This document shows positions 1-64,000 of a stretch of 64,000 bases of DNA, in pieces. Below the pieces are notes generated by a model, which saw only the letters and a program-made list of their open reading frames with translations, was not told the DNA's origin and ran no database searches. Positions within the stretch are counted from its first letter, which is position 1. The number at the start of each line of letters is the position of its first letter. A program made the translations under genes and the position numbers. The stretch is from Pseudomonas phage vB_PaePAO1-KEN19: the sequence record PP456878.1; one strand, given 5' to 3'.

Positions 1-156
1 TGCAGGTAATACCCATTTCCAATATAGTGAACCTAGTTCAGTAGTATGATTTTTAGCCTTTGCAATGAAATCATTTTGCAATGAAAAATCAAAGATGAAG
101 TGCGCTACAATTAAACCAAAGAATAATGCCATTGAGTTGACACTGATTAATTCCAT
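1..156 (-). CDS. partial CDS (first 52 codons; continues past window start): predicted membrane protein
   Basis: Minus-strand ATG at 156 preceded by AGGCGGAAA (SD-like); frame open to nt 1; translation MELISVNSMALFFGLIVAHFIFDFSLQNDF... forms one hydrophobic helix. Confidence 0.4.
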   Translation of the reverse strand, partial: MELISVNSMALFFGLIVAHFIFDFSLQNDFIAKAKNHTTELGSLYWKWVLPA

Positions 157-167
157 TTTATTTCCGC

Positions 168-569
168 CTAGAAAGGTATTTCATCTTCAACAATGTGTGA
201 ATAGTCGATATTATGTTTTTCACATAATTCTTTAAATTTATCTATTTTGGTCATAGCCTCTAATAAATCATTATGTAATTTATTTTTATAATTCTTACCA
301 AAATCAGCAGGGTCAAATACAGATTTATAATAGACATATATTTCAGAATATTCTTTCTTTAAAATATCAATAACTACTGGATCATTACCATCACCAAGAT
401 AACTAATCAGATGACATAAATCATAGTTTTGACGACGAGCTGCTTTTAAGATAAGTTCATTAATTTCAATTAATTCAGACTTATTACATCGCCTTCTTTT
501 TATATATCGAATGATTTTATTAAATATCATATTAAGTGATTCCCAACCATTGTAGATAACCACTATCAC
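168..569 (-). CDS. hypothetical protein (133 aa)
   Basis: ORF track; member of a same-strand gene array; no recognisable motif. Confidence 0.5.
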   Translation of the reverse strand: MIVVIYNGWESLNMIFNKIIRYIKRRRCNKSELIEINELILKAARRQNYDLCHLISYLGDGNDPVVIDILKKEYSEIYVYYKSVFDPADFGKNYKNKLHNDLLEAMTKIDKFKELCEKHNIDYSHIVEDEIPF

Positions 570-906
570 TTAATCCACGATAATAATCATCTTTATTTTT
601 ACGTAAATAACAATAAACTATTTTACCCATTAATTGATAGTTAGCTTCATTATCAAAGGTAAATTCTTTTTCTAATCTATTATTACTATCCACTAATGAG
701 ATTACTACATTACCGTAACGTACTGTTAATTTAACTGTACGAGTAGAGTCGGTATCATGAAAGATATAAGTCAACCCATAATTCAACTCATTATTTAATA
801 CTTGAATACTAGTAGATCTATCAGATTTAATCTGAAGTGGATGCTCGACAATCGCCTTGAATGCTTTATTGCATAAGAGAATATTTTGTATTTTTAATGA
901 ATCCAT
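532..906 (-). CDS. hypothetical protein (124 aa)
   Basis: ORF track; overlaps the downstream ORF by 38 nt (a later start is possible). Confidence 0.45.
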   Translation of the reverse strand: MDSLKIQNILLCNKAFKAIVEHPLQIKSDRSTSIQVLNNELNYGLTYIFHDTDSTRTVKLTVRYGNVVISLVDSNNRLEKEFTFDNEANYQLMGKIVYCYLRKNKDDYYRGLSDSGYLQWLGIT

Positions 907-982
907 GACATTACCTGACTTTGTATTTATAATTTACCTATATCAAATTAGAAGTAGGCAATAATGAGCTGACCCAGTAGTC

Positions 983-1026
983 TTCAATCTCAGCCTAATT
1001 GGATCAGTGTTTAGACTGAGATTGAA
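983..1026. promoter_or_regulatory. perfect 11-bp inverted repeat (TTCAATCTCAG / CTGAGATTGAA) with a 22-nt loop, in the intergenic gap between two minus-strand genes
   Basis: Read directly; no U-tract on either strand, so not a typical intrinsic terminator. Confidence 0.3.
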
Positions 1027-1061
1027 TATTAAACTGTAGTGGTACTTTAATCAATGATGTA

Positions 1062-1418
1062 TTATGGATTTCCGGCAAGCCAGCTTACTGCACATATTGC
1101 TGCCTCATCAAATTGATTCAATGAGAATTTGGTTATCCGAACAGCCTGTGCCATATTAAGAACTTTAAATTCACTATCACCAGACTCAATATGAGATATC
1201 ATGCCAAGATGATCATTGCTGGTATCATAAACTGCAATGCGGATATCCTTGCCTCTCTCAACCACATATGCAATAGATCGTTTTGTTACAGGGTTATCGA
1301 TGACATTAACTGTTTCACGCAATGTAGCGTCAATCCGGGATGCATTAATATGAATGCTAATTGCATTCAGCAAATGATGCTCAATCTGTCGCCCTGTTTC
1401 AAGAGTTAGAGAACCCAT
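1062..1418 (-). CDS. hypothetical protein (118 aa)
   Basis: ORF track; same-strand array. Confidence 0.5.
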   Translation of the reverse strand: MGSLTLETGRQIEHHLLNAISIHINASRIDATLRETVNVIDNPVTKRSIAYVVERGKDIRIAVYDTSNDHLGMISHIESGDSEFKVLNMAQAVRITKFSLNQFDEAAICAVSWLAGNP

Positions 1419-1430
1419 TATAATCTCCTT

Positions 1431-1793
1431 TTAGAATCCAAGATAATCAAAGAATCCATGGTAATCGAATGTGCGTGTTGGGATACTTGTATCCGAAAAG
1501 AACGTATTTATTTGTTTGGCTAATTCAGTGTAGTAATGTGAATTATATTTGTTGATCTTAGTAACCATCTTCTCATCAAAGAGATAGGTTACACGCATAT
1601 TCAGTGGTTTAACTACATTGATCTCAATAACTACCTTACGAACCATATCCTCAGATAAGAGTATACACTTAGCGTCACATGGTGAAACCTCTATTTTAAT
1701 ACCTACACAAGGCTTGAGGTTATCGTGATATTTCGTGAGTTCCTCTAATACAGCATCCATAGTTTGGATGAGCTTTATATTGGTAATGTTCAT
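1431..1793 (-). CDS. hypothetical protein (120 aa)
   Basis: ORF track; ATGA start/stop overlap with the upstream gene at 1793. Confidence 0.5.
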   Translation of the reverse strand: MNITNIKLIQTMDAVLEELTKYHDNLKPCVGIKIEVSPCDAKCILLSEDMVRKVVIEINVVKPLNMRVTYLFDEKMVTKINKYNSHYYTELAKQINTFFSDTSIPTRTFDYHGFFDYLGF

Positions 1794-2530
1794 TACAGCC
1801 CCTCGTAAATATCCTTTCGTTTTGGATTGATGCCTGCAACCTTACCTTTATCATTATTGATGTAACAAAGGAATTCATCGCAAGTGGTGGTCTTTACAAA
1901 TGGGATAATTTGAATGAGTTCTAGTAAAGTATATTCTTTACCAAAGTATTTACACATTTGTGTAAGTTGACTACACACCACATTATAAAAGCCCCTAGTA
2001 TTTTGTAGTGTAAGATACTCACCATCAATCACTCTATCATTATTTACCATGTATACATCACGAATAGGATAAGTGTCTTTTAAGGGACCATTGCCAAATT
2101 TGACACCATGTACCCCATTAGGTCCATTTAGTAAATAGTATCCAGTTGGTACTGACCAATAAGTAGTTCCTTTAAATCCCAATAGATGTCCATATGGTTC
2201 ATGATAATCGGATGTATAGCACTGATCATCCTCACAGATAACCTCCTGGTACATCGAGTATTCAACAGGTAGTTGTTTAGTTGGATCACTAGGGTGAACC
2301 ACCAATATTATTGAATTTTCTGGATAACTGGTCCAACCGCAACTACCCAGTTTGGATTGCTTATTGAAATTACATGGAGCAATTCGCGGAGTATGATTAG
2401 AGTAGAATAATGGTACTCCATAAAAAGCAAGTGGTTCGTAATTAACACTAGCTTTAGTATACATGCCAATACTAATCAGAAATACTGCACAGAATATACG
2501 CATCGATAATTTAAACATCAGTGCATCCAC
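1793..2530 (-). CDS. predicted secreted or membrane-anchored Cys-rich protein (245 aa)
   Basis: N-terminal hydrophobic signal-like segment MRIFCAVFLISIGMYTKASV; about 10 Cys residues. Confidence 0.5.
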   Translation of the reverse strand: MDALMFKLSMRIFCAVFLISIGMYTKASVNYEPLAFYGVPLFYSNHTPRIAPCNFNKQSKLGSCGWTSYPENSIILVVHPSDPTKQLPVEYSMYQEVICEDDQCYTSDYHEPYGHLLGFKGTTYWSVPTGYYLLNGPNGVHGVKFGNGPLKDTYPIRDVYMVNNDRVIDGEYLTLQNTRGFYNVVCSQLTQMCKYFGKEYTLLELIQIIPFVKTTTCDEFLCYINNDKGKVAGINPKRKDIYEGL

Positions 2531-3302
2531 CCTCGGTTTCCTTAATTGCTAATTTTACTAATACACTTACCCATGCGCCTTCATCGAGTAGCCAACCAGC
2601 TGCACCCGTGCCATGCTCGGCAAATCCAAGACTATCTAAATAATGTAGCATGAATGTAGTCGGACCAAATCCATATTTCTTATCACATTCATTACGTTTA
2701 GAAATATTCCACCCTTGGCGATATATATCCAATACATCATCAATATACTGCAATTCTGCTTCTGGATGGCCACAACCACACAGGTTTAATAATTTGCGTG
2801 TAATGGTATTGCATGTATCACTATATTCTTTTTCATTATAATCAATGAAAGTGCCTTCCCGTTTGAATAGTTGCTTATCAGATGTTAAATCATTAAAATG
2901 ACCAGGATAATCTTGAGATGGAAGTGCACCTAGTGCCATTAGTATAATAACACGCGGATCTTTACGCTCAACTGATTCAATGAGTACTTTAAAGTTGAGT
3001 TCTCGTTGTACCACATTGTTATCAATGTTGATATTATTCAGAAGAATGTCCATAGCTTCTTGACCATGCCAACTACGGAGGTTAGGTTGATTATTAGTAT
3101 AACCAGTGATGGTCAATTGGTTAGCTGTGTTTGATTTACCAACAGTAACATGTAAGTAATAAGGGCATTGTTCTAATTTATCAGCAATACCAGTTGAAGA
3201 TTTGTTACCCTCAAGTAATCCAACATCGCCATGACCGATATACAAACAGATACCTTCTGTAGAAGGTTGAGTAGTATAGTTAAAGTTCAAGGATTTAAAC
3301 AT
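2511..3302 (-). CDS. hypothetical protein (263 aa)
   Basis: ORF track; contains IGHGDVG and CGCGHPE motifs of unclear meaning. Confidence 0.5.
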   Translation of the reverse strand: MFKSLNFNYTTQPSTEGICLYIGHGDVGLLEGNKSSTGIADKLEQCPYYLHVTVGKSNTANQLTITGYTNNQPNLRSWHGQEAMDILLNNINIDNNVVQRELNFKVLIESVERKDPRVIILMALGALPSQDYPGHFNDLTSDKQLFKREGTFIDYNEKEYSDTCNTITRKLLNLCGCGHPEAELQYIDDVLDIYRQGWNISKRNECDKKYGFGPTTFMLHYLDSLGFAEHGTGAAGWLLDEGAWVSVLVKLAIKETEGGCTDV

Positions 3303-3329
3303 ACTCTTTCCTCTATTATAAATGATTAG

Positions 3330-3770
3330 TTATTTACCGTTTATATAAAGATTAAATGGACATTGACACATGAATTCCGCATTTAGAATACTTTCAATAT
3401 TGTAACTAATTGATTTATCAGTGATGATGTTGATATCTAAATACCACGTTTTAGTATTTTGAGTAACTAGTCTGTATTCAATGTCAATACTAAAGCCAGG
3501 TGCATCGACTGGGTCATTATCACCTTCATGCTGATAAATAAAGTGTGAAGATAATGTATATCTGGCTTTAATATATTCATCTGGTTTTATAACTTTTAAA
3601 GGGGCACTAATATGTGAAATAAAACCATGATAATTAAATTCTTTATCCCTAATGTCGATAACTTTAGGAGTAACCGATATATAGGCTGGCCATTGTGGTA
3701 AATCTAGTTCACCATGTTTAGATTGGTCTTTATCAACAATATGGAAAGCTCTAACAATCCTATTAAACAT
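3330..3770 (-). CDS. hypothetical protein (146 aa)
   Basis: ORF track. Confidence 0.5.
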   Translation of the reverse strand: MFNRIVRAFHIVDKDQSKHGELDLPQWPAYISVTPKVIDIRDKEFNYHGFISHISAPLKVIKPDEYIKARYTLSSHFIYQHEGDNDPVDAPGFSIDIEYRLVTQNTKTWYLDINIITDKSISYNIESILNAEFMCQCPFNLYINGK

Positions 3771-3804
3771 TTGATATACCTTTTAACAAAAAAATTATAA
3801 AGAA

Positions 3805-3825
3805 GAGTCCCCATAATGGGGACTC
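3805..3825 (-). terminator. intrinsic terminator hairpin GAGTCCCCAT-AA-TGGGGACTC followed by a U-tract on the minus strand
   Basis: On the minus strand the stem is followed by TTCTTTATAATTTTTTTG, immediately 3' of gene 3840-4091. Confidence 0.6.
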
Positions 3826-3839
3826 TATTATATCGTGCT

Positions 3840-4091
3840 TTATTTTTTATCGCGACTAGATGGAGCTAGCTTATAGAACTTCCGGAACTTATTAATAGAC
3901 AATGTAAATGAATCTTCCCTACCATCTGGATAACCGAGATAAACATCACGTCGAGATAGTTTAATTAGCTTATGTGCAGTTGATACACCATTGCGCTCAA
4001 CTAGAAAAGTTCGACCAATATAAGCTTCTAGATTATCAAGCTCAGTTGCAGGAATATATTTAGATTCTTTCAGAGTCAGGGTAGTGCTCAT
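3840..4091 (-). CDS. hypothetical protein (83 aa)
   Basis: ORF track; followed by a terminator. Confidence 0.45.
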   Translation of the reverse strand: MSTTLTLKESKYIPATELDNLEAYIGRTFLVERNGVSTAHKLIKLSRRDVYLGYPDGREDSFTLSINKFRKFYKLAPSSRDKK

Positions 4092-4127
4092 TTAATTTCG
4101 TCACCAGTTACGAAGTAATAAATTGAT

Positions 4128-5189
4128 TTATTTCCAGAGTGTTTTACCAATTAGATCATTTTCTGTGATGAAACTATCTAATTGATGTCCATAGTAAAGT
4201 AGACTATGAATTTGTTGATTTAGACGTTCTTTATTTGACCCTAGGAACATCTTATGCTTTTCTTCATCCGGTAATTTATCATAGACAAGTTGGCAATACT
4301 TTTTAGCTACTACCTTACCTGATGCAAGAAAACGTTCATCCCCTGTAAATAGTTGAGGAACGATATTTTCATCTAGATATTTATTAATCTCAGCATCCAG
4401 ATCAAAATGTAAATCGCTGTCAGATACTTCTACAGGATTTTCCTGCTGCGTATCATTCCATGGAATGTCCGAACTTTCACTTTCACTATCAAATTCGCTA
4501 TTACTTGAGGATGTGTTAGATAGCTGCTCATCAAAAGATGACTGTTTATTCTTTTGTTTTTCACGCAAGAAGATAATCGATTCAACAATTTCATTAACAA
4601 TGACATCTAGACCACGATTAGCATCGACCGTAATAGAACTAGGTTGATTGATAAGTCGTTCAAAACCTTTATCAACCTTATCGAAGTAATCGGATCCTTT
4701 AGATTCATAATAATCAAGGCGCCTATTACTTTTCTTAATTCGTTCTTCACGTACTTCTTTAGGTGCAGTCAGGAAGAAGGTAGCTGGCTCTGGGATAGAG
4801 TGTAAGGTTCCTTGAAGGATATCCATAAACAATTTTGATAGATATGGATTAGTTTCTTCGAAAGGATACACATTTAGAGCATATGTCGATGCAATGAATC
4901 GCTCGGTAATAACAATCTTATCTTCTTTAAGAGCAGGTAAGATGATATTCTCTACATTCATCACTCTATATGCACTATGCATCAGTACATCAAATTCCGG
5001 TGGTCGAACATCATTGTGTTTAGGCCAAATCAGCATTTGTCGGATTTCTTCTGATGTATTTGTACCGCCAGGTTCACGTAGTGTTACGACATCATATCCA
5101 CGTTTAAGAAGCTCCGCAACAACCATTTTTGTAACGGTCGTTTTACCGACACCTTCATTCCCTTCAATACTTACAAATAAACCATTCAT
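4128..5189 (-). CDS. tmk: thymidylate (dTMP) kinase with about 150-aa acidic/Ser-rich C-terminal extension
   Basis: N-terminus MNGLFVSIEGNEGVGKTT is the classic Tmk P-loop (known family); LID-like basic region around ERIKKSNRRLD; C-terminal SSSNSEFDSESESSD... is low complexity. Confidence 0.75.
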   Translation of the reverse strand: MNGLFVSIEGNEGVGKTTVTKMVVAELLKRGYDVVTLREPGGTNTSEEIRQMLIWPKHNDVRPPEFDVLMHSAYRVMNVENIILPALKEDKIVITERFIASTYALNVYPFEETNPYLSKLFMDILQGTLHSIPEPATFFLTAPKEVREERIKKSNRRLDYYESKGSDYFDKVDKGFERLINQPSSITVDANRGLDVIVNEIVESIIFLREKQKNKQSSFDEQLSNTSSSNSEFDSESESSDIPWNDTQQENPVEVSDSDLHFDLDAEINKYLDENIVPQLFTGDERFLASGKVVAKKYCQLVYDKLPDEEKHKMFLGSNKERLNQQIHSLLYYGHQLDSFITENDLIGKTLWK

Positions 5190-5521
5190 TACTGATCCTT
5201 CATCTTAAATTCAATTACTGCTTCAACGTTATCTTTTAAATCTTGTTGCGATAATTTTAATGAAGCCCTATAACCTAAGCTATATAGAACGTCAACTAAT
5301 GCATCAATGCTTAGAGCTGGTAAATTACACATTTTAATATTTTCACTAAGTTCATCAGAGATACCTAGTTTAGTGAAAACATCGTCAATCAATACTTTTT
5401 GAGAAATGGCTTTTTGTCGAACAGTTTGTACAATTACAATAACTAGATTAGATTTGATATCGTTAGAATGTGATTTTTTATTATCACCATAAACTTCTTT
5501 AAATAAATTCTGATCCGCCAT
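5189..5521 (-). CDS. hypothetical protein (110 aa)
   Basis: ORF track; 1-nt ATGA-type overlap with tmk. Confidence 0.5.
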   Translation of the reverse strand: MADQNLFKEVYGDNKKSHSNDIKSNLVIVIVQTVRQKAISQKVLIDDVFTKLGISDELSENIKMCNLPALSIDALVDVLYSLGYRASLKLSQQDLKDNVEAVIEFKMKDQ

Positions 5522-5587
5522 GATACCTAATTCCTTAAATTATTAAAATGTATTATTTAACCATTAAACTTTTTAATATAAAATGAC

Positions 5588-5608
5588 CAGTGGGTACATT
5601 ACCCACTG
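5588..5608 (-). terminator. intrinsic terminator CAGTGGGTA-CAT-TACCCACTG
   Basis: Minus strand: stem followed by GTCATTTTATATTAAAAAGTTT; 3' of gene 5639-6043. Confidence 0.55.
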
Positions 5609-5638
5609 ATCTTATTATATTGACATAGCTAGTATATA

Positions 5639-6043
5639 TTAGCTATTGACATCTTCAAAGAAGCTGGCTACACTTTCAACAACATCATTCATAGCGCTGC
5701 TCTTATATTTGGTATCTACCACCGTAACAAGCTCGCCTTTACGATCGATAATACCAGAAACAGTTGCACCACCTGCATTATAGGAATAACCCAGTTCAGC
5801 AATGTTTTCATTTTCTTTCATGTACGGTGCAGCTTTTTCAGCAAATACATAACTTACAGCTGCTGCCAGTTGCCCTGCACCTTCATGTACCTGAGCATAC
5901 TGCTCGGCGGTCACGCCTGCCGGTTGTAGAACAACTTCTTCAAATAGACCATCCGGGATTTCGAATACCCCGGCATCGGACATGCTTACTTTTTCATTTA
6001 GGTTGTGAGTTTCGATAAACTTCTTGGTGGTTTCGATGGACAT
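5639..6043 (-). CDS. hypothetical protein (134 aa)
   Basis: ORF track. Confidence 0.5.
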   Translation of the reverse strand: MSIETTKKFIETHNLNEKVSMSDAGVFEIPDGLFEEVVLQPAGVTAEQYAQVHEGAGQLAAAVSYVFAEKAAPYMKENENIAELGYSYNAGGATVSGIIDRKGELVTVVDTKYKSSAMNDVVESVASFFEDVNS

Positions 6044-6073
6044 TTTAGTACTCTCTCTATTTAGGGTGGTGGT

Positions 6074-6370
6074 TTAATTTACATCTTTCATTACAAAGCA
6101 ACTACCATCATTAAAGACAATCTTAATTAGATTGTCAGTTAATGGTCGTTTATATACAACACATTTTACATCGGGGAGTTTAACTACTTCTTTTAAAGCA
6201 TCTGGCATACCAATTAGATTAATGGTAGCTGCTACTTTATTTAGTGTGTCAAGATGTGAAATCAGCTCATGTGCTGACTTAACCAAATCTATCATTGTTT
6301 TGTCTTTATCTACCATGCTAGTTACTCGATTTGATATATGAGGTACATACATCGCCAAAGTCTTCACCAC
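6074..6370 (-). CDS. hypothetical protein (98 aa)
   Basis: ORF track; overlaps the next ORF by about 50 nt. Confidence 0.4.
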   Translation of the reverse strand: MVKTLAMYVPHISNRVTSMVDKDKTMIDLVKSAHELISHLDTLNKVAATINLIGMPDALKEVVKLPDVKCVVYKRPLTDNLIKIVFNDGSCFVMKDVN

Positions 6371-6812
6371 TAGTATCAGCTACAATTGCAACTGGCGACC
6401 ATCGAGCGGCAACAGCCTCACATACACCGATCGAATTCACTCGACGAATCGCATGAGCACCAGTATCAATTACACTGAAACTGAGTTCACTAATGATTTC
6501 CACTCCTTTTAGTTCAGCGCTACTATCAATAACCTGGGTACTAATTAGATAGTTAGCTGTATCATTATTATACGCAAGTACTAGTCTAAAAACCATGAGG
6601 GAGTTATCATTATCGGTGATGCCAGCGACTAGCTCATGATTCGAAGTGAGTGTATAGATACAACTACTTTCTTGAGTGGTAATTGGTAATCCTGGTGAAG
6701 AACTATATACACTAGGTGCATTAGCTGTATGTAGTTCAAACTTATTTACAGCGGAGTTAGGACCAGGAACTTTATAACCAATAGGTCGGGCAGTGAAGAT
6801 TACAACGTTCAT
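6318..6812 (-). CDS. hypothetical protein (164 aa)
   Basis: ORF track. Confidence 0.5.
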   Translation of the reverse strand: MNVVIFTARPIGYKVPGPNSAVNKFELHTANAPSVYSSSPGLPITTQESSCIYTLTSNHELVAGITDNDNSLMVFRLVLAYNNDTANYLISTQVIDSSAELKGVEIISELSFSVIDTGAHAIRRVNSIGVCEAVAARWSPVAIVADTSGEDFGDVCTSYIKSSN

Positions 6813-6895
6813 TATGATTCCTCTTTACTAGATAGTTATTTTCCTAATTACACATTAGTAATATAAATCTCAAATTTTTTTTAATACGATATAAA

Positions 6896-6913
6896 GCCTC
6901 CCCGAAGGGAGGC
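6896..6913 (-). terminator. intrinsic terminator GCCTCCC-CGAA-GGGAGGC (UUCG loop on the minus strand) followed by CUUUAUAUCGUAUUAAAAAAAA
   Basis: Read directly; 3' of gene 6920-7639. Confidence 0.65.
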
Positions 6914-6919
6914 AATATG

Positions 6920-7639
6920 TTAATTACCACTATAGGTACCTTCAGTACCTTGTTCTTTACGCCGTACTAAGCGTTGATGAATTGCACTAAGAGCACGGTC
7001 CATTGAATTAATCACTACCTGATTCTCTTCACATGCAAATGGGCCTGTTTGGTAACCTTCAAATAAATCTTTAACGATTTTAATTAGACAGTCAGCAGTT
7101 AGGCCATTTACACCAACTTCTGGAACAAGTCCATTCTGCATTAGGATAACACATTCAGTCAGGTTATCACCAGGCATAGCAGCTGGGTTAGTCTGAGCAT
7201 TATAACCAGTTACCACATAACGTTTAGTTGCACCTGATTTCTGGTCAATGCCACTTGCTTCAATATTTAGACCATTTTCATCAAAATGTTCATGGCCATA
7301 AATACCTTGCATAGTTACCCATCCACCATCTTCTTGATAAATCCAATCTACCCCATTTACATGATAAGTATCGCCTGGTTCAGGGTCAGCTGGAAGATCT
7401 TTAGTAGTGGTTAATGCACGGATACGCGCATATTCTTCAATTGCAATTTGTATATCAGTTGCAGTTATATTCTTCTCAGTTTCAGAAGCTTCGTCATGTT
7501 GTGATTTATCACTACCTTCCTTTTGGTCATTATCCATATCAGAAGCATCTACTGTACTTTTAGCTTCTTTACTTTCTAAGGAAGCTAACCACTCAAGATT
7601 AGGTTTAGACATACTTACCTCAATAAATGAAACCACCAA
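6920..7639 (-). CDS. hypothetical protein (239 aa)
   Basis: ORF track. Confidence 0.5.
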   Translation of the reverse strand: MVVSFIEVSMSKPNLEWLASLESKEAKSTVDASDMDNDQKEGSDKSQHDEASETEKNITATDIQIAIEEYARIRALTTTKDLPADPEPGDTYHVNGVDWIYQEDGGWVTMQGIYGHEHFDENGLNIEASGIDQKSGATKRYVVTGYNAQTNPAAMPGDNLTECVILMQNGLVPEVGVNGLTADCLIKIVKDLFEGYQTGPFACEENQVVINSMDRALSAIHQRLVRRKEQGTEGTYSGN

Positions 7640-7925
7640 TGTAAAGTGACACTACAACATCGGCAACCCGAGGGTCTTGTGAATATTTAGATTTGACTAG
7701 TTTAATAAGTTCGGCTCGATTTTTAATGAAGCCTAGTTTCTTATTATCAATTTCTTCAGCTTCAATTAGGAAGTCATTTAACTTCTTCTTACTACCCAGT
7801 ACATTAATCACCATTTGATCAATAACTGCATTAGTATTTGATAGTTTAGTTAACTCTTGTTCAAAAACTTCCTTACGTCCTTCTGATCCAATTAGAGCTA
7901 GACCGATCTTTTTAAGTAGAGACAT
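7620..7925 (-). CDS. hypothetical protein (101 aa)
   Basis: ORF track. Confidence 0.45.
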   Translation of the reverse strand: MSLLKKIGLALIGSEGRKEVFEQELTKLSNTNAVIDQMVINVLGSKKKLNDFLIEAEEIDNKKLGFIKNRAELIKLVKSKYSQDPRVADVVVSLYIGGFIY

Positions 7926-7983
7926 GTTAATTACCTATTACATTGGTTTAAGAATGGTTACAATAAATAACTATTCCAAGTAT

Positions 7984-16756
<8,773 letters not shown>

Positions 16757-16819
16757 TGACGATTAGTAAAGTATCATATCGTTGTTTAACTTAGTATTAC
16801 CAAAATAGGAAAATAGAAA
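16757..16819. promoter_or_regulatory. divergent intergenic region between the giant gene (-) and the RNAP gene (+); contains TTGACG...TATCAT and a TAGTATTACC motif
   Basis: Read directly; promoter identity is inferred only. Confidence 0.3.
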
Positions 16820-18472
16820 ATGAAGAAGGCATTAGTTCCTTTTAATATTTCTTTACTTATTCCTACTAAAGAACAATTAAAGTTCTTAGGTCAAGTAAAG
16901 AGTCATGAGATATTTGAAGGTTTAGGTGGTAACTTTCATGAAGATGGTTTGTTCTCTGTTTCCATTTTTGGAAGAGTTGGATCAACTGATCGTGAGAGTT
17001 TATTTGGATATATTCATTTAGGTTTAGAACTTATCCATCCAGCTGTATATCGAAACTTAATTAAATTAAAAGCTTTCTATGAAGAAATTATTCTTGGTAA
17101 GGCATTTGCAGTATTTGACGAATCTATTAAAGATTTTATCCGCGCCGATGAACTAACTGGTAAAACTGGTTATACATTCTTTTTTGATAACTGGAAACGA
17201 ATTGACTTTGGGTCCACTAAGTCAGGGGTTCGGCTATCAAGGTTACAATTAATCGAAAAATATAAAGATAACTGTATTTTTAAAGACATGCTTGTAACAC
17301 CAGCCGCTTATCGTGATGCAGAGATTGATGAGAATAATCGTGTTGAGATGGATGAGATCAATGAACACTATAGGTATCTATTAAATCAGTCGTTTGGTGT
17401 ACCTGATAGCTTTGGACCAAATGATGACTTGAGTATCTATGATCGCAAACGAGTAGCAATGCAAAACACCGTATTAGCTATTTATGAACATTATGAACGA
17501 CTGCTATCCGGTAAACGTGGATACATTCAATCTAAATGGGCATCCCGTCGTATTGCCAATGGTACACGTAACGTCATTAGTTCGCTAGATACTAATGCTG
17601 CTGATCTTGATTCACCTAATCGACCAACATTCAAAGATGCCGTAGTTGGCTTACATCAAGCAGCTCGTTCAGTTGCACCGCGTACAATCTTTGCACTAAG
17701 GCAAGGTGTAGTTGGTGAAGTGTTTGATACAGTTACTAACACTGTACAGCTCATCAATAAGAAAACACTACGTTTAGAATGGGTTGATATCTCTAACGAA
17801 GATATGGATCTATGGGGAACTCCTGAAGGGCAAGAACAAATCATCAATGAGTTAGATGTCATTGAAAAACGTTCACGTGCAATTGAAATTGCTGATCATT
17901 ATCTAGCCCTTATTTACGTTGATGATAAACAGAATTTTAAAATATTCCGCAACATCGATGAGTTACCTACTAATCTAAATAAGAAATTTGTTAGACCTAT
18001 TACTTATGCCGAATTAGTTTACCTTAGTGGATTAAGTATGTGGCGAACAAACTCAGCGTTTGTTACACGATATCCTGTAGAAAACTACAATAGCTCTATC
18101 CCCTGTAAGATGTATGTTAAAACAACCGTAGTGGGTGAATTACGTTATCCGTTAAATGATCAATGGGAACGTGATGATACGTTGGAACCAGCCTTAGAAT
18201 TCCCTGTGTTTGAATTAAATAAACCAGCCCAGTGGCATGACTCAGTATCCATCTCTCCTTCTATTCTCGCGCCATTGGGGGCGGATTTCGACGGGGACAC
18301 TGTATCATTTAACGCAGTTTATTCAGAGGAAGCTATCGCTGAAACAGATGCTTTCTTTAAGAAACGTATTGCATATATACATGCCGATGGTCGACTGGCA
18401 TTTAGTGTTGGTATCCATACACTCAATTTAACTCTTCGGTACATGACTGGGGAACCCAAACAAAGGGATTAA
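16820..18472 (+). CDS. multisubunit RNA polymerase beta-prime-like subunit, N-terminal fragment (550 aa)
   Basis: DGLFSVSIFGRVGS resembles the beta-prime DGLFCxxIFGP element; GADFDGDTVSF near the C-terminus is the universal NADFDGD Mg-binding loop; no N-terminal zinc finger. Confidence 0.8.
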   Translation: MKKALVPFNISLLIPTKEQLKFLGQVKSHEIFEGLGGNFHEDGLFSVSIFGRVGSTDRESLFGYIHLGLELIHPAVYRNLIKLKAFYEEIILGKAFAVFDESIKDFIRADELTGKTGYTFFFDNWKRIDFGSTKSGVRLSRLQLIEKYKDNCIFKDMLVTPAAYRDAEIDENNRVEMDEINEHYRYLLNQSFGVPDSFGPNDDLSIYDRKRVAMQNTVLAIYEHYERLLSGKRGYIQSKWASRRIANGTRNVISSLDTNAADLDSPNRPTFKDAVVGLHQAARSVAPRTIFALRQGVVGEVFDTVTNTVQLINKKTLRLEWVDISNEDMDLWGTPEGQEQIINELDVIEKRSRAIEIADHYLALIYVDDKQNFKIFRNIDELPTNLNKKFVRPITYAELVYLSGLSMWRTNSAFVTRYPVENYNSSIPCKMYVKTTVVGELRYPLNDQWERDDTLEPALEFPVFELNKPAQWHDSVSISPSILAPLGADFDGDTVSFNAVYSEEAIAETDAFFKKRIAYIHADGRLAFSVGIHTLNLTLRYMTGEPKQRD

Positions 18473-18474
18473 TC

Positions 18475-21400
18475 ATGCGCTTAAATATTACACAGTTTCT
18501 GAAAAATTATAGTGTACGCGAATATGCTAAACTTCAGTCACCTAAGTTGCATGCTCTAAATAAACTTGATCTACCTTTCGAATCCATTTATCAGTTCTTC
18601 GATGGTAATAATGCAGTAATGGGTCCTAGTCAAACAGACCCATTATTCTCCAAACATCAAGGTAAAGTATATATTGAGCATGTTACTGATATGCTTACAT
18701 TTGAAGGTAATCCACGTAGGACTTCAAATATCCCAGCAACAATGATTCAAGAGTTTCGCCGCCAGAACCGTTTCTTTAAACCTTTACGCAGTGATACCGG
18801 TTTTAAATTATCAAACCAGAACATTCTGGTAATGAATTATAATTTAATTAACCCTCAATGGAATTATATGGCTTCTTATAAAGCTACATGGTTCCGTTGG
18901 TCAAATGACATGCGTACATTCTGGAGTGGCGTAGCGGCTGCATGTGAACGTTTTCCTGGTTGGAACCAGTTCATTGATGTACACTTACCTGAGTTAGTTC
19001 CACCTCCTTCTTCTTTTAATAAACTACGAGGGGGTTTAACTCAAGATCTAGCTAATCAATTCAATACACCTGATATTCTAAATATATTTGATTTAGTTCG
19101 CTGGGTTTCTGATGATCGTGAAAGTTCTTTCATGAATGTCATCGATGCTAAGTATTACGGTAACATTAATCTTTTATTCCGTGTACAAAGTTCATTCTTT
19201 GTTATTAACTTAGGGATGCTTGATCAATGGCGTCGTGATCCAGAAATTAAAGATGATAAAGGTTATGATACCCAGCAAATAGCTAGGCGCCTTATTTCAC
19301 TAGTATCAGCGATGGTTGAATATAACCAAGGTAATACTTCATTAATTAAAGAAGATACGCCTATCTTTAATGAAGATATTATTGTTGATGAAGAAACTCC
19401 GGTTAGTTATGAAGAAGGTGAAGCAGAAGAGGTTGAGGATGTTGAGTCTAATAACGTTGAAGAAGAAGTAACTGAAGTTGATGTTATTGATGATGTTCAA
19501 TTTGACCCAACCAACTTAACTAACTTAATTGATATTGGCGCAATTGAGGTAACATATACCCCACCACCAGAAAGTGATCTTGAGGTAACAAAGCTTATCA
19601 TTGAAAAAGATCCACTGGAATCTTCACCTTCTCGCCAAATTAAAGAAGAGAAGGAACTCATTGTAACAGATGTACCAGAAGATGAGTTATTCATCAATAC
19701 TGAAGTTGATGAAGAAGATAAACTAATCGATGCCATTAGAGCTAAAGCATACGACATGTATCGCGTGAATATGATTTCTGCGAATACATTCGAGCAAGCT
19801 CAAGAAGATTCGATTATGTATCGTCGTCTACCTGATCCATTTACCGATCCTAATGATGAATCAGTAGAACCTATGACGATCGCTGAGGCGATGGAATATC
19901 ATCCAGATGATCTTAAGATTCCAGAAGACACCACTTTTGAAGATAAGCCAACCATTGTTGATAAATCAATGTTGGGTAGTAAGTTAAAAGCCATCCAACG
20001 CAAATACAACAAGGTCTTATTAAAGAAAGATATTTTAAACAGTGTGTTATCTGTTCAGAAACAAGGCGTATCAGTAACTAATTACAAAATTGAAACTGTA
20101 CGCGATTCTGGTAACCATTACCAAATCCACAAAGTTACATTAAAGCCTATTCGTGGTAGAAGTTCACAAGTAATGTTCCGTATCCCTGTCATTGATAATG
20201 ACGGTAGGTTCATGTCTAATGGGGTAACATATCGCCAACGTTTACAACGTGCTGATATTCCAATTCGTAAAGTTAATCCACGTAAAGTTGCATTGACCTC
20301 TTATTATAATAAGACCTTTGTGACCAGATCTGAACGTGCTGAAAACAACTTTGATAATTGGTTAATCAGAGCGATTACCAACCGTGCATTAGATGGAAGT
20401 GATATGTCTGTACATTCAGTTACCTATGCTGAATTAGATCAATCCAACTATGTTCTACCAAGGGTGTACACTACTTTAGGAACAGCTTTTAAAGGCTTCC
20501 ATAATCACCGTAATGTGTTCTATTTTAATTTCAAAGATCGTAATGAATTCTTTGCAAAACAAGGATTACATATCGAAGATTATGAAACTGATGATTTGAT
20601 AATGGTGGGGTTCAATGGCACTGATGCTATCTTGTTAGATAAGAATTCCATCTTTTACATGAAAACAGGTAATGAGCTAGAACCTATTGGTACCATTACA
20701 GATATACTTGGCTTAGATCTAACCAAAGCGCCGTTAGAAGCTATTCTAATGTCAATTGGTGGTAAAGAGCTACCATTAGGTTTCATTTTAGCATATCACC
20801 ATGGCTTAAACAATCTACTTAAGAAGTTGAATGTTAATTATCAGCGTCATCAGCGTGGTACCAGGATTGTTGTCAATAGTACGGATTATACATTAGCGTT
20901 CGCTGATGAGATCCTAGTATTTGATCGAGCTGATTATAAAGCAATGCTTGTATTAAGTGGACTCAAACGTTATCATAAATCACTGCGGCGTTATTCTGTT
21001 TATGATTTCAATAAACGAGATGTTTACTTCAGGGTTCTTGAAGAAGCTGGATTAAGTAATAGATTTACACGTGATATTGATACACTCTTCTCAGCATGGG
21101 TCGATCCAATCACTGAGGGTCTACTCAAGGAGATGGGTGAACCAACTACTTTTGAAGGATTGCTTTATCGGTCTGTCGAGTTATTAACGAACGACTGGAG
21201 TCCAGCAGAAGTAGATGGTGCATATATGCGCTATCGTGGTTATGAGCGCATGGCAGGGGCTATTTTTAATGAACTCAATAGAGCGGTACGTGTATTTAAT
21301 ATGCGTAATGGTGGGTCAGTGCAAACTGTCGAGTTAGATCCACACGTGATCTGGCGCAAGATTGTACAAGATCCGACAGTAGCCACTATTGAAGATTCTA

Positions 21401-22830
21401 ACCCCATTGCAAATATCCGTGAACAAGAAGCGATGACTTATCGTGGAGATGGTGGACGCGGTCCAACTTCAATGGTTGCACGTACACGTATTTACGGTGA
21501 AGCGGATGTTGGTGTGGTTAGTGAATCAACTGTGGACTCAGGTGACGTTGGTGTTATTGCTTACTTAGTACCTGATGCTAACTTTGTAAACATGCGTGGT
21601 GTTACGCGTATGTTTGATCCAAAGACAGATGGGCCAGCTAGACTACTCTCAACTAGTGCACTGCTTGGTGTTGCAACCGAACATGATGACCCTAAGCGAA
21701 TTAACTTTATATCAATTCAGCAGCAGCAAGGTATTTATGCTGATGGGTATACAGTTACACCAGTTCGTACAGGCTATGAACAAATCATAGCCCAAAGGAC
21801 TAGTTCTATCTTTGCTGTAGCAGCAGAACAAGATGGTGAAGTTGTAGCTATTGATGAATATGGTATCCAAGTTAAATATGCTGATGGTAATGTATTTGGA
21901 TATCAATTAGGTACAGTTCATGGCACAGCAGCTGGTGTTAACTACCCACACATTCTTGTTACCTCATTAAAGAAAGGTGATAAGTTTAAACGTGGAGATA
22001 CTATCACATATAACAAACGTTATTTCTCTGAAGATAGGTATACGCCTGGGCAAGTATTATGGAAAGCCGGTTGTATGGCTGTTGTAGCATTTGATGATAA
22101 CCTTGACACTTTAGAAGACGGTTCAGTTATTTCTGAAGACCTAGCTAAAAGGTTAAATACTCAAACAACTGCAATCAAGAATATCGATGTTAGGTTTGAT
22201 CAGACTATTCGAGATATGGTGAAAGTTGGGGATCATGTCGACTTAAATTCAATTCTATGTATAATTGAAGATCCTGAAACAGCTGCTCACTCACTATATG
22301 ACGAGGCATCTATTGAGACATTACGCAAACTATCAGCATATTCGCCACGTGCTAAGCTCGTAGGTACAGTATCAAAGATTGAATGCTTCTATCATGGTGA
22401 AATAGACGATATGACACCAAGTTTACAAGCATTAGCTAATACGTCAGATAAACAACGCGCTGAACGAGCTAAATCATTGAAAGAACCTACTTTCACTGGA
22501 CAAGTAGATGCTAACTATCGAGTGAAAGGACGAGCCTTAGAATATGACCACATGATTATTCGAGTGTATATCGATCATGATATCCCATGTGGTGTTGGAG
22601 ATAAAGGCGTAGTAGCTAACCAGATGAAAACGGTATTCTCCCGTGTAATGACTGGACGTAATGAAACTGAAGATGGCCGTAATATTGATCTACTATTCGG
22701 TAATACATCGGTAGAAGAACGAATGGTTCTATCTCCTAAAATCATTGCTACAACAACTGGTATCTTGTGGGCAGCTGGAAAACATCTTGTAGCTGTATAT
22801 AGAGGAAACACTAATGCAAAAGCTAAGTAA
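18475..22830 (+). CDS. multisubunit RNA polymerase beta-like subunit (1451 aa) with a long divergent, highly acidic N-terminal part
   Basis: C-terminal GVGDKGVVANQMK...SVEERMVLSPKII aligns with the beta GDK..GNKGV..PSRMNIGQ region; its start codon lies 3 nt after the previous stop with an AAGGGA SD (translational coupling). Confidence 0.6.
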   Translation: MRLNITQFLKNYSVREYAKLQSPKLHALNKLDLPFESIYQFFDGNNAVMGPSQTDPLFSKHQGKVYIEHVTDMLTFEGNPRRTSNIPATMIQEFRRQNRFFKPLRSDTGFKLSNQNILVMNYNLINPQWNYMASYKATWFRWSNDMRTFWSGVAAACERFPGWNQFIDVHLPELVPPPSSFNKLRGGLTQDLANQFNTPDILNIFDLVRWVSDDRESSFMNVIDAKYYGNINLLFRVQSSFFVINLGMLDQWRRDPEIKDDKGYDTQQIARRLISLVSAMVEYNQGNTSLIKEDTPIFNEDIIVDEETPVSYEEGEAEEVEDVESNNVEEEVTEVDVIDDVQFDPTNLTNLIDIGAIEVTYTPPPESDLEVTKLIIEKDPLESSPSRQIKEEKELIVTDVPEDELFINTEVDEEDKLIDAIRAKAYDMYRVNMISANTFEQAQEDSIMYRRLPDPFTDPNDESVEPMTIAEAMEYHPDDLKIPEDTTFEDKPTIVDKSMLGSKLKAIQRKYNKVLLKKDILNSVLSVQKQGVSVTNYKIETVRDSGNHYQIHKVTLKPIRGRSSQVMFRIPVIDNDGRFMSNGVTYRQRLQRADIPIRKVNPRKVALTSYYNKTFVTRSERAENNFDNWLIRAITNRALDGSDMSVHSVTYAELDQSNYVLPRVYTTLGTAFKGFHNHRNVFYFNFKDRNEFFAKQGLHIEDYETDDLIMVGFNGTDAILLDKNSIFYMKTGNELEPIGTITDILGLDLTKAPLEAILMSIGGKELPLGFILAYHHGLNNLLKKLNVNYQRHQRGTRIVVNSTDYTLAFADEILVFDRADYKAMLVLSGLKRYHKSLRRYSVYDFNKRDVYFRVLEEAGLSNRFTRDIDTLFSAWVDPITEGLLKEMGEPTTFEGLLYRSVELLTNDWSPAEVDGAYMRYRGYERMAGAIFNELNRAVRVFNMRNGGSVQTVELDPHVIWRKIVQDPTVATIEDSNPIANIREQEAMTYRGDGGRGPTSMVARTRIYGEADVGVVSESTVDSGDVGVIAYLVPDANFVNMRGVTRMFDPKTDGPARLLSTSALLGVATEHDDPKRINFISIQQQQGIYADGYTVTPVRTGYEQIIAQRTSSIFAVAAEQDGEVVAIDEYGIQVKYADGNVFGYQLGTVHGTAAGVNYPHILVTSLKKGDKFKRGDTITYNKRYFSEDRYTPGQVLWKAGCMAVVAFDDNLDTLEDGSVISEDLAKRLNTQTTAIKNIDVRFDQTIRDMVKVGDHVDLNSILCIIEDPETAAHSLYDEASIETLRKLSAYSPRAKLVGTVSKIECFYHGEIDDMTPSLQALANTSDKQRAERAKSLKEPTFTGQVDANYRVKGRALEYDHMIIRVYIDHDIPCGVGDKGVVANQMKTVFSRVMTGRNETEDGRNIDLLFGNTSVEERMVLSPKIIATTTGILWAAGKHLVAVYRGNTNAKAK

Positions 22831-23011
22831 TAATGTAGCACATGGTCAGAACATTGCTGTTCTTCATGCTGCTGTTAAACTAGGTACTCAAGCAATTCTA
22901 CAATCGCTTGGTGGCACCACCAGCTCCCCATCTCTGAATGGGGAGTTTTTAACTGAGGCTGATATTGCAGCAGCTTTAAACGCTCGCTTAATGAAGAACC
23001 TCAATATCTAA
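22814..23011 (+). CDS. small hypothetical protein (65 aa)
   Basis: AGGAAA SD 6 nt upstream; overlaps the end of the RNAP gene by 17 nt. Confidence 0.35.
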   Translation: MQKLSNNVAHGQNIAVLHAAVKLGTQAILQSLGGTTSSPSLNGEFLTEADIAAALNARLMKNLNI

Positions 23012-23022
23012 GGAGTGTTAAA

Positions 23023-24582
23023 ATGTTCTGTAAAGAAACCCAAGCTGCGATTGTTGGCTCAGCACGTAGTCTAACTGAGGATAACCTTGTTCTAGTTATC
23101 CCTAATGAAACATATCCCCTTGCGGTCTTTGCAGATGGTTTCAGTGTAGATGGCAACTCTAATAAAGTTGCCCTCTCTGAAGAGCTGGAAGCATCTGTAG
23201 AAGAGTTCTTCGAGGAAGCTAACCAAGAGCAACCTGTTAGTGTAGAAGAAGAGCAAGAAGCTCTGATTGCACATGTCTGCTCATCATTACAAAAGATCCA
23301 ATTCAATACGCAGAATGTTATTTGCCCTGCAATTGAATATATGGTACGTGTTTTTAATGAGCGTCAAAGCATTAGTTGTCAACCAGATGTAAGCGCTACA
23401 TTCTACCACTATAATGCAGTTCATAGTGATCCACGCTTAACTGCACACGTTAGTACACGATACAATAATTTACAGCCGCTACCTGAGTATCGTACCTTTA
23501 TTCTAGAATCAATTGATGCTAATGAAATTATTCGGTTAGTGTCAATGGGTAATCCGCATCTAGATCAAACTGAAGTTGAAGAATGGCTACTATCTATTCC
23601 TAATAGTGCCGCTGTTATTGAAGGTGTGTGGAATTCTATCTTCAATGATGGTCGTCTTCTCATTCCAGGTGAACTTGAATATGTTGTGGGTAGGTCCTTC
23701 CCATTCACTGTTGATTCACTAGCTCTGGCTTACATGATTTGCGGTCACTACATCGATAACCCGGTTGAAGTTATTGGCGAGAGTGATGTTGACCTAGAAA
23801 CATGGTCACTAACTATTCGTAAACTACATGAGATGTTTGGATTCTATCTCAAGCGTGCTTATGAACGTCGTCAAGCTGATCGTGATGCAGGTCTACTCAT
23901 CCTAGCCTCAGAAGCTAATAATGTAGTTGCTAATTCTCGTTGCAAAGTAATCATTAATGGTGATGTTGCACCTCAATTTGAATTAGCCGGTGGTGACATC
24001 CAAGCTATCCTTGGTGCAGCTGTAGCAGGTAGTAATAACATTTACCTAGAACAGATTCTTAATAACTCAGAACAGTTTATTCAACGTTGGCTATCAGTAT
24101 ATCCGCTGATTAAACAATCGGCTATGGATAAAGGTTTACGTAAACTACGCAATGACATTCATGAATCATTTATGGATGGTGTCATTAATACTGAACTTAA
24201 AGATCGCCATGTTAATGAACTCGAATATCGTATTAAAGAAGCAATGAGTACGATGACGACTGAAGATCTTAAGAATCCTTATATCACCTTTGGTAAACTT
24301 ATCTGTAAAACATTCTTTACAGAAAATGTTTACTGGCAATATCTGCTAGCAGTTGATGAATTTAGTCAAATGTATCCTGAGGCCACTCTACGTGAACTCA
24401 ATACACAATCACTAATTTCACTAATGGCAGCATGGCTGTCTCAACAGATTAAAGTTGAGCGGTTCACTGGTGTTGTTGATCCTTATGCAAAACTACCAGT
24501 AAAAGAAGTTATTGAAACTGTAGAAGATGATAGCACTGAAACTTTAGATGATGTTGAAATCGAAGAAGAAGTTTCTAATTAA
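23023..24582 (+). CDS. hypothetical protein (519 aa) with an acidic C-terminal tail
   Basis: AAGGAG SD; C-terminus EDDSTETLDDVEIEEEVSN. Confidence 0.55.
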   Translation: MFCKETQAAIVGSARSLTEDNLVLVIPNETYPLAVFADGFSVDGNSNKVALSEELEASVEEFFEEANQEQPVSVEEEQEALIAHVCSSLQKIQFNTQNVICPAIEYMVRVFNERQSISCQPDVSATFYHYNAVHSDPRLTAHVSTRYNNLQPLPEYRTFILESIDANEIIRLVSMGNPHLDQTEVEEWLLSIPNSAAVIEGVWNSIFNDGRLLIPGELEYVVGRSFPFTVDSLALAYMICGHYIDNPVEVIGESDVDLETWSLTIRKLHEMFGFYLKRAYERRQADRDAGLLILASEANNVVANSRCKVIINGDVAPQFELAGGDIQAILGAAVAGSNNIYLEQILNNSEQFIQRWLSVYPLIKQSAMDKGLRKLRNDIHESFMDGVINTELKDRHVNELEYRIKEAMSTMTTEDLKNPYITFGKLICKTFFTENVYWQYLLAVDEFSQMYPEATLRELNTQSLISLMAAWLSQQIKVERFTGVVDPYAKLPVKEVIETVEDDSTETLDDVEIEEEVSN

Positions 24583-24629
24583 ATTATCTTAATGGTTAAT
24601 AATCATTAAAACATGCAATCGATGATAAA

Positions 24630-24655
24630 CTCCGGTATTTGGAAGGATACCGGAG
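24630..24655 (+). terminator. hairpin CTCCGGTAT-TTGGAAGG-ATACCGGAG after the 519-aa gene
   Basis: Read directly. Confidence 0.45.
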
Positions 24656-24729
24656 TAATACAGCGAATATTTAAAGGTGCATGATTTTGATTAAGTATTT
24701 TAATCTTTACATAAATGAACAATTAGGAC

Positions 24730-25458
24730 ATGATAATGGACGTACGTTCTCTTCGACGGGATCCAGAACGGGTCCACAGTCATCTAACTGATTTAGAAGA
24801 TAATTCAGTAGTAACTAATGCCCCATGTAAAATACAGATTCCAGAAAGATTTACAGGAAGACATCTAGCTGTTATTGGTAGTGAAGTATTCACTATTGGT
24901 ATATTTCCTATTATTTTTAATGATGAATATTACGCAGTAAATAATACTATTGCAATGATGCGGATAAATCCAATCTCTACTGAACGCGTCCACATCAATG
25001 GTGAAGTTTATCTAGAATTTCATTTTGATAAAGGTAGTAAGATTTTCCAGAATACTTACTTAGTTGTTAATGATACATTAACTTACTATGTCTATGATGA
25101 GTTAATTAACAAAGGAAACTTCCCTTGGTATATTAACTATTATGACAAAGCCAAATTATTTGAGACAGCTAATTTACACGCTGGTGTTAACCTTGGTGGA
25201 TGGCCTACATTACAACTTATTATTTCAACCACTCAGCGTGCCTCGGATGATATATCACAACTATATCGACATGTGTTAACTAGACACAGTGATATCGTGG
25301 ATAATCCACCAGTCGACGTACCATTCCGTTCAGTTATCTGGAATACTTCAGACACAACATCAAAACTCAATGGGGCTTATTTTGATCAAGGTATCACATC
25401 AGCACTTGTTAACCCATCTGAGTCAGTAGAGCTTATTGAAGAACTCCTCAGGACCTAA
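24730..25458 (+). CDS. hypothetical protein (242 aa)
   Basis: ORF track. Confidence 0.5.
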   Translation: MIMDVRSLRRDPERVHSHLTDLEDNSVVTNAPCKIQIPERFTGRHLAVIGSEVFTIGIFPIIFNDEYYAVNNTIAMMRINPISTERVHINGEVYLEFHFDKGSKIFQNTYLVVNDTLTYYVYDELINKGNFPWYINYYDKAKLFETANLHAGVNLGGWPTLQLIISTTQRASDDISQLYRHVLTRHSDIVDNPPVDVPFRSVIWNTSDTTSKLNGAYFDQGITSALVNPSESVELIEELLRT

Positions 25459-25469
25459 GGAGTTGCGTT

Positions 25470-26282
25470 ATGCAACCATATTCTAATTTTTCTGGTTTGC
25501 AACAGCGTACTAATAACCAAGTAGTTATCGGCAGTGATATGTTAGCCGGTACTAATAAAAAAGGTGTATTAGTACCTGATGCGGATGGTTACTATCTAAC
25601 TCCACTAGGAGCTTATGGTACCCGAAATTCAGCTGGTATGTTCTATGAAATGGCATCCGGCGTATCTATGTTTAATCCAGACTCACCTTTAATGCGCCGT
25701 GTTAAAAAGGGTGTTCTATTCATGGAATACAAACACCCTGAACCCTATCGTAAAGATGGCACACGGATGAATGAACATGAGTACCTAATGCGAATTCGTC
25801 AAATCGATGATGATCGTGTGTGTGCGCATATTAAGGAACTTATTCTGGTTGATTCTACAGATGAGAAAGGTCTTCCTATTAAACTAGTACTTGGCAAATG
25901 CAAACCATACGGTCCTTTTGGTAAGTACTTCGAAGCATCTATTACCAATCCTTCTCAGAATACTTATTGCTCGGTAAGGTCAATAACTCAAGATGATCCT
26001 ATGCGCGGTATCAAATATACCCGTGAGATTTCAACTTGGGATATGGTCGGGGAAGGTGGTATTTATGGTGCTAATAAATGGAATTCTCCTGCATTAGAGA
26101 ACTATGAAGATCAATTAATGGTTATCACGCCTGATACTCTATATCAGGTACAGCGTGAACGTGAACGTCAAATTAACATGGGTTTTGAATGTTCTGATAT
26201 CACCAATGTGACAGATCTAGCGAAAAGTCTTGGCTGGGATATTTCACCAGTTAAACATAGGCGCCCTGGCTTCATGCGTTAA
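25470..26282 (+). CDS. hypothetical protein (270 aa)
   Basis: AAGGAG SD; ORF track. Confidence 0.5.
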   Translation: MQPYSNFSGLQQRTNNQVVIGSDMLAGTNKKGVLVPDADGYYLTPLGAYGTRNSAGMFYEMASGVSMFNPDSPLMRRVKKGVLFMEYKHPEPYRKDGTRMNEHEYLMRIRQIDDDRVCAHIKELILVDSTDEKGLPIKLVLGKCKPYGPFGKYFEASITNPSQNTYCSVRSITQDDPMRGIKYTREISTWDMVGEGGIYGANKWNSPALENYEDQLMVITPDTLYQVQRERERQINMGFECSDITNVTDLAKSLGWDISPVKHRRPGFMR

Positions 26283-26301
26283 AAATAAAAAAAGACATAA
26301 T

Positions 26302-26322
26302 GCCCTCCCGTAATGGGAGGGC
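26302..26322. terminator. terminator between convergent genes: GCCCTCCC-GTAAT-GGGAGGGC with a U-tract on the minus strand
   Basis: Minus strand: stem followed by ATTATGTCTTTTTTTATTTTT; plus strand: stem followed by TTATGCTGT. Confidence 0.65.
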
Positions 26323-26330
26323 TTATGCTG

Positions 26331-27467
<1,137 letters not shown>

Positions 27468-27477
27468 TTAAAAACTA

Positions 27478-28452
27478 CTATTTTTTATAAGCAATAAATT
27501 TTCCAATATGCTTGAATCCCTTACAACTAATAGTAACTTTAATCGGATATTTAGCCTTCATTACATAAATTAACCTGGACATATTAAACGGCGCATAAAG
27601 TATAAAATCATTATCTACCATTTCTTTATGGAATGCATTAATCTTATCTTGGACTAGTTTAATATAATCCTCATCATTAATAATACTTTGTTTATCTGAA
27701 ATAACAATCTTATCTACAGTATCGCCTTCAGCACATAGTCTTTCATATACCTCAGTACGGATAAATGTATTAACTGCGATATATGTATTTTCTGTTACTT
27801 GTGTAGCTTGTGCACTATAAATATCACTAATACAGTAATTAGGTTTATATGGACCAAATGGATCAATAATATCTTTAATAGATACACTCTTTTTTGGTAG
27901 AACATGGGGTGTTTCTAAAAATGAAACACTGTCATGTGCATCAATATCTAAATACTTATTGACTAGTGGGGCAACGCGGTTGAATGCCTCTTCATAGATA
28001 GCATACATGTAGCCACGGTAATCTGGTAAAGACGCATAATAATTACGCTGAACAACAGTCTCGCAACTACTAACATAATTATAAAAAATATCTGCGTGCC
28101 TTAAAACATTATTAAATTCATCTACGCCTAGAATTGAACTAATCCAACTAACATCATTATCGTGGATAAATATAGCTAAACGAAGGTTTTGCCGTTTTGG
28201 ATTAGTTTCATCTTGGAATGGATATGTTGTATATAGCTCAGTGATAGCTTGTTTAACTACATCAGGTGATTCATTGAAAAATTCTTTTGAGAATTGATCA
28301 ATTGACATATTTTGTCTTTGCTGATATAGTTCATTAATACGTGCTTCTACTTGCACAAGGAAGTTAATCTTTTTACTGATTTTAAGGCTATGTTCAGTAT
28401 GCATTAAGTTATCTCTGTTTGATTGATTTAATAACATCACAAACAATTTCAA
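27478..28452 (-). CDS. hypothetical protein (324 aa; start may be the downstream Met at 28404)
   Basis: ORF track. Confidence 0.5.
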   Translation of the reverse strand: MKLFVMLLNQSNRDNLMHTEHSLKISKKINFLVQVEARINELYQQRQNMSIDQFSKEFFNESPDVVKQAITELYTTYPFQDETNPKRQNLRLAIFIHDNDVSWISSILGVDEFNNVLRHADIFYNYVSSCETVVQRNYYASLPDYRGYMYAIYEEAFNRVAPLVNKYLDIDAHDSVSFLETPHVLPKKSVSIKDIIDPFGPYKPNYCISDIYSAQATQVTENTYIAVNTFIRTEVYERLCAEGDTVDKIVISDKQSIINDEDYIKLVQDKINAFHKEMVDNDFILYAPFNMSRLIYVMKAKYPIKVTISCKGFKHIGKFIAYKK

Positions 28453-28849
28453 ACCATTCTTTTTCTTGAATGGTTAGGTTTGCTCCTGATAAAACTAATG
28501 GACCAAAACTTTTTGCTTTAAATAAAACGAATGGTCGACTATTAAGATTTAATAATAGGGTATCACGAAGGATATTGGTAAGTCCATCTACGTATTGATA
28601 CTTTAAACCATAGTCTAATTTATAATGGGAATTAACCTCTGGTTGAAGAAAAGCCTTTTCTTTTTTACCAGTGATGAGATACATCCGAAGACCTTTGAAT
28701 GAAAAGAAATTCTCATTATCAAGTGTGGTCTTCTTCTCTTTTCCATTAAACTGAAATAGATCAGGAAGCGGTGTATTACCGCTCTGATCTACAATGATGC
28801 TATCTACAGGATAATTATTTTGTACCCATGGGGTTTCTGGATTATTCAT
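28409..28849 (-). CDS. hypothetical protein (about 146 aa; start moved to MNNPETPW)
   Basis: The ATG at 28849 gives an 8-nt ATGAATAA overlap with the upstream gene stop; the longer ORF-track start would overlap by 59 nt. Confidence 0.45.
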   Translation of the reverse strand: MNNPETPWVQNNYPVDSIIVDQSGNTPLPDLFQFNGKEKKTTLDNENFFSFKGLRMYLITGKKEKAFLQPEVNSHYKLDYGLKYQYVDGLTNILRDTLLLNLNSRPFVLFKAKSFGPLVLSGANLTIQEKEWFEIVCDVIKSIKQR

Positions 28850-29603
28850 TTGAATTAGGCTCCACCCAATGAGGATCAGGTACAGGAACAATATGCACAC
28901 TGTCCTCTAGTTTATCTCGAAGATTAGGATCATCAGTCCATTGTAGAGAAAGAGTGTATCTCTCCTCTTTAGGCCGTAGTAGTAGGAATCCACGTCTTAA
29001 TGTATTCCAAGACATATTGGGCGATAGTAAACCACGCCTTTGTGTATTAGCCAATGAGGTAAGTTTCTTTTTATCCAATCCTACAAGGTTGACTGGATTA
29101 TTTAAAAACTCTTCCCATAGCTTATCCCACTTCTCCTGGTTAATTCCTTCTTTCCAGAGAATATGCCTATACAGATGGGCCATTGTAGTTGTAGCTGGTT
29201 TTTGATTCTTAAAAATTTCACATTCTTCATAGGGGAAATCATTTGCAGAGCAAGTTACCTCATCTTCAGTTGGATCGATATTGATCGTATAAACTGAATC
29301 AGGTTTTGATGTACCCCAAATCAGACGTACCTCTAATGTTGCTTTAACAGGTGATAAGAAATCAATAGCTTTCTTAAAGCCATCCCAACTCATTGTATCA
29401 GCTTTAAGTGCTTTATTAAGATTACCTTTATCTGGGTTATTCTTGTTATGTGGTTTTTGAAAGTATGCATTCAAACGTTTATCCCAAGCAAACTGTGTCA
29501 TATTACGCCACAGTAGTACTTCCCGGAAAACATAACACAAAACCCCTTCTGCCTGCCTTAATCCTTTTTGAGGATCGCTTAATAAGTCTTTTACAGATTC
29601 CAT
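28842..29603 (-). CDS. hypothetical basic protein (253 aa)
   Basis: ORF track. Confidence 0.5.
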   Translation of the reverse strand: MESVKDLLSDPQKGLRQAEGVLCYVFREVLLWRNMTQFAWDKRLNAYFQKPHNKNNPDKGNLNKALKADTMSWDGFKKAIDFLSPVKATLEVRLIWGTSKPDSVYTINIDPTEDEVTCSANDFPYEECEIFKNQKPATTTMAHLYRHILWKEGINQEKWDKLWEEFLNNPVNLVGLDKKKLTSLANTQRRGLLSPNMSWNTLRRGFLLLRPKEERYTLSLQWTDDPNLRDKLEDSVHIVPVPDPHWVEPNSNE

Positions 29604-29673
29604 CTTTTTTACACCTACGGTGAATTGATAATAAACACACTTTATATTAATTTATACTTGTATAGTCTGCACC

Positions 29674-30198
29674 TCATAGTAACTTAATAATTGCTCTTGA
29701 TAGTTCAATAATATCATAGTACATTCTATCCATCTGGCGCTGATATGCTTGATGGTTAATCTGTTCAAGATATTCAGTTTGTTGCCAAATTAAGTCACGC
29801 ATAGTTTCAATAGATTTACATACATCAATAAAACTATCATTACTGTTTATAAAATATTCATCAAGGTCAATTGATTTCCTGTCGATAAACTCAGTACGAC
29901 ACATTTCACTAATCTTTAGATCATCTTCATTTGCAATATGATCATTTAACCTAGTTAGAGCATCTAATAAATAACCAATACTGTAATGTCTTAGATAGAC
30001 AGGAACACCTATCATCTTCCTGATGGTCAGAGTTTTTAATTCATCCAGATTAATTAATTGCCAGAAATTATTAATAGCTTTTAATCGTTCTTCACCTGAA
30101 ATAATATCTTTATCTATCCGTTCTAATTCAGTTAGAAGTTGTTCTTTACCAACTTCCTTTTGGAAGCCCCGGAAATATTGAATAAGTTTCTTAAACAT
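29674..30198 (-). CDS. hypothetical protein (174 aa)
   Basis: ORF track. Confidence 0.5.
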   Translation of the reverse strand: MFKKLIQYFRGFQKEVGKEQLLTELERIDKDIISGEERLKAINNFWQLINLDELKTLTIRKMIGVPVYLRHYSIGYLLDALTRLNDHIANEDDLKISEMCRTEFIDRKSIDLDEYFINSNDSFIDVCKSIETMRDLIWQQTEYLEQINHQAYQRQMDRMYYDIIELSRAIIKLL

Positions 30199-30277
30199 GA
30201 TATAGGACCTATTTTTCAGATACTTAGCATATGGTAAGTATGTTAGGTATTACTATTACTAATTAGAGGATAATAAA

Positions 30278-30793
30278 ATGTTCCATGGTGCAGATTTATC
30301 TGATGAGCCTTTAGAAAAGAAATCATCAACTACAGAAGAAAAGGTATATGCTGATCTAGAATATGAGCAGCAGATACGGTATACACAATCAGTTAAAGAG
30401 AAAGTACTAAAAGCTGTATTAGAAAATACAACTGGTAAAGTACCTACTGATAAAGAATCAGTTGATATGATTCTTAAATTAACAGATTCAATGGATAAGA
30501 CAACAATTGCTAACCGTCGTATTCAAGTTGATTCTGAGGGTGCACGCTCTAACCGTGAACTTGCTGAAGGCTTTGCTGAATTCGTTAAGATGCAAATGAA
30601 CCGTAATCCATTAATACGTGATCCGAATGATGTCCCTGTAACACCACGTGAGATTCCAGATATTCCTGATGAGGAATTTGAGAATTACACTATTGAAGAA
30701 GGTGAAACTGAAATCGGTATCATCATGGAGGAATCCAATGCATTTATGGAGCGGATGGATGCTGCACGAGAAAAAGAATTAGAAAACGATTGA
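30278..30793 (+). CDS. hypothetical acidic protein (171 aa)
   Basis: GAGGA SD; upstream GGTATTACTATTAC motif; acidic composition. Confidence 0.5.
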   Translation: MFHGADLSDEPLEKKSSTTEEKVYADLEYEQQIRYTQSVKEKVLKAVLENTTGKVPTDKESVDMILKLTDSMDKTTIANRRIQVDSEGARSNRELAEGFAEFVKMQMNRNPLIRDPNDVPVTPREIPDIPDEEFENYTIEEGETEIGIIMEESNAFMERMDAAREKELEND

Positions 30794-30808
30794 TATTAAC
30801 GACATATA

Positions 30809-30829
30809 GCCCTCCCGTAATGGGAGGGC
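30809..30829. terminator. terminator between convergent genes: GCCCTCCC-GTAAT-GGGAGGGC
   Basis: Same hairpin family as 26302 and 36771. Confidence 0.55.
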
Positions 30830-30838
30830 GTTATGCAC

Positions 30839-31537
30839 TTAATACAAATCGATATCTAATACATCACCAACTGTATTTACGATTACTTCAACAGGTGGTA
30901 GCTCAATATTACCAATTGATTTCTTAATAACATTCATTTGGTTAATAACTTGATTATGATCAGATGTTACTTTAAGAGCTAATAGTCCAATAGCAGTTAA
31001 ACTTACGATTGCAGTTGAGTTATCTGAAATAGTTTCATATGCAGCTTTACCTACTTTCTTAATAGTTTTAAATAGAGTAGGTTTATTTTGACGAATTAGT
31101 TTTCGTTCTTTTGCTTTAGCTAGCTCATCATCAAATTCTTTATTAAAGCTACGGCGTTTACTCCAATCATAAACACCTGGTGAAACTTCTTCAAAATTGG
31201 AAGAGATTGCACCAAAATCACTAGCATGGCTAAACATCCATTTAAAGATAAAGCGATTAGAAAGAACCCACGCCTGTAGATTAGTTTCTGCATCGTTGAT
31301 TAGTTTAATAGCATCGCTTCCAGTAGCCACTTGGCCATTAGCTTTAACAAATAAAATCAGTCTTACAGTAGTACCATTGATTACTGTGTTATTCACATTT
31401 GCAATCCTGGTATAAATTTCTTTAATAATTCGCTTTTGTTTATCTAAATCAGCACCATTTAAACGAATATTAAATTGACGGTCTAATACGGCCATTGCAG
31501 TTTCCTCTAGGGTTATTGTACCTAAAGTATACTGCAT
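30839..31537 (-). CDS. hypothetical protein (232 aa)
   Basis: ORF track. Confidence 0.5.
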   Translation of the reverse strand: MQYTLGTITLEETAMAVLDRQFNIRLNGADLDKQKRIIKEIYTRIANVNNTVINGTTVRLILFVKANGQVATGSDAIKLINDAETNLQAWVLSNRFIFKWMFSHASDFGAISSNFEEVSPGVYDWSKRRSFNKEFDDELAKAKERKLIRQNKPTLFKTIKKVGKAAYETISDNSTAIVSLTAIGLLALKVTSDHNQVINQMNVIKKSIGNIELPPVEVIVNTVGDVLDIDLY

Positions 31538-31544
31538 GACCGTA

Positions 31545-31973
31545 TTATTTTAATTTTTTACATGCTTTATAAAACCGTGTACCAACGTACAAAATAAACC
31601 CGCCAATAACAGCAACTGATGTGATTGTTTCCAGCGGCATGCGCTTAGCGGGTTCTTCAATTGGTACTGTAACAGCTGGTAATTCAATTCTTTTCTCAAT
31701 AACTTTTTTACCAGTTAACTTATAATAAACATCTGGTTCTAATGTTATCGATTCAAGAATCTGATTACTACATGGATAGCGTGTGACGCCTCCATGTCCA
31801 TCTGCAACATAGAAGCTGAATGTATCGCCTACACGATGTAAGTCAACCACACTACCCATATATGTCATATGAGCTGGATAGAGTTCTGCCTTGACCTTTC
31901 CATCGTTGAATAAGTCAATGACGGAACTCTTCTTTAGCTCACCCATTAAGTTTGCTAAAGTGAATGCCGCCAT
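31545..31973 (-). CDS. hypothetical protein with a C-terminal transmembrane anchor (142 aa)
   Basis: C-terminus ITSVAVIGGFILYVGTRFYKACKKLK. Confidence 0.45.
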   Translation of the reverse strand: MAAFTLANLMGELKKSSVIDLFNDGKVKAELYPAHMTYMGSVVDLHRVGDTFSFYVADGHGGVTRYPCSNQILESITLEPDVYYKLTGKKVIEKRIELPAVTVPIEEPAKRMPLETITSVAVIGGFILYVGTRFYKACKKLK

Positions 31974-31991
31974 TAGCGATAACCCTATTAT

Positions 31992-32198
31992 TTAATCGAC
32001 TTGTTGAGCACTATCATCAATATCGATTTTATCTAGCTCATCAGTTAGAATATCTACTTCACTGTCTAGTACCGTATCATCATCAGCTACGGTGTCATCA
32101 ATAACGGTTGATTTAGAAACGGCCTTATATAGATTAATAGCGGCAACAGCGAGGGCACCAGTTGAGATAATTGCAGCTGCGATCTTTAGTACTTTCAT
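31992..32198 (-). CDS. small membrane protein (68 aa) with a poly-acidic C-terminal tail
   Basis: N-terminal TM segment KIAAAIISTGALAVAAINLY, then a D/E-rich tail. Confidence 0.4.
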   Translation of the reverse strand: MKVLKIAAAIISTGALAVAAINLYKAVSKSTVIDDTVADDDTVLDSEVDILTDELDKIDIDDSAQQVD

Positions 32199-32307
32199 TT
32201 TCTATTTTCCTAATCATTAAGTTTTAATAAGTATCCAATATAGATACATGTCTGTAATATAGATCTTAAACTTTTTTTAGTGTAATAAAAAAATTAATGC
32301 GATATAA

Positions 32308-32329
32308 ACCCCCTCCCGAAGGAGAGGGT
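32308..32329 (-). terminator. terminator ACCCCCTCC-CGAA-GGAGAGGGT (UUCG loop on the minus strand) followed by UUUAUAUCGCAUUAAUUUUUUU
   Basis: 3' of gene 32340-32735; same 3' flank as the hairpin at 6896. Confidence 0.6.
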
Positions 32330-32339
32330 AATATGTATA

Positions 32340-32735
32340 TCAGTATTCCATCGAAGTTAATACTCGATAATGATCTAATAGTAAATCAATAACAGAGTAA
32401 AAAGAATCACAGTTGAATTGCGTATCTATATTTGCAGATACTCCAGTAATACGATTGATAATATGGAGACACTTAATATCTCCACCACGTTGTCTGATAA
32501 AAACAACTGCCCACACTGGCCACGTACTATCTGGTGTGGTGTCTTGAATAACTAATCTGTAATACCCATCATTTACTGTTTCAATGGATGCTTGGATTGG
32601 ATCATCTGTATAAGCCGATTCTACTTGAACATATTGATCATTATAATAAAACATTTCCTTAATAAGTTTAGCACAGGCATGTAATGTCTCCATTACCTTA
32701 GCTGAACTATTTGGATTATATTGTTGATTAAACAT
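32340..32735 (-). CDS. hypothetical protein (131 aa)
   Basis: ORF track. Confidence 0.5.
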   Translation of the reverse strand: MFNQQYNPNSSAKVMETLHACAKLIKEMFYYNDQYVQVESAYTDDPIQASIETVNDGYYRLVIQDTTPDSTWPVWAVVFIRQRGGDIKCLHIINRITGVSANIDTQFNCDSFYSVIDLLLDHYRVLTSMEY

Positions 32736-32826
32736 GTCATTAACCTCTTAAGATATTGTATGCATAGTAGTAATATATATCTTAATTATTTTTTAGTGTA
32801 GTTGTGAAAACTTAGAGGAATATACG

Positions 32827-33003
32827 ATGCCTAGTAAAAGTAAAAAACAACATAACTTCATGGCTGCTGTAGCCAATGATAAGAAGTTTGCTAAGAAAGT
32901 TGGTGTACCACAATCAGTTGGTAAAGACTTTGTTGAGGCTGATAAAAATAAAAAGAGTTTTGAAAGTGTTTCACTTAATAGCACTTATAAAGATAGTTAC
33001 TAA
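32827..33003 (+). CDS. unannotated small Lys-rich protein (58 aa), DUF3008-like
   Basis: Absent from the ORF track (<60 aa); AGAGGAA SD 7 nt upstream; translation MPSKSKKQHNFMAAVANDKKFAKKVGVPQSVGKDFVEADKNKKSFESVSLNSTYKDSY; terminator hairpin immediately downstream; the N-terminal MPxKSKxQ...FAKK.G.P pattern resembles DUF3008 from memory. Confidence 0.5.
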   Translation: MPSKSKKQHNFMAAVANDKKFAKKVGVPQSVGKDFVEADKNKKSFESVSLNSTYKDSY

Positions 33004-33009
33004 TATAAT

Positions 33010-33030
33010 GCCCTCCCATTGCGGGAGGGC
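33010..33030 (+). terminator. hairpin GCCCTCCC-ATTGC-GGGAGGGC followed by TTATGTTGCTTATAATTATTTT
   Basis: Read directly; serves the small plus gene and, on the minus strand, the gene at 33046. Confidence 0.55.
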
Positions 33031-33045
33031 TTATGTTGCTTATAA

Positions 33046-35538
33046 TTATTTTAATACTAGATTTTTATTAAATACTTCTGGAGTACTAATATTAGCTGGA
33101 TCAAGTACAATAAATTCAGCTTGGTTAAATGCACCGTGTGTTGATTCAAAGTGGCTGATGAAGAACACTTGATTAACAATGCCATTTTCAATTAACCTGT
33201 TAATGAATGGAATAGCATTGGCTCGATGTTGTTCATCAAAAGTCCTGCTAAATTCATCTAAGAAAAGGGGCATGTCATCTAGATGTAAAAATTTCAAGAT
33301 AGCCATTCTAAAAGCAAAATCAACAATCTCTAATTGTGAGTCAGACCCGTATTCAATGTCCGGTGGCTGAACGTCACCACCTGCAATATGCATTGGGAAC
33401 TTATAATCCATGTCATCTTTGTCAACATTAGAAGGTAATACTTCTAACCTATAAGTCCAAATCTCATTGATGTATGCATTTACTAGTTTAACTACTCCTT
33501 GTAAGAAACCTAATAAATAGCGACCAAGAATACCACTTTTTGGTGATAATGCTTTTTCAAGAATAGCTAAATCAGTAGCCATTTGTTGTGCATGGTTAAC
33601 TTCTGATTCTAAAACTTTAATACGTTCTTCATGACGTTCCATTTCACTTAAACGGCTATGTACACTAGATAGTTCTAAGTTAACAGCATCAATCTCCGCT
33701 TGGTATGCCTTATCTACAAAGTTGTCAGCTGTATCCACTATCTTTTTAATAAACTGCTCCCACCGTTCAATAAAAGAATGATACTTATCTTCCCATTCAC
33801 GAATAGCATTACCAGCTTTATTGAAATGAGCTGCTTTTCTTTGTAAGTCAGTTGCTACATGTGTTTTATTATTAATTTCAGTTTCTAGTGCAGTTGTACG
33901 TGCCTTAATGAATCCTAATGCATCTTGATCCATCTCAGCAATAACACGTAGTCGTTGAGCTAATAAAGTAGCTTCCGCATGAGCTTGCTTAGAGACAATG
34001 AGTTGCTGCATTGCATCTCGCCAGTCTAATGCATCATTTATATATTTTGCTGGTGTGCGATACATTACGATATGCTCAGCTACATAGTTCCATAGCGTAT
34101 CAAATTCATTATACTCTTTCGTTAATTGAACGTAGCCATGTACATAACTTACATATTCATTGAAATCAGTCATGTACTGTTCAAGAACCTTGATCTCATT
34201 TGAACAGCTATCCATTGCTTCGTCTAACTTAGCTTTGCGCTCTTCTGCTATTGTGATATCTTGTTCACTAACACCAGGTTTAAATGAATGAGTGCACGAT
34301 GGACAAATAATAGATGCACATTCCTTAAATGAATTTAGGCGTTGATTAATTTGTAAATACATGCCTTCCATGGTTGAGTATTTACTTTTTAATTCTTTTA
34401 GCCTTTCTGCATTTTTAATAGCAGTTTCTTTACTTAAGTAACCATTCTCATTATTAGGAAATGTAGTGAGAAGTTTGATCCAACGATCTGAGAGATCAGT
34501 AAGTTTACCAGATGGATCACCGTTAACAGAAATGTCAACCAAAGGAAATCTACCGGTATACTTCTTATATTTACTAATAGCTTCTTCAGCAATGCGTGTA
34601 TGATGTTCATGTCTGTCCTTAAGTTCTTGTATTTCTTCTGGAGACATACGTTCAGCTGTATTCGGATTAGAGCTTTTTAATTCTTCTAATTCTTCAACTA
34701 AACGTGCAATAACTGCTTGTATAGATTTATATTCTTCAATCTTCTTATTATTTAGTTCTAAGAAAGATTCATACCCATCTACTTTAACTTGAATAGGTAA
34801 CATTGGAAATGACATTAACAATGAACGAGCTTCATCTAAGATAGAATCTAATTCTTTACGTGCAGTGGTTTCATCTCTAAAATGAAGGACACCTTTCTTA
34901 TCACGTGTTTTATAAAGTAAATCAATACGACTAACTAACCGTTGTTTCACTTCTTTCAACTGTGTCATTTCTGAATCATTCAATACCCCATGGTGTTCTG
35001 TGACCAATCGCTTATTAATTGTTTTAACAGTACCTTGCTGGTTAGATAATTCTTTACGTACTTTGTTATAAACATTAAATGCATAATCAAGGTTAACTAC
35101 AGACATTCTAGTTAACCATGCTTTACGTTCATTAGGTTTTAACTTTGTAAAACGCATCTTACCTGTCAACATTTCATGCAGTTCTCGGTTTAACCCGAAA
35201 TGCACCATTACAAGTTCTTCTTGTTCTTTAAAGGTATGACCACTATTTAATTCTTCATCATTACATAAAAAGGAATGATGTCCAGTGCCACGGTTATATT
35301 TAGAAATTAATTTATAGTCTTTACCATTTGCATGACAATGGAAATGTTTCTCGCCACCTTGCTTGAAGTTTGAACTGCTAGATACAACAGGTGTCAGTTC
35401 ACTAATAATAGATGATTTGCCAGAACCATTACTACCAAGTATAACCATCATCTGTTTGCTTGGAGTCCATTCAAAATAATGTGTATTATTGGCCATCAAC
35501 CTAGTATAGCCAATTAGCTTAAGTAGCTTGATCTGCAT
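33046..35538 (-). CDS. Rad50/SbcC-like recombination ATPase (830 aa) with a CxxC zinc hook
   Basis: Walker A VILGSNGSGKSS at the N-terminus; long coiled-coil middle with CPSC hook (about nt 34296-34310); C-terminal MPLFLDEFSRTFDEQHR plus FFISH (Walker B and H-loop). Confidence 0.7.
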   Translation of the reverse strand: MQIKLLKLIGYTRLMANNTHYFEWTPSKQMMVILGSNGSGKSSIISELTPVVSSSSNFKQGGEKHFHCHANGKDYKLISKYNRGTGHHSFLCNDEELNSGHTFKEQEELVMVHFGLNRELHEMLTGKMRFTKLKPNERKAWLTRMSVVNLDYAFNVYNKVRKELSNQQGTVKTINKRLVTEHHGVLNDSEMTQLKEVKQRLVSRIDLLYKTRDKKGVLHFRDETTARKELDSILDEARSLLMSFPMLPIQVKVDGYESFLELNNKKIEEYKSIQAVIARLVEELEELKSSNPNTAERMSPEEIQELKDRHEHHTRIAEEAISKYKKYTGRFPLVDISVNGDPSGKLTDLSDRWIKLLTTFPNNENGYLSKETAIKNAERLKELKSKYSTMEGMYLQINQRLNSFKECASIICPSCTHSFKPGVSEQDITIAEERKAKLDEAMDSCSNEIKVLEQYMTDFNEYVSYVHGYVQLTKEYNEFDTLWNYVAEHIVMYRTPAKYINDALDWRDAMQQLIVSKQAHAEATLLAQRLRVIAEMDQDALGFIKARTTALETEINNKTHVATDLQRKAAHFNKAGNAIREWEDKYHSFIERWEQFIKKIVDTADNFVDKAYQAEIDAVNLELSSVHSRLSEMERHEERIKVLESEVNHAQQMATDLAILEKALSPKSGILGRYLLGFLQGVVKLVNAYINEIWTYRLEVLPSNVDKDDMDYKFPMHIAGGDVQPPDIEYGSDSQLEIVDFAFRMAILKFLHLDDMPLFLDEFSRTFDEQHRANAIPFINRLIENGIVNQVFFISHFESTHGAFNQAEFIVLDPANISTPEVFNKNLVLK

Positions 35539-35587
35539 GATTAACCCTTAATAATGTCTTACTCTATAGAGTTAATAACCCTAGTAA

Positions 35588-36760
<1,173 letters not shown>

Positions 36761-36770
36761 AGAACATAAT

Positions 36771-36791
36771 GCCCTCCCACTATGGGAGGGC
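36771..36791. terminator. terminator between convergent genes: GCCCTCCC-ACTAT-GGGAGGGC followed by TTATGCTGTTA
   Basis: Same family as 26302. Confidence 0.55.
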
Positions 36792-36799
36792 TTATGCTG

Positions 36800-37987
36800 T
36801 TAAATACCTTCATTCTCATAATGAGTAATGCAGTGACTAACAAATGTTAACCAGACTTTAAGAGTTACTGCTAACCAATGGGTGTAGTTACCAACAGGTT
36901 CTGCTAATTTTCGGGATATCTCAGCGAGCATATTAATTGCCTCGCCATTTGCCCTTCCCAATAACTCACTACGTTCAGCTAGCTGTCGAATTGAATCATC
37001 TACAACTACCTTAACTGTTTTATATTCTACTTCGCCTTGTTTAGCACGTTCAGCGATCGTTAAAATATTAGCAATACCAGTTACAATATCACTTAGCGTA
37101 GTTACAGAAGGTACTTCTATATCTCGTTCAGTGCTATCAATTGCATTGATTTGTAACTCTGTAAATTCCATTGTAAATGTATTGCGAACCATTTCTAGTG
37201 CAGATTGTTTATTAGTAACTGATGTAGCTATATGGTCAGCATCAGTATAAACAAATGCACGATTAGCTGGTAAAATATAACTTCTATGGGTACCAGTAGA
37301 AGTAGTCTCACCTTTCTTTAATGGCTCATCCCCTGGCGGCGCTTTAAAATCACGACGCACTATATCGGCAAAAGATTGTAATAACTCATCAATGATTTCT
37401 GTAGTGGTATCTTCGCCTTGATTATCTAAGATATTCAATGCTTGTCTACTAATATTTCGAGCAATATTAGAAGTCATTTTAGGATAAGTCATTAAAATAT
37501 AATTAGTGACTTCTTTGATATCTAAAAGATTATCTGGTCGATCACCAATGAATTCACCGTTAATAGATAATCGCTGTAAACCAGAAACAGTCAATCGAGT
37601 ATTAGTCGTACGATTACCTAGTTTTGCAAGTCGCCTAGATAATTTTTGCTGTGTTTTACGCACATGTGAAATACTGCCAGTAAACTTGACGTAGAATGCC
37701 GTGAGTGTTTCGATTACCATTCGCACAATATCTCGTGCAGCCTTAGCAGCTCGAACTAATGCATCTTTTAAAGCACGTAGTGTAATTATACCGCCTTCTT
37801 TTATGGAGAAGGCGGGATCGATACTTTCTAAAGCAAATGACATCGCTTTAGACAGGTCTTCAGATGCTACGTCACGTCCATCTAGCAGATCTTGATAACG
37901 AGCTAATCGATGGCGATATGCTTCAACAGAAACAATAGCCTCTTTGAGTTCATTATTGGTAATTAATAGTTCTGCATATGTGGACAT
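36800..37987 (-). CDS. hypothetical protein (395 aa), paralog of the next gene
   Basis: AMSFALESIDPAFS and RMVIETLTAFYVKF align with AISIALESFDYKYF and RIVVETYQRIRQNV in the 522-aa neighbour. Confidence 0.5.
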   Translation of the reverse strand: MSTYAELLITNNELKEAIVSVEAYRHRLARYQDLLDGRDVASEDLSKAMSFALESIDPAFSIKEGGIITLRALKDALVRAAKAARDIVRMVIETLTAFYVKFTGSISHVRKTQQKLSRRLAKLGNRTTNTRLTVSGLQRLSINGEFIGDRPDNLLDIKEVTNYILMTYPKMTSNIARNISRQALNILDNQGEDTTTEIIDELLQSFADIVRRDFKAPPGDEPLKKGETTSTGTHRSYILPANRAFVYTDADHIATSVTNKQSALEMVRNTFTMEFTELQINAIDSTERDIEVPSVTTLSDIVTGIANILTIAERAKQGEVEYKTVKVVVDDSIRQLAERSELLGRANGEAINMLAEISRKLAEPVGNYTHWLAVTLKVWLTFVSHCITHYENEGI

Positions 37988-37996
37988 TATGTTTAC

Positions 37997-39565
37997 CTAT
38001 TCAGTTTCCTTGATTTCACTATCAACTAGTTTCTCAAGTACGGTGATCCAGATCATCACACATTTAAACAGATCATTACTAGCTTCAGTGGTGCCAGTTA
38101 GATAAGCCTTACCAACATTGGTTGCTTCTTTATCAGTCATCTGTGCAATGATTTCAGCAGTTGACTCTTTAGAGATACCGCGAATATTATTTAGATGATT
38201 TAGGAGGTTATGAACTGCTTTTAGCTGAGCCATAACAACATTCTTATCAACTAATAGTTCAACAGTAATTCCATAGTTGGGTTTACCCGGTGCATCAAGA
38301 ATGGAGAAGTCTACCGCAGCTTTGTCTTTACCAAAGGTATAAACACGATTACCGGGCACAACCGGGCTAGCATATCGGACACCATTAGCATTAATTTTGG
38401 TAGCTGTTCCAAACATACCTTTAGCTAAAGCCAGTGCTTTATCATCAGTTGTTTTTCCAGCTAAGGCTGCTTTAAGAGCACGCAGTCCATTCTTTTCAAT
38501 GCTGTCAAATAGATTACGGATTACAGTAACCCCCTGAACAGGGTCTACACCAACCCAACTCTCACCAGTGTCACCTAGAATCAGATCGCGTGGAATTGCG
38601 ATAGTACGAACTTCATCGGGTAGTTCATTCTCTTTAACGCGTTTCATGATCTTATTAACGCGTTCTATTTGATTACTGACATTCTGGCGAATACGTTGAT
38701 AAGTTTCTACAACAATGCGAATTAGCTTCTTAATGAAATCTAATGCAACAGTAGATACTTCTTTTGCTTTAGCTTGTAGATTATCTAATACTTCAATAGA
38801 AGCTTTAGGCCGAGTTAGCGGTGATATAAAGGATTCCATTGATGGCACAGTGTTATTAAAATATTTATAGTCAAATGACTCTAGCGCGATGCTAATAGCT
38901 TTAGCTAGATCATGATCGACATCATGCCCGCGATGATGGCGGTTACTAACTAAACCAATATAGTTTTCTAATGCAGTTTGAACAGATTCTACTTTAGTCA
39001 GTTCATTTACAATTGTAAACATTTCAACTGATAATGATTCTAGATGATCATCTAGTTCACCAGTGATGATATCTTCAGTAGTTTCCAGTAGTGCGGTGGC
39101 ATCATAGCCATGGTCTAGCTGCTCAGTCTCATTGGCTTCCATAATAGAAATGTCTTCATTCGATGGGACATCTGCAATTTGGTGTGGTTTTTTGGTACTA
39201 ACATTAAGATCTTTAGTATCACTTACTTTAGTGATCATTTCATCAGCTGTTTCAGTGATTTCGTTTTCAACACGATCACCTTTAGCTACTTGGAATTCTT
39301 TTAGCCCTTGACTAACATGAATCTTCTTATCATTGATCTTATCAGCAGTTCCATCAACATCTGGACCTTTGCATACGTCAATTGGGGTATTGGTAACGAC
39401 ATTGGTAACTTCATCACATGGATTTACTTTACCATCTTCATCATCTTTTAATTGTTCTGGTAATTCTTTACCAACATCAAGATTGACATTCTTATCTTCA
39501 GCATCAGAAACGCGCTCAAGACTTGCAAAGAAATCCATTGCGGGAACTGTTTTTTTCTTAGCCAT
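37997..39565 (-). CDS. hypothetical protein (522 aa), paralog of the previous gene
   Basis: See previous entry. Confidence 0.5.
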   Translation of the reverse strand: MAKKKTVPAMDFFASLERVSDAEDKNVNLDVGKELPEQLKDDEDGKVNPCDEVTNVVTNTPIDVCKGPDVDGTADKINDKKIHVSQGLKEFQVAKGDRVENEITETADEMITKVSDTKDLNVSTKKPHQIADVPSNEDISIMEANETEQLDHGYDATALLETTEDIITGELDDHLESLSVEMFTIVNELTKVESVQTALENYIGLVSNRHHRGHDVDHDLAKAISIALESFDYKYFNNTVPSMESFISPLTRPKASIEVLDNLQAKAKEVSTVALDFIKKLIRIVVETYQRIRQNVSNQIERVNKIMKRVKENELPDEVRTIAIPRDLILGDTGESWVGVDPVQGVTVIRNLFDSIEKNGLRALKAALAGKTTDDKALALAKGMFGTATKINANGVRYASPVVPGNRVYTFGKDKAAVDFSILDAPGKPNYGITVELLVDKNVVMAQLKAVHNLLNHLNNIRGISKESTAEIIAQMTDKEATNVGKAYLTGTTEASNDLFKCVMIWITVLEKLVDSEIKETE

Positions 39566-39600
39566 TTTAAAACTCCGGAGTATTAAAGTTCATAAGGTTG

Positions 39601-40260
<660 letters not shown>

Positions 40261-40301
40261 TCATTCAATTGAGCACTATAGTTACTTTAAGACGAAATAA
40301 T

Positions 40302-40329
40302 AGCGGATCCACTTTAAAGCAGATCCGCT
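40302..40329 (-). terminator. hairpin AGCGGATC-(12 nt)-GATCCGCT with U-tract ATTATTTCGTCTT on the minus strand
   Basis: 3' of gene 40335-40808. Confidence 0.5.
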
Positions 40330-40334
40330 TTAAA

Positions 40335-40808
40335 TTAAAATGCTTGACCAGGACAAACCCAAATATAATCACCAGTTGTTTGGCCATTAGGTCTGACTAA
40401 TATAAATCGTTGTCCAACCGTACCGCGCACAGAAGCATCTTCAAATGGAAAACCTCTAGGTATAACTAATTTACCATCTTTGTCTTGTGCCCAAAAACTT
40501 AATGAGTCCCTAGTCTCTTTGCCATTAATAGGATCTTTTTCATAGAAACTCAATACGAAAGTAAATCCATTTGGCAATGATGTATTATATTTAATAACAG
40601 TGCCAATAAATGTAGGTGTTGTTGGTGATGATACATATCCATCTTCTTCTTTAAAGATAATGTTAGTATCAAAATAATCTTTAACATCTAACAGATTATA
40701 AATAACATCATCTCCATAAAGAGGGTGTTTCATTTTTAATGGATATTTATTTATTGTTGTGTAAAATGCACCAGGAATGAAATTATCACATTTTGATGTA
40801 TCTGCCAT
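40335..40808 (-). CDS. hypothetical protein (157 aa)
   Basis: ORF track. Confidence 0.5.
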   Translation of the reverse strand: MADTSKCDNFIPGAFYTTINKYPLKMKHPLYGDDVIYNLLDVKDYFDTNIIFKEEDGYVSSPTTPTFIGTVIKYNTSLPNGFTFVLSFYEKDPINGKETRDSLSFWAQDKDGKLVIPRGFPFEDASVRGTVGQRFILVRPNGQTTGDYIWVCPGQAF

Positions 40809-40811
40809 GAT

Positions 40812-41231
40812 TTACTCCTGTACATCCGTCATTACACGTCCTTCGATAGACCAGTATAATTCATTTTCTAATGAATCATAAACCGTTCTATATTCACATG
40901 CCTCACCTTTGTTTAATTGACAGTCAACTTTGAATAAACGGTTACCAACTAAACGATTACCATAAGCACGAATCACCAATAATCCATTTGTCTTATTGGC
41001 AATAGTAAATACATATTTACCTTTTTTAGTATCATAGGCAGTAGCTGGTAAATTTACTATAAATGGACTATCTGAATTATCATTATCAGTATAATTAGGA
41101 TCTTCAACGATAATGTGCGCATTAAGATAAGTTGAGTCAATATCAAACTTACGTCCAGTTGCTTTAGACGTGTCAATTACTTTCATAGGTGGGTAGATAT
41201 AACAGAATTCGCTCATGATTGCATCCACCAT
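40812..41231 (-). CDS. hypothetical protein (139 aa)
   Basis: ORF track. Confidence 0.5.
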   Translation of the reverse strand: MVDAIMSEFCYIYPPMKVIDTSKATGRKFDIDSTYLNAHIIVEDPNYTDNDNSDSPFIVNLPATAYDTKKGKYVFTIANKTNGLLVIRAYGNRLVGNRLFKVDCQLNKGEACEYRTVYDSLENELYWSIEGRVMTDVQE

Positions 41232-42157
41232 GACAGACCAAGTGTATACATCGCTTTAGTTGTTTCATTATAACAGATAAATCGAGTATAGCCATTATTA
41301 GGTAAGAAACCAGTACTTGTATACATTGGCCTAATGATACTCTGTTGATAAGCAGTAGCTATATCAACATCTTCATTAGTTAAATTCAGTATTCGATATT
41401 CAGCACCAGCCTTAAGTTTCTCGCTATTGCCAGAAGGTAGTATAACACCTTTAGGTGACTCTGCTATTTGAGCATCATCTGGTTTAGGCATTAGTACCAA
41501 TAGCCTACCTATAGCTTGATCATAAGGCGGACAAATCCAATTACCAAATTTACCTGTTTCATTATCAACTGTAATTGTAAATGGTACAAGCAATTGCGGG
41601 AATATCTGATAGCCATCTGTTGGTTCTGGATCAGGATCTGGGTCCGGCGGATCAGGGTCAACATCACCACCTGAATGTAACCATAGATTTAACCATCCTC
41701 TCCACCATAGTGATGAATCAATAGCTTTAAATAAAAAGTTTGGTTGTTTCTTACCACCGGTATACGTTATATTAGATATTTCTAACCATATGTCACTAGC
41801 AGTAAAATTTAATTTAGCTTTATTAGCAACATACGCAACTAAAGCTTCGCTATTTTTTAATCCTTGAACAACCGTTACTTCCGATGCTGTCCAATATGGA
41901 TTTTTAATATAATCATTAACATTAAAACGATTATAAAGAAAGTCGTAATAAACAGCACTATTAGTTGCATCTTTTTGAATACGAACAAATGCCCTATTAG
42001 GCTCATCGATAGTTGCACTATCCATTACCATTACGATAATGGACTTATCTTCAGATAAACCTAAATCCGGATATGCTGTTGTAACTGCTTTGAAGAAACC
42101 TATTCGTGGATCTTGTCCACGCGGGTTATCCGCCAGATTAAGAGTGAATCTACGCAT
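41213..42157 (-). CDS. hypothetical protein (314 aa) with a DPDPPDPDPDPEP linker
   Basis: ORF track; Pro/Asp repeat linker. Confidence 0.5.
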   Translation of the reverse strand: MRRFTLNLADNPRGQDPRIGFFKAVTTAYPDLGLSEDKSIIVMVMDSATIDEPNRAFVRIQKDATNSAVYYDFLYNRFNVNDYIKNPYWTASEVTVVQGLKNSEALVAYVANKAKLNFTASDIWLEISNITYTGGKKQPNFLFKAIDSSLWWRGWLNLWLHSGGDVDPDPPDPDPDPEPTDGYQIFPQLLVPFTITVDNETGKFGNWICPPYDQAIGRLLVLMPKPDDAQIAESPKGVILPSGNSEKLKAGAEYRILNLTNEDVDIATAYQQSIIRPMYTSTGFLPNNGYTRFICYNETTKAMYTLGLSWWMQS

Positions 42158-42180
42158 TGCGCCACCTTTAGATTAATATA

Positions 42181-42202
42181 AGAGAGGGCCTTTGCCCTCT
42201 CT
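42181..42202 (-). terminator. hairpin AGAGAGGGC-CTTTG-CCCTCTCT
   Basis: 3' of gene 42213-43550. Confidence 0.5.
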
Positions 42203-42212
42203 CATTTATGCA

Positions 42213-43553
<1,341 letters not shown>

Positions 43554-43728
43554 TTAATCCTCATAATTAGAGCGCGATGGGTTTCCATCTATAAAATCAG
43601 TCTGTTCTAGTTGTGTTAAAATAAAAAGTCTGGTATTATGAGCTTTACGTAATACCCTTGTAACAGTCTATTGATAGAAATGCCAATACTGGCTTTTATG
43701 GGTAGGCATAGTACTAACAGAGGTCATC

Positions 43729-44019
43729 ATGCTCGGTTTGACTATTAAAGCCTTGCTCTTCGTTTGGCCATTCCTTAAGAGGGCTATCTTTGGTGATAGA
43801 ACTATTAAGGAAGTGTTGCTGGAAAACAAACACGTCACGGCGATGTTGATCCTAGTTGTAATATTACTAGGTACCTTATTCATAGTGACTAGTGAGTTGA
43901 AGTCAGTTAAAGCAAGCAACTGGGCCGTTAAAGCCGAAATGGATCGACTCAAGAAAATGACGCCTGAGAAGGCTGAAATGCTTGAGCGCCGCCGTCGTTT
44001 AAATGACTTGCTAAAGTAA
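43729..44019 (+). CDS. membrane protein with a coiled-coil C-terminal half (96 aa); i-spanin-like topology
   Basis: TM segment AMLILVVILLGTLFIV, then charged heptad-like ELKSVKASNWAVKAEMDRLKKMTPEKAEMLERRRRL. Confidence 0.35.
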   Translation: MLGLTIKALLFVWPFLKRAIFGDRTIKEVLLENKHVTAMLILVVILLGTLFIVTSELKSVKASNWAVKAEMDRLKKMTPEKAEMLERRRRLNDLLK

Positions 44020-44027
44020 GTACCAAA

Positions 44028-44441
44028 TTGGTGGATCACATGTCAAGAAAGTTCTTTCTAATACTCCTACCACTTATCAGTGGCTGTGTTTATACGCCAC
44101 ATGAGTACCACACGCACAACACGACTGTGGTCCAATATGAGCACTCCTCTTCTACAGATGATCATACATCTGTTGTTACAACTAAAGAAGAGGTAATACA
44201 AAAAGTTCTGCCTACACCTAAAAAATATAGTAAGGATACTAGTAAGAAGTGTATGGTTTTCGAACTACCAAGAAAGAAACCGGTACCGCCAACACCGATT
44301 ATTACAGAGTTTATAGAAACTCCGGAACAAATCGATATCTTGTTGACTGACTATATAAAAGAATTAAAGTCACATATTGTATCTGAGCGCGCTAAAATTG
44401 AGCAAGCATATGAAGAATGGCGTGCAAAGTGTGATGAGTAA
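44028..44441 (+). CDS. predicted lipoprotein (137 aa)
   Basis: Signal plus lipobox LLPLISGC; Pro-rich stretch PVPPTPIITEF. Confidence 0.4.
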   Translation: MVDHMSRKFFLILLPLISGCVYTPHEYHTHNTTVVQYEHSSSTDDHTSVVTTKEEVIQKVLPTPKKYSKDTSKKCMVFELPRKKPVPPTPIITEFIETPEQIDILLTDYIKELKSHIVSERAKIEQAYEEWRAKCDE

Positions 44442-44496
44442 TTTACTTGCTAGAATTATTATCTAGTTTAGTAATCGATCACATGAGGAAACAATA

Positions 44497-45945
44497 ATGT
44501 CAGACGGTATGGTTTTATACACTGACGGATCATTCCGACAGGGTAAAGCTGGTTGGGGTATTCATGGTTATACCTATGAAAATGTTGCAATGAAATCTAA
44601 AGCAGCCACCAAACAGCAACCAACAGCTAAGGGATACTTAGATGTAGGTGCAGATGAGACATGCACTGTTTTAAATTATATTGATGCATTTGGTAGTGTA
44701 ACTAATAACCCTACTAATAATACAGGTGAGCTAACCGCTGCAATTGAGGCTTTCAAAATAGCCCATGAAGCAGATGCACCTAGACTAACGATGCTCATGG
44801 ATAGTGAATACGTTAGAAAAGGTATGACCGCATATTTACCCAAATGGATTAAGTCCAATTGGATTAAATCAGACGGTACACCGGTAGCAAACCAGGACCT
44901 ATGGAAACAGATGGTCGAACTAAAAGCTAAATGGGAAGAAACTAATAAACCATTAAGCATCCAATGGGTCCGCGGTCATAACGGAGACATTGGTAATGAA
45001 AAAGCTGATGCTAATGCTAAGCTTGGTTCGGGACAGAATAATGATAAGCCAGTGATGGTTTCGGTTAAAGGCGAAGAAATTAACAAACTTAAAAAACAAG
45101 TTGTTAATCCACTTATCCTCGAAAGTAGGTTACTCTTCGCCATTAACTCTGGAGAAGAACCAGATGGGTTCTATTACACCTATAATTTAGGTCGTATGCA
45201 TAACTATGGTCATAAACCAAAAGACACTGCTAAAGATAAATTAGCTAAAGCTGATTTAATTTTAGGGCGTCGTATCTCTGAAGCAACCTTCAGTGTATAT
45301 AAGGCAAATGAGCCAGATGAGTATCTCCAGTTACTAATTAATATGCATACAGAAGCACTGGGTACTGAAAATCCAGAACTGGGTATCATCAATTTGGCAA
45401 ACGCATACCGTGCAACCATTCGACAGAAAATTGAATCCATGGGACTACCTGCTCTAGTCGTATGGAAAGATATCAATGTTTTGTCGACGCCAACAGATGA
45501 ACTCATTAGTCGGACTCTTAATCCACCACGTATGGCAAATGACGCTGTAGCTACATTTAATGTTATGCGCAGTCGTCTTGAAGATTACTTGGCTGGTAAA
45601 CTTGGAGAGTCGGTTGGTATTATTGATATTACCGAGCACTTCTTCGAGGAAGTCGCAAAGGGTAAGAAAGTTGGCTATCAACTACTTAAGACGATTACAT
45701 CTAATACAGGCTTTGTAGAAGTTCCGATCACATTTAAAGATCGTAAGATAAAATTAAAGCTTGTATTAAATATCGATATTCCAAGTAGAAACCAATTAGC
45801 TCGTATTGGAGCTAATAAAGTTAAAATGGAAATTCTTGTAGTAGCTGAAGGCCCATATTCTTATTCATATTCAATTGTGTTCGTGACTGATGATGGTTCA
45901 GCTATTTATCAATCACCCTATACACAATTTATTCTCCCAAAATAG
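44497..45945 (+). CDS. RNase H (RNase HI-like N-terminal domain) with about 300-aa C-terminal extension
   Basis: LYTDGS...NNTGELTAAIEAF...MDSEYV...WVRGHNGDIGNEKADANAK follows the RNase HI D-E-D-D motif order. Confidence 0.7.
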   Translation: MSDGMVLYTDGSFRQGKAGWGIHGYTYENVAMKSKAATKQQPTAKGYLDVGADETCTVLNYIDAFGSVTNNPTNNTGELTAAIEAFKIAHEADAPRLTMLMDSEYVRKGMTAYLPKWIKSNWIKSDGTPVANQDLWKQMVELKAKWEETNKPLSIQWVRGHNGDIGNEKADANAKLGSGQNNDKPVMVSVKGEEINKLKKQVVNPLILESRLLFAINSGEEPDGFYYTYNLGRMHNYGHKPKDTAKDKLAKADLILGRRISEATFSVYKANEPDEYLQLLINMHTEALGTENPELGIINLANAYRATIRQKIESMGLPALVVWKDINVLSTPTDELISRTLNPPRMANDAVATFNVMRSRLEDYLAGKLGESVGIIDITEHFFEEVAKGKKVGYQLLKTITSNTGFVEVPITFKDRKIKLKLVLNIDIPSRNQLARIGANKVKMEILVVAEGPYSYSYSIVFVTDDGSAIYQSPYTQFILPK

Positions 45946-45955
45946 TGGGTATTCC

Positions 45956-46375
45956 ATGAACCTTATTAGCAGATTCAAAAAGTCGGTTAAGAATGGTTTC
46001 AGGGCAATTTGGATTAAGCTCTGGGACTATGCTGATCCCGAACTAAAGCGGATGTGCGTCATGGCGTCACTGTACTCCGTTATAGTACAGTGTAAGACAA
46101 ATGAGTGTGAAAAGATCTCTCATTTGAATTCTAACATGAAACTAGTACGCGATGAAGCTGCCTTACGACTCCCTATTCATTATGGGCCGTACGTATGGAA
46201 AGGCGTGATAGCAATCGATAAGATTGATAAAGCAGATCTAACCACTGATCAATTTTTCATGAGGCTTATTCGTAAGACTCCGTGTTGGATGAAATATGCT
46301 GATGATGCAACTTTTTTAAAGGATTTAAAAACCCTCTTTAAATTAAGTTTACATGAGAAGTGTATTCCAAATTGA
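45956..46375 (+). CDS. hypothetical protein (about 139 aa; start moved to MNLISRF)
   Basis: The ORF-track start at 45890 would overlap the RNase H gene by 56 nt. Confidence 0.4.
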   Translation: MNLISRFKKSVKNGFRAIWIKLWDYADPELKRMCVMASLYSVIVQCKTNECEKISHLNSNMKLVRDEAALRLPIHYGPYVWKGVIAIDKIDKADLTTDQFFMRLIRKTPCWMKYADDATFLKDLKTLFKLSLHEKCIPN

Positions 46376-46390
46376 TTGGTACGACATAAT

Positions 46391-46412
46391 GCCCTCTCCT
46401 TTGGGAGAGGGC
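46391..46412. terminator. terminator between convergent genes: GCCCTCTCC-TTTG-GGAGAGGGC followed by TTATGCTGTTA
   Basis: Same family as 26302. Confidence 0.55.
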
Positions 46413-46420
46413 TTATGCTG

Positions 46421-47335
46421 TTATCCAATGATTTCACGAAGAATATCTTCAGTGGCTTTCATTGTGTTTGCAGTCTCAACAATCTTGGTAAAGAGTGTTG
46501 AATAACGTTCAACATGGTCTGCTGCCCATGTAACCCCTTCAATTAATGTCTGTAATAGCTCTGGAGAGGTGTCAGAGTTACTATCCTTAACATCCTCCAT
46601 AAAGCTATCAATTAATTGACTAAGCGCTTCTGAAGCACGTTTTACATCATTTGGACGAACCCGTGATAAAATGCTACGAATATCGTTCATTTTCTTTGTT
46701 GCGTCAACAAATGAATTTAATGATGGGTAAAGCTTACCAAACTCAGCTGTACTTGACCGGTTGTCACTGTCATAGAAAGAAGCATCTTTAGCAAGATCAT
46801 TGATCGATGCCATTGCAAATGAATTAGCAAAGCCACGCTTATCCATTCGATCAGCACGCTGTTGTAGATAATATCCAAGTTGTGCTTTAACCGGGTCTAA
46901 TACCGCTGGAATAATAGTGGCCATTTCCTTAGCTTCTGTTAATAGATAATCAACATAGTCTGGAATCTCACCATTAAAACCAACTGGTTGTGGCACGATT
47001 GTATTTGCTACTTCTAAATAATCAATGTGTGAAACTAAATGGCGCATCTGCGCTGGATGGAACTCAGGAATAATTTGATTACTCCAGTTAGTCATCGACG
47101 TAAATGCATTACGAGCAGCGATAGCAAAATTAGCACCGCGTTTATTGATAATGTTAATAGCGTTTGTTGCGAAATTAGCTTCTTGAGAAATAGTCTCAGT
47201 AATATCTACAAGCTGTTGTTTTGGATCAACTTGTACTAAACTAATATCATCATTAACAATATTATCAGATTCAATTAGATCCTGACAATCATTTTCTAGT
47301 GAAATACTTTTAGCGTATTTATGGATGTTAAACAT
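46421..47335 (-). CDS. hypothetical protein (304 aa)
   Basis: ORF track. Confidence 0.5.
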   Translation of the reverse strand: MFNIHKYAKSISLENDCQDLIESDNIVNDDISLVQVDPKQQLVDITETISQEANFATNAINIINKRGANFAIAARNAFTSMTNWSNQIIPEFHPAQMRHLVSHIDYLEVANTIVPQPVGFNGEIPDYVDYLLTEAKEMATIIPAVLDPVKAQLGYYLQQRADRMDKRGFANSFAMASINDLAKDASFYDSDNRSSTAEFGKLYPSLNSFVDATKKMNDIRSILSRVRPNDVKRASEALSQLIDSFMEDVKDSNSDTSPELLQTLIEGVTWAADHVERYSTLFTKIVETANTMKATEDILREIIG

Positions 47336-47432
47336 GTCTTAATTTCCTTGCGCAAGGATTGTTGAATATGTAGACATAAAATTACTCTCCAAATCAATTA
47401 ATTGACTGTTTAACTTAAAAAATGGAGTCAAC

Positions 47433-48872
47433 ATGTTTGGTAAACATTTCGAACGTCCAGCTTTCCGACCGGCTCTTAACATCGGATGCCTTATGGACAT
47501 TTCAACTGGTAAGTATGAACAAGGTAAGCATGGTGAAATGATTCTAAATGGTGGTATGGGATCACTAACTGGTATTGCTTCACGACCTAACAATTTTAAA
47601 ACTGCATTAGGTATCTACCTCATGGCAATGATGCGCCGTGCTTTCCCCGGTGCACATGCAATGACTTACGATACAGAAGGTACATTAAACCCAGGTGCTC
47701 GATTTACATCTTTAGCACAAGCTTATCCTGAGCTAGCTGCTATCGATTGGGAAAATGATGAGCAATACATGTTTACTGACTTATCTCGTTATACTGGGGA
47801 TGAGTGGTTCAAAATCTTCCGAGATGCATTATCTGAAAAAGAGAAAGCTGAAAAAGATTATCTACGCACTACCCCATTTCTTGATGTGAATGGTAACAAT
47901 AAGAAAGCACTGTACCCAACTGGTGGATTCATTGATAGTTTCTCAAAGTTCATTGTCTCAGCTGTGTCTGAAATGTATGCTAAAAATGCTATCGGTGATT
48001 CTAAAGTAAACACTGATGCGATGACTAATGGTAAAGCCAAGAATCAGTTATTTAACCAACTGCCGCAGATCTGTGCTAAAACCAGTACATACATGATTCT
48101 CACTGCACACGTTGGAGATATTATTCAAATTGAGATGTACCCTACTGATAAACGTAATCTATCGCATATGAAGAAGGATACGGTTCTTAAAGGGGTATCA
48201 GGTGGTTTCTACTCTCTGCCGAATAATGTGTTTTCTATTGAATCTAATAAACCGTTAGTCAATAAAGAAAAAATGCCTTTATATCCAATTGACAATTCAA
48301 CTGCTATTGAAGGCGATACAGATCTACGTATTCTAGAAGTTATTAACTTACGTGGTAAAGGTGGAATTACTGGTCTACCATTCCATCTCATTGTTTCACA
48401 GACTGAAGGTATTCTTCCATCACTATCGGAATTCCATTATTGCCGTGAAAATGATTGGGGGATTGGTGGTAATAACATTAACTACTTCGTTGAGCTATGT
48501 CCTGATATCAAACTAAGCCGAACCACTGTTCGTAAGAAATTGATGGATAACCCTGCTCTACAACGAGCTGTTGAAATCCAATCTGAAATGCTACAATTAA
48601 TTCAATTCCAACGTTGGAATCTTGGAGATTATGTAGTAACTCCAGCCGAACTATATGCTGATCTTAAAGTAATGGGTTATGATTGGAATATTATTCTTAA
48701 TAATACCCGTGGCTATTGGATGTTCGAAGAAGACGAACAATTTAGTGATAAAAAATTCCTATCCACGTATGACCTACTACGCATGCGTAAAAGTGAATAT
48801 AAACCATACTGGATGACTGACGAAGAAAAAGCTAAAATTGTACCTCTTGAACTAGCTAAAGCAAAAGCTTAA
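47433..48872 (+). CDS. UvsX/RecA-family recombinase homolog (479 aa) with a divergent P-loop
   Basis: NGGMGSLTGIASRPNNFKTALGIYLMAMMRRAFPGAHAMTYDTEGTLNP aligns by eye with T4 UvsX GGMQSGLLILAGPSKSFKSNFGL..YMRQYPDAVCLFYDSEFGITP; later KNQLFNQLPQICAKTSTYMILTAHVGD resembles the UvsX KSLFRIV..CIAINHTYE region. Confidence 0.55.
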   Translation: MFGKHFERPAFRPALNIGCLMDISTGKYEQGKHGEMILNGGMGSLTGIASRPNNFKTALGIYLMAMMRRAFPGAHAMTYDTEGTLNPGARFTSLAQAYPELAAIDWENDEQYMFTDLSRYTGDEWFKIFRDALSEKEKAEKDYLRTTPFLDVNGNNKKALYPTGGFIDSFSKFIVSAVSEMYAKNAIGDSKVNTDAMTNGKAKNQLFNQLPQICAKTSTYMILTAHVGDIIQIEMYPTDKRNLSHMKKDTVLKGVSGGFYSLPNNVFSIESNKPLVNKEKMPLYPIDNSTAIEGDTDLRILEVINLRGKGGITGLPFHLIVSQTEGILPSLSEFHYCRENDWGIGGNNINYFVELCPDIKLSRTTVRKKLMDNPALQRAVEIQSEMLQLIQFQRWNLGDYVVTPAELYADLKVMGYDWNIILNNTRGYWMFEEDEQFSDKKFLSTYDLLRMRKSEYKPYWMTDEEKAKIVPLELAKAKA

Positions 48873-48906
48873 TGTTAGTATAGATGTTATCGCCAGTTTT
48901 AAAATA

Positions 48907-48931
48907 ACTAGGGGTCAATAAGATCCCTAGT
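48907..48931 (+). terminator. hairpin ACTAGGG-(11 nt)-CCCTAGT after the UvsX-like gene
   Basis: Read directly; weak U-tract. Confidence 0.35.
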
Positions 48932-48948
48932 TATGTCAGGTTTGGTAT

Positions 48949-49299
48949 ATGAATGTTTACACTTATCAGATAGCTAAATATAAGTTAGTTATAGAGAAAG
49001 GAATAAAACCGCTAGACATAACTGTTAAATCAGGTGCATATCAACTCGCACCTACGTGGTTAATGGTTATGGGACATAAGAAAGGAATTATATCAAGTGA
49101 TGAATACACTGAAGCATATCTCAGTATGTTAGAGCAATCATTGATTGATAATCCAGAATTCTTTAAATGGTTCTTCCAATTAGAGGAAGTAGCATTAGGT
49201 TGTTATTGTCGCGCTGGTAATTTCTGTCACCGGCATTTATTAGTAGAATGGCTTGAAACAAAAACAGAGGTCATTTACTGTGGTGAGATATCAAAGTAA
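48949..49299 (+). CDS. hypothetical protein (116 aa) with a C-x-C-x5-C-H motif
   Basis: ALGCYCRAGNFCHRHLL. Confidence 0.5.
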   Translation: MNVYTYQIAKYKLVIEKGIKPLDITVKSGAYQLAPTWLMVMGHKKGIISSDEYTEAYLSMLEQSLIDNPEFFKWFFQLEEVALGCYCRAGNFCHRHLLVEWLETKTEVIYCGEISK

Positions 49300-49322
49300 A
49301 ATAAAGACCCTAAGGAACTATA

Positions 49323-49643
49323 ATGAAAACTACAGAAGATTATCGTTTAACACTTTGTCAACGTCTACGAATGTTTGATGTTGAACTATCAGAAGATCTA
49401 TTACGTCGATTACCAGTGTGTACAGACGTACCCACTTTATCAGCTTGCTTTCAGCAACTATTAGCTCAATACCCTAGTCAGACATTGACAGCTAGAACCA
49501 CCATTGATGATTCAGTCACCTTTGAAGTATGGTATGCTAATTTTCTAGCCAACATATTACCAATTCTTAAGAGGCACAGGTTACCTCCATGTACTGACCA
49601 GAATTCAATACCTGTCTATCAAGGGGTATCTCGCTCAAGCTAA
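49323..49643 (+). CDS. hypothetical protein (106 aa)
   Basis: ORF track. Confidence 0.45.
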   Translation: MKTTEDYRLTLCQRLRMFDVELSEDLLRRLPVCTDVPTLSACFQQLLAQYPSQTLTARTTIDDSVTFEVWYANFLANILPILKRHRLPPCTDQNSIPVYQGVSRSS

Positions 49644-49675
49644 TGGTATGTTAAACAACCTTAAAGGAAATTACC

Positions 49676-50350
49676 ATGACTAAACGAGAATTGGTAGAAA
49701 AAGAATGCCTATGGATTATTGACATGTTTCTACCTGGTAGTAGTAATGTTGATATCTATAAAGAAATGTTTGCACGAATGAATGATGAGGAATTTGAGGA
49801 GTGGATTAATAAGTTAGATTCTGGTGAAGAGATGTTGGCATTATATGCTCCTAACTTATGCACTAAGCCTAAATTAACTATTAAGCAAAATTATAAAGTT
49901 GCTAAAGCGATTGGTCATAATTTATTCCAACACATCATTTTAACTGATCCAGGTACTGGCCAGGTATATCGAACTGCTAATAAACATTTAGTTGGTTTAA
50001 TACCAATCCGTCGTCAAGTACAAATGCTTGAGAAAAAGAAAAGTATTCCAGGTTCTAGTCACGTGATTGACCAGAGGTCAGGGCAGGTAACTGGTGATTC
50101 TAAAGGATCCCGTATGTCTGCACCAGAGATTCAAGTTAACGCTTCAAAAGGTCTCCGTTATTCCATGATCGAATTCATGAAACTGCGTGGTGGCGACCAG
50201 AAGGCGTATAATGCAATGAACCGCTCTATTATCGAAACTGGTAGTGCTTCTGTTGATTCCATCATGTCCACTTATGATACTACTGTGCAATCTAATAAAA
50301 CATTTGCATGTTATCTAAAAGGCATGATGCTACAAAATAACTTGGTGTAA
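49676..50350 (+). CDS. hypothetical protein (224 aa)
   Basis: ORF track. Confidence 0.5.
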   Translation: MTKRELVEKECLWIIDMFLPGSSNVDIYKEMFARMNDEEFEEWINKLDSGEEMLALYAPNLCTKPKLTIKQNYKVAKAIGHNLFQHIILTDPGTGQVYRTANKHLVGLIPIRRQVQMLEKKKSIPGSSHVIDQRSGQVTGDSKGSRMSAPEIQVNASKGLRYSMIEFMKLRGGDQKAYNAMNRSIIETGSASVDSIMSTYDTTVQSNKTFACYLKGMMLQNNLV

Positions 50351-50352
50351 TT

Positions 50353-50859
50353 ATGAATAATCGCCAGATTTATGAAGATATGTGCGAAGCTTTAATTGTA
50401 TCTAATACTGAGTTAGTAAATGGATACAGTGCTGAAATCATTGCGGATATTTTGGATTTACTAAATAACTGGAGTACCAATACTCATTGGTATCACATTG
50501 CTGATAAAACAGTTATTAGGGATATCTGGAATTTATTCCGTAATAAAGGTAATCGTCTTCAACCTATCTTAAGTTTAGTTAGTCGATTTAAGATGGCTGT
50601 TAATGATTGGGATGGTGTGGTGAAATTACTAGCTGATTCTATTTATCCTTATCAGCCTAATTCAACTATTGTTGACCAAGAAATGTTAGCGCGATTAATT
50701 CCACGAAAAGAATTAACTGACATTTTATACCAAAATGATTGGTTAGTTTGGATTATTTGCCAATGTTTAAATATCCGTTATATTACTAATATGGTTGAAT
50801 CTATCCCAGTTCAAGCTAAGCCATCTAAAAAGAAGGCGGTAAATAATAATGTTTCGTAA
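50353..50859 (+). CDS. hypothetical protein (168 aa)
   Basis: ORF track. Confidence 0.5.
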   Translation: MNNRQIYEDMCEALIVSNTELVNGYSAEIIADILDLLNNWSTNTHWYHIADKTVIRDIWNLFRNKGNRLQPILSLVSRFKMAVNDWDGVVKLLADSIYPYQPNSTIVDQEMLARLIPRKELTDILYQNDWLVWIICQCLNIRYITNMVESIPVQAKPSKKKAVNNNVS

Positions 50860-51565
50860 AATCTTAATTGATCTTGACTCACTATTAGATACACGGTTAG
50901 GAACCATTAGGTTACTAAATAAAGATGCAGCTAATAAGCTTGTTACCAATGGTCAAATTTACTGGCATAGGGAAATGGATGATTGGACTAAACTAACAGA
51001 TGGTTTAGTAACTAATGAACAATTTGTCGAAGCTTATTCTAAACGTGGTGGTGAAAATACTGCTGACACTATCAATAGTTCTATATTCACTGGTATCATT
51101 CCATTTATTATTCAATTAATAGCCCAATCAGATTTGAATAGATTAGATGGTATAGTTAATGCTAATTTTGAAACATGTCTTGAAGTCAATATCTGGCCAT
51201 ATGAATTGACACCAGATGCTCAAGATGAATTACTATACTGCTTACATAAGTACATTGGTGATCATATTCAGATCACCCTGATTAATACTCCATTAACAGA
51301 CCTTACTTGTTCTAGATTAAACTCTATCTATTCAATGGCGATTATGTATAATTTTGGAGAATGGTGTAAAACCCATGTTCTTGAATTAGGACAAGTGTTG
51401 ATGCCTGACTTTACTATTATTGGTCCAAAGCTATTTGAGAAAGATGTAAGTGAATTAGCTGTTGAAGATAAACAGTTTATTATCATGGATTTCCAGTTAA
51501 AGCATAAACTTAATATCGACTTTGATTTCATCGATGCTGAATACTTTTCCATGTTTAAGCCATGA
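50849..51565 (+). CDS. hypothetical protein (238 aa)
   Basis: ORF track; 11-nt overlap with the upstream gene. Confidence 0.5.
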   Translation: MFRKILIDLDSLLDTRLGTIRLLNKDAANKLVTNGQIYWHREMDDWTKLTDGLVTNEQFVEAYSKRGGENTADTINSSIFTGIIPFIIQLIAQSDLNRLDGIVNANFETCLEVNIWPYELTPDAQDELLYCLHKYIGDHIQITLINTPLTDLTCSRLNSIYSMAIMYNFGEWCKTHVLELGQVLMPDFTIIGPKLFEKDVSELAVEDKQFIIMDFQLKHKLNIDFDFIDAEYFSMFKP

Positions 51566-51574
51566 TACCCAATA

Positions 51575-51595
51575 GAAAGCCCTAATAGGGCTTTC
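51575..51595 (+). terminator. hairpin GAAAGCCC-TAATA-GGGCTTTC followed by TATGCTTTTTTTAG
   Basis: Canonical stem plus U-tract ending the plus-strand island. Confidence 0.65.
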
Positions 51596-51665
51596 TATGC
51601 TTTTTTTAGATATAACTGGTATGACGGCATGGTTAACAATGAATCAACCTTAAAAGACAAAATAA

Positions 51666-51685
51666 AGCCCTCCCCGAAGGGAGGG
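51666..51685 (-). terminator. hairpin GCCCTCCC-CGAA-GGGAGGGC (UUCG loop on the minus strand) followed by UUUAUUUUGUCUUUU
   Basis: 3' of the collagen-like gene. Confidence 0.7.
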
Positions 51686-51697
51686 CAATATGTCGTT

Positions 51698-54600
51698 TTA
51701 AATAACAGCACCTTTGGAAACTATCCAGTTAGTACCATCCCATAAGAGGGTAAGAACTGTTTTAGTATCACCTAGGTCATCTACTATTACTGGAGTACCA
51801 TTGTTCCATTGTAACACTGCACTAGAAAGTGTTGGCATAGCTACCTTACCAAGCAATACAAGAACAGCTGTGATCATACGATCAACAGGTCCATTCTCTA
51901 GTGTAATGGTTTGGTTAGCAGCAGTTTGAACCCTATAGCACTGTTGGTTAGCTGGTGTTAGAGTTAAAGCTGTACCAGTGAATGTACTTGATTTTAGGCT
52001 ATATGCATCGAATGATTTATCTAGCTTCTTCCAAGTAATATTAGTACCAGTACGGCTACGTAGCCAATCACCATCAGCGGTTACATCATTATTCGGCCCT
52101 TGGAATAGAGTCCATGATTTAGCCGCAGCATTACGTAGGAATAGTTGTCCACTAGTAGCATCAGCTTGATCAACTATAATAGTTACAGGTGTCCATTTAG
52201 AACCACTAGCTGTTTTCTCACGTACATAGTTAGTGCCATTAGCACCTTCACTAGGTACTTCACCAATAACTGCGGCTGGTACAGCTACCCATTCACCATT
52301 TTGCATACCCATTAGAGTATCATCGGTTTGCAGAGGTGCTACATCAACCCAGTTACCAGCTACACGACCTTGAGGCTTAGTAGCTTGTGCAGTATCGCGT
52401 ACTACATCTGAAGGAATTTCTGGGAATGTAATGGTAGCCCATTCAGTTTCACCCCCTGCAATACCTTTACGAACGTATTGTGCATTAACAACTGGACTAG
52501 GTACAGCATCAATGGCAGGTGTTGGTAATTCAATAGCAGTCCATTCAACAGCCCCGTCAGCGGTTGCTTTACGGCGACCATAGAAGACACCTACTTCAGC
52601 ATCTACCACCTCATCAACAGGTAGTTCAGTCCAACCGAGTTTGTACCGAACCATTTTCTTATCGACATCTTCTGGATCGACTTCACTAACTGGAACTGAC
52701 ATTAATTTGTAGAATACAACCCAGTTAGCATCTTTATACCAAACGGTACCAGTTTTGTCGATACACCAGTCACCACGATTACCATCGATAGAAGTGGGTG
52801 CAGTTTGACCTTCAGGTAGAATTACCCAAGAGGATCCACGTTCACCTTTCTGACCGGTTTTACCAGGGATACCTGGAACACCTTGTTTGCCCTCAGGACC
52901 TTCAGGACCCTGCGGACCCATGGCTAAGACACCTAGGCTTTCCCAAGTAAATGTACCTTCAGTATCGATACTTACAAATACTTCTACTTGTCCTTCAGTA
53001 TTGGTGCGAATGGCAATACCTTTACCTACGTTATCAGCAGATGCTACTGGTTTACCAGCATCATCACCAACATAGATAATTAATAGACCACCACCTTGTT
53101 TACCTTCAGGACCTTGTGGGCCTTCGACACCCTGGATACCCTGCTCACCATTTAGATTAATTGGGCCGATATAGCCATCAATTTCCTGACCTTGGTAAGT
53201 ATAGAGCATTGTACCTTCGTTAGTTTCAACCCAGTATGAATCACCAGTTACTAAGTCAGGATCAGTGTCTTTCTTTGGTAGTTGTGAAGCATCGGTTAAA
53301 ACACCTTTAATGTTTAAACCTTCACCCGGTTTACCTTGCGGACCTGCCATAATACCAATGCTAGTCCAGCGACTACCGTCCATGTTAACAAATACTTCGC
53401 CCGTGGACTTAACAGTATATGCTTTCCATTGGTTATCGGCAAGTGCTTCTGGTGGGGTATCTTCAGGAGTGTCAATCGCTGCGATGATCTGGATAGGTTC
53501 ACCAGCGGGACCTTGTGGGCCTTCTGGTCCCTCGGGTCCTTCTGGTCCCTGATCACCGTCTTTACCAGGTGCGCCATCTTCACCTTTAGGACCTCGATGT
53601 GTACCACTATTTACCCAATTACCATCTATCTTAACAAATAAGGTAGATGTGTCTTGTGTGAAGTACGCTGCCTGATCAGGAGCATCTGCCGGCAGGGCTG
53701 CCTCATTGGCAACAGCACCAGTAATAACTACGTTCTTACCATGTAGACTGATTAACCATTCACCCTCAGTACCAGTGAAGCCATTGTCCAATGCTACTTG
53801 GAAAGCCGATTTACCTTGTGCCCCTGGTTCACCAGGTAGACCTTGTTCGCCATCTTCACCTTGCGGACCTTCAGGGCCCTGCGGGCCACGGAATGAACCC
53901 ATGGCTGTCCATGAGATATCAACAGTCGGATCTTGGCCAGTCAGTACATAAACCGTATTGGTGGAACGTACTGAAACACCTTGGTATTGTTCTACACCAG
54001 TGGTGGTTAATAGATCATCAGCAGTTTCAACTGCTTTAACTACTTCTAAGTTACGACCTTGTGGACCAGGTTCACCTTGTTTACCATCGGGACCCGGATC
54101 ACCTGTATTACCTGGTTTACCTTGTGGGCCCTCAGGGCCTTGGAAAGTACCTAGGTCTGACCATGTCCCTTTTACAAAGATGAATAGATGTTCTGGTTTA
54201 CCAGCTTCCATAGTAACTAAGTATGCTTCTGATTCTTTAGCTACAGATGGATCAGGTAAATCAGCTGGTGATGGTAGTGAATCCTTAATGGTAAACGGCA
54301 TTGCTGGTTCACCCTGAGGACCTTCAGGACCAATTTCACCATCTTTACCTTGCGGACCCTCAGGGCCCTCAGGTCCACGTTCACCCTGTGGTGTAACTGG
54401 GAACCAATCATAGTCATCAATAGTTGGATTCTCTGGCGGATTATTACCTGAGATAAGCATCCACGCCCAGAGTTGATTATTCCATGAGTAAGCATCTCCA
54501 GGTTTATTACTTTCAGTCTTAGGTAATTCTAAGTTATTAGGCCAACGACCACGGATAACCAGACCAGTACCATCTGGACCACGAAGTGAACCTGTTTCAA

Positions 54601-54979
54601 CCCAACGACCTTTTACAGGGGGATCTTCATTACCTAGCGGTGATTCCCATACCCATAGCCGATCTTCAACGAACCAAGCATCACCGACATTATGCGTATC
54701 TAATGGTTTAATATCTTGTTCGAATGTTGCTAGATCAACATTAGCGATAATGTTAATAGCCGGACCAACTGGGCCAGGGGGACCTTGATCGCCATCTTTA
54801 CCCGGCTGACCATCTTCACCCTTTAATCCAGGTATAGTAACAGGATCAACGAAAGTGGTATTAAGACCCACCCCGGTAGAAACCGGGATGTGTCCATTAA
54901 CTACAGAAGTGGGTTCATCAATTGATGATACCCGTTTGGGGAGTTCCCCGTTTACATAATCTTCAAATGCAGAAGCCAT
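51698..54979 (-). CDS. collagen-like tail fibre protein (1093 aa)
   Basis: At least 8 blocks of Gly-X-Y repeats (for example GPEGPEGPEGPQGPAGEP, GEDGQPGKDGDQGPPGPVGP); also carries the fibre-repeat motif FQVALDNGFTGTEGEWLISLHGK shared with the upstream gene. Confidence 0.8.
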   Translation of the reverse strand: MASAFEDYVNGELPKRVSSIDEPTSVVNGHIPVSTGVGLNTTFVDPVTIPGLKGEDGQPGKDGDQGPPGPVGPAINIIANVDLATFEQDIKPLDTHNVGDAWFVEDRLWVWESPLGNEDPPVKGRWVETGSLRGPDGTGLVIRGRWPNNLELPKTESNKPGDAYSWNNQLWAWMLISGNNPPENPTIDDYDWFPVTPQGERGPEGPEGPQGKDGEIGPEGPQGEPAMPFTIKDSLPSPADLPDPSVAKESEAYLVTMEAGKPEHLFIFVKGTWSDLGTFQGPEGPQGKPGNTGDPGPDGKQGEPGPQGRNLEVVKAVETADDLLTTTGVEQYQGVSVRSTNTVYVLTGQDPTVDISWTAMGSFRGPQGPEGPQGEDGEQGLPGEPGAQGKSAFQVALDNGFTGTEGEWLISLHGKNVVITGAVANEAALPADAPDQAAYFTQDTSTLFVKIDGNWVNSGTHRGPKGEDGAPGKDGDQGPEGPEGPEGPQGPAGEPIQIIAAIDTPEDTPPEALADNQWKAYTVKSTGEVFVNMDGSRWTSIGIMAGPQGKPGEGLNIKGVLTDASQLPKKDTDPDLVTGDSYWVETNEGTMLYTYQGQEIDGYIGPINLNGEQGIQGVEGPQGPEGKQGGGLLIIYVGDDAGKPVASADNVGKGIAIRTNTEGQVEVFVSIDTEGTFTWESLGVLAMGPQGPEGPEGKQGVPGIPGKTGQKGERGSSWVILPEGQTAPTSIDGNRGDWCIDKTGTVWYKDANWVVFYKLMSVPVSEVDPEDVDKKMVRYKLGWTELPVDEVVDAEVGVFYGRRKATADGAVEWTAIELPTPAIDAVPSPVVNAQYVRKGIAGGETEWATITFPEIPSDVVRDTAQATKPQGRVAGNWVDVAPLQTDDTLMGMQNGEWVAVPAAVIGEVPSEGANGTNYVREKTASGSKWTPVTIIVDQADATSGQLFLRNAAAKSWTLFQGPNNDVTADGDWLRSRTGTNITWKKLDKSFDAYSLKSSTFTGTALTLTPANQQCYRVQTAANQTITLENGPVDRMITAVLVLLGKVAMPTLSSAVLQWNNGTPVIVDDLGDTKTVLTLLWDGTNWIVSKGAVI

Positions 54980-57348
54980 TATACTACTTCCTCAAGTTCG
55001 ATTTTCATCAGTCCAGTGGTATTGGATACAGCGTTTGCTGAGTCACAGTTATACCACTTATTGCCATCCTTGATGGTGTAGGTGTCAACTTGATTCGCAT
55101 CATCTGCCTTATAAGTGAAGTTTAAGCTACCAGTAGAACCTTTAGATAGGTTACTGCAACGTAGTTTACCAGTATTGGTTACTTCAGTACCAATATCAGT
55201 TTCACGGTTCGGCCAAGCAGCCACACTTAGAGTGCGGAATACAAATCCACCTAGTACGTAAGTACCACCATTTACACTATTAGCTTCAACACCAGCTAAA
55301 CCTTTTAGAACCACACTGTTAAAATCGTAGGTTCCTTTAGGATCATCGTCATGTACTAGTAACGCACGTGTCCATACCTTACCAGTGGCGTCAGATTTCC
55401 AATCCTCAGTAGCCCACTTACCGCCAGGCGCATTCATGGCCGGAGCTGCACTTAGTTTCTGAGTAGAGGTTAAAGTAATGACATGACTTTGTACTTGGGT
55501 TCCAAAGTTACCACCTGAACGAAGGCGAGCAGCAGGGTAGGTAACCGTCGCAGTAGGTACCGCATTTGCAATAGCTACAACAGCAGTAGCCGTAGCTACA
55601 CTACCATTAGCTGCACGTTTAGCAGTAATTAATAGGTTATTAGTGCTGTCGTTATAAGTACCAGACTTATAAGTAACTACCTTAGCAATTTCTGCTTCAT
55701 TTGCACTGGTTATAGTGAGCTGATCATTTGGTGAGGAATAAACCACACTATCAGCATTAGATACTGTATTGGCTACAGTGGCAGTTTCACCTACTTTAAT
55801 AGCACTTTGACCAGACGGATAAGTTACTTGACCAATATTAACAACTGGGCGAAGATCGTTTAACTGCATGGTGTTAATTTTATCTTCGGAACCAGCATCA
55901 CTGGAAGTAAACCATTCTGACCATGAACCAGTGGATTTCTGAACACGTACACGGAAACCATATGCCTTAGTAGTATTACCACGGTCAGCTACATAAAGAC
56001 CAGTAACCTCTAGTTCTTTAGTAGGTGCAACAGTACCACTACTTTCTTTCAGTGCACCAAAGTCAGCAATTTCGTATGCTACTATATTTTCATCAGTAAC
56101 TACTTTAATTGCAACAAGGTCATCTTCTTTAAGTTCTGTTTGACCTAACGGATAACCGCCAGTAAATACAGCACTAGTAATATTAGCGGGAGTATCGGCT
56201 AATACCTTAGTAGTGAATTTAGCCCCATCGGCGTGTTCTACAACAATATCAGCATAACCTTCAGTAGTGGGTGCACCAAGATCAATATCGGCAGTAGCAA
56301 TCCACATAGGTGGATTAACGCCAGGAGTTACAACTGCATCTATGTTATTGATTTTAACACTAGGTACATAACTAGAATGTCCAGTTATTGCATCAACGAT
56401 AACTCGAACATTACTAGTAGTTGATAGGCATGACTGTACGCTGTGCCCATCGGGGGTACGCACAATACTACCTACGTTCTGACTGGGGTCAGTTGCTTGT
56501 ACATCTTTGACGAATACACCGCCACTAATACCTTCATTTTTAGGAAGGTTCTTAAGATCAACAGTTGATTCATCAGCGCCTTCAACAATACGGATATTGC
56601 CGTCATTCTTGAATGCAATGTAATCAGTTAAACTACCAATCTGGAATTCACCATTGTCGTAAATACGAATTTCAGACTCAGGTAATTCGGGTAATGCACC
56701 TTGCGTAGTGGGTGCAGAGGCGTTCTTTAGATAAGAATAACCTTCTGCTTCCATACGGCCTTGTTCCATCATACGCTGTGGTACTTTATCACCAGCGGTT
56801 AAGTCATCTTGATTTAGGCGCTTATCAAACAGGAAAGCAAAGTTATGGAAAGCAGCGTTGGATGATAATCCACCATTCTTGCCAGTTACACGCAGTACAT
56901 CTTTAACTGTGTAACCTTGTTGATTTAAGAGCGACTGGAGTAGTTCAGCAGTCATGGTTGCATGCAGTGATGTTAACCATTCCTGTTCAGTACCTTGGAA
57001 ACCGTTTTCCACAGCTACTTCATATGCACTCTTACCAGCATCACCTTTAAGGGATGCTATAAACTCTTCTTCAGTACCAACGAAACCTAGATCGACTGCG
57101 ATTTGATAAGAAGATTTACCTTTAAGCGAATCAAGCCATTCGGTTTCAGTTCCCTGGAAACCATTTTTAACGGCAATCTCGTACGCACTAAGACCGGGTG
57201 CTCCAGTCTGTAGTTTTGACAGCAGAAACTTATAGTTATCGACTTGACCAGCTGCATCGGTATGAATTAATTCAATATACTCGCTATCGTTAAGAGTAGC
57301 TAGATCCGGCAGTTGACTGATCTTGCCTTTGTCTGTAGCATTTGCCAT
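54979..57348 (-). CDS. tail fibre-like protein (789 aa) with three tandem about 32-aa repeats
   Basis: SAYEIAVKNGFQGTETEWLDSLKG / SSYQIAVDLGFVGTEEEFIASLKG / SAYEVAVENGFQGTEQEWLTSLH; TAATG stop/start overlap with the downstream fibre gene. Confidence 0.7.
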   Translation of the reverse strand: MANATDKGKISQLPDLATLNDSEYIELIHTDAAGQVDNYKFLLSKLQTGAPGLSAYEIAVKNGFQGTETEWLDSLKGKSSYQIAVDLGFVGTEEEFIASLKGDAGKSAYEVAVENGFQGTEQEWLTSLHATMTAELLQSLLNQQGYTVKDVLRVTGKNGGLSSNAAFHNFAFLFDKRLNQDDLTAGDKVPQRMMEQGRMEAEGYSYLKNASAPTTQGALPELPESEIRIYDNGEFQIGSLTDYIAFKNDGNIRIVEGADESTVDLKNLPKNEGISGGVFVKDVQATDPSQNVGSIVRTPDGHSVQSCLSTTSNVRVIVDAITGHSSYVPSVKINNIDAVVTPGVNPPMWIATADIDLGAPTTEGYADIVVEHADGAKFTTKVLADTPANITSAVFTGGYPLGQTELKEDDLVAIKVVTDENIVAYEIADFGALKESSGTVAPTKELEVTGLYVADRGNTTKAYGFRVRVQKSTGSWSEWFTSSDAGSEDKINTMQLNDLRPVVNIGQVTYPSGQSAIKVGETATVANTVSNADSVVYSSPNDQLTITSANEAEIAKVVTYKSGTYNDSTNNLLITAKRAANGSVATATAVVAIANAVPTATVTYPAARLRSGGNFGTQVQSHVITLTSTQKLSAAPAMNAPGGKWATEDWKSDATGKVWTRALLVHDDDPKGTYDFNSVVLKGLAGVEANSVNGGTYVLGGFVFRTLSVAAWPNRETDIGTEVTNTGKLRCSNLSKGSTGSLNFTYKADDANQVDTYTIKDGNKWYNCDSANAVSNTTGLMKIELEEVV

Positions 57349-57450
57349 TTTTATTTCCTTGCTGTATAAGAAACACTAACATGTTAGTCTTTCGAAGAAG
57401 ACTCATACAGTAATGTACTATTGCTAATGAGTAATATTTTAACAACATAA

Positions 57451-57470
57451 GAGAGTCCCGAAGGACTCTC
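57451..57470 (-). terminator. hairpin GAGAGTCC-CGAA-GGACTCTC (UUCG loop on the minus strand) 3' of the endolysin gene
   Basis: Read directly. Confidence 0.5.
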
Positions 57471-57553
57471 AAAAAGTTACATTGACACAAGATGTGGTTT
57501 ATCATGAGGGGAAGTTTCACATGATACCATAGACTCCATTCTATTGCTACATC

Positions 57554-58377
<824 letters not shown>

Positions 58378-58397
58378 AGGTTCATTGAGGGTATTAC

Positions 58398-58931
58398 TTA
58401 ACTTTCTAGATAACGGATTTGACCATTTTCTAGATAACGTGCTGCACCATTCTCTAATAGTCGGATAGTATCTGACGTATCATCAATACGTTGAATTAGT
58501 ATATTACATTCACCATAGTAAGCATAACTACTCGACATAGCTACTATCGTGTATGGAACAATATCCGTAGTTGCATTGATTGGTGTTGTATCGAATGAAA
58601 TATCATCTGGTCCAAGCTTCCAACCTCGTGAACGGTTAATTTCTTCAGCAATCGCTTTAGGTGTTAAAGTACCAACTATCTTAAGGATAGATCCTTCACC
58701 AATAGCTCGTGGATCAGCAAAATCTAACCGACGGTAAGTTAACATGTACTTAATGTCAGTAGTAATGTCGATCATTTCAATAAATGTACGTCCAGGCTCA
58801 ACCGTGGTTGGACTAAAAAACATATCTTCAAATGTAACTGTTTCTGGTTTGAAGTTTATTTTTAAATCATCCCGCGCAAGTTTTACTAGCGCATTCCTCG
58901 ATGCCATGTCATACGGAAAGATATCCTGCAT
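58398..58931 (-). CDS. hypothetical protein (177 aa) inside the lysis cassette
   Basis: ORF track; no TM segment. Confidence 0.5.
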   Translation of the reverse strand: MQDIFPYDMASRNALVKLARDDLKINFKPETVTFEDMFFSPTTVEPGRTFIEMIDITTDIKYMLTYRRLDFADPRAIGEGSILKIVGTLTPKAIAEEINRSRGWKLGPDDISFDTTPINATTDIVPYTIVAMSSSYAYYGECNILIQRIDDTSDTIRLLENGAARYLENGQIRYLES

Positions 58932-59013
58932 GTCAAACCTCTATAGTGGTAAAATGTTTAATCCACATAGCATTATAAAGCCTTCCTCTTGAAGAGGAAG
59001 GCTATTATAGTTT

Positions 59014-59448
59014 TTATTGCATAAGCATCTTTATTAATTCAAAGGTACCTTGCACAATAGTCTTTAACACATTGGCACTTTCTTCTGACATAGGTGCACC
59101 AGATAAAACTACCATAGTAGATACTGATGCCCCAATAAGAGTAACGCCACCAGCTAATACCAATACCGCATTACGGTAAGAATCTTTAGCCTTCACTTCA
59201 GCAATTTCCCGGCTGAGAATTTTATATTGAAGATCTGAATCGGTAATAGCATAAATTAGACTAAGTACTTCCTCACCAGTTATACTTAGATTTATACGTT
59301 GTTCCTTTTCCAATACACTATTCAAATAGGTACGTATCTTCTTTCCATAGTCTTTAGAAGAAGATAAAGGATTACCATCGATCTCAATCAGAACGTCCTC
59401 TAGGGTCATGACTATTCTCCAAATTACGTTGACGTTCGTTCCATTCAC
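59014..59448 (-). CDS. membrane protein (144 aa), holin candidate
   Basis: One TM segment near the C-terminus (VLVLAGGVTLIGASVSTMVVLSGAP); lies between the spanins and the endolysin. Confidence 0.35.
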   Translation of the reverse strand: MNGTNVNVIWRIVMTLEDVLIEIDGNPLSSSKDYGKKIRTYLNSVLEKEQRINLSITGEEVLSLIYAITDSDLQYKILSREIAEVKAKDSYRNAVLVLAGGVTLIGASVSTMVVLSGAPMSEESANVLKTIVQGTFELIKMLMQ

Positions 59449-59746
59449 GCAATTTGTCTACTTGGATATTACATAGTCCAAGTGCATCAGTTTGTAAAAG
59501 CCAATGTTCGGTCATAAGTAAGAAACGTGCTTCATTCTCATCAGTAACCCCAACAGCTTTATATCTATCTAATGCATTGATGATCTCATTAGCTGTAGGT
59601 GGGGCTTCCACATCGCAAGGGAGAAGTAAACTACTTGGGATTGCAACTGGTATTTTCACGGGAGGCGGCACAGTAGTGCTCGTACATCCGTTTAGCAATA
59701 GCATTAATAGACTTATTAATGTTATCTTTTTTTGTGTCAGTTTCAT
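59384..59746 (-). CDS. o-spanin-like outer-membrane lipoprotein (about 120 aa), overlapping the i-spanin gene out of frame
   Basis: Start chosen at MKLTQKKITLISLLMLLLNGC (signal plus lipobox LLNGC); mature part Pro-rich (TVPPPVKIPVAIPSS); 116-nt overlap with the i-spanin 3' end. Confidence 0.55.
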   Translation of the reverse strand: MKLTQKKITLISLLMLLLNGCTSTTVPPPVKIPVAIPSSLLLPCDVEAPPTANEIINALDRYKAVGVTDENEARFLLMTEHWLLQTDALGLCNIQVDKLREWNERQRNLENSHDPRGRSD

Positions 59747-60137
59747 GTTTAATCTCAGTAGTGGTGCTTTCCCCATTAGTTGTTTTAGCTTTAACCTCAG
59801 GCCATACAGGTGGAGTATATCCACGACCTGATAAACTAATGTACTCATCAATCACCTCAGTGCGTGATTGCGCCTGCTCTTTTTGTATCTCTTTCTTTTT
59901 AGTAATTAGTTCAGCTTGAATTTTATCGGAGATACGATCTGATTCAATCCTAACCTTTTCTGCCGCTTCATAAGATTTAATTTTTCCAATTAAATCTGTA
60001 GAGCGAACAAGTTCCGTCTCATAACTATTTTTGTAATATATGATACCAATTAAGGCACCTATCAGAATAACTAATAGTAACCATATATGCAATGGCACGC
60101 TACCAATTATTTTTCGTATACCTGCTAATAGGAACAT
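59631..60137 (-). CDS. i-spanin-like inner-membrane protein (168 aa)
   Basis: N-terminal TM segment HIWLLLVILIGALIGIIYY, then charged coiled-coil KIKSYEAAEKVRIESDRISDKIQAELITKKKEIQKEQAQ. Confidence 0.55.
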   Translation of the reverse strand: MFLLAGIRKIIGSVPLHIWLLLVILIGALIGIIYYKNSYETELVRSTDLIGKIKSYEAAEKVRIESDRISDKIQAELITKKKEIQKEQAQSRTEVIDEYISLSGRGYTPPVWPEVKAKTTNGESTTTEIKHETDTKKDNINKSINAIAKRMYEHYCAASRENTSCNPK

Positions 60138-60152
60138 TGTTACCTCGAATTG

Positions 60153-60716
60153 TTAAACAATCCTAGTAAGGTAGTAGTAAGCTATCGCACAAGCATCCAT
60201 AGAGTGGTCATCTAGACTATCTATATCGATGTTCCATGTGATGTCAGTACGAGAACGCATTGCTTCTTTAACATCATCTTTAGTAGTACCCTTTACTTTT
60301 TTCATACCCGCATTGATTTTAACTGTAGTAGGATCAATCATGTATAAAGGTATAAATCTATCATACTCGTATAATGCTCTATGTACATAGGTCACACATT
60401 CTACAAGTACAGCGAAGCTTTGGGCAAACTTACCAAGATAGTTAGACTCTACAATAACTGCATGTGGTTTTTCAGTATGTAGTATATTTAGTACCACATC
60501 ACTCATTTGCTGCATTCTAGTAAATCTACTACCATGAACCTCGGAGATGGCAGCATATGCCGGATTTGTATCTTTAAGGTGGCAGGTAAATGCATTACGT
60601 ACCACCTTATTACTTCCATCCAACTTATCTTCCAGAATAGCTATGCCGAGGTTTTGTGAACCAGGGTCTAATGCTAGTACCCGAAATGGCTCATCACTCG
60701 CTGGAAGCTTAAGCAT
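60153..60716 (-). CDS. RuvC-family Holliday-junction resolvase (187 aa)
   Basis: VLALDPGSQNLGIAILE matches the RuvC N-terminal catalytic-Asp motif (ILGIDPGSRVTGYGV); C-terminal DHSMDACAIAYYY resembles the RuvC DxADAxAIA. Confidence 0.6.
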   Translation of the reverse strand: MLKLPASDEPFRVLALDPGSQNLGIAILEDKLDGSNKVVRNAFTCHLKDTNPAYAAISEVHGSRFTRMQQMSDVVLNILHTEKPHAVIVESNYLGKFAQSFAVLVECVTYVHRALYEYDRFIPLYMIDPTTVKINAGMKKVKGTTKDDVKEAMRSRTDITWNIDIDSLDDHSMDACAIAYYYLTRIV

Positions 60717-60718
60717 AT

Positions 60719-61645
<927 letters not shown>

Positions 61646-61682
61646 TTAGTACACTGTACTATTGAGTAAATTTGTAAGAGTT

Positions 61683-61700
61683 CCCCTCCACATGGAGGGG
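61683..61700 (-). terminator. hairpin CCCCTCC-ACAT-GGAGGGG followed by TTATGCTGTTA
   Basis: 3' of gene 61711-62199. Confidence 0.45.
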
Positions 61701-61710
61701 ATTTATGCTG

Positions 61711-62199
61711 TTAAGCAAATTTTTCAGGAGCACCACGTACCATTACACAGATCCATGATTGTCCATTATGGGAACGTTTTACTTCATGTAATTGGGATAG
61801 ATGGAATACTAATCCTTCACCTTTTCCAATTAATAGTTCCTCACCATCTAAAATGAACTTAGCATCAGGTCCAATATTCCAAGCAAGAATAGTACCGGAC
61901 TCGGGTTTATCTACCCAATAATTCATCTCATCTAGAAATCCATCTATTTTGGGGAAATCTAAAAACCATACTTGCAGTGCTTTGTTAAATAGCTCTTCGC
62001 CTAAAATTGGTTTAATTTCTTTACGCTGTTTAGCAGTCCAATTAAACCATTTTGAAGTATTATAAACACTACATGCTTTAAGGCCATTAGTGCCAACTCG
62101 CATACGGTGGCCATATGAGTCTCTAAATGAAACTTCGCCTTTAAGCTTTGTTAATGTTTTTAGTTCTGTCTTAGATAGAGTCTTAAGTTTAATTGCCAT
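61711..62199 (-). CDS. hypothetical protein (162 aa), possible cupin/DSBH-fold paralog of the next gene
   Basis: GLVFHLSQLHEVKRSHNGQSWICVMV resembles ATIFPIRSEPHEVPPVKNKRYVLIYL in the neighbour. Confidence 0.45.
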   Translation of the reverse strand: MAIKLKTLSKTELKTLTKLKGEVSFRDSYGHRMRVGTNGLKACSVYNTSKWFNWTAKQRKEIKPILGEELFNKALQVWFLDFPKIDGFLDEMNYWVDKPESGTILAWNIGPDAKFILDGEELLIGKGEGLVFHLSQLHEVKRSHNGQSWICVMVRGAPEKFA

Positions 62200-62207
62200 G
62201 TTGTACC

Positions 62208-62768
62208 CTACTCGTAGAGATATATAAGAACGTATCTTTTATTTTTAACTGGAGGGACTTCATGTGGCTCTGAACGGATTGGAAAAATAGTAGCCCTACC
62301 TGGTACATCCTGATAAAACTTACCATTGATCGTTATACCATCGCCATTGTCATTTAATGCAATAACCATGTTGTAACGATAAACAGCTTGGTCGATGTGT
62401 TCAGGCATACCTGTACCAATTTCATATCGGTTGATTAGAACTTCGCCTAACCAAGCACCTTCTACCTTAGGTGCAATATGAAATAGTAATTCCCGTAATT
62501 CCATTGGCATTTGGTTATGCCCTAAAAACCAATAATCACACTCAGTGATACCTTTGGTTGGGATACTATTAATTTTTTTCCGATTAAACCACCAGGAATC
62601 TCCTAGTGTATCCAGATAAGATACAAGGTCAGCTGCAAATTCAGCTGAAAACACGTCCTTGGTCGATCTTTCGTGGGCCGATAAGCTCATGCAGGCCACC
62701 TGCATATCGATGTGCTTTCTCAGCGTCGAGATCTTCCCTGGATTTATAGATAACGTCTGGGCTCTCAA
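62208..62768 (-). CDS. putative 2OG-Fe(II) oxygenase-fold protein (186 aa)
   Basis: HID (H-x-D), then about 45 aa later PHEV, then KNKRYVLIY: consistent with the H-x-D...H...R/K pattern of the double-stranded beta-helix dioxygenase family. Confidence 0.4.
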   Translation of the reverse strand: MRAQTLSINPGKISTLRKHIDMQVACMSLSAHERSTKDVFSAEFAADLVSYLDTLGDSWWFNRKKINSIPTKGITECDYWFLGHNQMPMELRELLFHIAPKVEGAWLGEVLINRYEIGTGMPEHIDQAVYRYNMVIALNDNGDGITINGKFYQDVPGRATIFPIRSEPHEVPPVKNKRYVLIYLYE

Positions 62769-63279
62769 TTAGGGCCTCCTTATGCGCGCGATTAGTTCGT
62801 TTAACAAGATCAATATAATCAAGCATTTCTTCTAGTTCATCTAACTCTTGACCATATTTTTCAGCTAGCTGTTTAATTGCACGTGCAAGGATATTAATTT
62901 GCTCAGTCACTGGATAGCGTTCAGTAATTTTGTAGGCCACTTTACTATTTAAGTGATCTTCAGTAATTACTTGTGGCGCTTCTTCTTTAGGAACAATCTT
63001 CCAATCGGAAAGTGTAGGTTGTTTACCAGGTGTATTACTTACGACTACATCATAAGTACCCATTTCGGCTTCAACAAAAATGGTGTGCTCACGTGACTTA
63101 GCATCGAATGCATCTAAAGGTAGATAGCCTACGCTTTGTAGGAATACCTCAGAAGTACGGTTAAACATTAATAGTACTTTTACTTTATCTTCAGTAGGCG
63201 CAGTAGCTAAAGATAGTTCTTGGAGTGATAACGGATTATTCATTATACAAGTGCTCCAGCTCGAATCATCCAACGCCAT
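62641..63279 (-). CDS. hypothetical protein (212 aa); long overlap with the downstream gene suggests a later start
   Basis: ORF track. Confidence 0.4.
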   Translation of the reverse strand: MALDDSSWSTCIMNNPLSLQELSLATAPTEDKVKVLLMFNRTSEVFLQSVGYLPLDAFDAKSREHTIFVEAEMGTYDVVVSNTPGKQPTLSDWKIVPKEEAPQVITEDHLNSKVAYKITERYPVTEQINILARAIKQLAEKYGQELDELEEMLDYIDLVKRTNRAHKEALIESPDVIYKSREDLDAEKAHRYAGGLHELIGPRKIDQGRVFS

Positions 63280-64000
63280 GTACCATTATTTCTAACTGCT
63301 ACATATTGCTGGTAATAATAGGCTTCAAAGGGGGTATTAGTTCTAACACCTACAACAGCGTAAGTGCCTTCAGGATATTTGGTATTATCTGTAAACATCG
63401 TATTTAACGTGTTTAATGCTTCTGCTTCACTATTTACCTGACCTAAGGTAATGGCTTTAATCTTATCTTTGTTCCACTCTTTAAAAGCTTCAACCCAGTC
63501 TTGCCAAGTACCATCGCTCGCTAGATAATATCTCTCAGGGTCATTTAATATTGATGCATTACCTTTACCTAATGCATTCCATTTAAATACGCCACTAGTT
63601 ACTTCTTCAGCTGGAATATCTTTTCGAACATCATTCCAGAAATTCTGATATACCTTACCTGTTCCAGTAACTGGATAACCCTGACTATTAGTAGTAGCAC
63701 CAATAGTGGTCGCATTAGCAGCTTGTTCATTAATACCTAATAATGGAGTTATTTTAGAATCCATCACTGGTTTGGTATATGATCCAACTTGGTCAGCTGT
63801 GACAGCATGTGGGTTATTAAAGTTTTTAATATGTGCTGCAAGTTTAGCCAACGTATCAATATTAAGAATACGATAAATACCACCAATTGGCATGTATTTA
63901 TTATTTACGTTTCTATTAACTGACTCAGCTTCAGTAGCAAAACCCCAGTTGGATATCTTATCAAGCGGTGGAATTAACTTGAATCGATCATCAGCATGCG
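63243..64000 (-). CDS. hypothetical protein; the ORF track starts at 63893 but the frame stays open to the window end, so the gene may be 5'-truncated by the window
   Basis: Frame containing MPIGGIYRIL is stop-free from 63894 to 64000. Confidence 0.4.
   Translation of the reverse strand, partial: HADDRFKLIPPLDKISNWGFATEAESVNRNVNNKYMPIGGIYRILNIDTLAKLAAHIKNFNNPHAVTADQVGSYTKPVMDSKITPLLGINEQAANATTIGATTNSQGYPVTGTGKVYQNFWNDVRKDIPAEEVTSGVFKWNALGKGNASILNDPERYYLASDGTWQDWVEAFKEWNKDKIKAITLGQVNSEAEALNTLNTMFTDNTKYPEGTYAVVGVRTNTPFEAYYYQQYVAVRNNGTWRWMIRAGALV

Follow-up and report, generated by a model that had tools for sequence, protein, structure and literature searches.

The repeated GC-rich hairpins of the window, which is the whole stretch of 64,000 nucleotides of Pseudomonas phage vB_PaePAO1-KEN19 that was analysed, are very probably hairpin-dependent, intrinsic-type transcription terminators with which a phiKZ-like jumbo phage closes its transcription units at the 3' side. 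The family is the published terminator motif of phiKZ and is therefore real and already known; with the rediscovery of this motif no new element is added.

Most of the window is 99.2% identical to phiKZ (96.2% and 88.7% in its other two segments), the window plus strand being the phiKZ minus strand. Differences between the hairpins and their phiKZ counterparts are restricted to the loop and to individual bases of the flanks. With ONT-cappable-seq, 133 termination sites were found in phiKZ, including six bidirectional terminators, and 61 of the 133 share the motif BCCYCCCCHWWDGGGRRGGBYTTATKYYGT (Putzeys et al. 2024, microLife). This is the same element as in the window, a GC stem-loop followed by YTTATKYYGT, in essentially the same phage, and there is no essential difference between them; 18 of the 19 window hairpins correspond to numbered sites of that study (T063-T090). 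The terminator-prediction program ARNold, which these authors applied, classed less than half of their sites as intrinsic, and the 'TTAT region' was described as acting 'at the RNA level' (Putzeys et al. 2024). In the text of that paper we found no discussion of the mirrored 5' CATAA, of the strand specificity of YYGT, of the pyrimidine-G position of the 3' ends or of the identity of TATG with the late-promoter core, the word TATG being absent.

Occurrence and genomic placement of the hairpins

By a generic scan for hairpins (perfect stem of at least 6 bp with at least 5 G/C, loop of 3-8) the window has 19 where Markov shuffles give about 1.7, and the whole phiKZ genome has 118 where shuffles give 2-7. 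The first-pass annotation, made from the letters alone, had listed 13 positions for the family, and a GC-rich hairpin is present at every one of them. A pattern search of the kind that it proposed gave five exact matches to GCCCTCC-N3-8-GGAGGGC in the window (0.00 in 100 shuffles) and six to the shorter CCCTCC..GGAGGG. Copies at 5588, 22924, 24629, 37791, 51572, 54872 and 58979 were added by the generic scan. The published 30-nt motif itself has six window sites at three or fewer mismatches, with none expected, and the remaining copies have the same architecture with other stems or another spacing (Table 1).

Table 1 Hairpins in the window, their flanks and the corresponding published phiKZ sites
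Position	Strand	Hairpin	Location	Flanks and tail	phiKZ counterpart and 3' ends
3804-3826	-	AGAGUCCCC-loop-GGGGACUCU (relaxed copy)	3' of gp189 orthologue	tail UCUUUAUAAUUUUUUU	TTS T090 (202344)
5588-5608	-	CAGTGGG..CCCACTG (extra; non-GCCCTCCC type)	3' of gp186 orthologue	U-run tail	TTS T089 (200561)
6896-6913	-	GCCUCCC-UUCG-GGGAGGC (class a)	3' of gp184 orthologue	tail UUUAUAUCGUAUUAAAAAAAA; early-promoter core TTGAGATTTATATTAC at 6858-6873	TTS T088 (199193); early TSS P099 (199232)
10001-10024	-	GGAGCCUCCC-UAUU-GGGAGGUUCC (relaxed copy)	3' of gp181 orthologue	tail UUAUUUUGU	TTS T087 (196087); different stems at orthologous PhiPA3 and 201phi2-1 sites
24629-24656	+	ACTCCGGTAT..ATACCGGAGT (extra)	3' of gp177 orthologue	no TTAT tail on transcribed strand	TTS T084 (179971)
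26302-26322	.	GCCCTCCC-GTAAT-GGGAGGGC (index hairpin)	between convergent gp175 (+) and gp174 (-) orthologues	ACATAAT 26295-26301; TTATGCTGT 26323-26331; TCA 26331-26333 is gp174 stop codon; extended stem -22.9/-23.3 kcal/mol, z -4.6/-6.2	178309-178329; longest TU133/134 reads end at 178301/178304, +5 and +8 nt past stem (window + strand); called TTS T083 is 23 nt upstream, at A-run
30809-30829	.	identical to 26302 copy	between convergent gp169 (+) and gp168 (-) orthologues	ACATATA and GTTATGCAC	173802-173822; TTS T081 (173797, window + strand), 5 nt past stem
32308-32329	-	ACCCUCUCC-UUCG-GGAGGGGGU (class a)	3' of gp166 orthologue	tail UUUAUAUCGCAUUAAUUUUUUU; early-promoter core TTAAGATCTATATTAC at 32254-32269	TTS T078 (172327); early TSS P091 (172385)
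33010-33030	.	GCCCTCCC-ATTGC-GGGAGGGC	between convergent gp165.1 (+) and gp165 (-) orthologues	3' flank TTATGTTGC	TTS T077 (171597, window + strand), 4 nt past stem
36771-36791	.	GCCCTCCC-ACTAT-GGGAGGGC	between convergent gp163.1 (+) and gp163 (-) orthologues	+ strand TTATGCTGTTA; - strand ATTATGTTC	TTS T076 (167868, window - strand), 8 nt past stem
37791-37815	-	GC hairpin	within gp163-orthologue CDS	no flank motif	TTS T075 (166843), 3 nt past stem
42181-42202	-	AGAGAGGG-CCTTTG-CCCTCTCT (relaxed copy)	3' of gp157 orthologue	- strand tail TTATATTAA	TTS T074 (162450)
46391-46412	.	GCCCTCTCC-loop-GGAGAGGGC	between convergent gp154 (+) and gp153 (-) orthologues	+ strand TTATGCTGT; - strand ATTATGTCGT	experimentally bidirectional: T070 (158210) and T071 (158242)
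51572-51598	+	ATAGAAAGCCC-TAATA-GGGCTTTCTAT (neighbour of 51667 copy)	ends convergent gp147 orthologue	TATG inside stem end, then GCTTTTTTT	TTS T068 (153024)
51667-51686	-	UUCG-tetraloop copy	3' of gp146 orthologue	- strand tail TTTATTTTGT	TTS T067 (152963), 6 nt past stem
54872-54887	-	CCCGGT..ACCGGG (short GC hairpin)	within gp146-orthologue CDS	no flank motif	TTS T066 (149761)
57451-57470	-	GAGAGUCC-UUCG-GGACUCUC	3' of endolysin gp144/gp144.1 orthologues	tail TTATGTTGTTAAAA	TTS T065 (147179), 6 nt past stem
58979-59003	-	AGCCTTCCT..AGGAAGGCT	3' of gp142 orthologue	tail TTTATAATGCTATG; second TATG (58965-58968) is orthologue of late promoter P075	TTS T064 (145649); TSS P075 (145659)
61682-61701	-	TCCCCTC-CACATG-GAGGGGA	between co-directional gp138 and gp139 orthologues	TTTATGCTGTTA on + strand, antisense to genes; transcribed - strand TAA-CAGCAUAAA-hairpin-AACUCUUAC	TTS T063 (142947) on gene strand, 6 nt past stem, despite no TTAT there; transcription unit from promoter P074 reads through

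The identical stems GCCCTCCC..GGGAGGGC at five window sites, and the imperfect palindromy of the DNA over the entire element, would also fit elements without a role in transcription, either copies of a mobile palindromic repeat of the REP type or binding sites of a dimeric protein. Such a nature is hardly credible in view of the placement of the copies, which lie almost only at gene 3' ends (in phiKZ 102 of the 118 are intergenic and a single one lies between divergent genes), and of their occurrence at orthologous positions in the phages PhiPA3 and 201phi2-1 with compensatory stem changes; scattered, non-orthologous insertions of near-identical copies, as expected of REP- or MITE-like elements, were not found. 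The spacing between the flank motifs varies with stems of 5-11 bp and loops of 3-8 nt, unlike in a fixed dimer site, RNA 3' ends map at the hairpins, and a scan of the whole window against Rfam 15 gave no match at or above the gathering threshold.

Architecture of the flanks

Genome-wide, the hairpins are embedded in the pattern ..CATAA-(stem-loop)-TTAT(G/T)YYGT. In the window, TTAT starts 0-4 nt from the stem in 58% of the flanks and TATG in 37%, with backgrounds of 4% and 2%, and in phiKZ 65% of the transcribed-strand flanks carry TTAT, against 4% in the background. On the transcribed strand TTAT is followed by K, Y (86-90%), Y, G (47-58%) and T (66-81%). This K-Y-Y-G-T extension occurs on transcribed strands only, the antisense flank having no more than 0.4 bit per position. 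Conservation beyond the stem, which the first-pass annotation had noted, thus holds genome-wide and, as described below, across genera.

The two classes of copies distinguished in that annotation have ordinary explanations, namely convergent transcription for one, and a terminator tail followed by an early promoter for the other. Copies with the motif on either side (class b) lie as a rule between convergent genes, as had been stated; the copy at 61683, located between co-directional genes, does not follow the rule. At the convergent sites the hairpin with TTATGYYGT is read on both strands because both are transcribed into it: the TTATGCTG of one strand appears on the opposite strand, reverse-complemented, as CAGCATAA, an upstream CAGCAUAA is in the same way the 3' motif of the opposite strand in reverse complement, and the TTA or TCA after the motif is the stop codon of the neighbouring gene. 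For the UUCG-loop copies (class a), an identical 3' flank of 23 nt had been reported at 6896 and 32308, of which only the 15 nt UUUAUAUCG(U/C)AUUAA are actually common, the first site continuing with A8 and the second with U7. This long flank consists of the terminator tail and then the AT-rich phiKZ early promoter TT.AGAT.TATATTAC, the promoters being orthologues of the published P099 and P091; it is shared because in early-gene arrays the next early promoter follows directly after the UUCG hairpin and its UUUAU(A/U)UCG tail.

With canonical Rho-independent terminators, including the bidirectional ones with A-tract/U-tract symmetry, the family shares the GC hairpin, the U-rich tail, the complementary A-rich 5' flank, the location behind genes and RNA ends that lie shortly beyond the stem; a GC-rich stem-loop is indeed found directly 3' of genes. 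The window family differs in that a fixed UUAU with K-Y-Y-G-U takes the place of a run of 7-9 U, and in that the polymerases met during infection are the non-canonical multisubunit enzymes of the phage. An uninterrupted U-rich tract of about 7-9 nt after the stem was not found, the typical tail being UUAUG or UUAUU; only 21% of the transcribed flanks (5% at convergent sites) have TTTT within 9 nt, so that the canonical U-tract is absent. Since the tails are not T-runs, a simple terminator scan stayed near expectation, with 13 sites against 10.1 in 20 kb. A scan for sigma-70 promoters gave 61 matches against 84 expected.

The flanks are also palindromic. The 5' CATAA(T) pairs with the 3' (T)TTATG, which lengthens the RNA stem to 13-15 bp (-22 to -24 kcal/mol). 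However, own and swapped 3' flanks add equal stability to the stem (p = 0.09), no site-wise covariation is significant, and the 5' and 3' motifs co-occur independently (p = 0.2 and 0.8), so that flank pairing is not supported as the selected feature. A mini-ORF starting at the ATG of the tail was considered and dropped, as was the 5' ATAA as stop codon of the upstream gene, most stops being more than 4 nt away.

Transcript 3' ends at the hairpins

Positions of termination sites (TTS; T001-T118, Table S4) and transcription starts (TSS; P001-002 and P008-P126) were taken from the bioRxiv supplement, of which positions only were used, some rows being displaced (for example the P040/P041 sequences), and were compared with the phiKZ hairpins up to 262.8 kb. 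A TTS adjoins the stem at 68 of 107 phiKZ hairpins, and 75 of the 118 TTS lie at such a hairpin. Most ends are found 5-8 nt beyond the stem, with a mode at +5/+6. When these ends, measured in phiKZ, are transferred to the window, a listed TTS or the ends of reads fall 2-11 nt beyond the stem at 18 of its 19 hairpins, in agreement with the terminator-like character proposed in the first-pass annotation. That annotation had named two outcomes that would speak against it, flanks that are not conserved genome-wide and a lack of transcript 3' ends at the hairpins; with conserved flanks and 3' ends at the hairpins, neither was observed.

Each of the 73 ends that were compared is at a pyrimidine, and 22 of them are followed by G, against 11.8 expected (p = 1.5e-4), the end then lying between TTAT and G or between TTATGYY and G. 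In 30 cases the next base is A, probably because poly(A) tailing before mapping hides terminal A residues. At the resolution of the data, the ends track neither the stem nor the G of TATG more tightly (sd 1.9 and 2.1 nt).

Ends are also found at hairpins without TTAT on the transcribed strand (61682/T063, phiKZ 115946/T054 and the in-gene copies 37791/T075 and 54872/T066), and some of them could therefore reflect trimming by a 3' exonuclease to a stable stem instead of termination. In its general form this would mean that transcription reads through and that the elements mainly serve RNA 3'-end stability or processing, a hairpin extended by CAUAA/UUAUG protecting the mRNA against 3'-5' exonucleases. 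The extension of the stem to 13-15 bp, which buries the 3' tail, the 3' ends 3-9 nt past hairpins that have no U-rich tail, including in-gene hairpins, and the presence of the 5' CAUAA on RNAs whose 3' tail has no G to pair with it are in line with such a role. As the main function it is nevertheless improbable. The strand-specific YYGT lies beyond most mapped 3' ends and so cannot act within the final RNA, and the flanks are without site-wise covariation. Moreover, the published TTS criterion demands a drop in read coverage across the site (Putzeys et al. 2024), and cloned members of the family from 201phi2-1 lower downstream reporter expression, which is a read-out of termination.

Possible mechanism of termination

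The element is a GC-rich stem-loop, free to vary in sequence provided that pairing holds, followed on the transcribed strand by a short U-rich tract in the fixed form UUAU and then by K-Y-Y-G-U. For hairpin-dependent termination the following course of events can be proposed. The nascent RNA would fold into the hairpin with the polymerase positioned on a weak, rU:dA-rich hybrid. The terminating polymerase would be the phage's own multisubunit enzyme, since phiKZ transcription proceeds without the host enzyme. The two conserved G residues would provide the pyrimidine-then-G positions where multisubunit polymerases tend to pause, and this pause would make up for the short U tract. The 5' (C)AUAA mirrors the 3' flank and can pair with UUAU(G), so that the DNA reads hairpin and TTAT on both strands; on the RNA, pairing of CAUAA with the 3' tail would leave a nearly blunt, exonuclease-resistant 3' end.

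Pausing signals of other polymerases offer some parallels. The consensus elemental pause of multisubunit RNA polymerases is G-10 Y-1 G+1, and sigma-dependent pausing occurs on non-template -10-like elements. The mapped 3' ends on a pyrimidine, with G as next base above chance, resemble the former, and in analogy with the latter a promoter-recognition pocket could re-read its own motif during elongation; both resemblances derive from the sequence and from 3'-end positions with a resolution of about 2 nt. The class II pause and termination signal of T7 RNA polymerase, ATCTGTT, may be a further parallel, in that termination by a phage enzyme is aided by a short conserved sequence of the non-template strand, placed downstream of a hairpin or in its stead, and TTATGCTGTT loosely resembles it. 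The T7 polymerase has a single subunit and needs no hairpin at this signal, whereas in the window family the hairpin is always present.

A possible role of TATG in transcription

The TATG in the tail is identical to the necessary core of phiKZ late promoters, and two roles can be considered. The first-pass annotation mentioned a late-promoter-like motif driving antisense RNA, that is, a start at the foot of the hairpin from which antisense or downstream transcripts are launched. Two late TSS indeed lie shortly past a terminator stem, P049 (+11) and P075 (+15; window 58965-58968). They use a second TATG further downstream (TTATGCTATG and TTTATAATGCTATG, respectively) and give sense transcripts, and no published TSS is located within 10 nt of any of the 107 hairpin edges on either strand. 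The antisense-promoter idea is thus unsupported, and we regard it as very improbable. The context of TATG in late promoters is a different one, with A at -7, T at -6 and YYGT missing downstream; the flanks of the hairpins do contain TATG, without this A and T and without a published start at its G. Only four antisense RNAs whose start is defined have been reported for the whole of phiKZ.

Alternatively, the 3' TATG(YYG) might be a DNA signal that is recaptured during elongation by the beta-lobe pocket of gp123 in the non-virion RNA polymerase (nvRNAP), causing a pause between UAU and G and release, so that hairpin and TATG together constitute the terminator. We consider this possible but on the whole unlikely. 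According to a structural paper, gp123 binds non-template 5'-TATG-3' at late promoters, with G as +1, and published mutagenesis has shown that all four bases are needed for initiation. The mapped ends between TTAT and G correspond to this promoter register. TATG starts 0-4 nt past the stem in 41% of the transcribed flanks and at 75% of the convergent late-gene sites, against 2.3% in the background. It is rarer in the genome than expected (2650 against 3701), and for 44% of the TATGYYGT occurrences there is a hairpin within 5 nt. TTATG is also commoner after virion and late genes (17/30 against 27/94, p = 0.008, with a crude split of virion versus other genes), TATG tails without a U-run are found in the relative Xoo-sp14, and the tail in Goslar is TTTATGCCGT. 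On the other hand, the base after TTAT is variable on co-directional transcribed strands (G 36%, T 38%, A 26%), the 3' ends do not follow G more closely than the stem, and the class of the nearest upstream promoter, a proxy for the arriving polymerase, does not separate G from non-G tails. Members of the family from 201phi2-1 stop transcription by the host polymerase in a reporter assay, and a phage-specific reader is thus not required. The literature searched contained neither in vitro termination data for the virion polymerase (vRNAP) or nvRNAP nor any biochemistry of pausing or termination by nvRNAP.

Conservation in related phages

About 44 kb of each relative was sampled. At the orthologous sites of PhiPA3 and 201phi2-1 the hairpin is kept with different stems (GCCCTCCC, GCCCTCTCC and GCCAGTCC), and GCATAA..TTTATGTCGT is kept around it. 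Covarying stems and retained flanks in these two phages suggest that the hairpin structure is under selection. In Xoo-sp14, with 58% GC, each of the five hairpins at gene ends of the locus has (C)TATG(C/A)CGT in its flank and no U-run; TATG is present in 16% of its flanks, against 0.5% in the background, and TTAT in only 2%. The Goslar flank is the one given above. An AR9-like outgroup gave no GC hairpins by the criterion of the generic scan, and SPN3US and an Elvirus gave weak signals only; these three results neither support nor weaken the case.

Functional evidence comes from 201phi2-1, in vivo and with the host polymerase. A study of this phage (Microb Biotechnol 2024) described a motif A that strongly resembles the phiKZ motif and a motif B that elongates the stem. 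The orthologous sites have the form GCATAA-(stem-CGAA-stem)-TTTATGTCGT, and cloned examples terminate in vivo. In the published terminator-trap assay the orthologue of the 36771 copy (41736-41756 of the sampled locus, TTS 179552) equalled the lambda T0 control, and this orthologue and a same-family hairpin from the syntenic locus (TTS 183876) performed in vivo at least as well as lambda T0. The phage belongs to another genus (Serwervirus) and has a higher-GC genome and other stem sequences than the window.

Implications

How two non-canonical phage RNA polymerases, which have neither alpha nor omega subunits and use a 4-base promoter, terminate transcription is the point that is still worth knowing. 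The tail deserves attention in this respect, being a fixed, strand-specific sequence that lies partly beyond the RNA 3' end and that survives in a high-GC relative without a U-run. A tentative and rather doubtful proposal is that the polymerase reads the conserved tail as a DNA signal, which would not be a degenerate U-tract and would take over part of its role, with the late-promoter TATG 1-3 nt past the hairpin as pause-and-release site and a second stop between pyrimidine and G at YYG, and that it has been kept across the Chimalliviridae from 37% to 58% GC (phiKZ, PhiPA3, 201phi2-1, Xoo-sp14 and Goslar). The T-rich variant with UUCG loops (UUUAUUUCG) may be a candidate signal for the virion polymerase on early genes. 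If TATG is a polymerase-read stop, the mirrored CATA would halt antisense transcription by nvRNAP at every unit boundary. The use of the same TATG as start and stop signal would, if true, be a compact arrangement and an unusual one among multisubunit polymerases, and it could yield portable terminators that are specific for jumbo-phage transcription inside the phage nucleus.

Terminator hairpins and transcript ends

A GC-rich hairpin is present at every position at which the first-pass annotation had placed one, and the strict pattern that it derived occurs five times in the window and not in shuffled sequences. A generic scan for perfect stems, which misses imperfect ones such as that at 32308 (entered by hand), gave 19 for the window, where about 1.7 would be expected, and 118 against 2–7 expected in the whole phiKZ genome. 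The latter lie mostly between co-directional (66 + 14) or convergent genes (22); a single one separates divergent genes, and 15 are intragenic. The family is the already published terminator of the phiKZ group. Putzeys et al. (microLife 2024) mapped 133 phiKZ termination sites by ONT-cappable-seq, and the motif they described has six matching sites in the window where none is expected; the study of 201phi2-1 found this motif again, together with a second one that lengthens the stem.

The maps of termination (T numbers) and start sites (P numbers) are those of phiKZ, not vB_PaePAO1-KEN19, and resolve ends to about 2 nt. Positions were moved to the window from preprint supplementary tables, used in part and after conversion from PDF, which had shifted some rows. 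This transfer is safe since the hairpins of the two phages are the same except for loop bases or single bases of the flanks.

Hairpins and early-promoter cores of the window with the phiKZ sites assigned to them, from the part of the published tables used
Feature	Position	Strand	Published phiKZ site
Hairpin	3804		T090
Hairpin	5588		T089
Hairpin	6896		T088
Hairpin	10005		T087
Hairpin	24629		T084
Hairpin	30809		T081
Hairpin	32308		T078
Hairpin	33010		T077
Hairpin	36771		T076
Hairpin	37791		T075
Hairpin	42181		T074
Hairpin	46391	both	T070, T071
Hairpin	51572		T068
Hairpin	51667		T067
Hairpin	54872		T066
Hairpin	57451		T065
Hairpin	58979		T064
Hairpin	61682		T063
Early-promoter core	6858-6873	-	P099
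Early-promoter core	32254-32269	-	P091
Early-promoter core	32770-32785	-	P089

Transcripts do end at these structures: in the table portion covering phiKZ 1-262.8 kb, a termination site lies beside the stem at 68 of 107 hairpins, and 75 of 118 sites are located at such a hairpin, with an offset mode of +5/+6. At hairpin 26302 the longest published reads stop 5 and 8 nt beyond the stem. The listed site T083 (phiKZ 178352; window 26283-26296, plus strand) falls in the A-run AAAAATAAAAAAA where gp175 has its stop codon, 23 nt upstream of this hairpin; it resembles a product of internal oligo(dT) priming or of trimming at the A-run, not a true 3' end. Hairpins lacking the flank motif also occur within the coding sequences of the gp163, gp146 and gp177.1 orthologues (37791-37815, 54872-54887 and 22924-22945, respectively). 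The first two coincide with listed 3' ends, and such in-gene hairpins with 3' ends represent either internal attenuation or exonuclease stops.

Direction of the conserved flanks

The proposed conservation of the flanks holds, also genome-wide, with three details corrected: the flank common to 6896 and 32308 is 15 nt long instead of 23, the neighbours of 61683 are co-directional and not convergent, and the flanks form a palindrome, CATAA..TTATG, by which the RNA stem reaches 13–15 bp (-22 to -24 kcal/mol). When motif starts 0–4 nt from the stem are counted, TTAT is found on 65% of transcribed and 51% of antisense strands (background 4%), and TATG on 41% (75% at convergent sites) and 29% (background 2.3%). 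In flanks anchored on TTAT, the extension K-Y-Y-G-T follows on transcribed strands only, with G at the eighth position in 47–58% and T at the ninth in 66–81%, against at most 0.4 bit per position on the antisense side. Thus, the 3' extension is a directional signal, of which the 5' CATAA is merely the short mirror. Two co-directional sites (phiKZ 115946-115965 and window 61682-61701) carry the full TTATGYTGTTAA motif antisense to the genes, with listed 3' ends (T054, T063) on the gene strand, which is without TTAT.

The division into two classes, UUCG-loop copies read on the minus strand (a) and GTAAT-type loops between convergent genes (b), has ordinary causes, namely convergent genes and neighbouring early promoters. 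Class (b) has the full motif on each strand because both strands are transcribed; the CAGCAUAA noted ahead of the stem, after the stop codon, is TTATGCTG read from the opposite strand, and the neighbouring gene contributes the TTA or TCA after it as its stop codon. Class (a) represents the form of the element at early genes, marked by a UUCG loop and a UUUAU(A/U)UCG tail; the other shared flank bases belong to the early promoter that comes next, whose core (TT.AGAT.TATATTAC) has three exact matches in the window against 0.33 expected.

The suggestion that the TATG flank is a late promoter for antisense RNA is not supported by the start sites: in the table portion used, no hairpin has one within 10 nt of its edges, whichever the strand, and the closest, P049 (+11) and P075 (+15), start at a second TATG and give sense transcripts. 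The surroundings of late promoters are different as well: position -7 is A, position -6 is T, and YYGT does not follow. At P049 and P075 the tail reads TTAT(G/A)..GCTATG, with the listed late start at the second TATG, 11–15 nt past the stem (window 58965-58968, minus strand; phiKZ 145655-145658 and 94326-94329); they are closely packed terminator-promoter pairs.

Conservation in related phages

In PhiPA3 and 201phi2-1 the hairpin is kept, with different, compensating stems, at three convergent and one co-directional orthologous sites. At the three convergent sites GCATAA..(T)TTATG(T/C)CGT is kept too, so the flanks are there more conserved than the stems. Within about 44 kb sampled per phage, TATG occurs in 45% of flanks in PhiPA3 (background 1.2%), 37% in 201phi2-1 (1.4%), 20% in Goslar (1.1%) and 16% in Xoo-sp14 (0.5%), a phage of 58% GC in which just 2% of flanks have TTAT and 5/5 gene-end hairpins resemble GCCCCTCCC-CTTATGCCGT or GCCCCTCCC-TCTATGACGT, without a U-run. 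In samples of the same size, the signal was weak in SPN3US and an Elvirus, and an AR9-like phage gave no GC hairpins by the perfect-stem criterion. The Goslar locus compared (L009) has one annotated terminator in the stretch (24342-24367), followed by GTTTATTTCGCT, which is the T-rich tail TTTATTTCG of phiKZ early-type terminators. Both tail variants thus appear conserved as far as this E. coli phage.

Likely mechanism of termination

The hairpin is under structural selection and its tail is strand-specific; the mapped part of the data shows 3' ends 2–11 nt beyond the stem. In vivo, related elements act as terminators. Most likely, the driving element of termination would be the hairpin, acting on a UUAU hybrid that is short and weak, with possible help from pausing. 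All 73 mapped 3' ends examined from the tables fall on a pyrimidine. In 30 of them the next templated base is A, which can be explained by trimming of poly(A) tails, as the poly(A) tailing used in mapping conceals terminal A residues, and in 22 it is G, against 11.8 expected (permutation p = 1.5e-4). In TATG-type tails the 3' ends come after TTAT or TTATGYY, immediately before each conserved G, and two tested 201phi2-1 sites in the compared locus end after TTTATGCC and TTTATGAC, also before G. In multisubunit polymerases, Y(-1)G(+1) is the signature of the elemental pause, and by this analogy the ends between pyrimidine and G can be read as that signature.

A secondary role of the hairpins in RNA stability or processing is possible: flank pairing buries the 3' tail, and listed 3' ends also occur at hairpins without any TTAT, some in genes (T063, T054, T066, T075). 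However, YYGT is located past most mapped 3' ends, and cloned 201phi2-1 relatives matched or exceeded lambda T0 in lowering the expression of a downstream reporter; among them are the 36771 orthologue (TTS 179552) and, from the syntenic locus, a hairpin of this family (TTS 183876).

Relation of the phage to phiKZ

Among Pseudomonas jumbo-phage records, 46 share at least 95% identity with a 10-kb piece of the window, phiKZ among them at 99.8%, and the vRNAP (virion RNA polymerase) beta protein is identical (100%) to that of phage PA7. Aligned to the full phiKZ genome, window 18287-64000 corresponds to 186345-140624 at 99.2% identity, 6383-18287 has 96.2% and 5-6369 has 88.7%, all three segments in opposite orientation (window plus is phiKZ minus). 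The left end (1-6369), with 24 gap openings, is less similar than most of the remainder, which indicates mosaic divergence inside the phiKZ species group. At junction 18287, within ORF 16820-18472 (+), the window lacks phiKZ 186346-187787 (1.44 kb, with the gp179 endonuclease gene), and the gp180 orthologue is an unbroken 550-aa ORF. The listed T086 (186346) and P096 (187788) sit exactly at both ends of this extra segment, as expected for spliced intron ends and not for a genuine terminator and promoter. Sigma-70-like promoter matches in window 20001-40000 are fewer than in shuffles (61 vs 84 ± 10), which suits a phage that transcribes without the host polymerase.

The tail as a possible stop signal

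A structural study found that a pocket in the beta-lobe of gp123, a subunit of the non-virion RNA polymerase (nvRNAP), binds non-template TATG with G as +1; according to mutagenesis, initiation requires every base of TATG. The TATG located 1–3 nt past the hairpin might present this late-promoter motif to elongating nvRNAP in the same register, a predicted stop signal that we consider rather unlikely. TTATG is commoner after virion or late genes (17/30 vs 27/94, p = 0.008), 44% of TATGYYGT occurrences are at hairpins despite genome-wide depletion of TATG, and the high-GC Xoo-sp14 retains TATG and loses the U-run. On the other hand, the G of the tail is variable, the listed 3' ends follow it no better than the stem, relatives of the element halt the host polymerase, and the motifs on the two sides are independent, without covariation, which fits two separate strand-specific signals as well as no pairing constraint. 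On both strands of the whole phiKZ genome (L001-L006), TATG occurs 2650 times where a first-order Markov model expects ~3700 (3701), and TTAT is near expectation. The string TATG is absent from both ONT papers (phiKZ, 201phi2-1), and the literature searched gave no paper connecting the terminator tail with the late-promoter TATG. The interest of the phiKZ-family terminator here rests solely on the role of its fixed-sequence tail.

Follow-up and report, generated by a model that had tools for sequence, protein, structure and literature searches.

The closest described system is the lysis cassette of the jumbo phage phiKZ. Its spanin pair was predicted by Kongari et al. in 2018 (PMC6139136); supplementary file 5 of that work lists phiKZ as ‘ovl’, with the i-spanin at 144486-144993, the o-spanin at 144877-145240 and an overlap of 116. 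Manohar, Wan, Ganser, Sharp & Young (Sci Rep 2026, PMC12894885; preprint 2025, PMC12642527) described gp141, gp141.1, gp142, gp143 and gp144 as the phiKZ lysis cassette, which upon cloning produced sharply timed lysis in both E. coli and P. aeruginosa; the functional tests published there are mostly heterologous, made with E. coli and lambda. The names gp141, gp142 and gp143 also occur in PMC5694885 and PMC5380687; there they stand for proteins of two other phages, SPN3US and phi92, and have no bearing on this locus.

We analyzed a stretch of 64,000 nt (below, the window) of Pseudomonas phage vB_PaePAO1-KEN19, sequence record PP456878.1. The DNA of the window is 100% identical to Pseudomonas phage vB_PA32_GUMS and 99.1% identical to phiKZ; there are no nucleotide differences from phiKZ in the stretch from gp140 to gp142, while gp143 differs from its phiKZ counterpart by three amino acids and gp144 by two. 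The phiKZ cassette of PMC12894885 and the one in the window are one locus, with a common o-spanin start, 120 codons and the LNGC lipobox; given a strain 99.1% identical, we saw no substantive difference between the two.

The initial annotation, made from the letters of the sequence, had read this region as a complete lysis cassette. All of the ORFs it had listed are present, on the minus strand (Table 1), and every function it had proposed agrees with the published work on phiKZ, whose gp140-gp142 stretch is identical. The region is almost certainly the five-gene lysis cassette of a phiKZ-type jumbo phage, serving the canonical holin-endolysin-spanin pathway. With a prediction dating from 2018 (Kongari) and experiments from 2025-2026 (Manohar), the cassette is already known and is not a new one; the accompanying remark that spanins and a holin were not well defined for the phiKZ group was outdated by the spanin pair of Kongari 2018 and the holin of Manohar 2026. 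In nine genera the locus was seen to run in an identical order, from RuvC through the i-spanin, the overlapped lipobox ORF, the one-TMD protein and the gp143 homologue to the endolysin.

Table 1. Features of the lysis cassette and its surroundings (positions in the window)
Feature	Position	Strand	Details
i-spanin (phiKZ gp141)	59631..60137	-	168 aa; ATG start; GAGG Shine-Dalgarno; PHROG 7584
i-spanin transmembrane segment, residues 16-34, LHIWLLLVILIGALIGIIY	60036..60092	-	hydropathy and AF2 helix
o-spanin (phiKZ gp141.1, corrected start)	59384..59746	-	120 aa; mature lipoprotein 100 aa
lipobox L18-N19-G20-C21	59684..59695	-	sequence; conservation in relatives
holin (phiKZ gp142)	59014..59409	-	131 aa; ATG 59409; GGAG Shine-Dalgarno
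hairpin and conserved motif, between holin and gp143	58965..59009	-	hairpin 58974-59009; motif TATAATGCTATGT 58965-58977
gp143, published holin-specific lysis regulator	58398..58931	-	177 aa; soluble
endolysin (phiKZ gp144)	57554..58336	-	PG_binding_1 and SLT lytic transglycosylase domains
terminator-like hairpin 3' of endolysin gene	57451..57470	-	8-bp stem; 5 GC pairs; T-rich tail

The product of the first gene, gp141, is annotated as ‘Rz-like spanin’ in RefSeq phiKZ, and its PHROG match, 7584, carries the same label (E 8.6e-70); profile searches gave no meaningful Pfam or NCBIfam family. Weak profile matches of gp141 and gp142 to DUF6364, Endonuc_Holl, HetZ_rel_2 and gde_arch scored far under the cutoffs and were set aside as noise. 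Residues 16-34 of gp141 have a Kyte-Doolittle 19-residue mean of 2.61, the highest in the protein, and they lie inside a continuous helix (16-103) of the AF2 model, followed there by a disordered stretch (104-132) and a second helix (133-158); the mean pLDDT is 72. An N-terminal hydrophobic segment was present in every gp141 homologue for which the upstream ORF was available, in the genera as well as in the IMG/VR loci. Close to the C-terminus there are two cysteines, C156 and C165, which, like Y155, are invariant across nine genera. The model predicts a mainly helical periplasmic domain; its coiled-coil status is uncertain, with 0 coiled-coil segments given for the phiKZ i-spanin in supplementary file 4 of Kongari 2018 (PMC6139136) and a coiled coil drawn in Fig. 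2 of Manohar et al. (PMC12894885).

The second gene, gp141.1, appears in RefSeq phiKZ in a 95-aa version with a GTG start, from which the signal peptide is missing. The initial annotation had preferred the ATG at 59746 to the start in the ORF track; this choice agrees both with Kongari 2018 (PMC6139136) and with the 120-codon, LNGCT-lipobox gene of Manohar 2026 (PMC12894885). Read from this ATG, the N-terminus is MKLTQKKITLISLLMLLLNG followed by CTSTT, that is, a basic n-region, a hydrophobic core and a lipobox with its Cys. We passed 758 start/ORF combinations (at least 60 aa, six frames, 64-kb window) through a simple lipoprotein-signal filter that asked for a basic n-region, a hydrophobic core free of charges, a lipobox and a Cys at position 15-30; gp141.1 was the sole combination that passed, thus its lipoprotein signal is more than chance. 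A LipoP prediction for phiKZ gp141.1 is given in PMC12894885.

By its sequence, C21 is expected to become the lipidated N-terminus of gp141.1. Retention of lipoproteins in the inner membrane is directed by Asp at position +2 in E. coli and by Lys-Ser at positions +3/+4 in P. aeruginosa. The residues +2/+3/+4 after the Cys of gp141.1 are T-S-T, with no Asp at +2 and no Lys-Ser at +3/+4; therefore, no retention signal is apparent and sorting to the outer membrane would be expected. Among family models, gp141.1 matched Pfam PF23793, ‘Rz1-like lysis system protein LysC’, at 40.1 bits (cutoff 27) and PHROG 456, ‘Rz-like spanin’, with E 1.6e-11; the narrower NCBIfam equivalog P2_Rz1 gave 15.1 bits, under its cutoff of 27. 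A single-sequence AF2 model has low confidence (pLDDT 52), with a hint of C-terminal helices. The mature part had been described as Pro-rich; this is true of mature residues ∼26-51 only, the remainder being predicted, at low confidence, to be helical.

The two spanin genes overlap by exactly 116 nt, gp141.1 being read in frame +1 with respect to gp141. An out-of-frame overlap of this length had been claimed at the outset and stands; the embedded Rz/Rz1 architecture claimed along with it does not, as the gp141.1 ORF continues for 247 nt beyond the i-spanin stop codon, which makes the architecture ‘overlapped’, of the P2 LysB/LysC type. At its downstream end, gp141.1 shares 26 nt with the holin gene.

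The overlap itself was found in nine of nine genera; in the IMG/VR loci the lipobox Cys is situated 52-97 nt before the i-spanin stop. The L-x-[GA]-C pattern is retained in all relatives, with L18 and C21 invariant. Two more o-spanin cysteines, C44 and C92, are invariant across nine genera, and the mature o-spanin has three Cys in 16 of the 16 IMG/VR loci; the upstream overlapping TMD ORF carried the C-terminal C...C motif in 14 of the 15 loci having that ORF. Spanin periplasmic cysteines reportedly make intermolecular disulfide-linked homodimers, a finding ascribed to Berry et al. in 2013, and we infer from their invariance that the cysteines seen here may likewise form disulfide-linked spanin dimers. 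The published picture is slightly extended by these observations: the overlap, the lipobox and four periplasmic cysteines are present in at least nine Pseudomonas chimallivirus genera and in ∼10 metagenomic jumbo-phage contigs.

One could suppose that the frame of the lipobox ORF is open by chance and is not expressed, in which case gp141 would act solo or would not be a spanin. The RefSeq form of gp141.1 is without its signal peptide, the ORF is unannotated in the records of PhiPA3, PS119XW, 201phi2-1 and RVTF4, and the Shine-Dalgarno sequence ahead of ATG 59746 is weak (only GAG). However, conservation of the frame in relatives, on which the initial annotation had staked its proposal, was seen in all nine genera and in all 16 IMG/VR loci examined, with hydrophobic core and lipobox pattern, even though the i-spanin identity among relatives drops to 15-30%. 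The non-overlapping C-terminal part of gp141.1, with 34-59% identity across genera (tblastn), is more conserved than the i-spanin. To this are added the LysC match above cutoff and the single pass of the lipoprotein filter, as well as complementation of lambda RzamRz1am by gp141 and gp141.1 together, with neither gene alone being sufficient (PMC12894885). The probability left to a chance ORF is next to nil, and we regard this explanation as already effectively refuted; gp141 and gp141.1 are treated below as i-spanin and o-spanin.

The gene that follows was proposed as a holin candidate of 144 aa with one TM segment. Its holin nature has been shown experimentally: gp142 complements lambda Sam, releasing the lambda R endolysin, and is triggered prematurely by DNP, with saltatory kinetics (PMC12894885). 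The length has to be revised; the figure of 144 aa stems from the GTG start of the ORF track at 59448, whereas the ATG preceded by GGAG, the RefSeq phiKZ gp142 and the shared N-terminus MTL(E/Q) argue for the 131 aa of Table 1. This N-terminus is common to seven of nine genera (phiKZ, PhiPA3, PS119XW, Phabio, 201phi2-1, Noxifer and Viktualia). The Kyte-Doolittle maximum of gp142 (2.01, residues 84-102) falls in a single TMD at approximately residues 81-103 (59101-59169 in the window), situated between a large N-terminal domain and a short C-terminal tail. The presence of K73, K75 and R80 N-terminal of the TMD, along with PMC12894885, suggests an N-in/C-out orientation, with the N-terminal domain cytoplasmic and the tail periplasmic. 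Profile searches gave no match of gp142 to a Pfam or NCBIfam holin family, and its sole PHROG match is 14484, labelled ‘virion structural protein’. As there is no match to T4 gpt or to curated holin families, gp142 functions as a holin and represents a new family by sequence, published as class IIIb.

The SLT endolysin noted downstream on the same strand is gp144, both domains of which have Pfam matches exceeding the cutoffs (PF01471, 63.1 bits; PF01464, 24.7 bits). It contains no signal or SAR-like hydrophobic segment, the Kyte-Doolittle maximum being 0.81. Earlier speculation, cited by Manohar et al. together with in-vitro interactions of gp144 with membranes (PMC12894885), had the phiKZ endolysin exported in a holin-free manner by direct gp144-membrane interaction, so that gp142 would not be the lysis timer in infection; one may add that gp142 resembles none of the known holin families in sequence and that its holin tests were made from plasmids (PMC12894885). 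Still, release of the lambda R endolysin and triggering by DNP, as well as the sharp timing of lysis by the cloned cassette in two hosts, speak for gp142 as the holin, and an endolysin devoid of signal or SAR-like segment fits with this. Moreover, TnSeq found no transposon insertions in orf142 or orf144 (PMC12676376). Holin-free export is thus highly improbable, and gp142 is retained as the timer.

As to the 177-aa ORF between holin and endolysin, the ORF stands, and its description as ‘unknown’ does not, as it is the published lysis regulator (PMC12894885): with gp143 present, holin triggering comes ∼10 min earlier, and the delta(2-60) holin is blocked. There is no hydrophobic segment in its Kyte-Doolittle profile, and orf143 tolerates transposon insertions in TnSeq (PMC12676376). 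Both PHROG matches of gp143, 2935 and 1037, are labelled ‘virion structural protein’, as is the case for the PHROG of gp142; RefSeq phiKZ uses the same label for gp142 and gp143. Such labels would suit an explanation in which the primary role of gp141, gp142 and gp143 is a structural one in the virion, with lysis from plasmids being a side effect of overproducing membrane-active proteins. Also, the record note of 201phi2-1 gp226, gp227 and gp228, the homologues of gp141-gp143, gives them as virion proteins by mass spectrometry, and gp143 was listed in the Goslar preprint, by HMM searches and AlphaFold predictions, as a DUF7941 (chimallivirus baseplate-filament) protein. Our search added a sub-threshold match of gp143 to Pfam DUF7941 (PF25613, residues 64-148; 18.8 bits, cutoff 27, E 0.0013). 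Against this explanation, BLASTP of gp143 versus phiKZ gp126 and gp127 was not significant (E 0.51 and 5.3). We consider a primarily structural role very unlikely. Complementation of lambda Rz/Rz1 is specific and requires both 141 and 141.1 (PMC12894885), and the way in which gp142 replaces lambda S, DNP-triggerable and saltatory, is the defining behaviour of a holin rather than general toxicity. In addition, with a lipobox and an inner-membrane TMD, the spanin proteins belong to the host envelope rather than to a tailed-phage capsid or tail, and late abundant membrane proteins may often contaminate virion preparations.

The lysis function of gp143 does not have to be its only one. Perhaps with its neighbours, gp143 may have a dual role, as a distant DUF7941 virion-type protein and as a regulator of holin timing, though we think this unlikely; with such a dual role, a pool of unassembled gp143 could couple the timing of lysis to tail/baseplate assembly. 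It is more speculative that the i-spanin and holin homologues in the 201phi2-1 virion are entry cargo, e.g. helping to shape the lipid vesicle into which the genome is injected. Members of the DUF7941 family reportedly join head-to-tail at the baseplate of chimalliviruses.

Two hairpins were observed in the cassette region. The one between holin and gp143 has an MFE of -20.4 kcal/mol (z -5.2), and none of 200 shuffles folded equally well. A hairpin with differing stem sequence, then the core ATGCTATGT, was present in six of nine genera (phiKZ, PhiPA3, PS119XW, Psa21, Phabio and RVTF4); in Noxifer the motif core is retained and the hairpin is less clear. The motif has one exact copy in the window, and matches with two mismatches occur at chance level; a general promoter consensus was not apparent within this window. 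A TSS upstream of orf143 has been reported (PMC12676376). The hairpin and motif are probably a terminator and a phage promoter dividing the cassette into separate transcription units. The hairpin 3' of the endolysin gene has an MFE of -15.6 kcal/mol (z -4.1).

The course of lysis that best accounts for these observations is the following. The holin gp142 would build up in the inner membrane and permeabilise it at a programmed time; gp143 shifts the timing of the trigger by binding, presumably through direct contact, to the cytoplasmic domain of gp142. The soluble transglycosylase gp144 would then enter the periplasm and degrade the murein, the loss of which would free the periplasm-spanning gp141-gp141.1 complexes. 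In these, gp141 would be the inner-membrane anchor, with two periplasmic helices and a flexible linker, and gp141.1 the outer-membrane lipoprotein; the freed complexes would destroy the outer membrane, probably through its fusion with the inner membrane.

Public annotation of this locus is poor: gp141.1 is truncated in RefSeq, the o-spanin gene is missing from four records of related phages, and holin and regulator are labelled ‘virion structural protein’. We saw that an overlapped lipoprotein gene absent from annotation is recoverable from the raw sequence, with the correct start.

Among known systems, the spanin pair can be compared with LysB/LysC of P2, the prototype of overlapped two-component spanins. 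Both have an i-spanin whose N-terminal TMD is followed by a helical periplasmic domain, and an o-spanin gene that begins within the i-spanin 3' end, in a different frame, and runs on past it; the Pfam LysC match above cutoff and periplasmic cysteines in both subunits are further points in common. Sequences are a different matter, as the phiKZ i-spanin has no detectable similarity to P2 LysB or to lambda Rz, has a PHROG of its own and is a singleton in Kongari (PMC6139136). The phiKZ o-spanin also departs from the P2 type, with a long mature protein of 100 aa in which the Pro-rich segment is followed by a C-terminal domain (WEARFLLM...QT...C) that is conserved and probably helical, and with a score under the cutoff of the NCBIfam P2_Rz1 model.

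With lambda Rz/Rz1 the phiKZ pair shares the two-protein logic and a common function, as seen from the complementation of RzamRz1am (PMC12894885); however, lambda Rz1 is wholly inside (embedded in) Rz, whereas the phiKZ pair overlaps by 116 of 363 nt, and mature lambda Rz1 has ∼40 aa compared with 100 aa for the phiKZ o-spanin.

The holin, finally, may be set beside T4 gpt (class III, with antiholins RI/RIII). There is no sequence similarity between the two; nevertheless, both have a single N-in/C-out TMD and a separate soluble timing regulator, and a possible parallel in lysis inhibition has been pointed out (PMC12894885). The holin gp142 has its large domain in the cytoplasm and gpt has it in the periplasm, and it is because the domain sizes are reversed relative to gpt that the authors of PMC12894885 chose the name class IIIb.

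Five genes, all in the same orientation on the minus strand, form the region read in the initial annotation as a complete lysis cassette. The genes were confirmed in the window (see table), and their roles agree with published work on phiKZ, whose gene names we use. Over 3.3 kb the region matches Pseudomonas phage vB_PA32_GUMS with 100% identity and phiKZ with 99.1%; relative to phiKZ there are no nucleotide differences across gp140 to gp142, three residue differences in gp143 and two in gp144. The RefSeq phiKZ record labels gp141 'Rz-like spanin', gp142 and gp143 'virion structural protein', and gp144 transglycosylase/endolysin.

Features of the lysis cassette and of related genes in 201phi2-1 (window coordinates, or those of the 201phi2-1 locus, L007)
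Feature	Coordinates	Strand	Remarks
gp141, i-spanin, 168 aa	59631-60137	-	ATG start, GAGG Shine-Dalgarno sequence
gp141.1, o-spanin, 120 aa	59384-59746	-	ATG start, GAG before it
gp142, holin, 131 aa	59014-59409	-	ATG start, GGAG before it
Hairpin, then TATAATGCTATGT	58965-59009	-	holin-gp143 intergenic region
gp143, 177 aa	58398-58931	-	soluble
Smaller inverted repeat ATGAACC...GGTTCAT, then TAATATGTAG	58351-58390	-	before endolysin start codon
gp144, endolysin, 260 aa	57554-58336	-	matches PG_binding_1 and SLT transglycosylase domains
Terminator-like hairpin, T-rich tail	57451-57470	-	3' of endolysin gene; z -4.1
201phi2-1 gp226, i-spanin homologue	L007 2568-3026		
201phi2-1 gp227, holin homologue	L007 3209-3622		
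201phi2-1 gp228, gp143 homologue	L007 3647-4267		

The N-terminus of gp141.1, MKLTQKKITLISLLMLLLNG followed by CTSTT, has a basic n-region, an uncharged hydrophobic core and the lipobox L-N-G-C; no inner-membrane retention residues follow the lipobox Cys. A simple lipoprotein-signal filter was applied to all six frames of the window; of 758 start/ORF combinations, each 60 aa or longer, it passed a single one, the gp141.1 ORF starting at ATG 59746. With the genes confirmed and the lipobox ORF the sole match in the window, the observation is real and specific. The same start, chosen in the initial annotation, is given in supplementary file 5 of Kongari et al. 2018 (PMC6139136), where phiKZ is listed as 'ovl' with i-spanin 144486-144993, o-spanin 144877-145240 and overlap 116. 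The protein matches Pfam PF23793 'Rz1-like lysis system protein LysC' (40.1 bits, gathering score 27) and PHROG 456; its score against the narrow equivalog P2_Rz1 of NCBIfam was under the cutoff. A low-confidence structure model (pLDDT 52) suggests three helices after a Pro-rich segment without structure. The description of the mature part as Pro-rich holds for its first third only.

Public records misannotate the o-spanin or omit it. In the RefSeq phiKZ record (L001 3630-3917) gp141.1 is a 95-aa product with a GTG start, with signal peptide and lipobox lost; in the KEN51 record it is annotated from MLLLNGC; in the PhiPA3, PS119XW, 201phi2-1 and RVTF4 records the gene is unannotated.

The partner protein, gp141, has a single strong TMD (residues 16-34, KD 2.61 by hydropathy) and matches PHROG 7584 'Rz-like spanin' (E 8.6e-70), with no match to any Pfam or NCBIfam model. 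In an AlphaFold2 single-sequence model (mean pLDDT 72) a continuous helix (16-103) is followed by a disordered stretch (104-132) and a second helix (133-158); the predicted order of TMD, helix, linker and helix fits the expectation for an i-spanin. The protein is helical; that it forms a coiled coil, as proposed earlier, is less secure.

Diverged homologues were confined to Pseudomonas jumbo phages (tblastn). We compared the locus in eight further genera, those of PhiPA3, PS119XW, Psa21, Phabio, 201phi2-1, Noxifer, Viktualia and RVTF4. In all eight the genes stand in the order RuvC-like resolvase, i-spanin, one-TMD protein, gp143 homologue, endolysin. Each of the eight also has an out-of-frame ORF, with hydrophobic leader and L-x-[GA]-C lipobox, that lies between the i-spanin and holin genes or overlaps them. 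A pattern scan of IMG/VR yielded 16 loci (∼10 being new metagenomic contigs), each with a lipobox and exactly three mature-protein cysteines; the C-terminal C...C motif was retained in 14 of the 15 with an upstream overlapping TMD ORF. Given the lipobox ORF in every compared genus and IMG/VR locus, the frame is clearly conserved, and the loss in relatives that the initial annotation had named as a refutation was not found. Two contigs deviate: in L015 (2059-2592) the i-spanin C-terminus has no YC...C motif, an absence that may reflect either a frameshift or true variation; in L025 (2288-2923) an insertion of ∼30 aa precedes the WEARFLMM motif of the o-spanin, so that the mature protein is 127 aa long.

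Residues L18, C21, C44, C92, E72, A73, Q85, T86 and W102 are invariant in the o-spanin alignment. Identity of i-spanins falls to 15-30% across aligned genera; nonetheless, Y155, C156 and C165 are invariant. O-spanins are typically short and poorly conserved. Here, tblastn identity across genera was 34-59% for the C-terminal domain of the o-spanin outside the overlap (59384-59630) and 28-36% for the i-spanin (59631-60137). Conservation so far above that of the i-spanin is unusual among o-spanins, and it suggests that this domain is a structured interaction domain.

Hydropathy shows one TMD in gp142 (about residues 81-103, KD 2.01) and none in gp143 or gp144; curated holin families of Pfam and NCBIfam gave no match to gp142. 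The one-TM holin candidate proposed earlier is a holin by published function (Manohar et al., PMC12894885); its length is 131 aa, not 144 aa. The start is placed at ATG 59409 because of the Shine-Dalgarno sequence, the RefSeq annotation and the N-terminus MTL(E/Q), which seven of nine genera, counting that of phiKZ, have in common; the GTG start of the 144-aa version is an ORF-track artefact. The Psa21 homologue (gp196, L005 3627-3962) is annotated as 111 aa beginning MLIGYV; as it lacks the ∼20-aa N-terminal stretch conserved in other genera, its annotated start codon probably lies downstream of the true one.

Homologues of gp141, gp142 and gp143 are named as virion proteins both in database labels and in the virion proteome of 201phi2-1: 201phi2-1 gp226, gp227 and gp228 are annotated 'identified as virion protein by mass spectrometry'. 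For the gp141 and gp142 homologues membrane contamination of preparations is the simplest explanation, and it likely accounts for gp228 too. For gp143, in print a cytoplasmic holin regulator, a dual role as regulator and virion protein may be considered: PHROG gives it 'virion structural protein' labels, and phiKZ gp143 appears with the DUF7941 baseplate-filament proteins in a 2026 cryoEM preprint on Goslar. Its only Pfam match, DUF7941, is sub-threshold (18.8 bits versus 27), and BLASTP against phiKZ gp126 and gp127 was not significant.

The cassette is probably more than one operon. Just 3′ of the holin stop codon, before gp143, lies a strong hairpin (-20.4 kcal/mol, z -5.2); together with the TATAATGCTATGT that follows, it is consistent with a TSS reported upstream of orf143, so a single operon is improbable. 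A hairpin of different stem sequence followed by an ATGCTATGT core was seen in the holin-gp143 intergenic regions of six of the nine genera (phiKZ, PhiPA3, PS119XW, Psa21, Phabio and RVTF4); Noxifer retains the core but no hairpin as clear. In 201phi2-1 and Viktualia this spacer is just 24-25 nt. Hairpin and motif look like a terminator and phage promoter splitting the cassette. The inverted repeat with TAATATGTAG may correspond to the TSS upstream of orf144; a TnSeq preprint (PMC12676376) reported TSSs upstream of orf139, orf143 and orf144, and found orf142 and orf144 free of insertions, with five in orf143.

The initial view that spanins and holin were not well defined for phiKZ-group phages is outdated: the spanins were listed by Kongari et al., and spanins and holin were characterised by Manohar, Wan, Ganser, Sharp and Young (preprint November 2025; Sci Rep January 2026, PMC12894885). 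In the latter study gp141.1 likewise has 120 codons and lipobox LNGCT; the 141/141.1 pair, and neither gene singly, complemented lambda RzamRz1am; gp142, named a class IIIb holin, complemented lambda Sam and was triggered prematurely by DNP; the cloned five-gene cassette lysed E. coli and P. aeruginosa sharply; gp143 shifted timing by ∼10-15 min, dependent on the holin N-terminal cytoplasmic domain. The initial observation is confirmed, and its interpretation has support; as a finding it was known before.

Lysis by the cassette takes the standard multigene route. The holin builds up and triggers; the soluble transglycosylase then reaches the periplasm and breaks down murein, the loss of which frees spanin complexes bridging inner and outer membranes, and the spanins remove the outer membrane. 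Published experiments on proteins identical to the ones encoded in the window have shown the genetic and physiological steps; membrane fusion by spanins, their disulfide-linked dimerisation via the invariant cysteines and physical gp142-gp143 contact are what we infer.

The gp141.1 ORF lies in the +1 frame relative to gp141, overlaps it by exactly 116 nt and shares 26 nt with the holin gene. The o-spanin gene had been described as embedded; it runs on 247 nt past the i-spanin stop codon, and the architecture is overlapped instead. Kongari et al. count phiKZ, 201phi2-1, EL and OBP among the phages whose two-component spanins overlap. The phiKZ-type pair is of the overlapped type of P2 LysB/LysC, unlike the embedded Rz/Rz1 of lambda.
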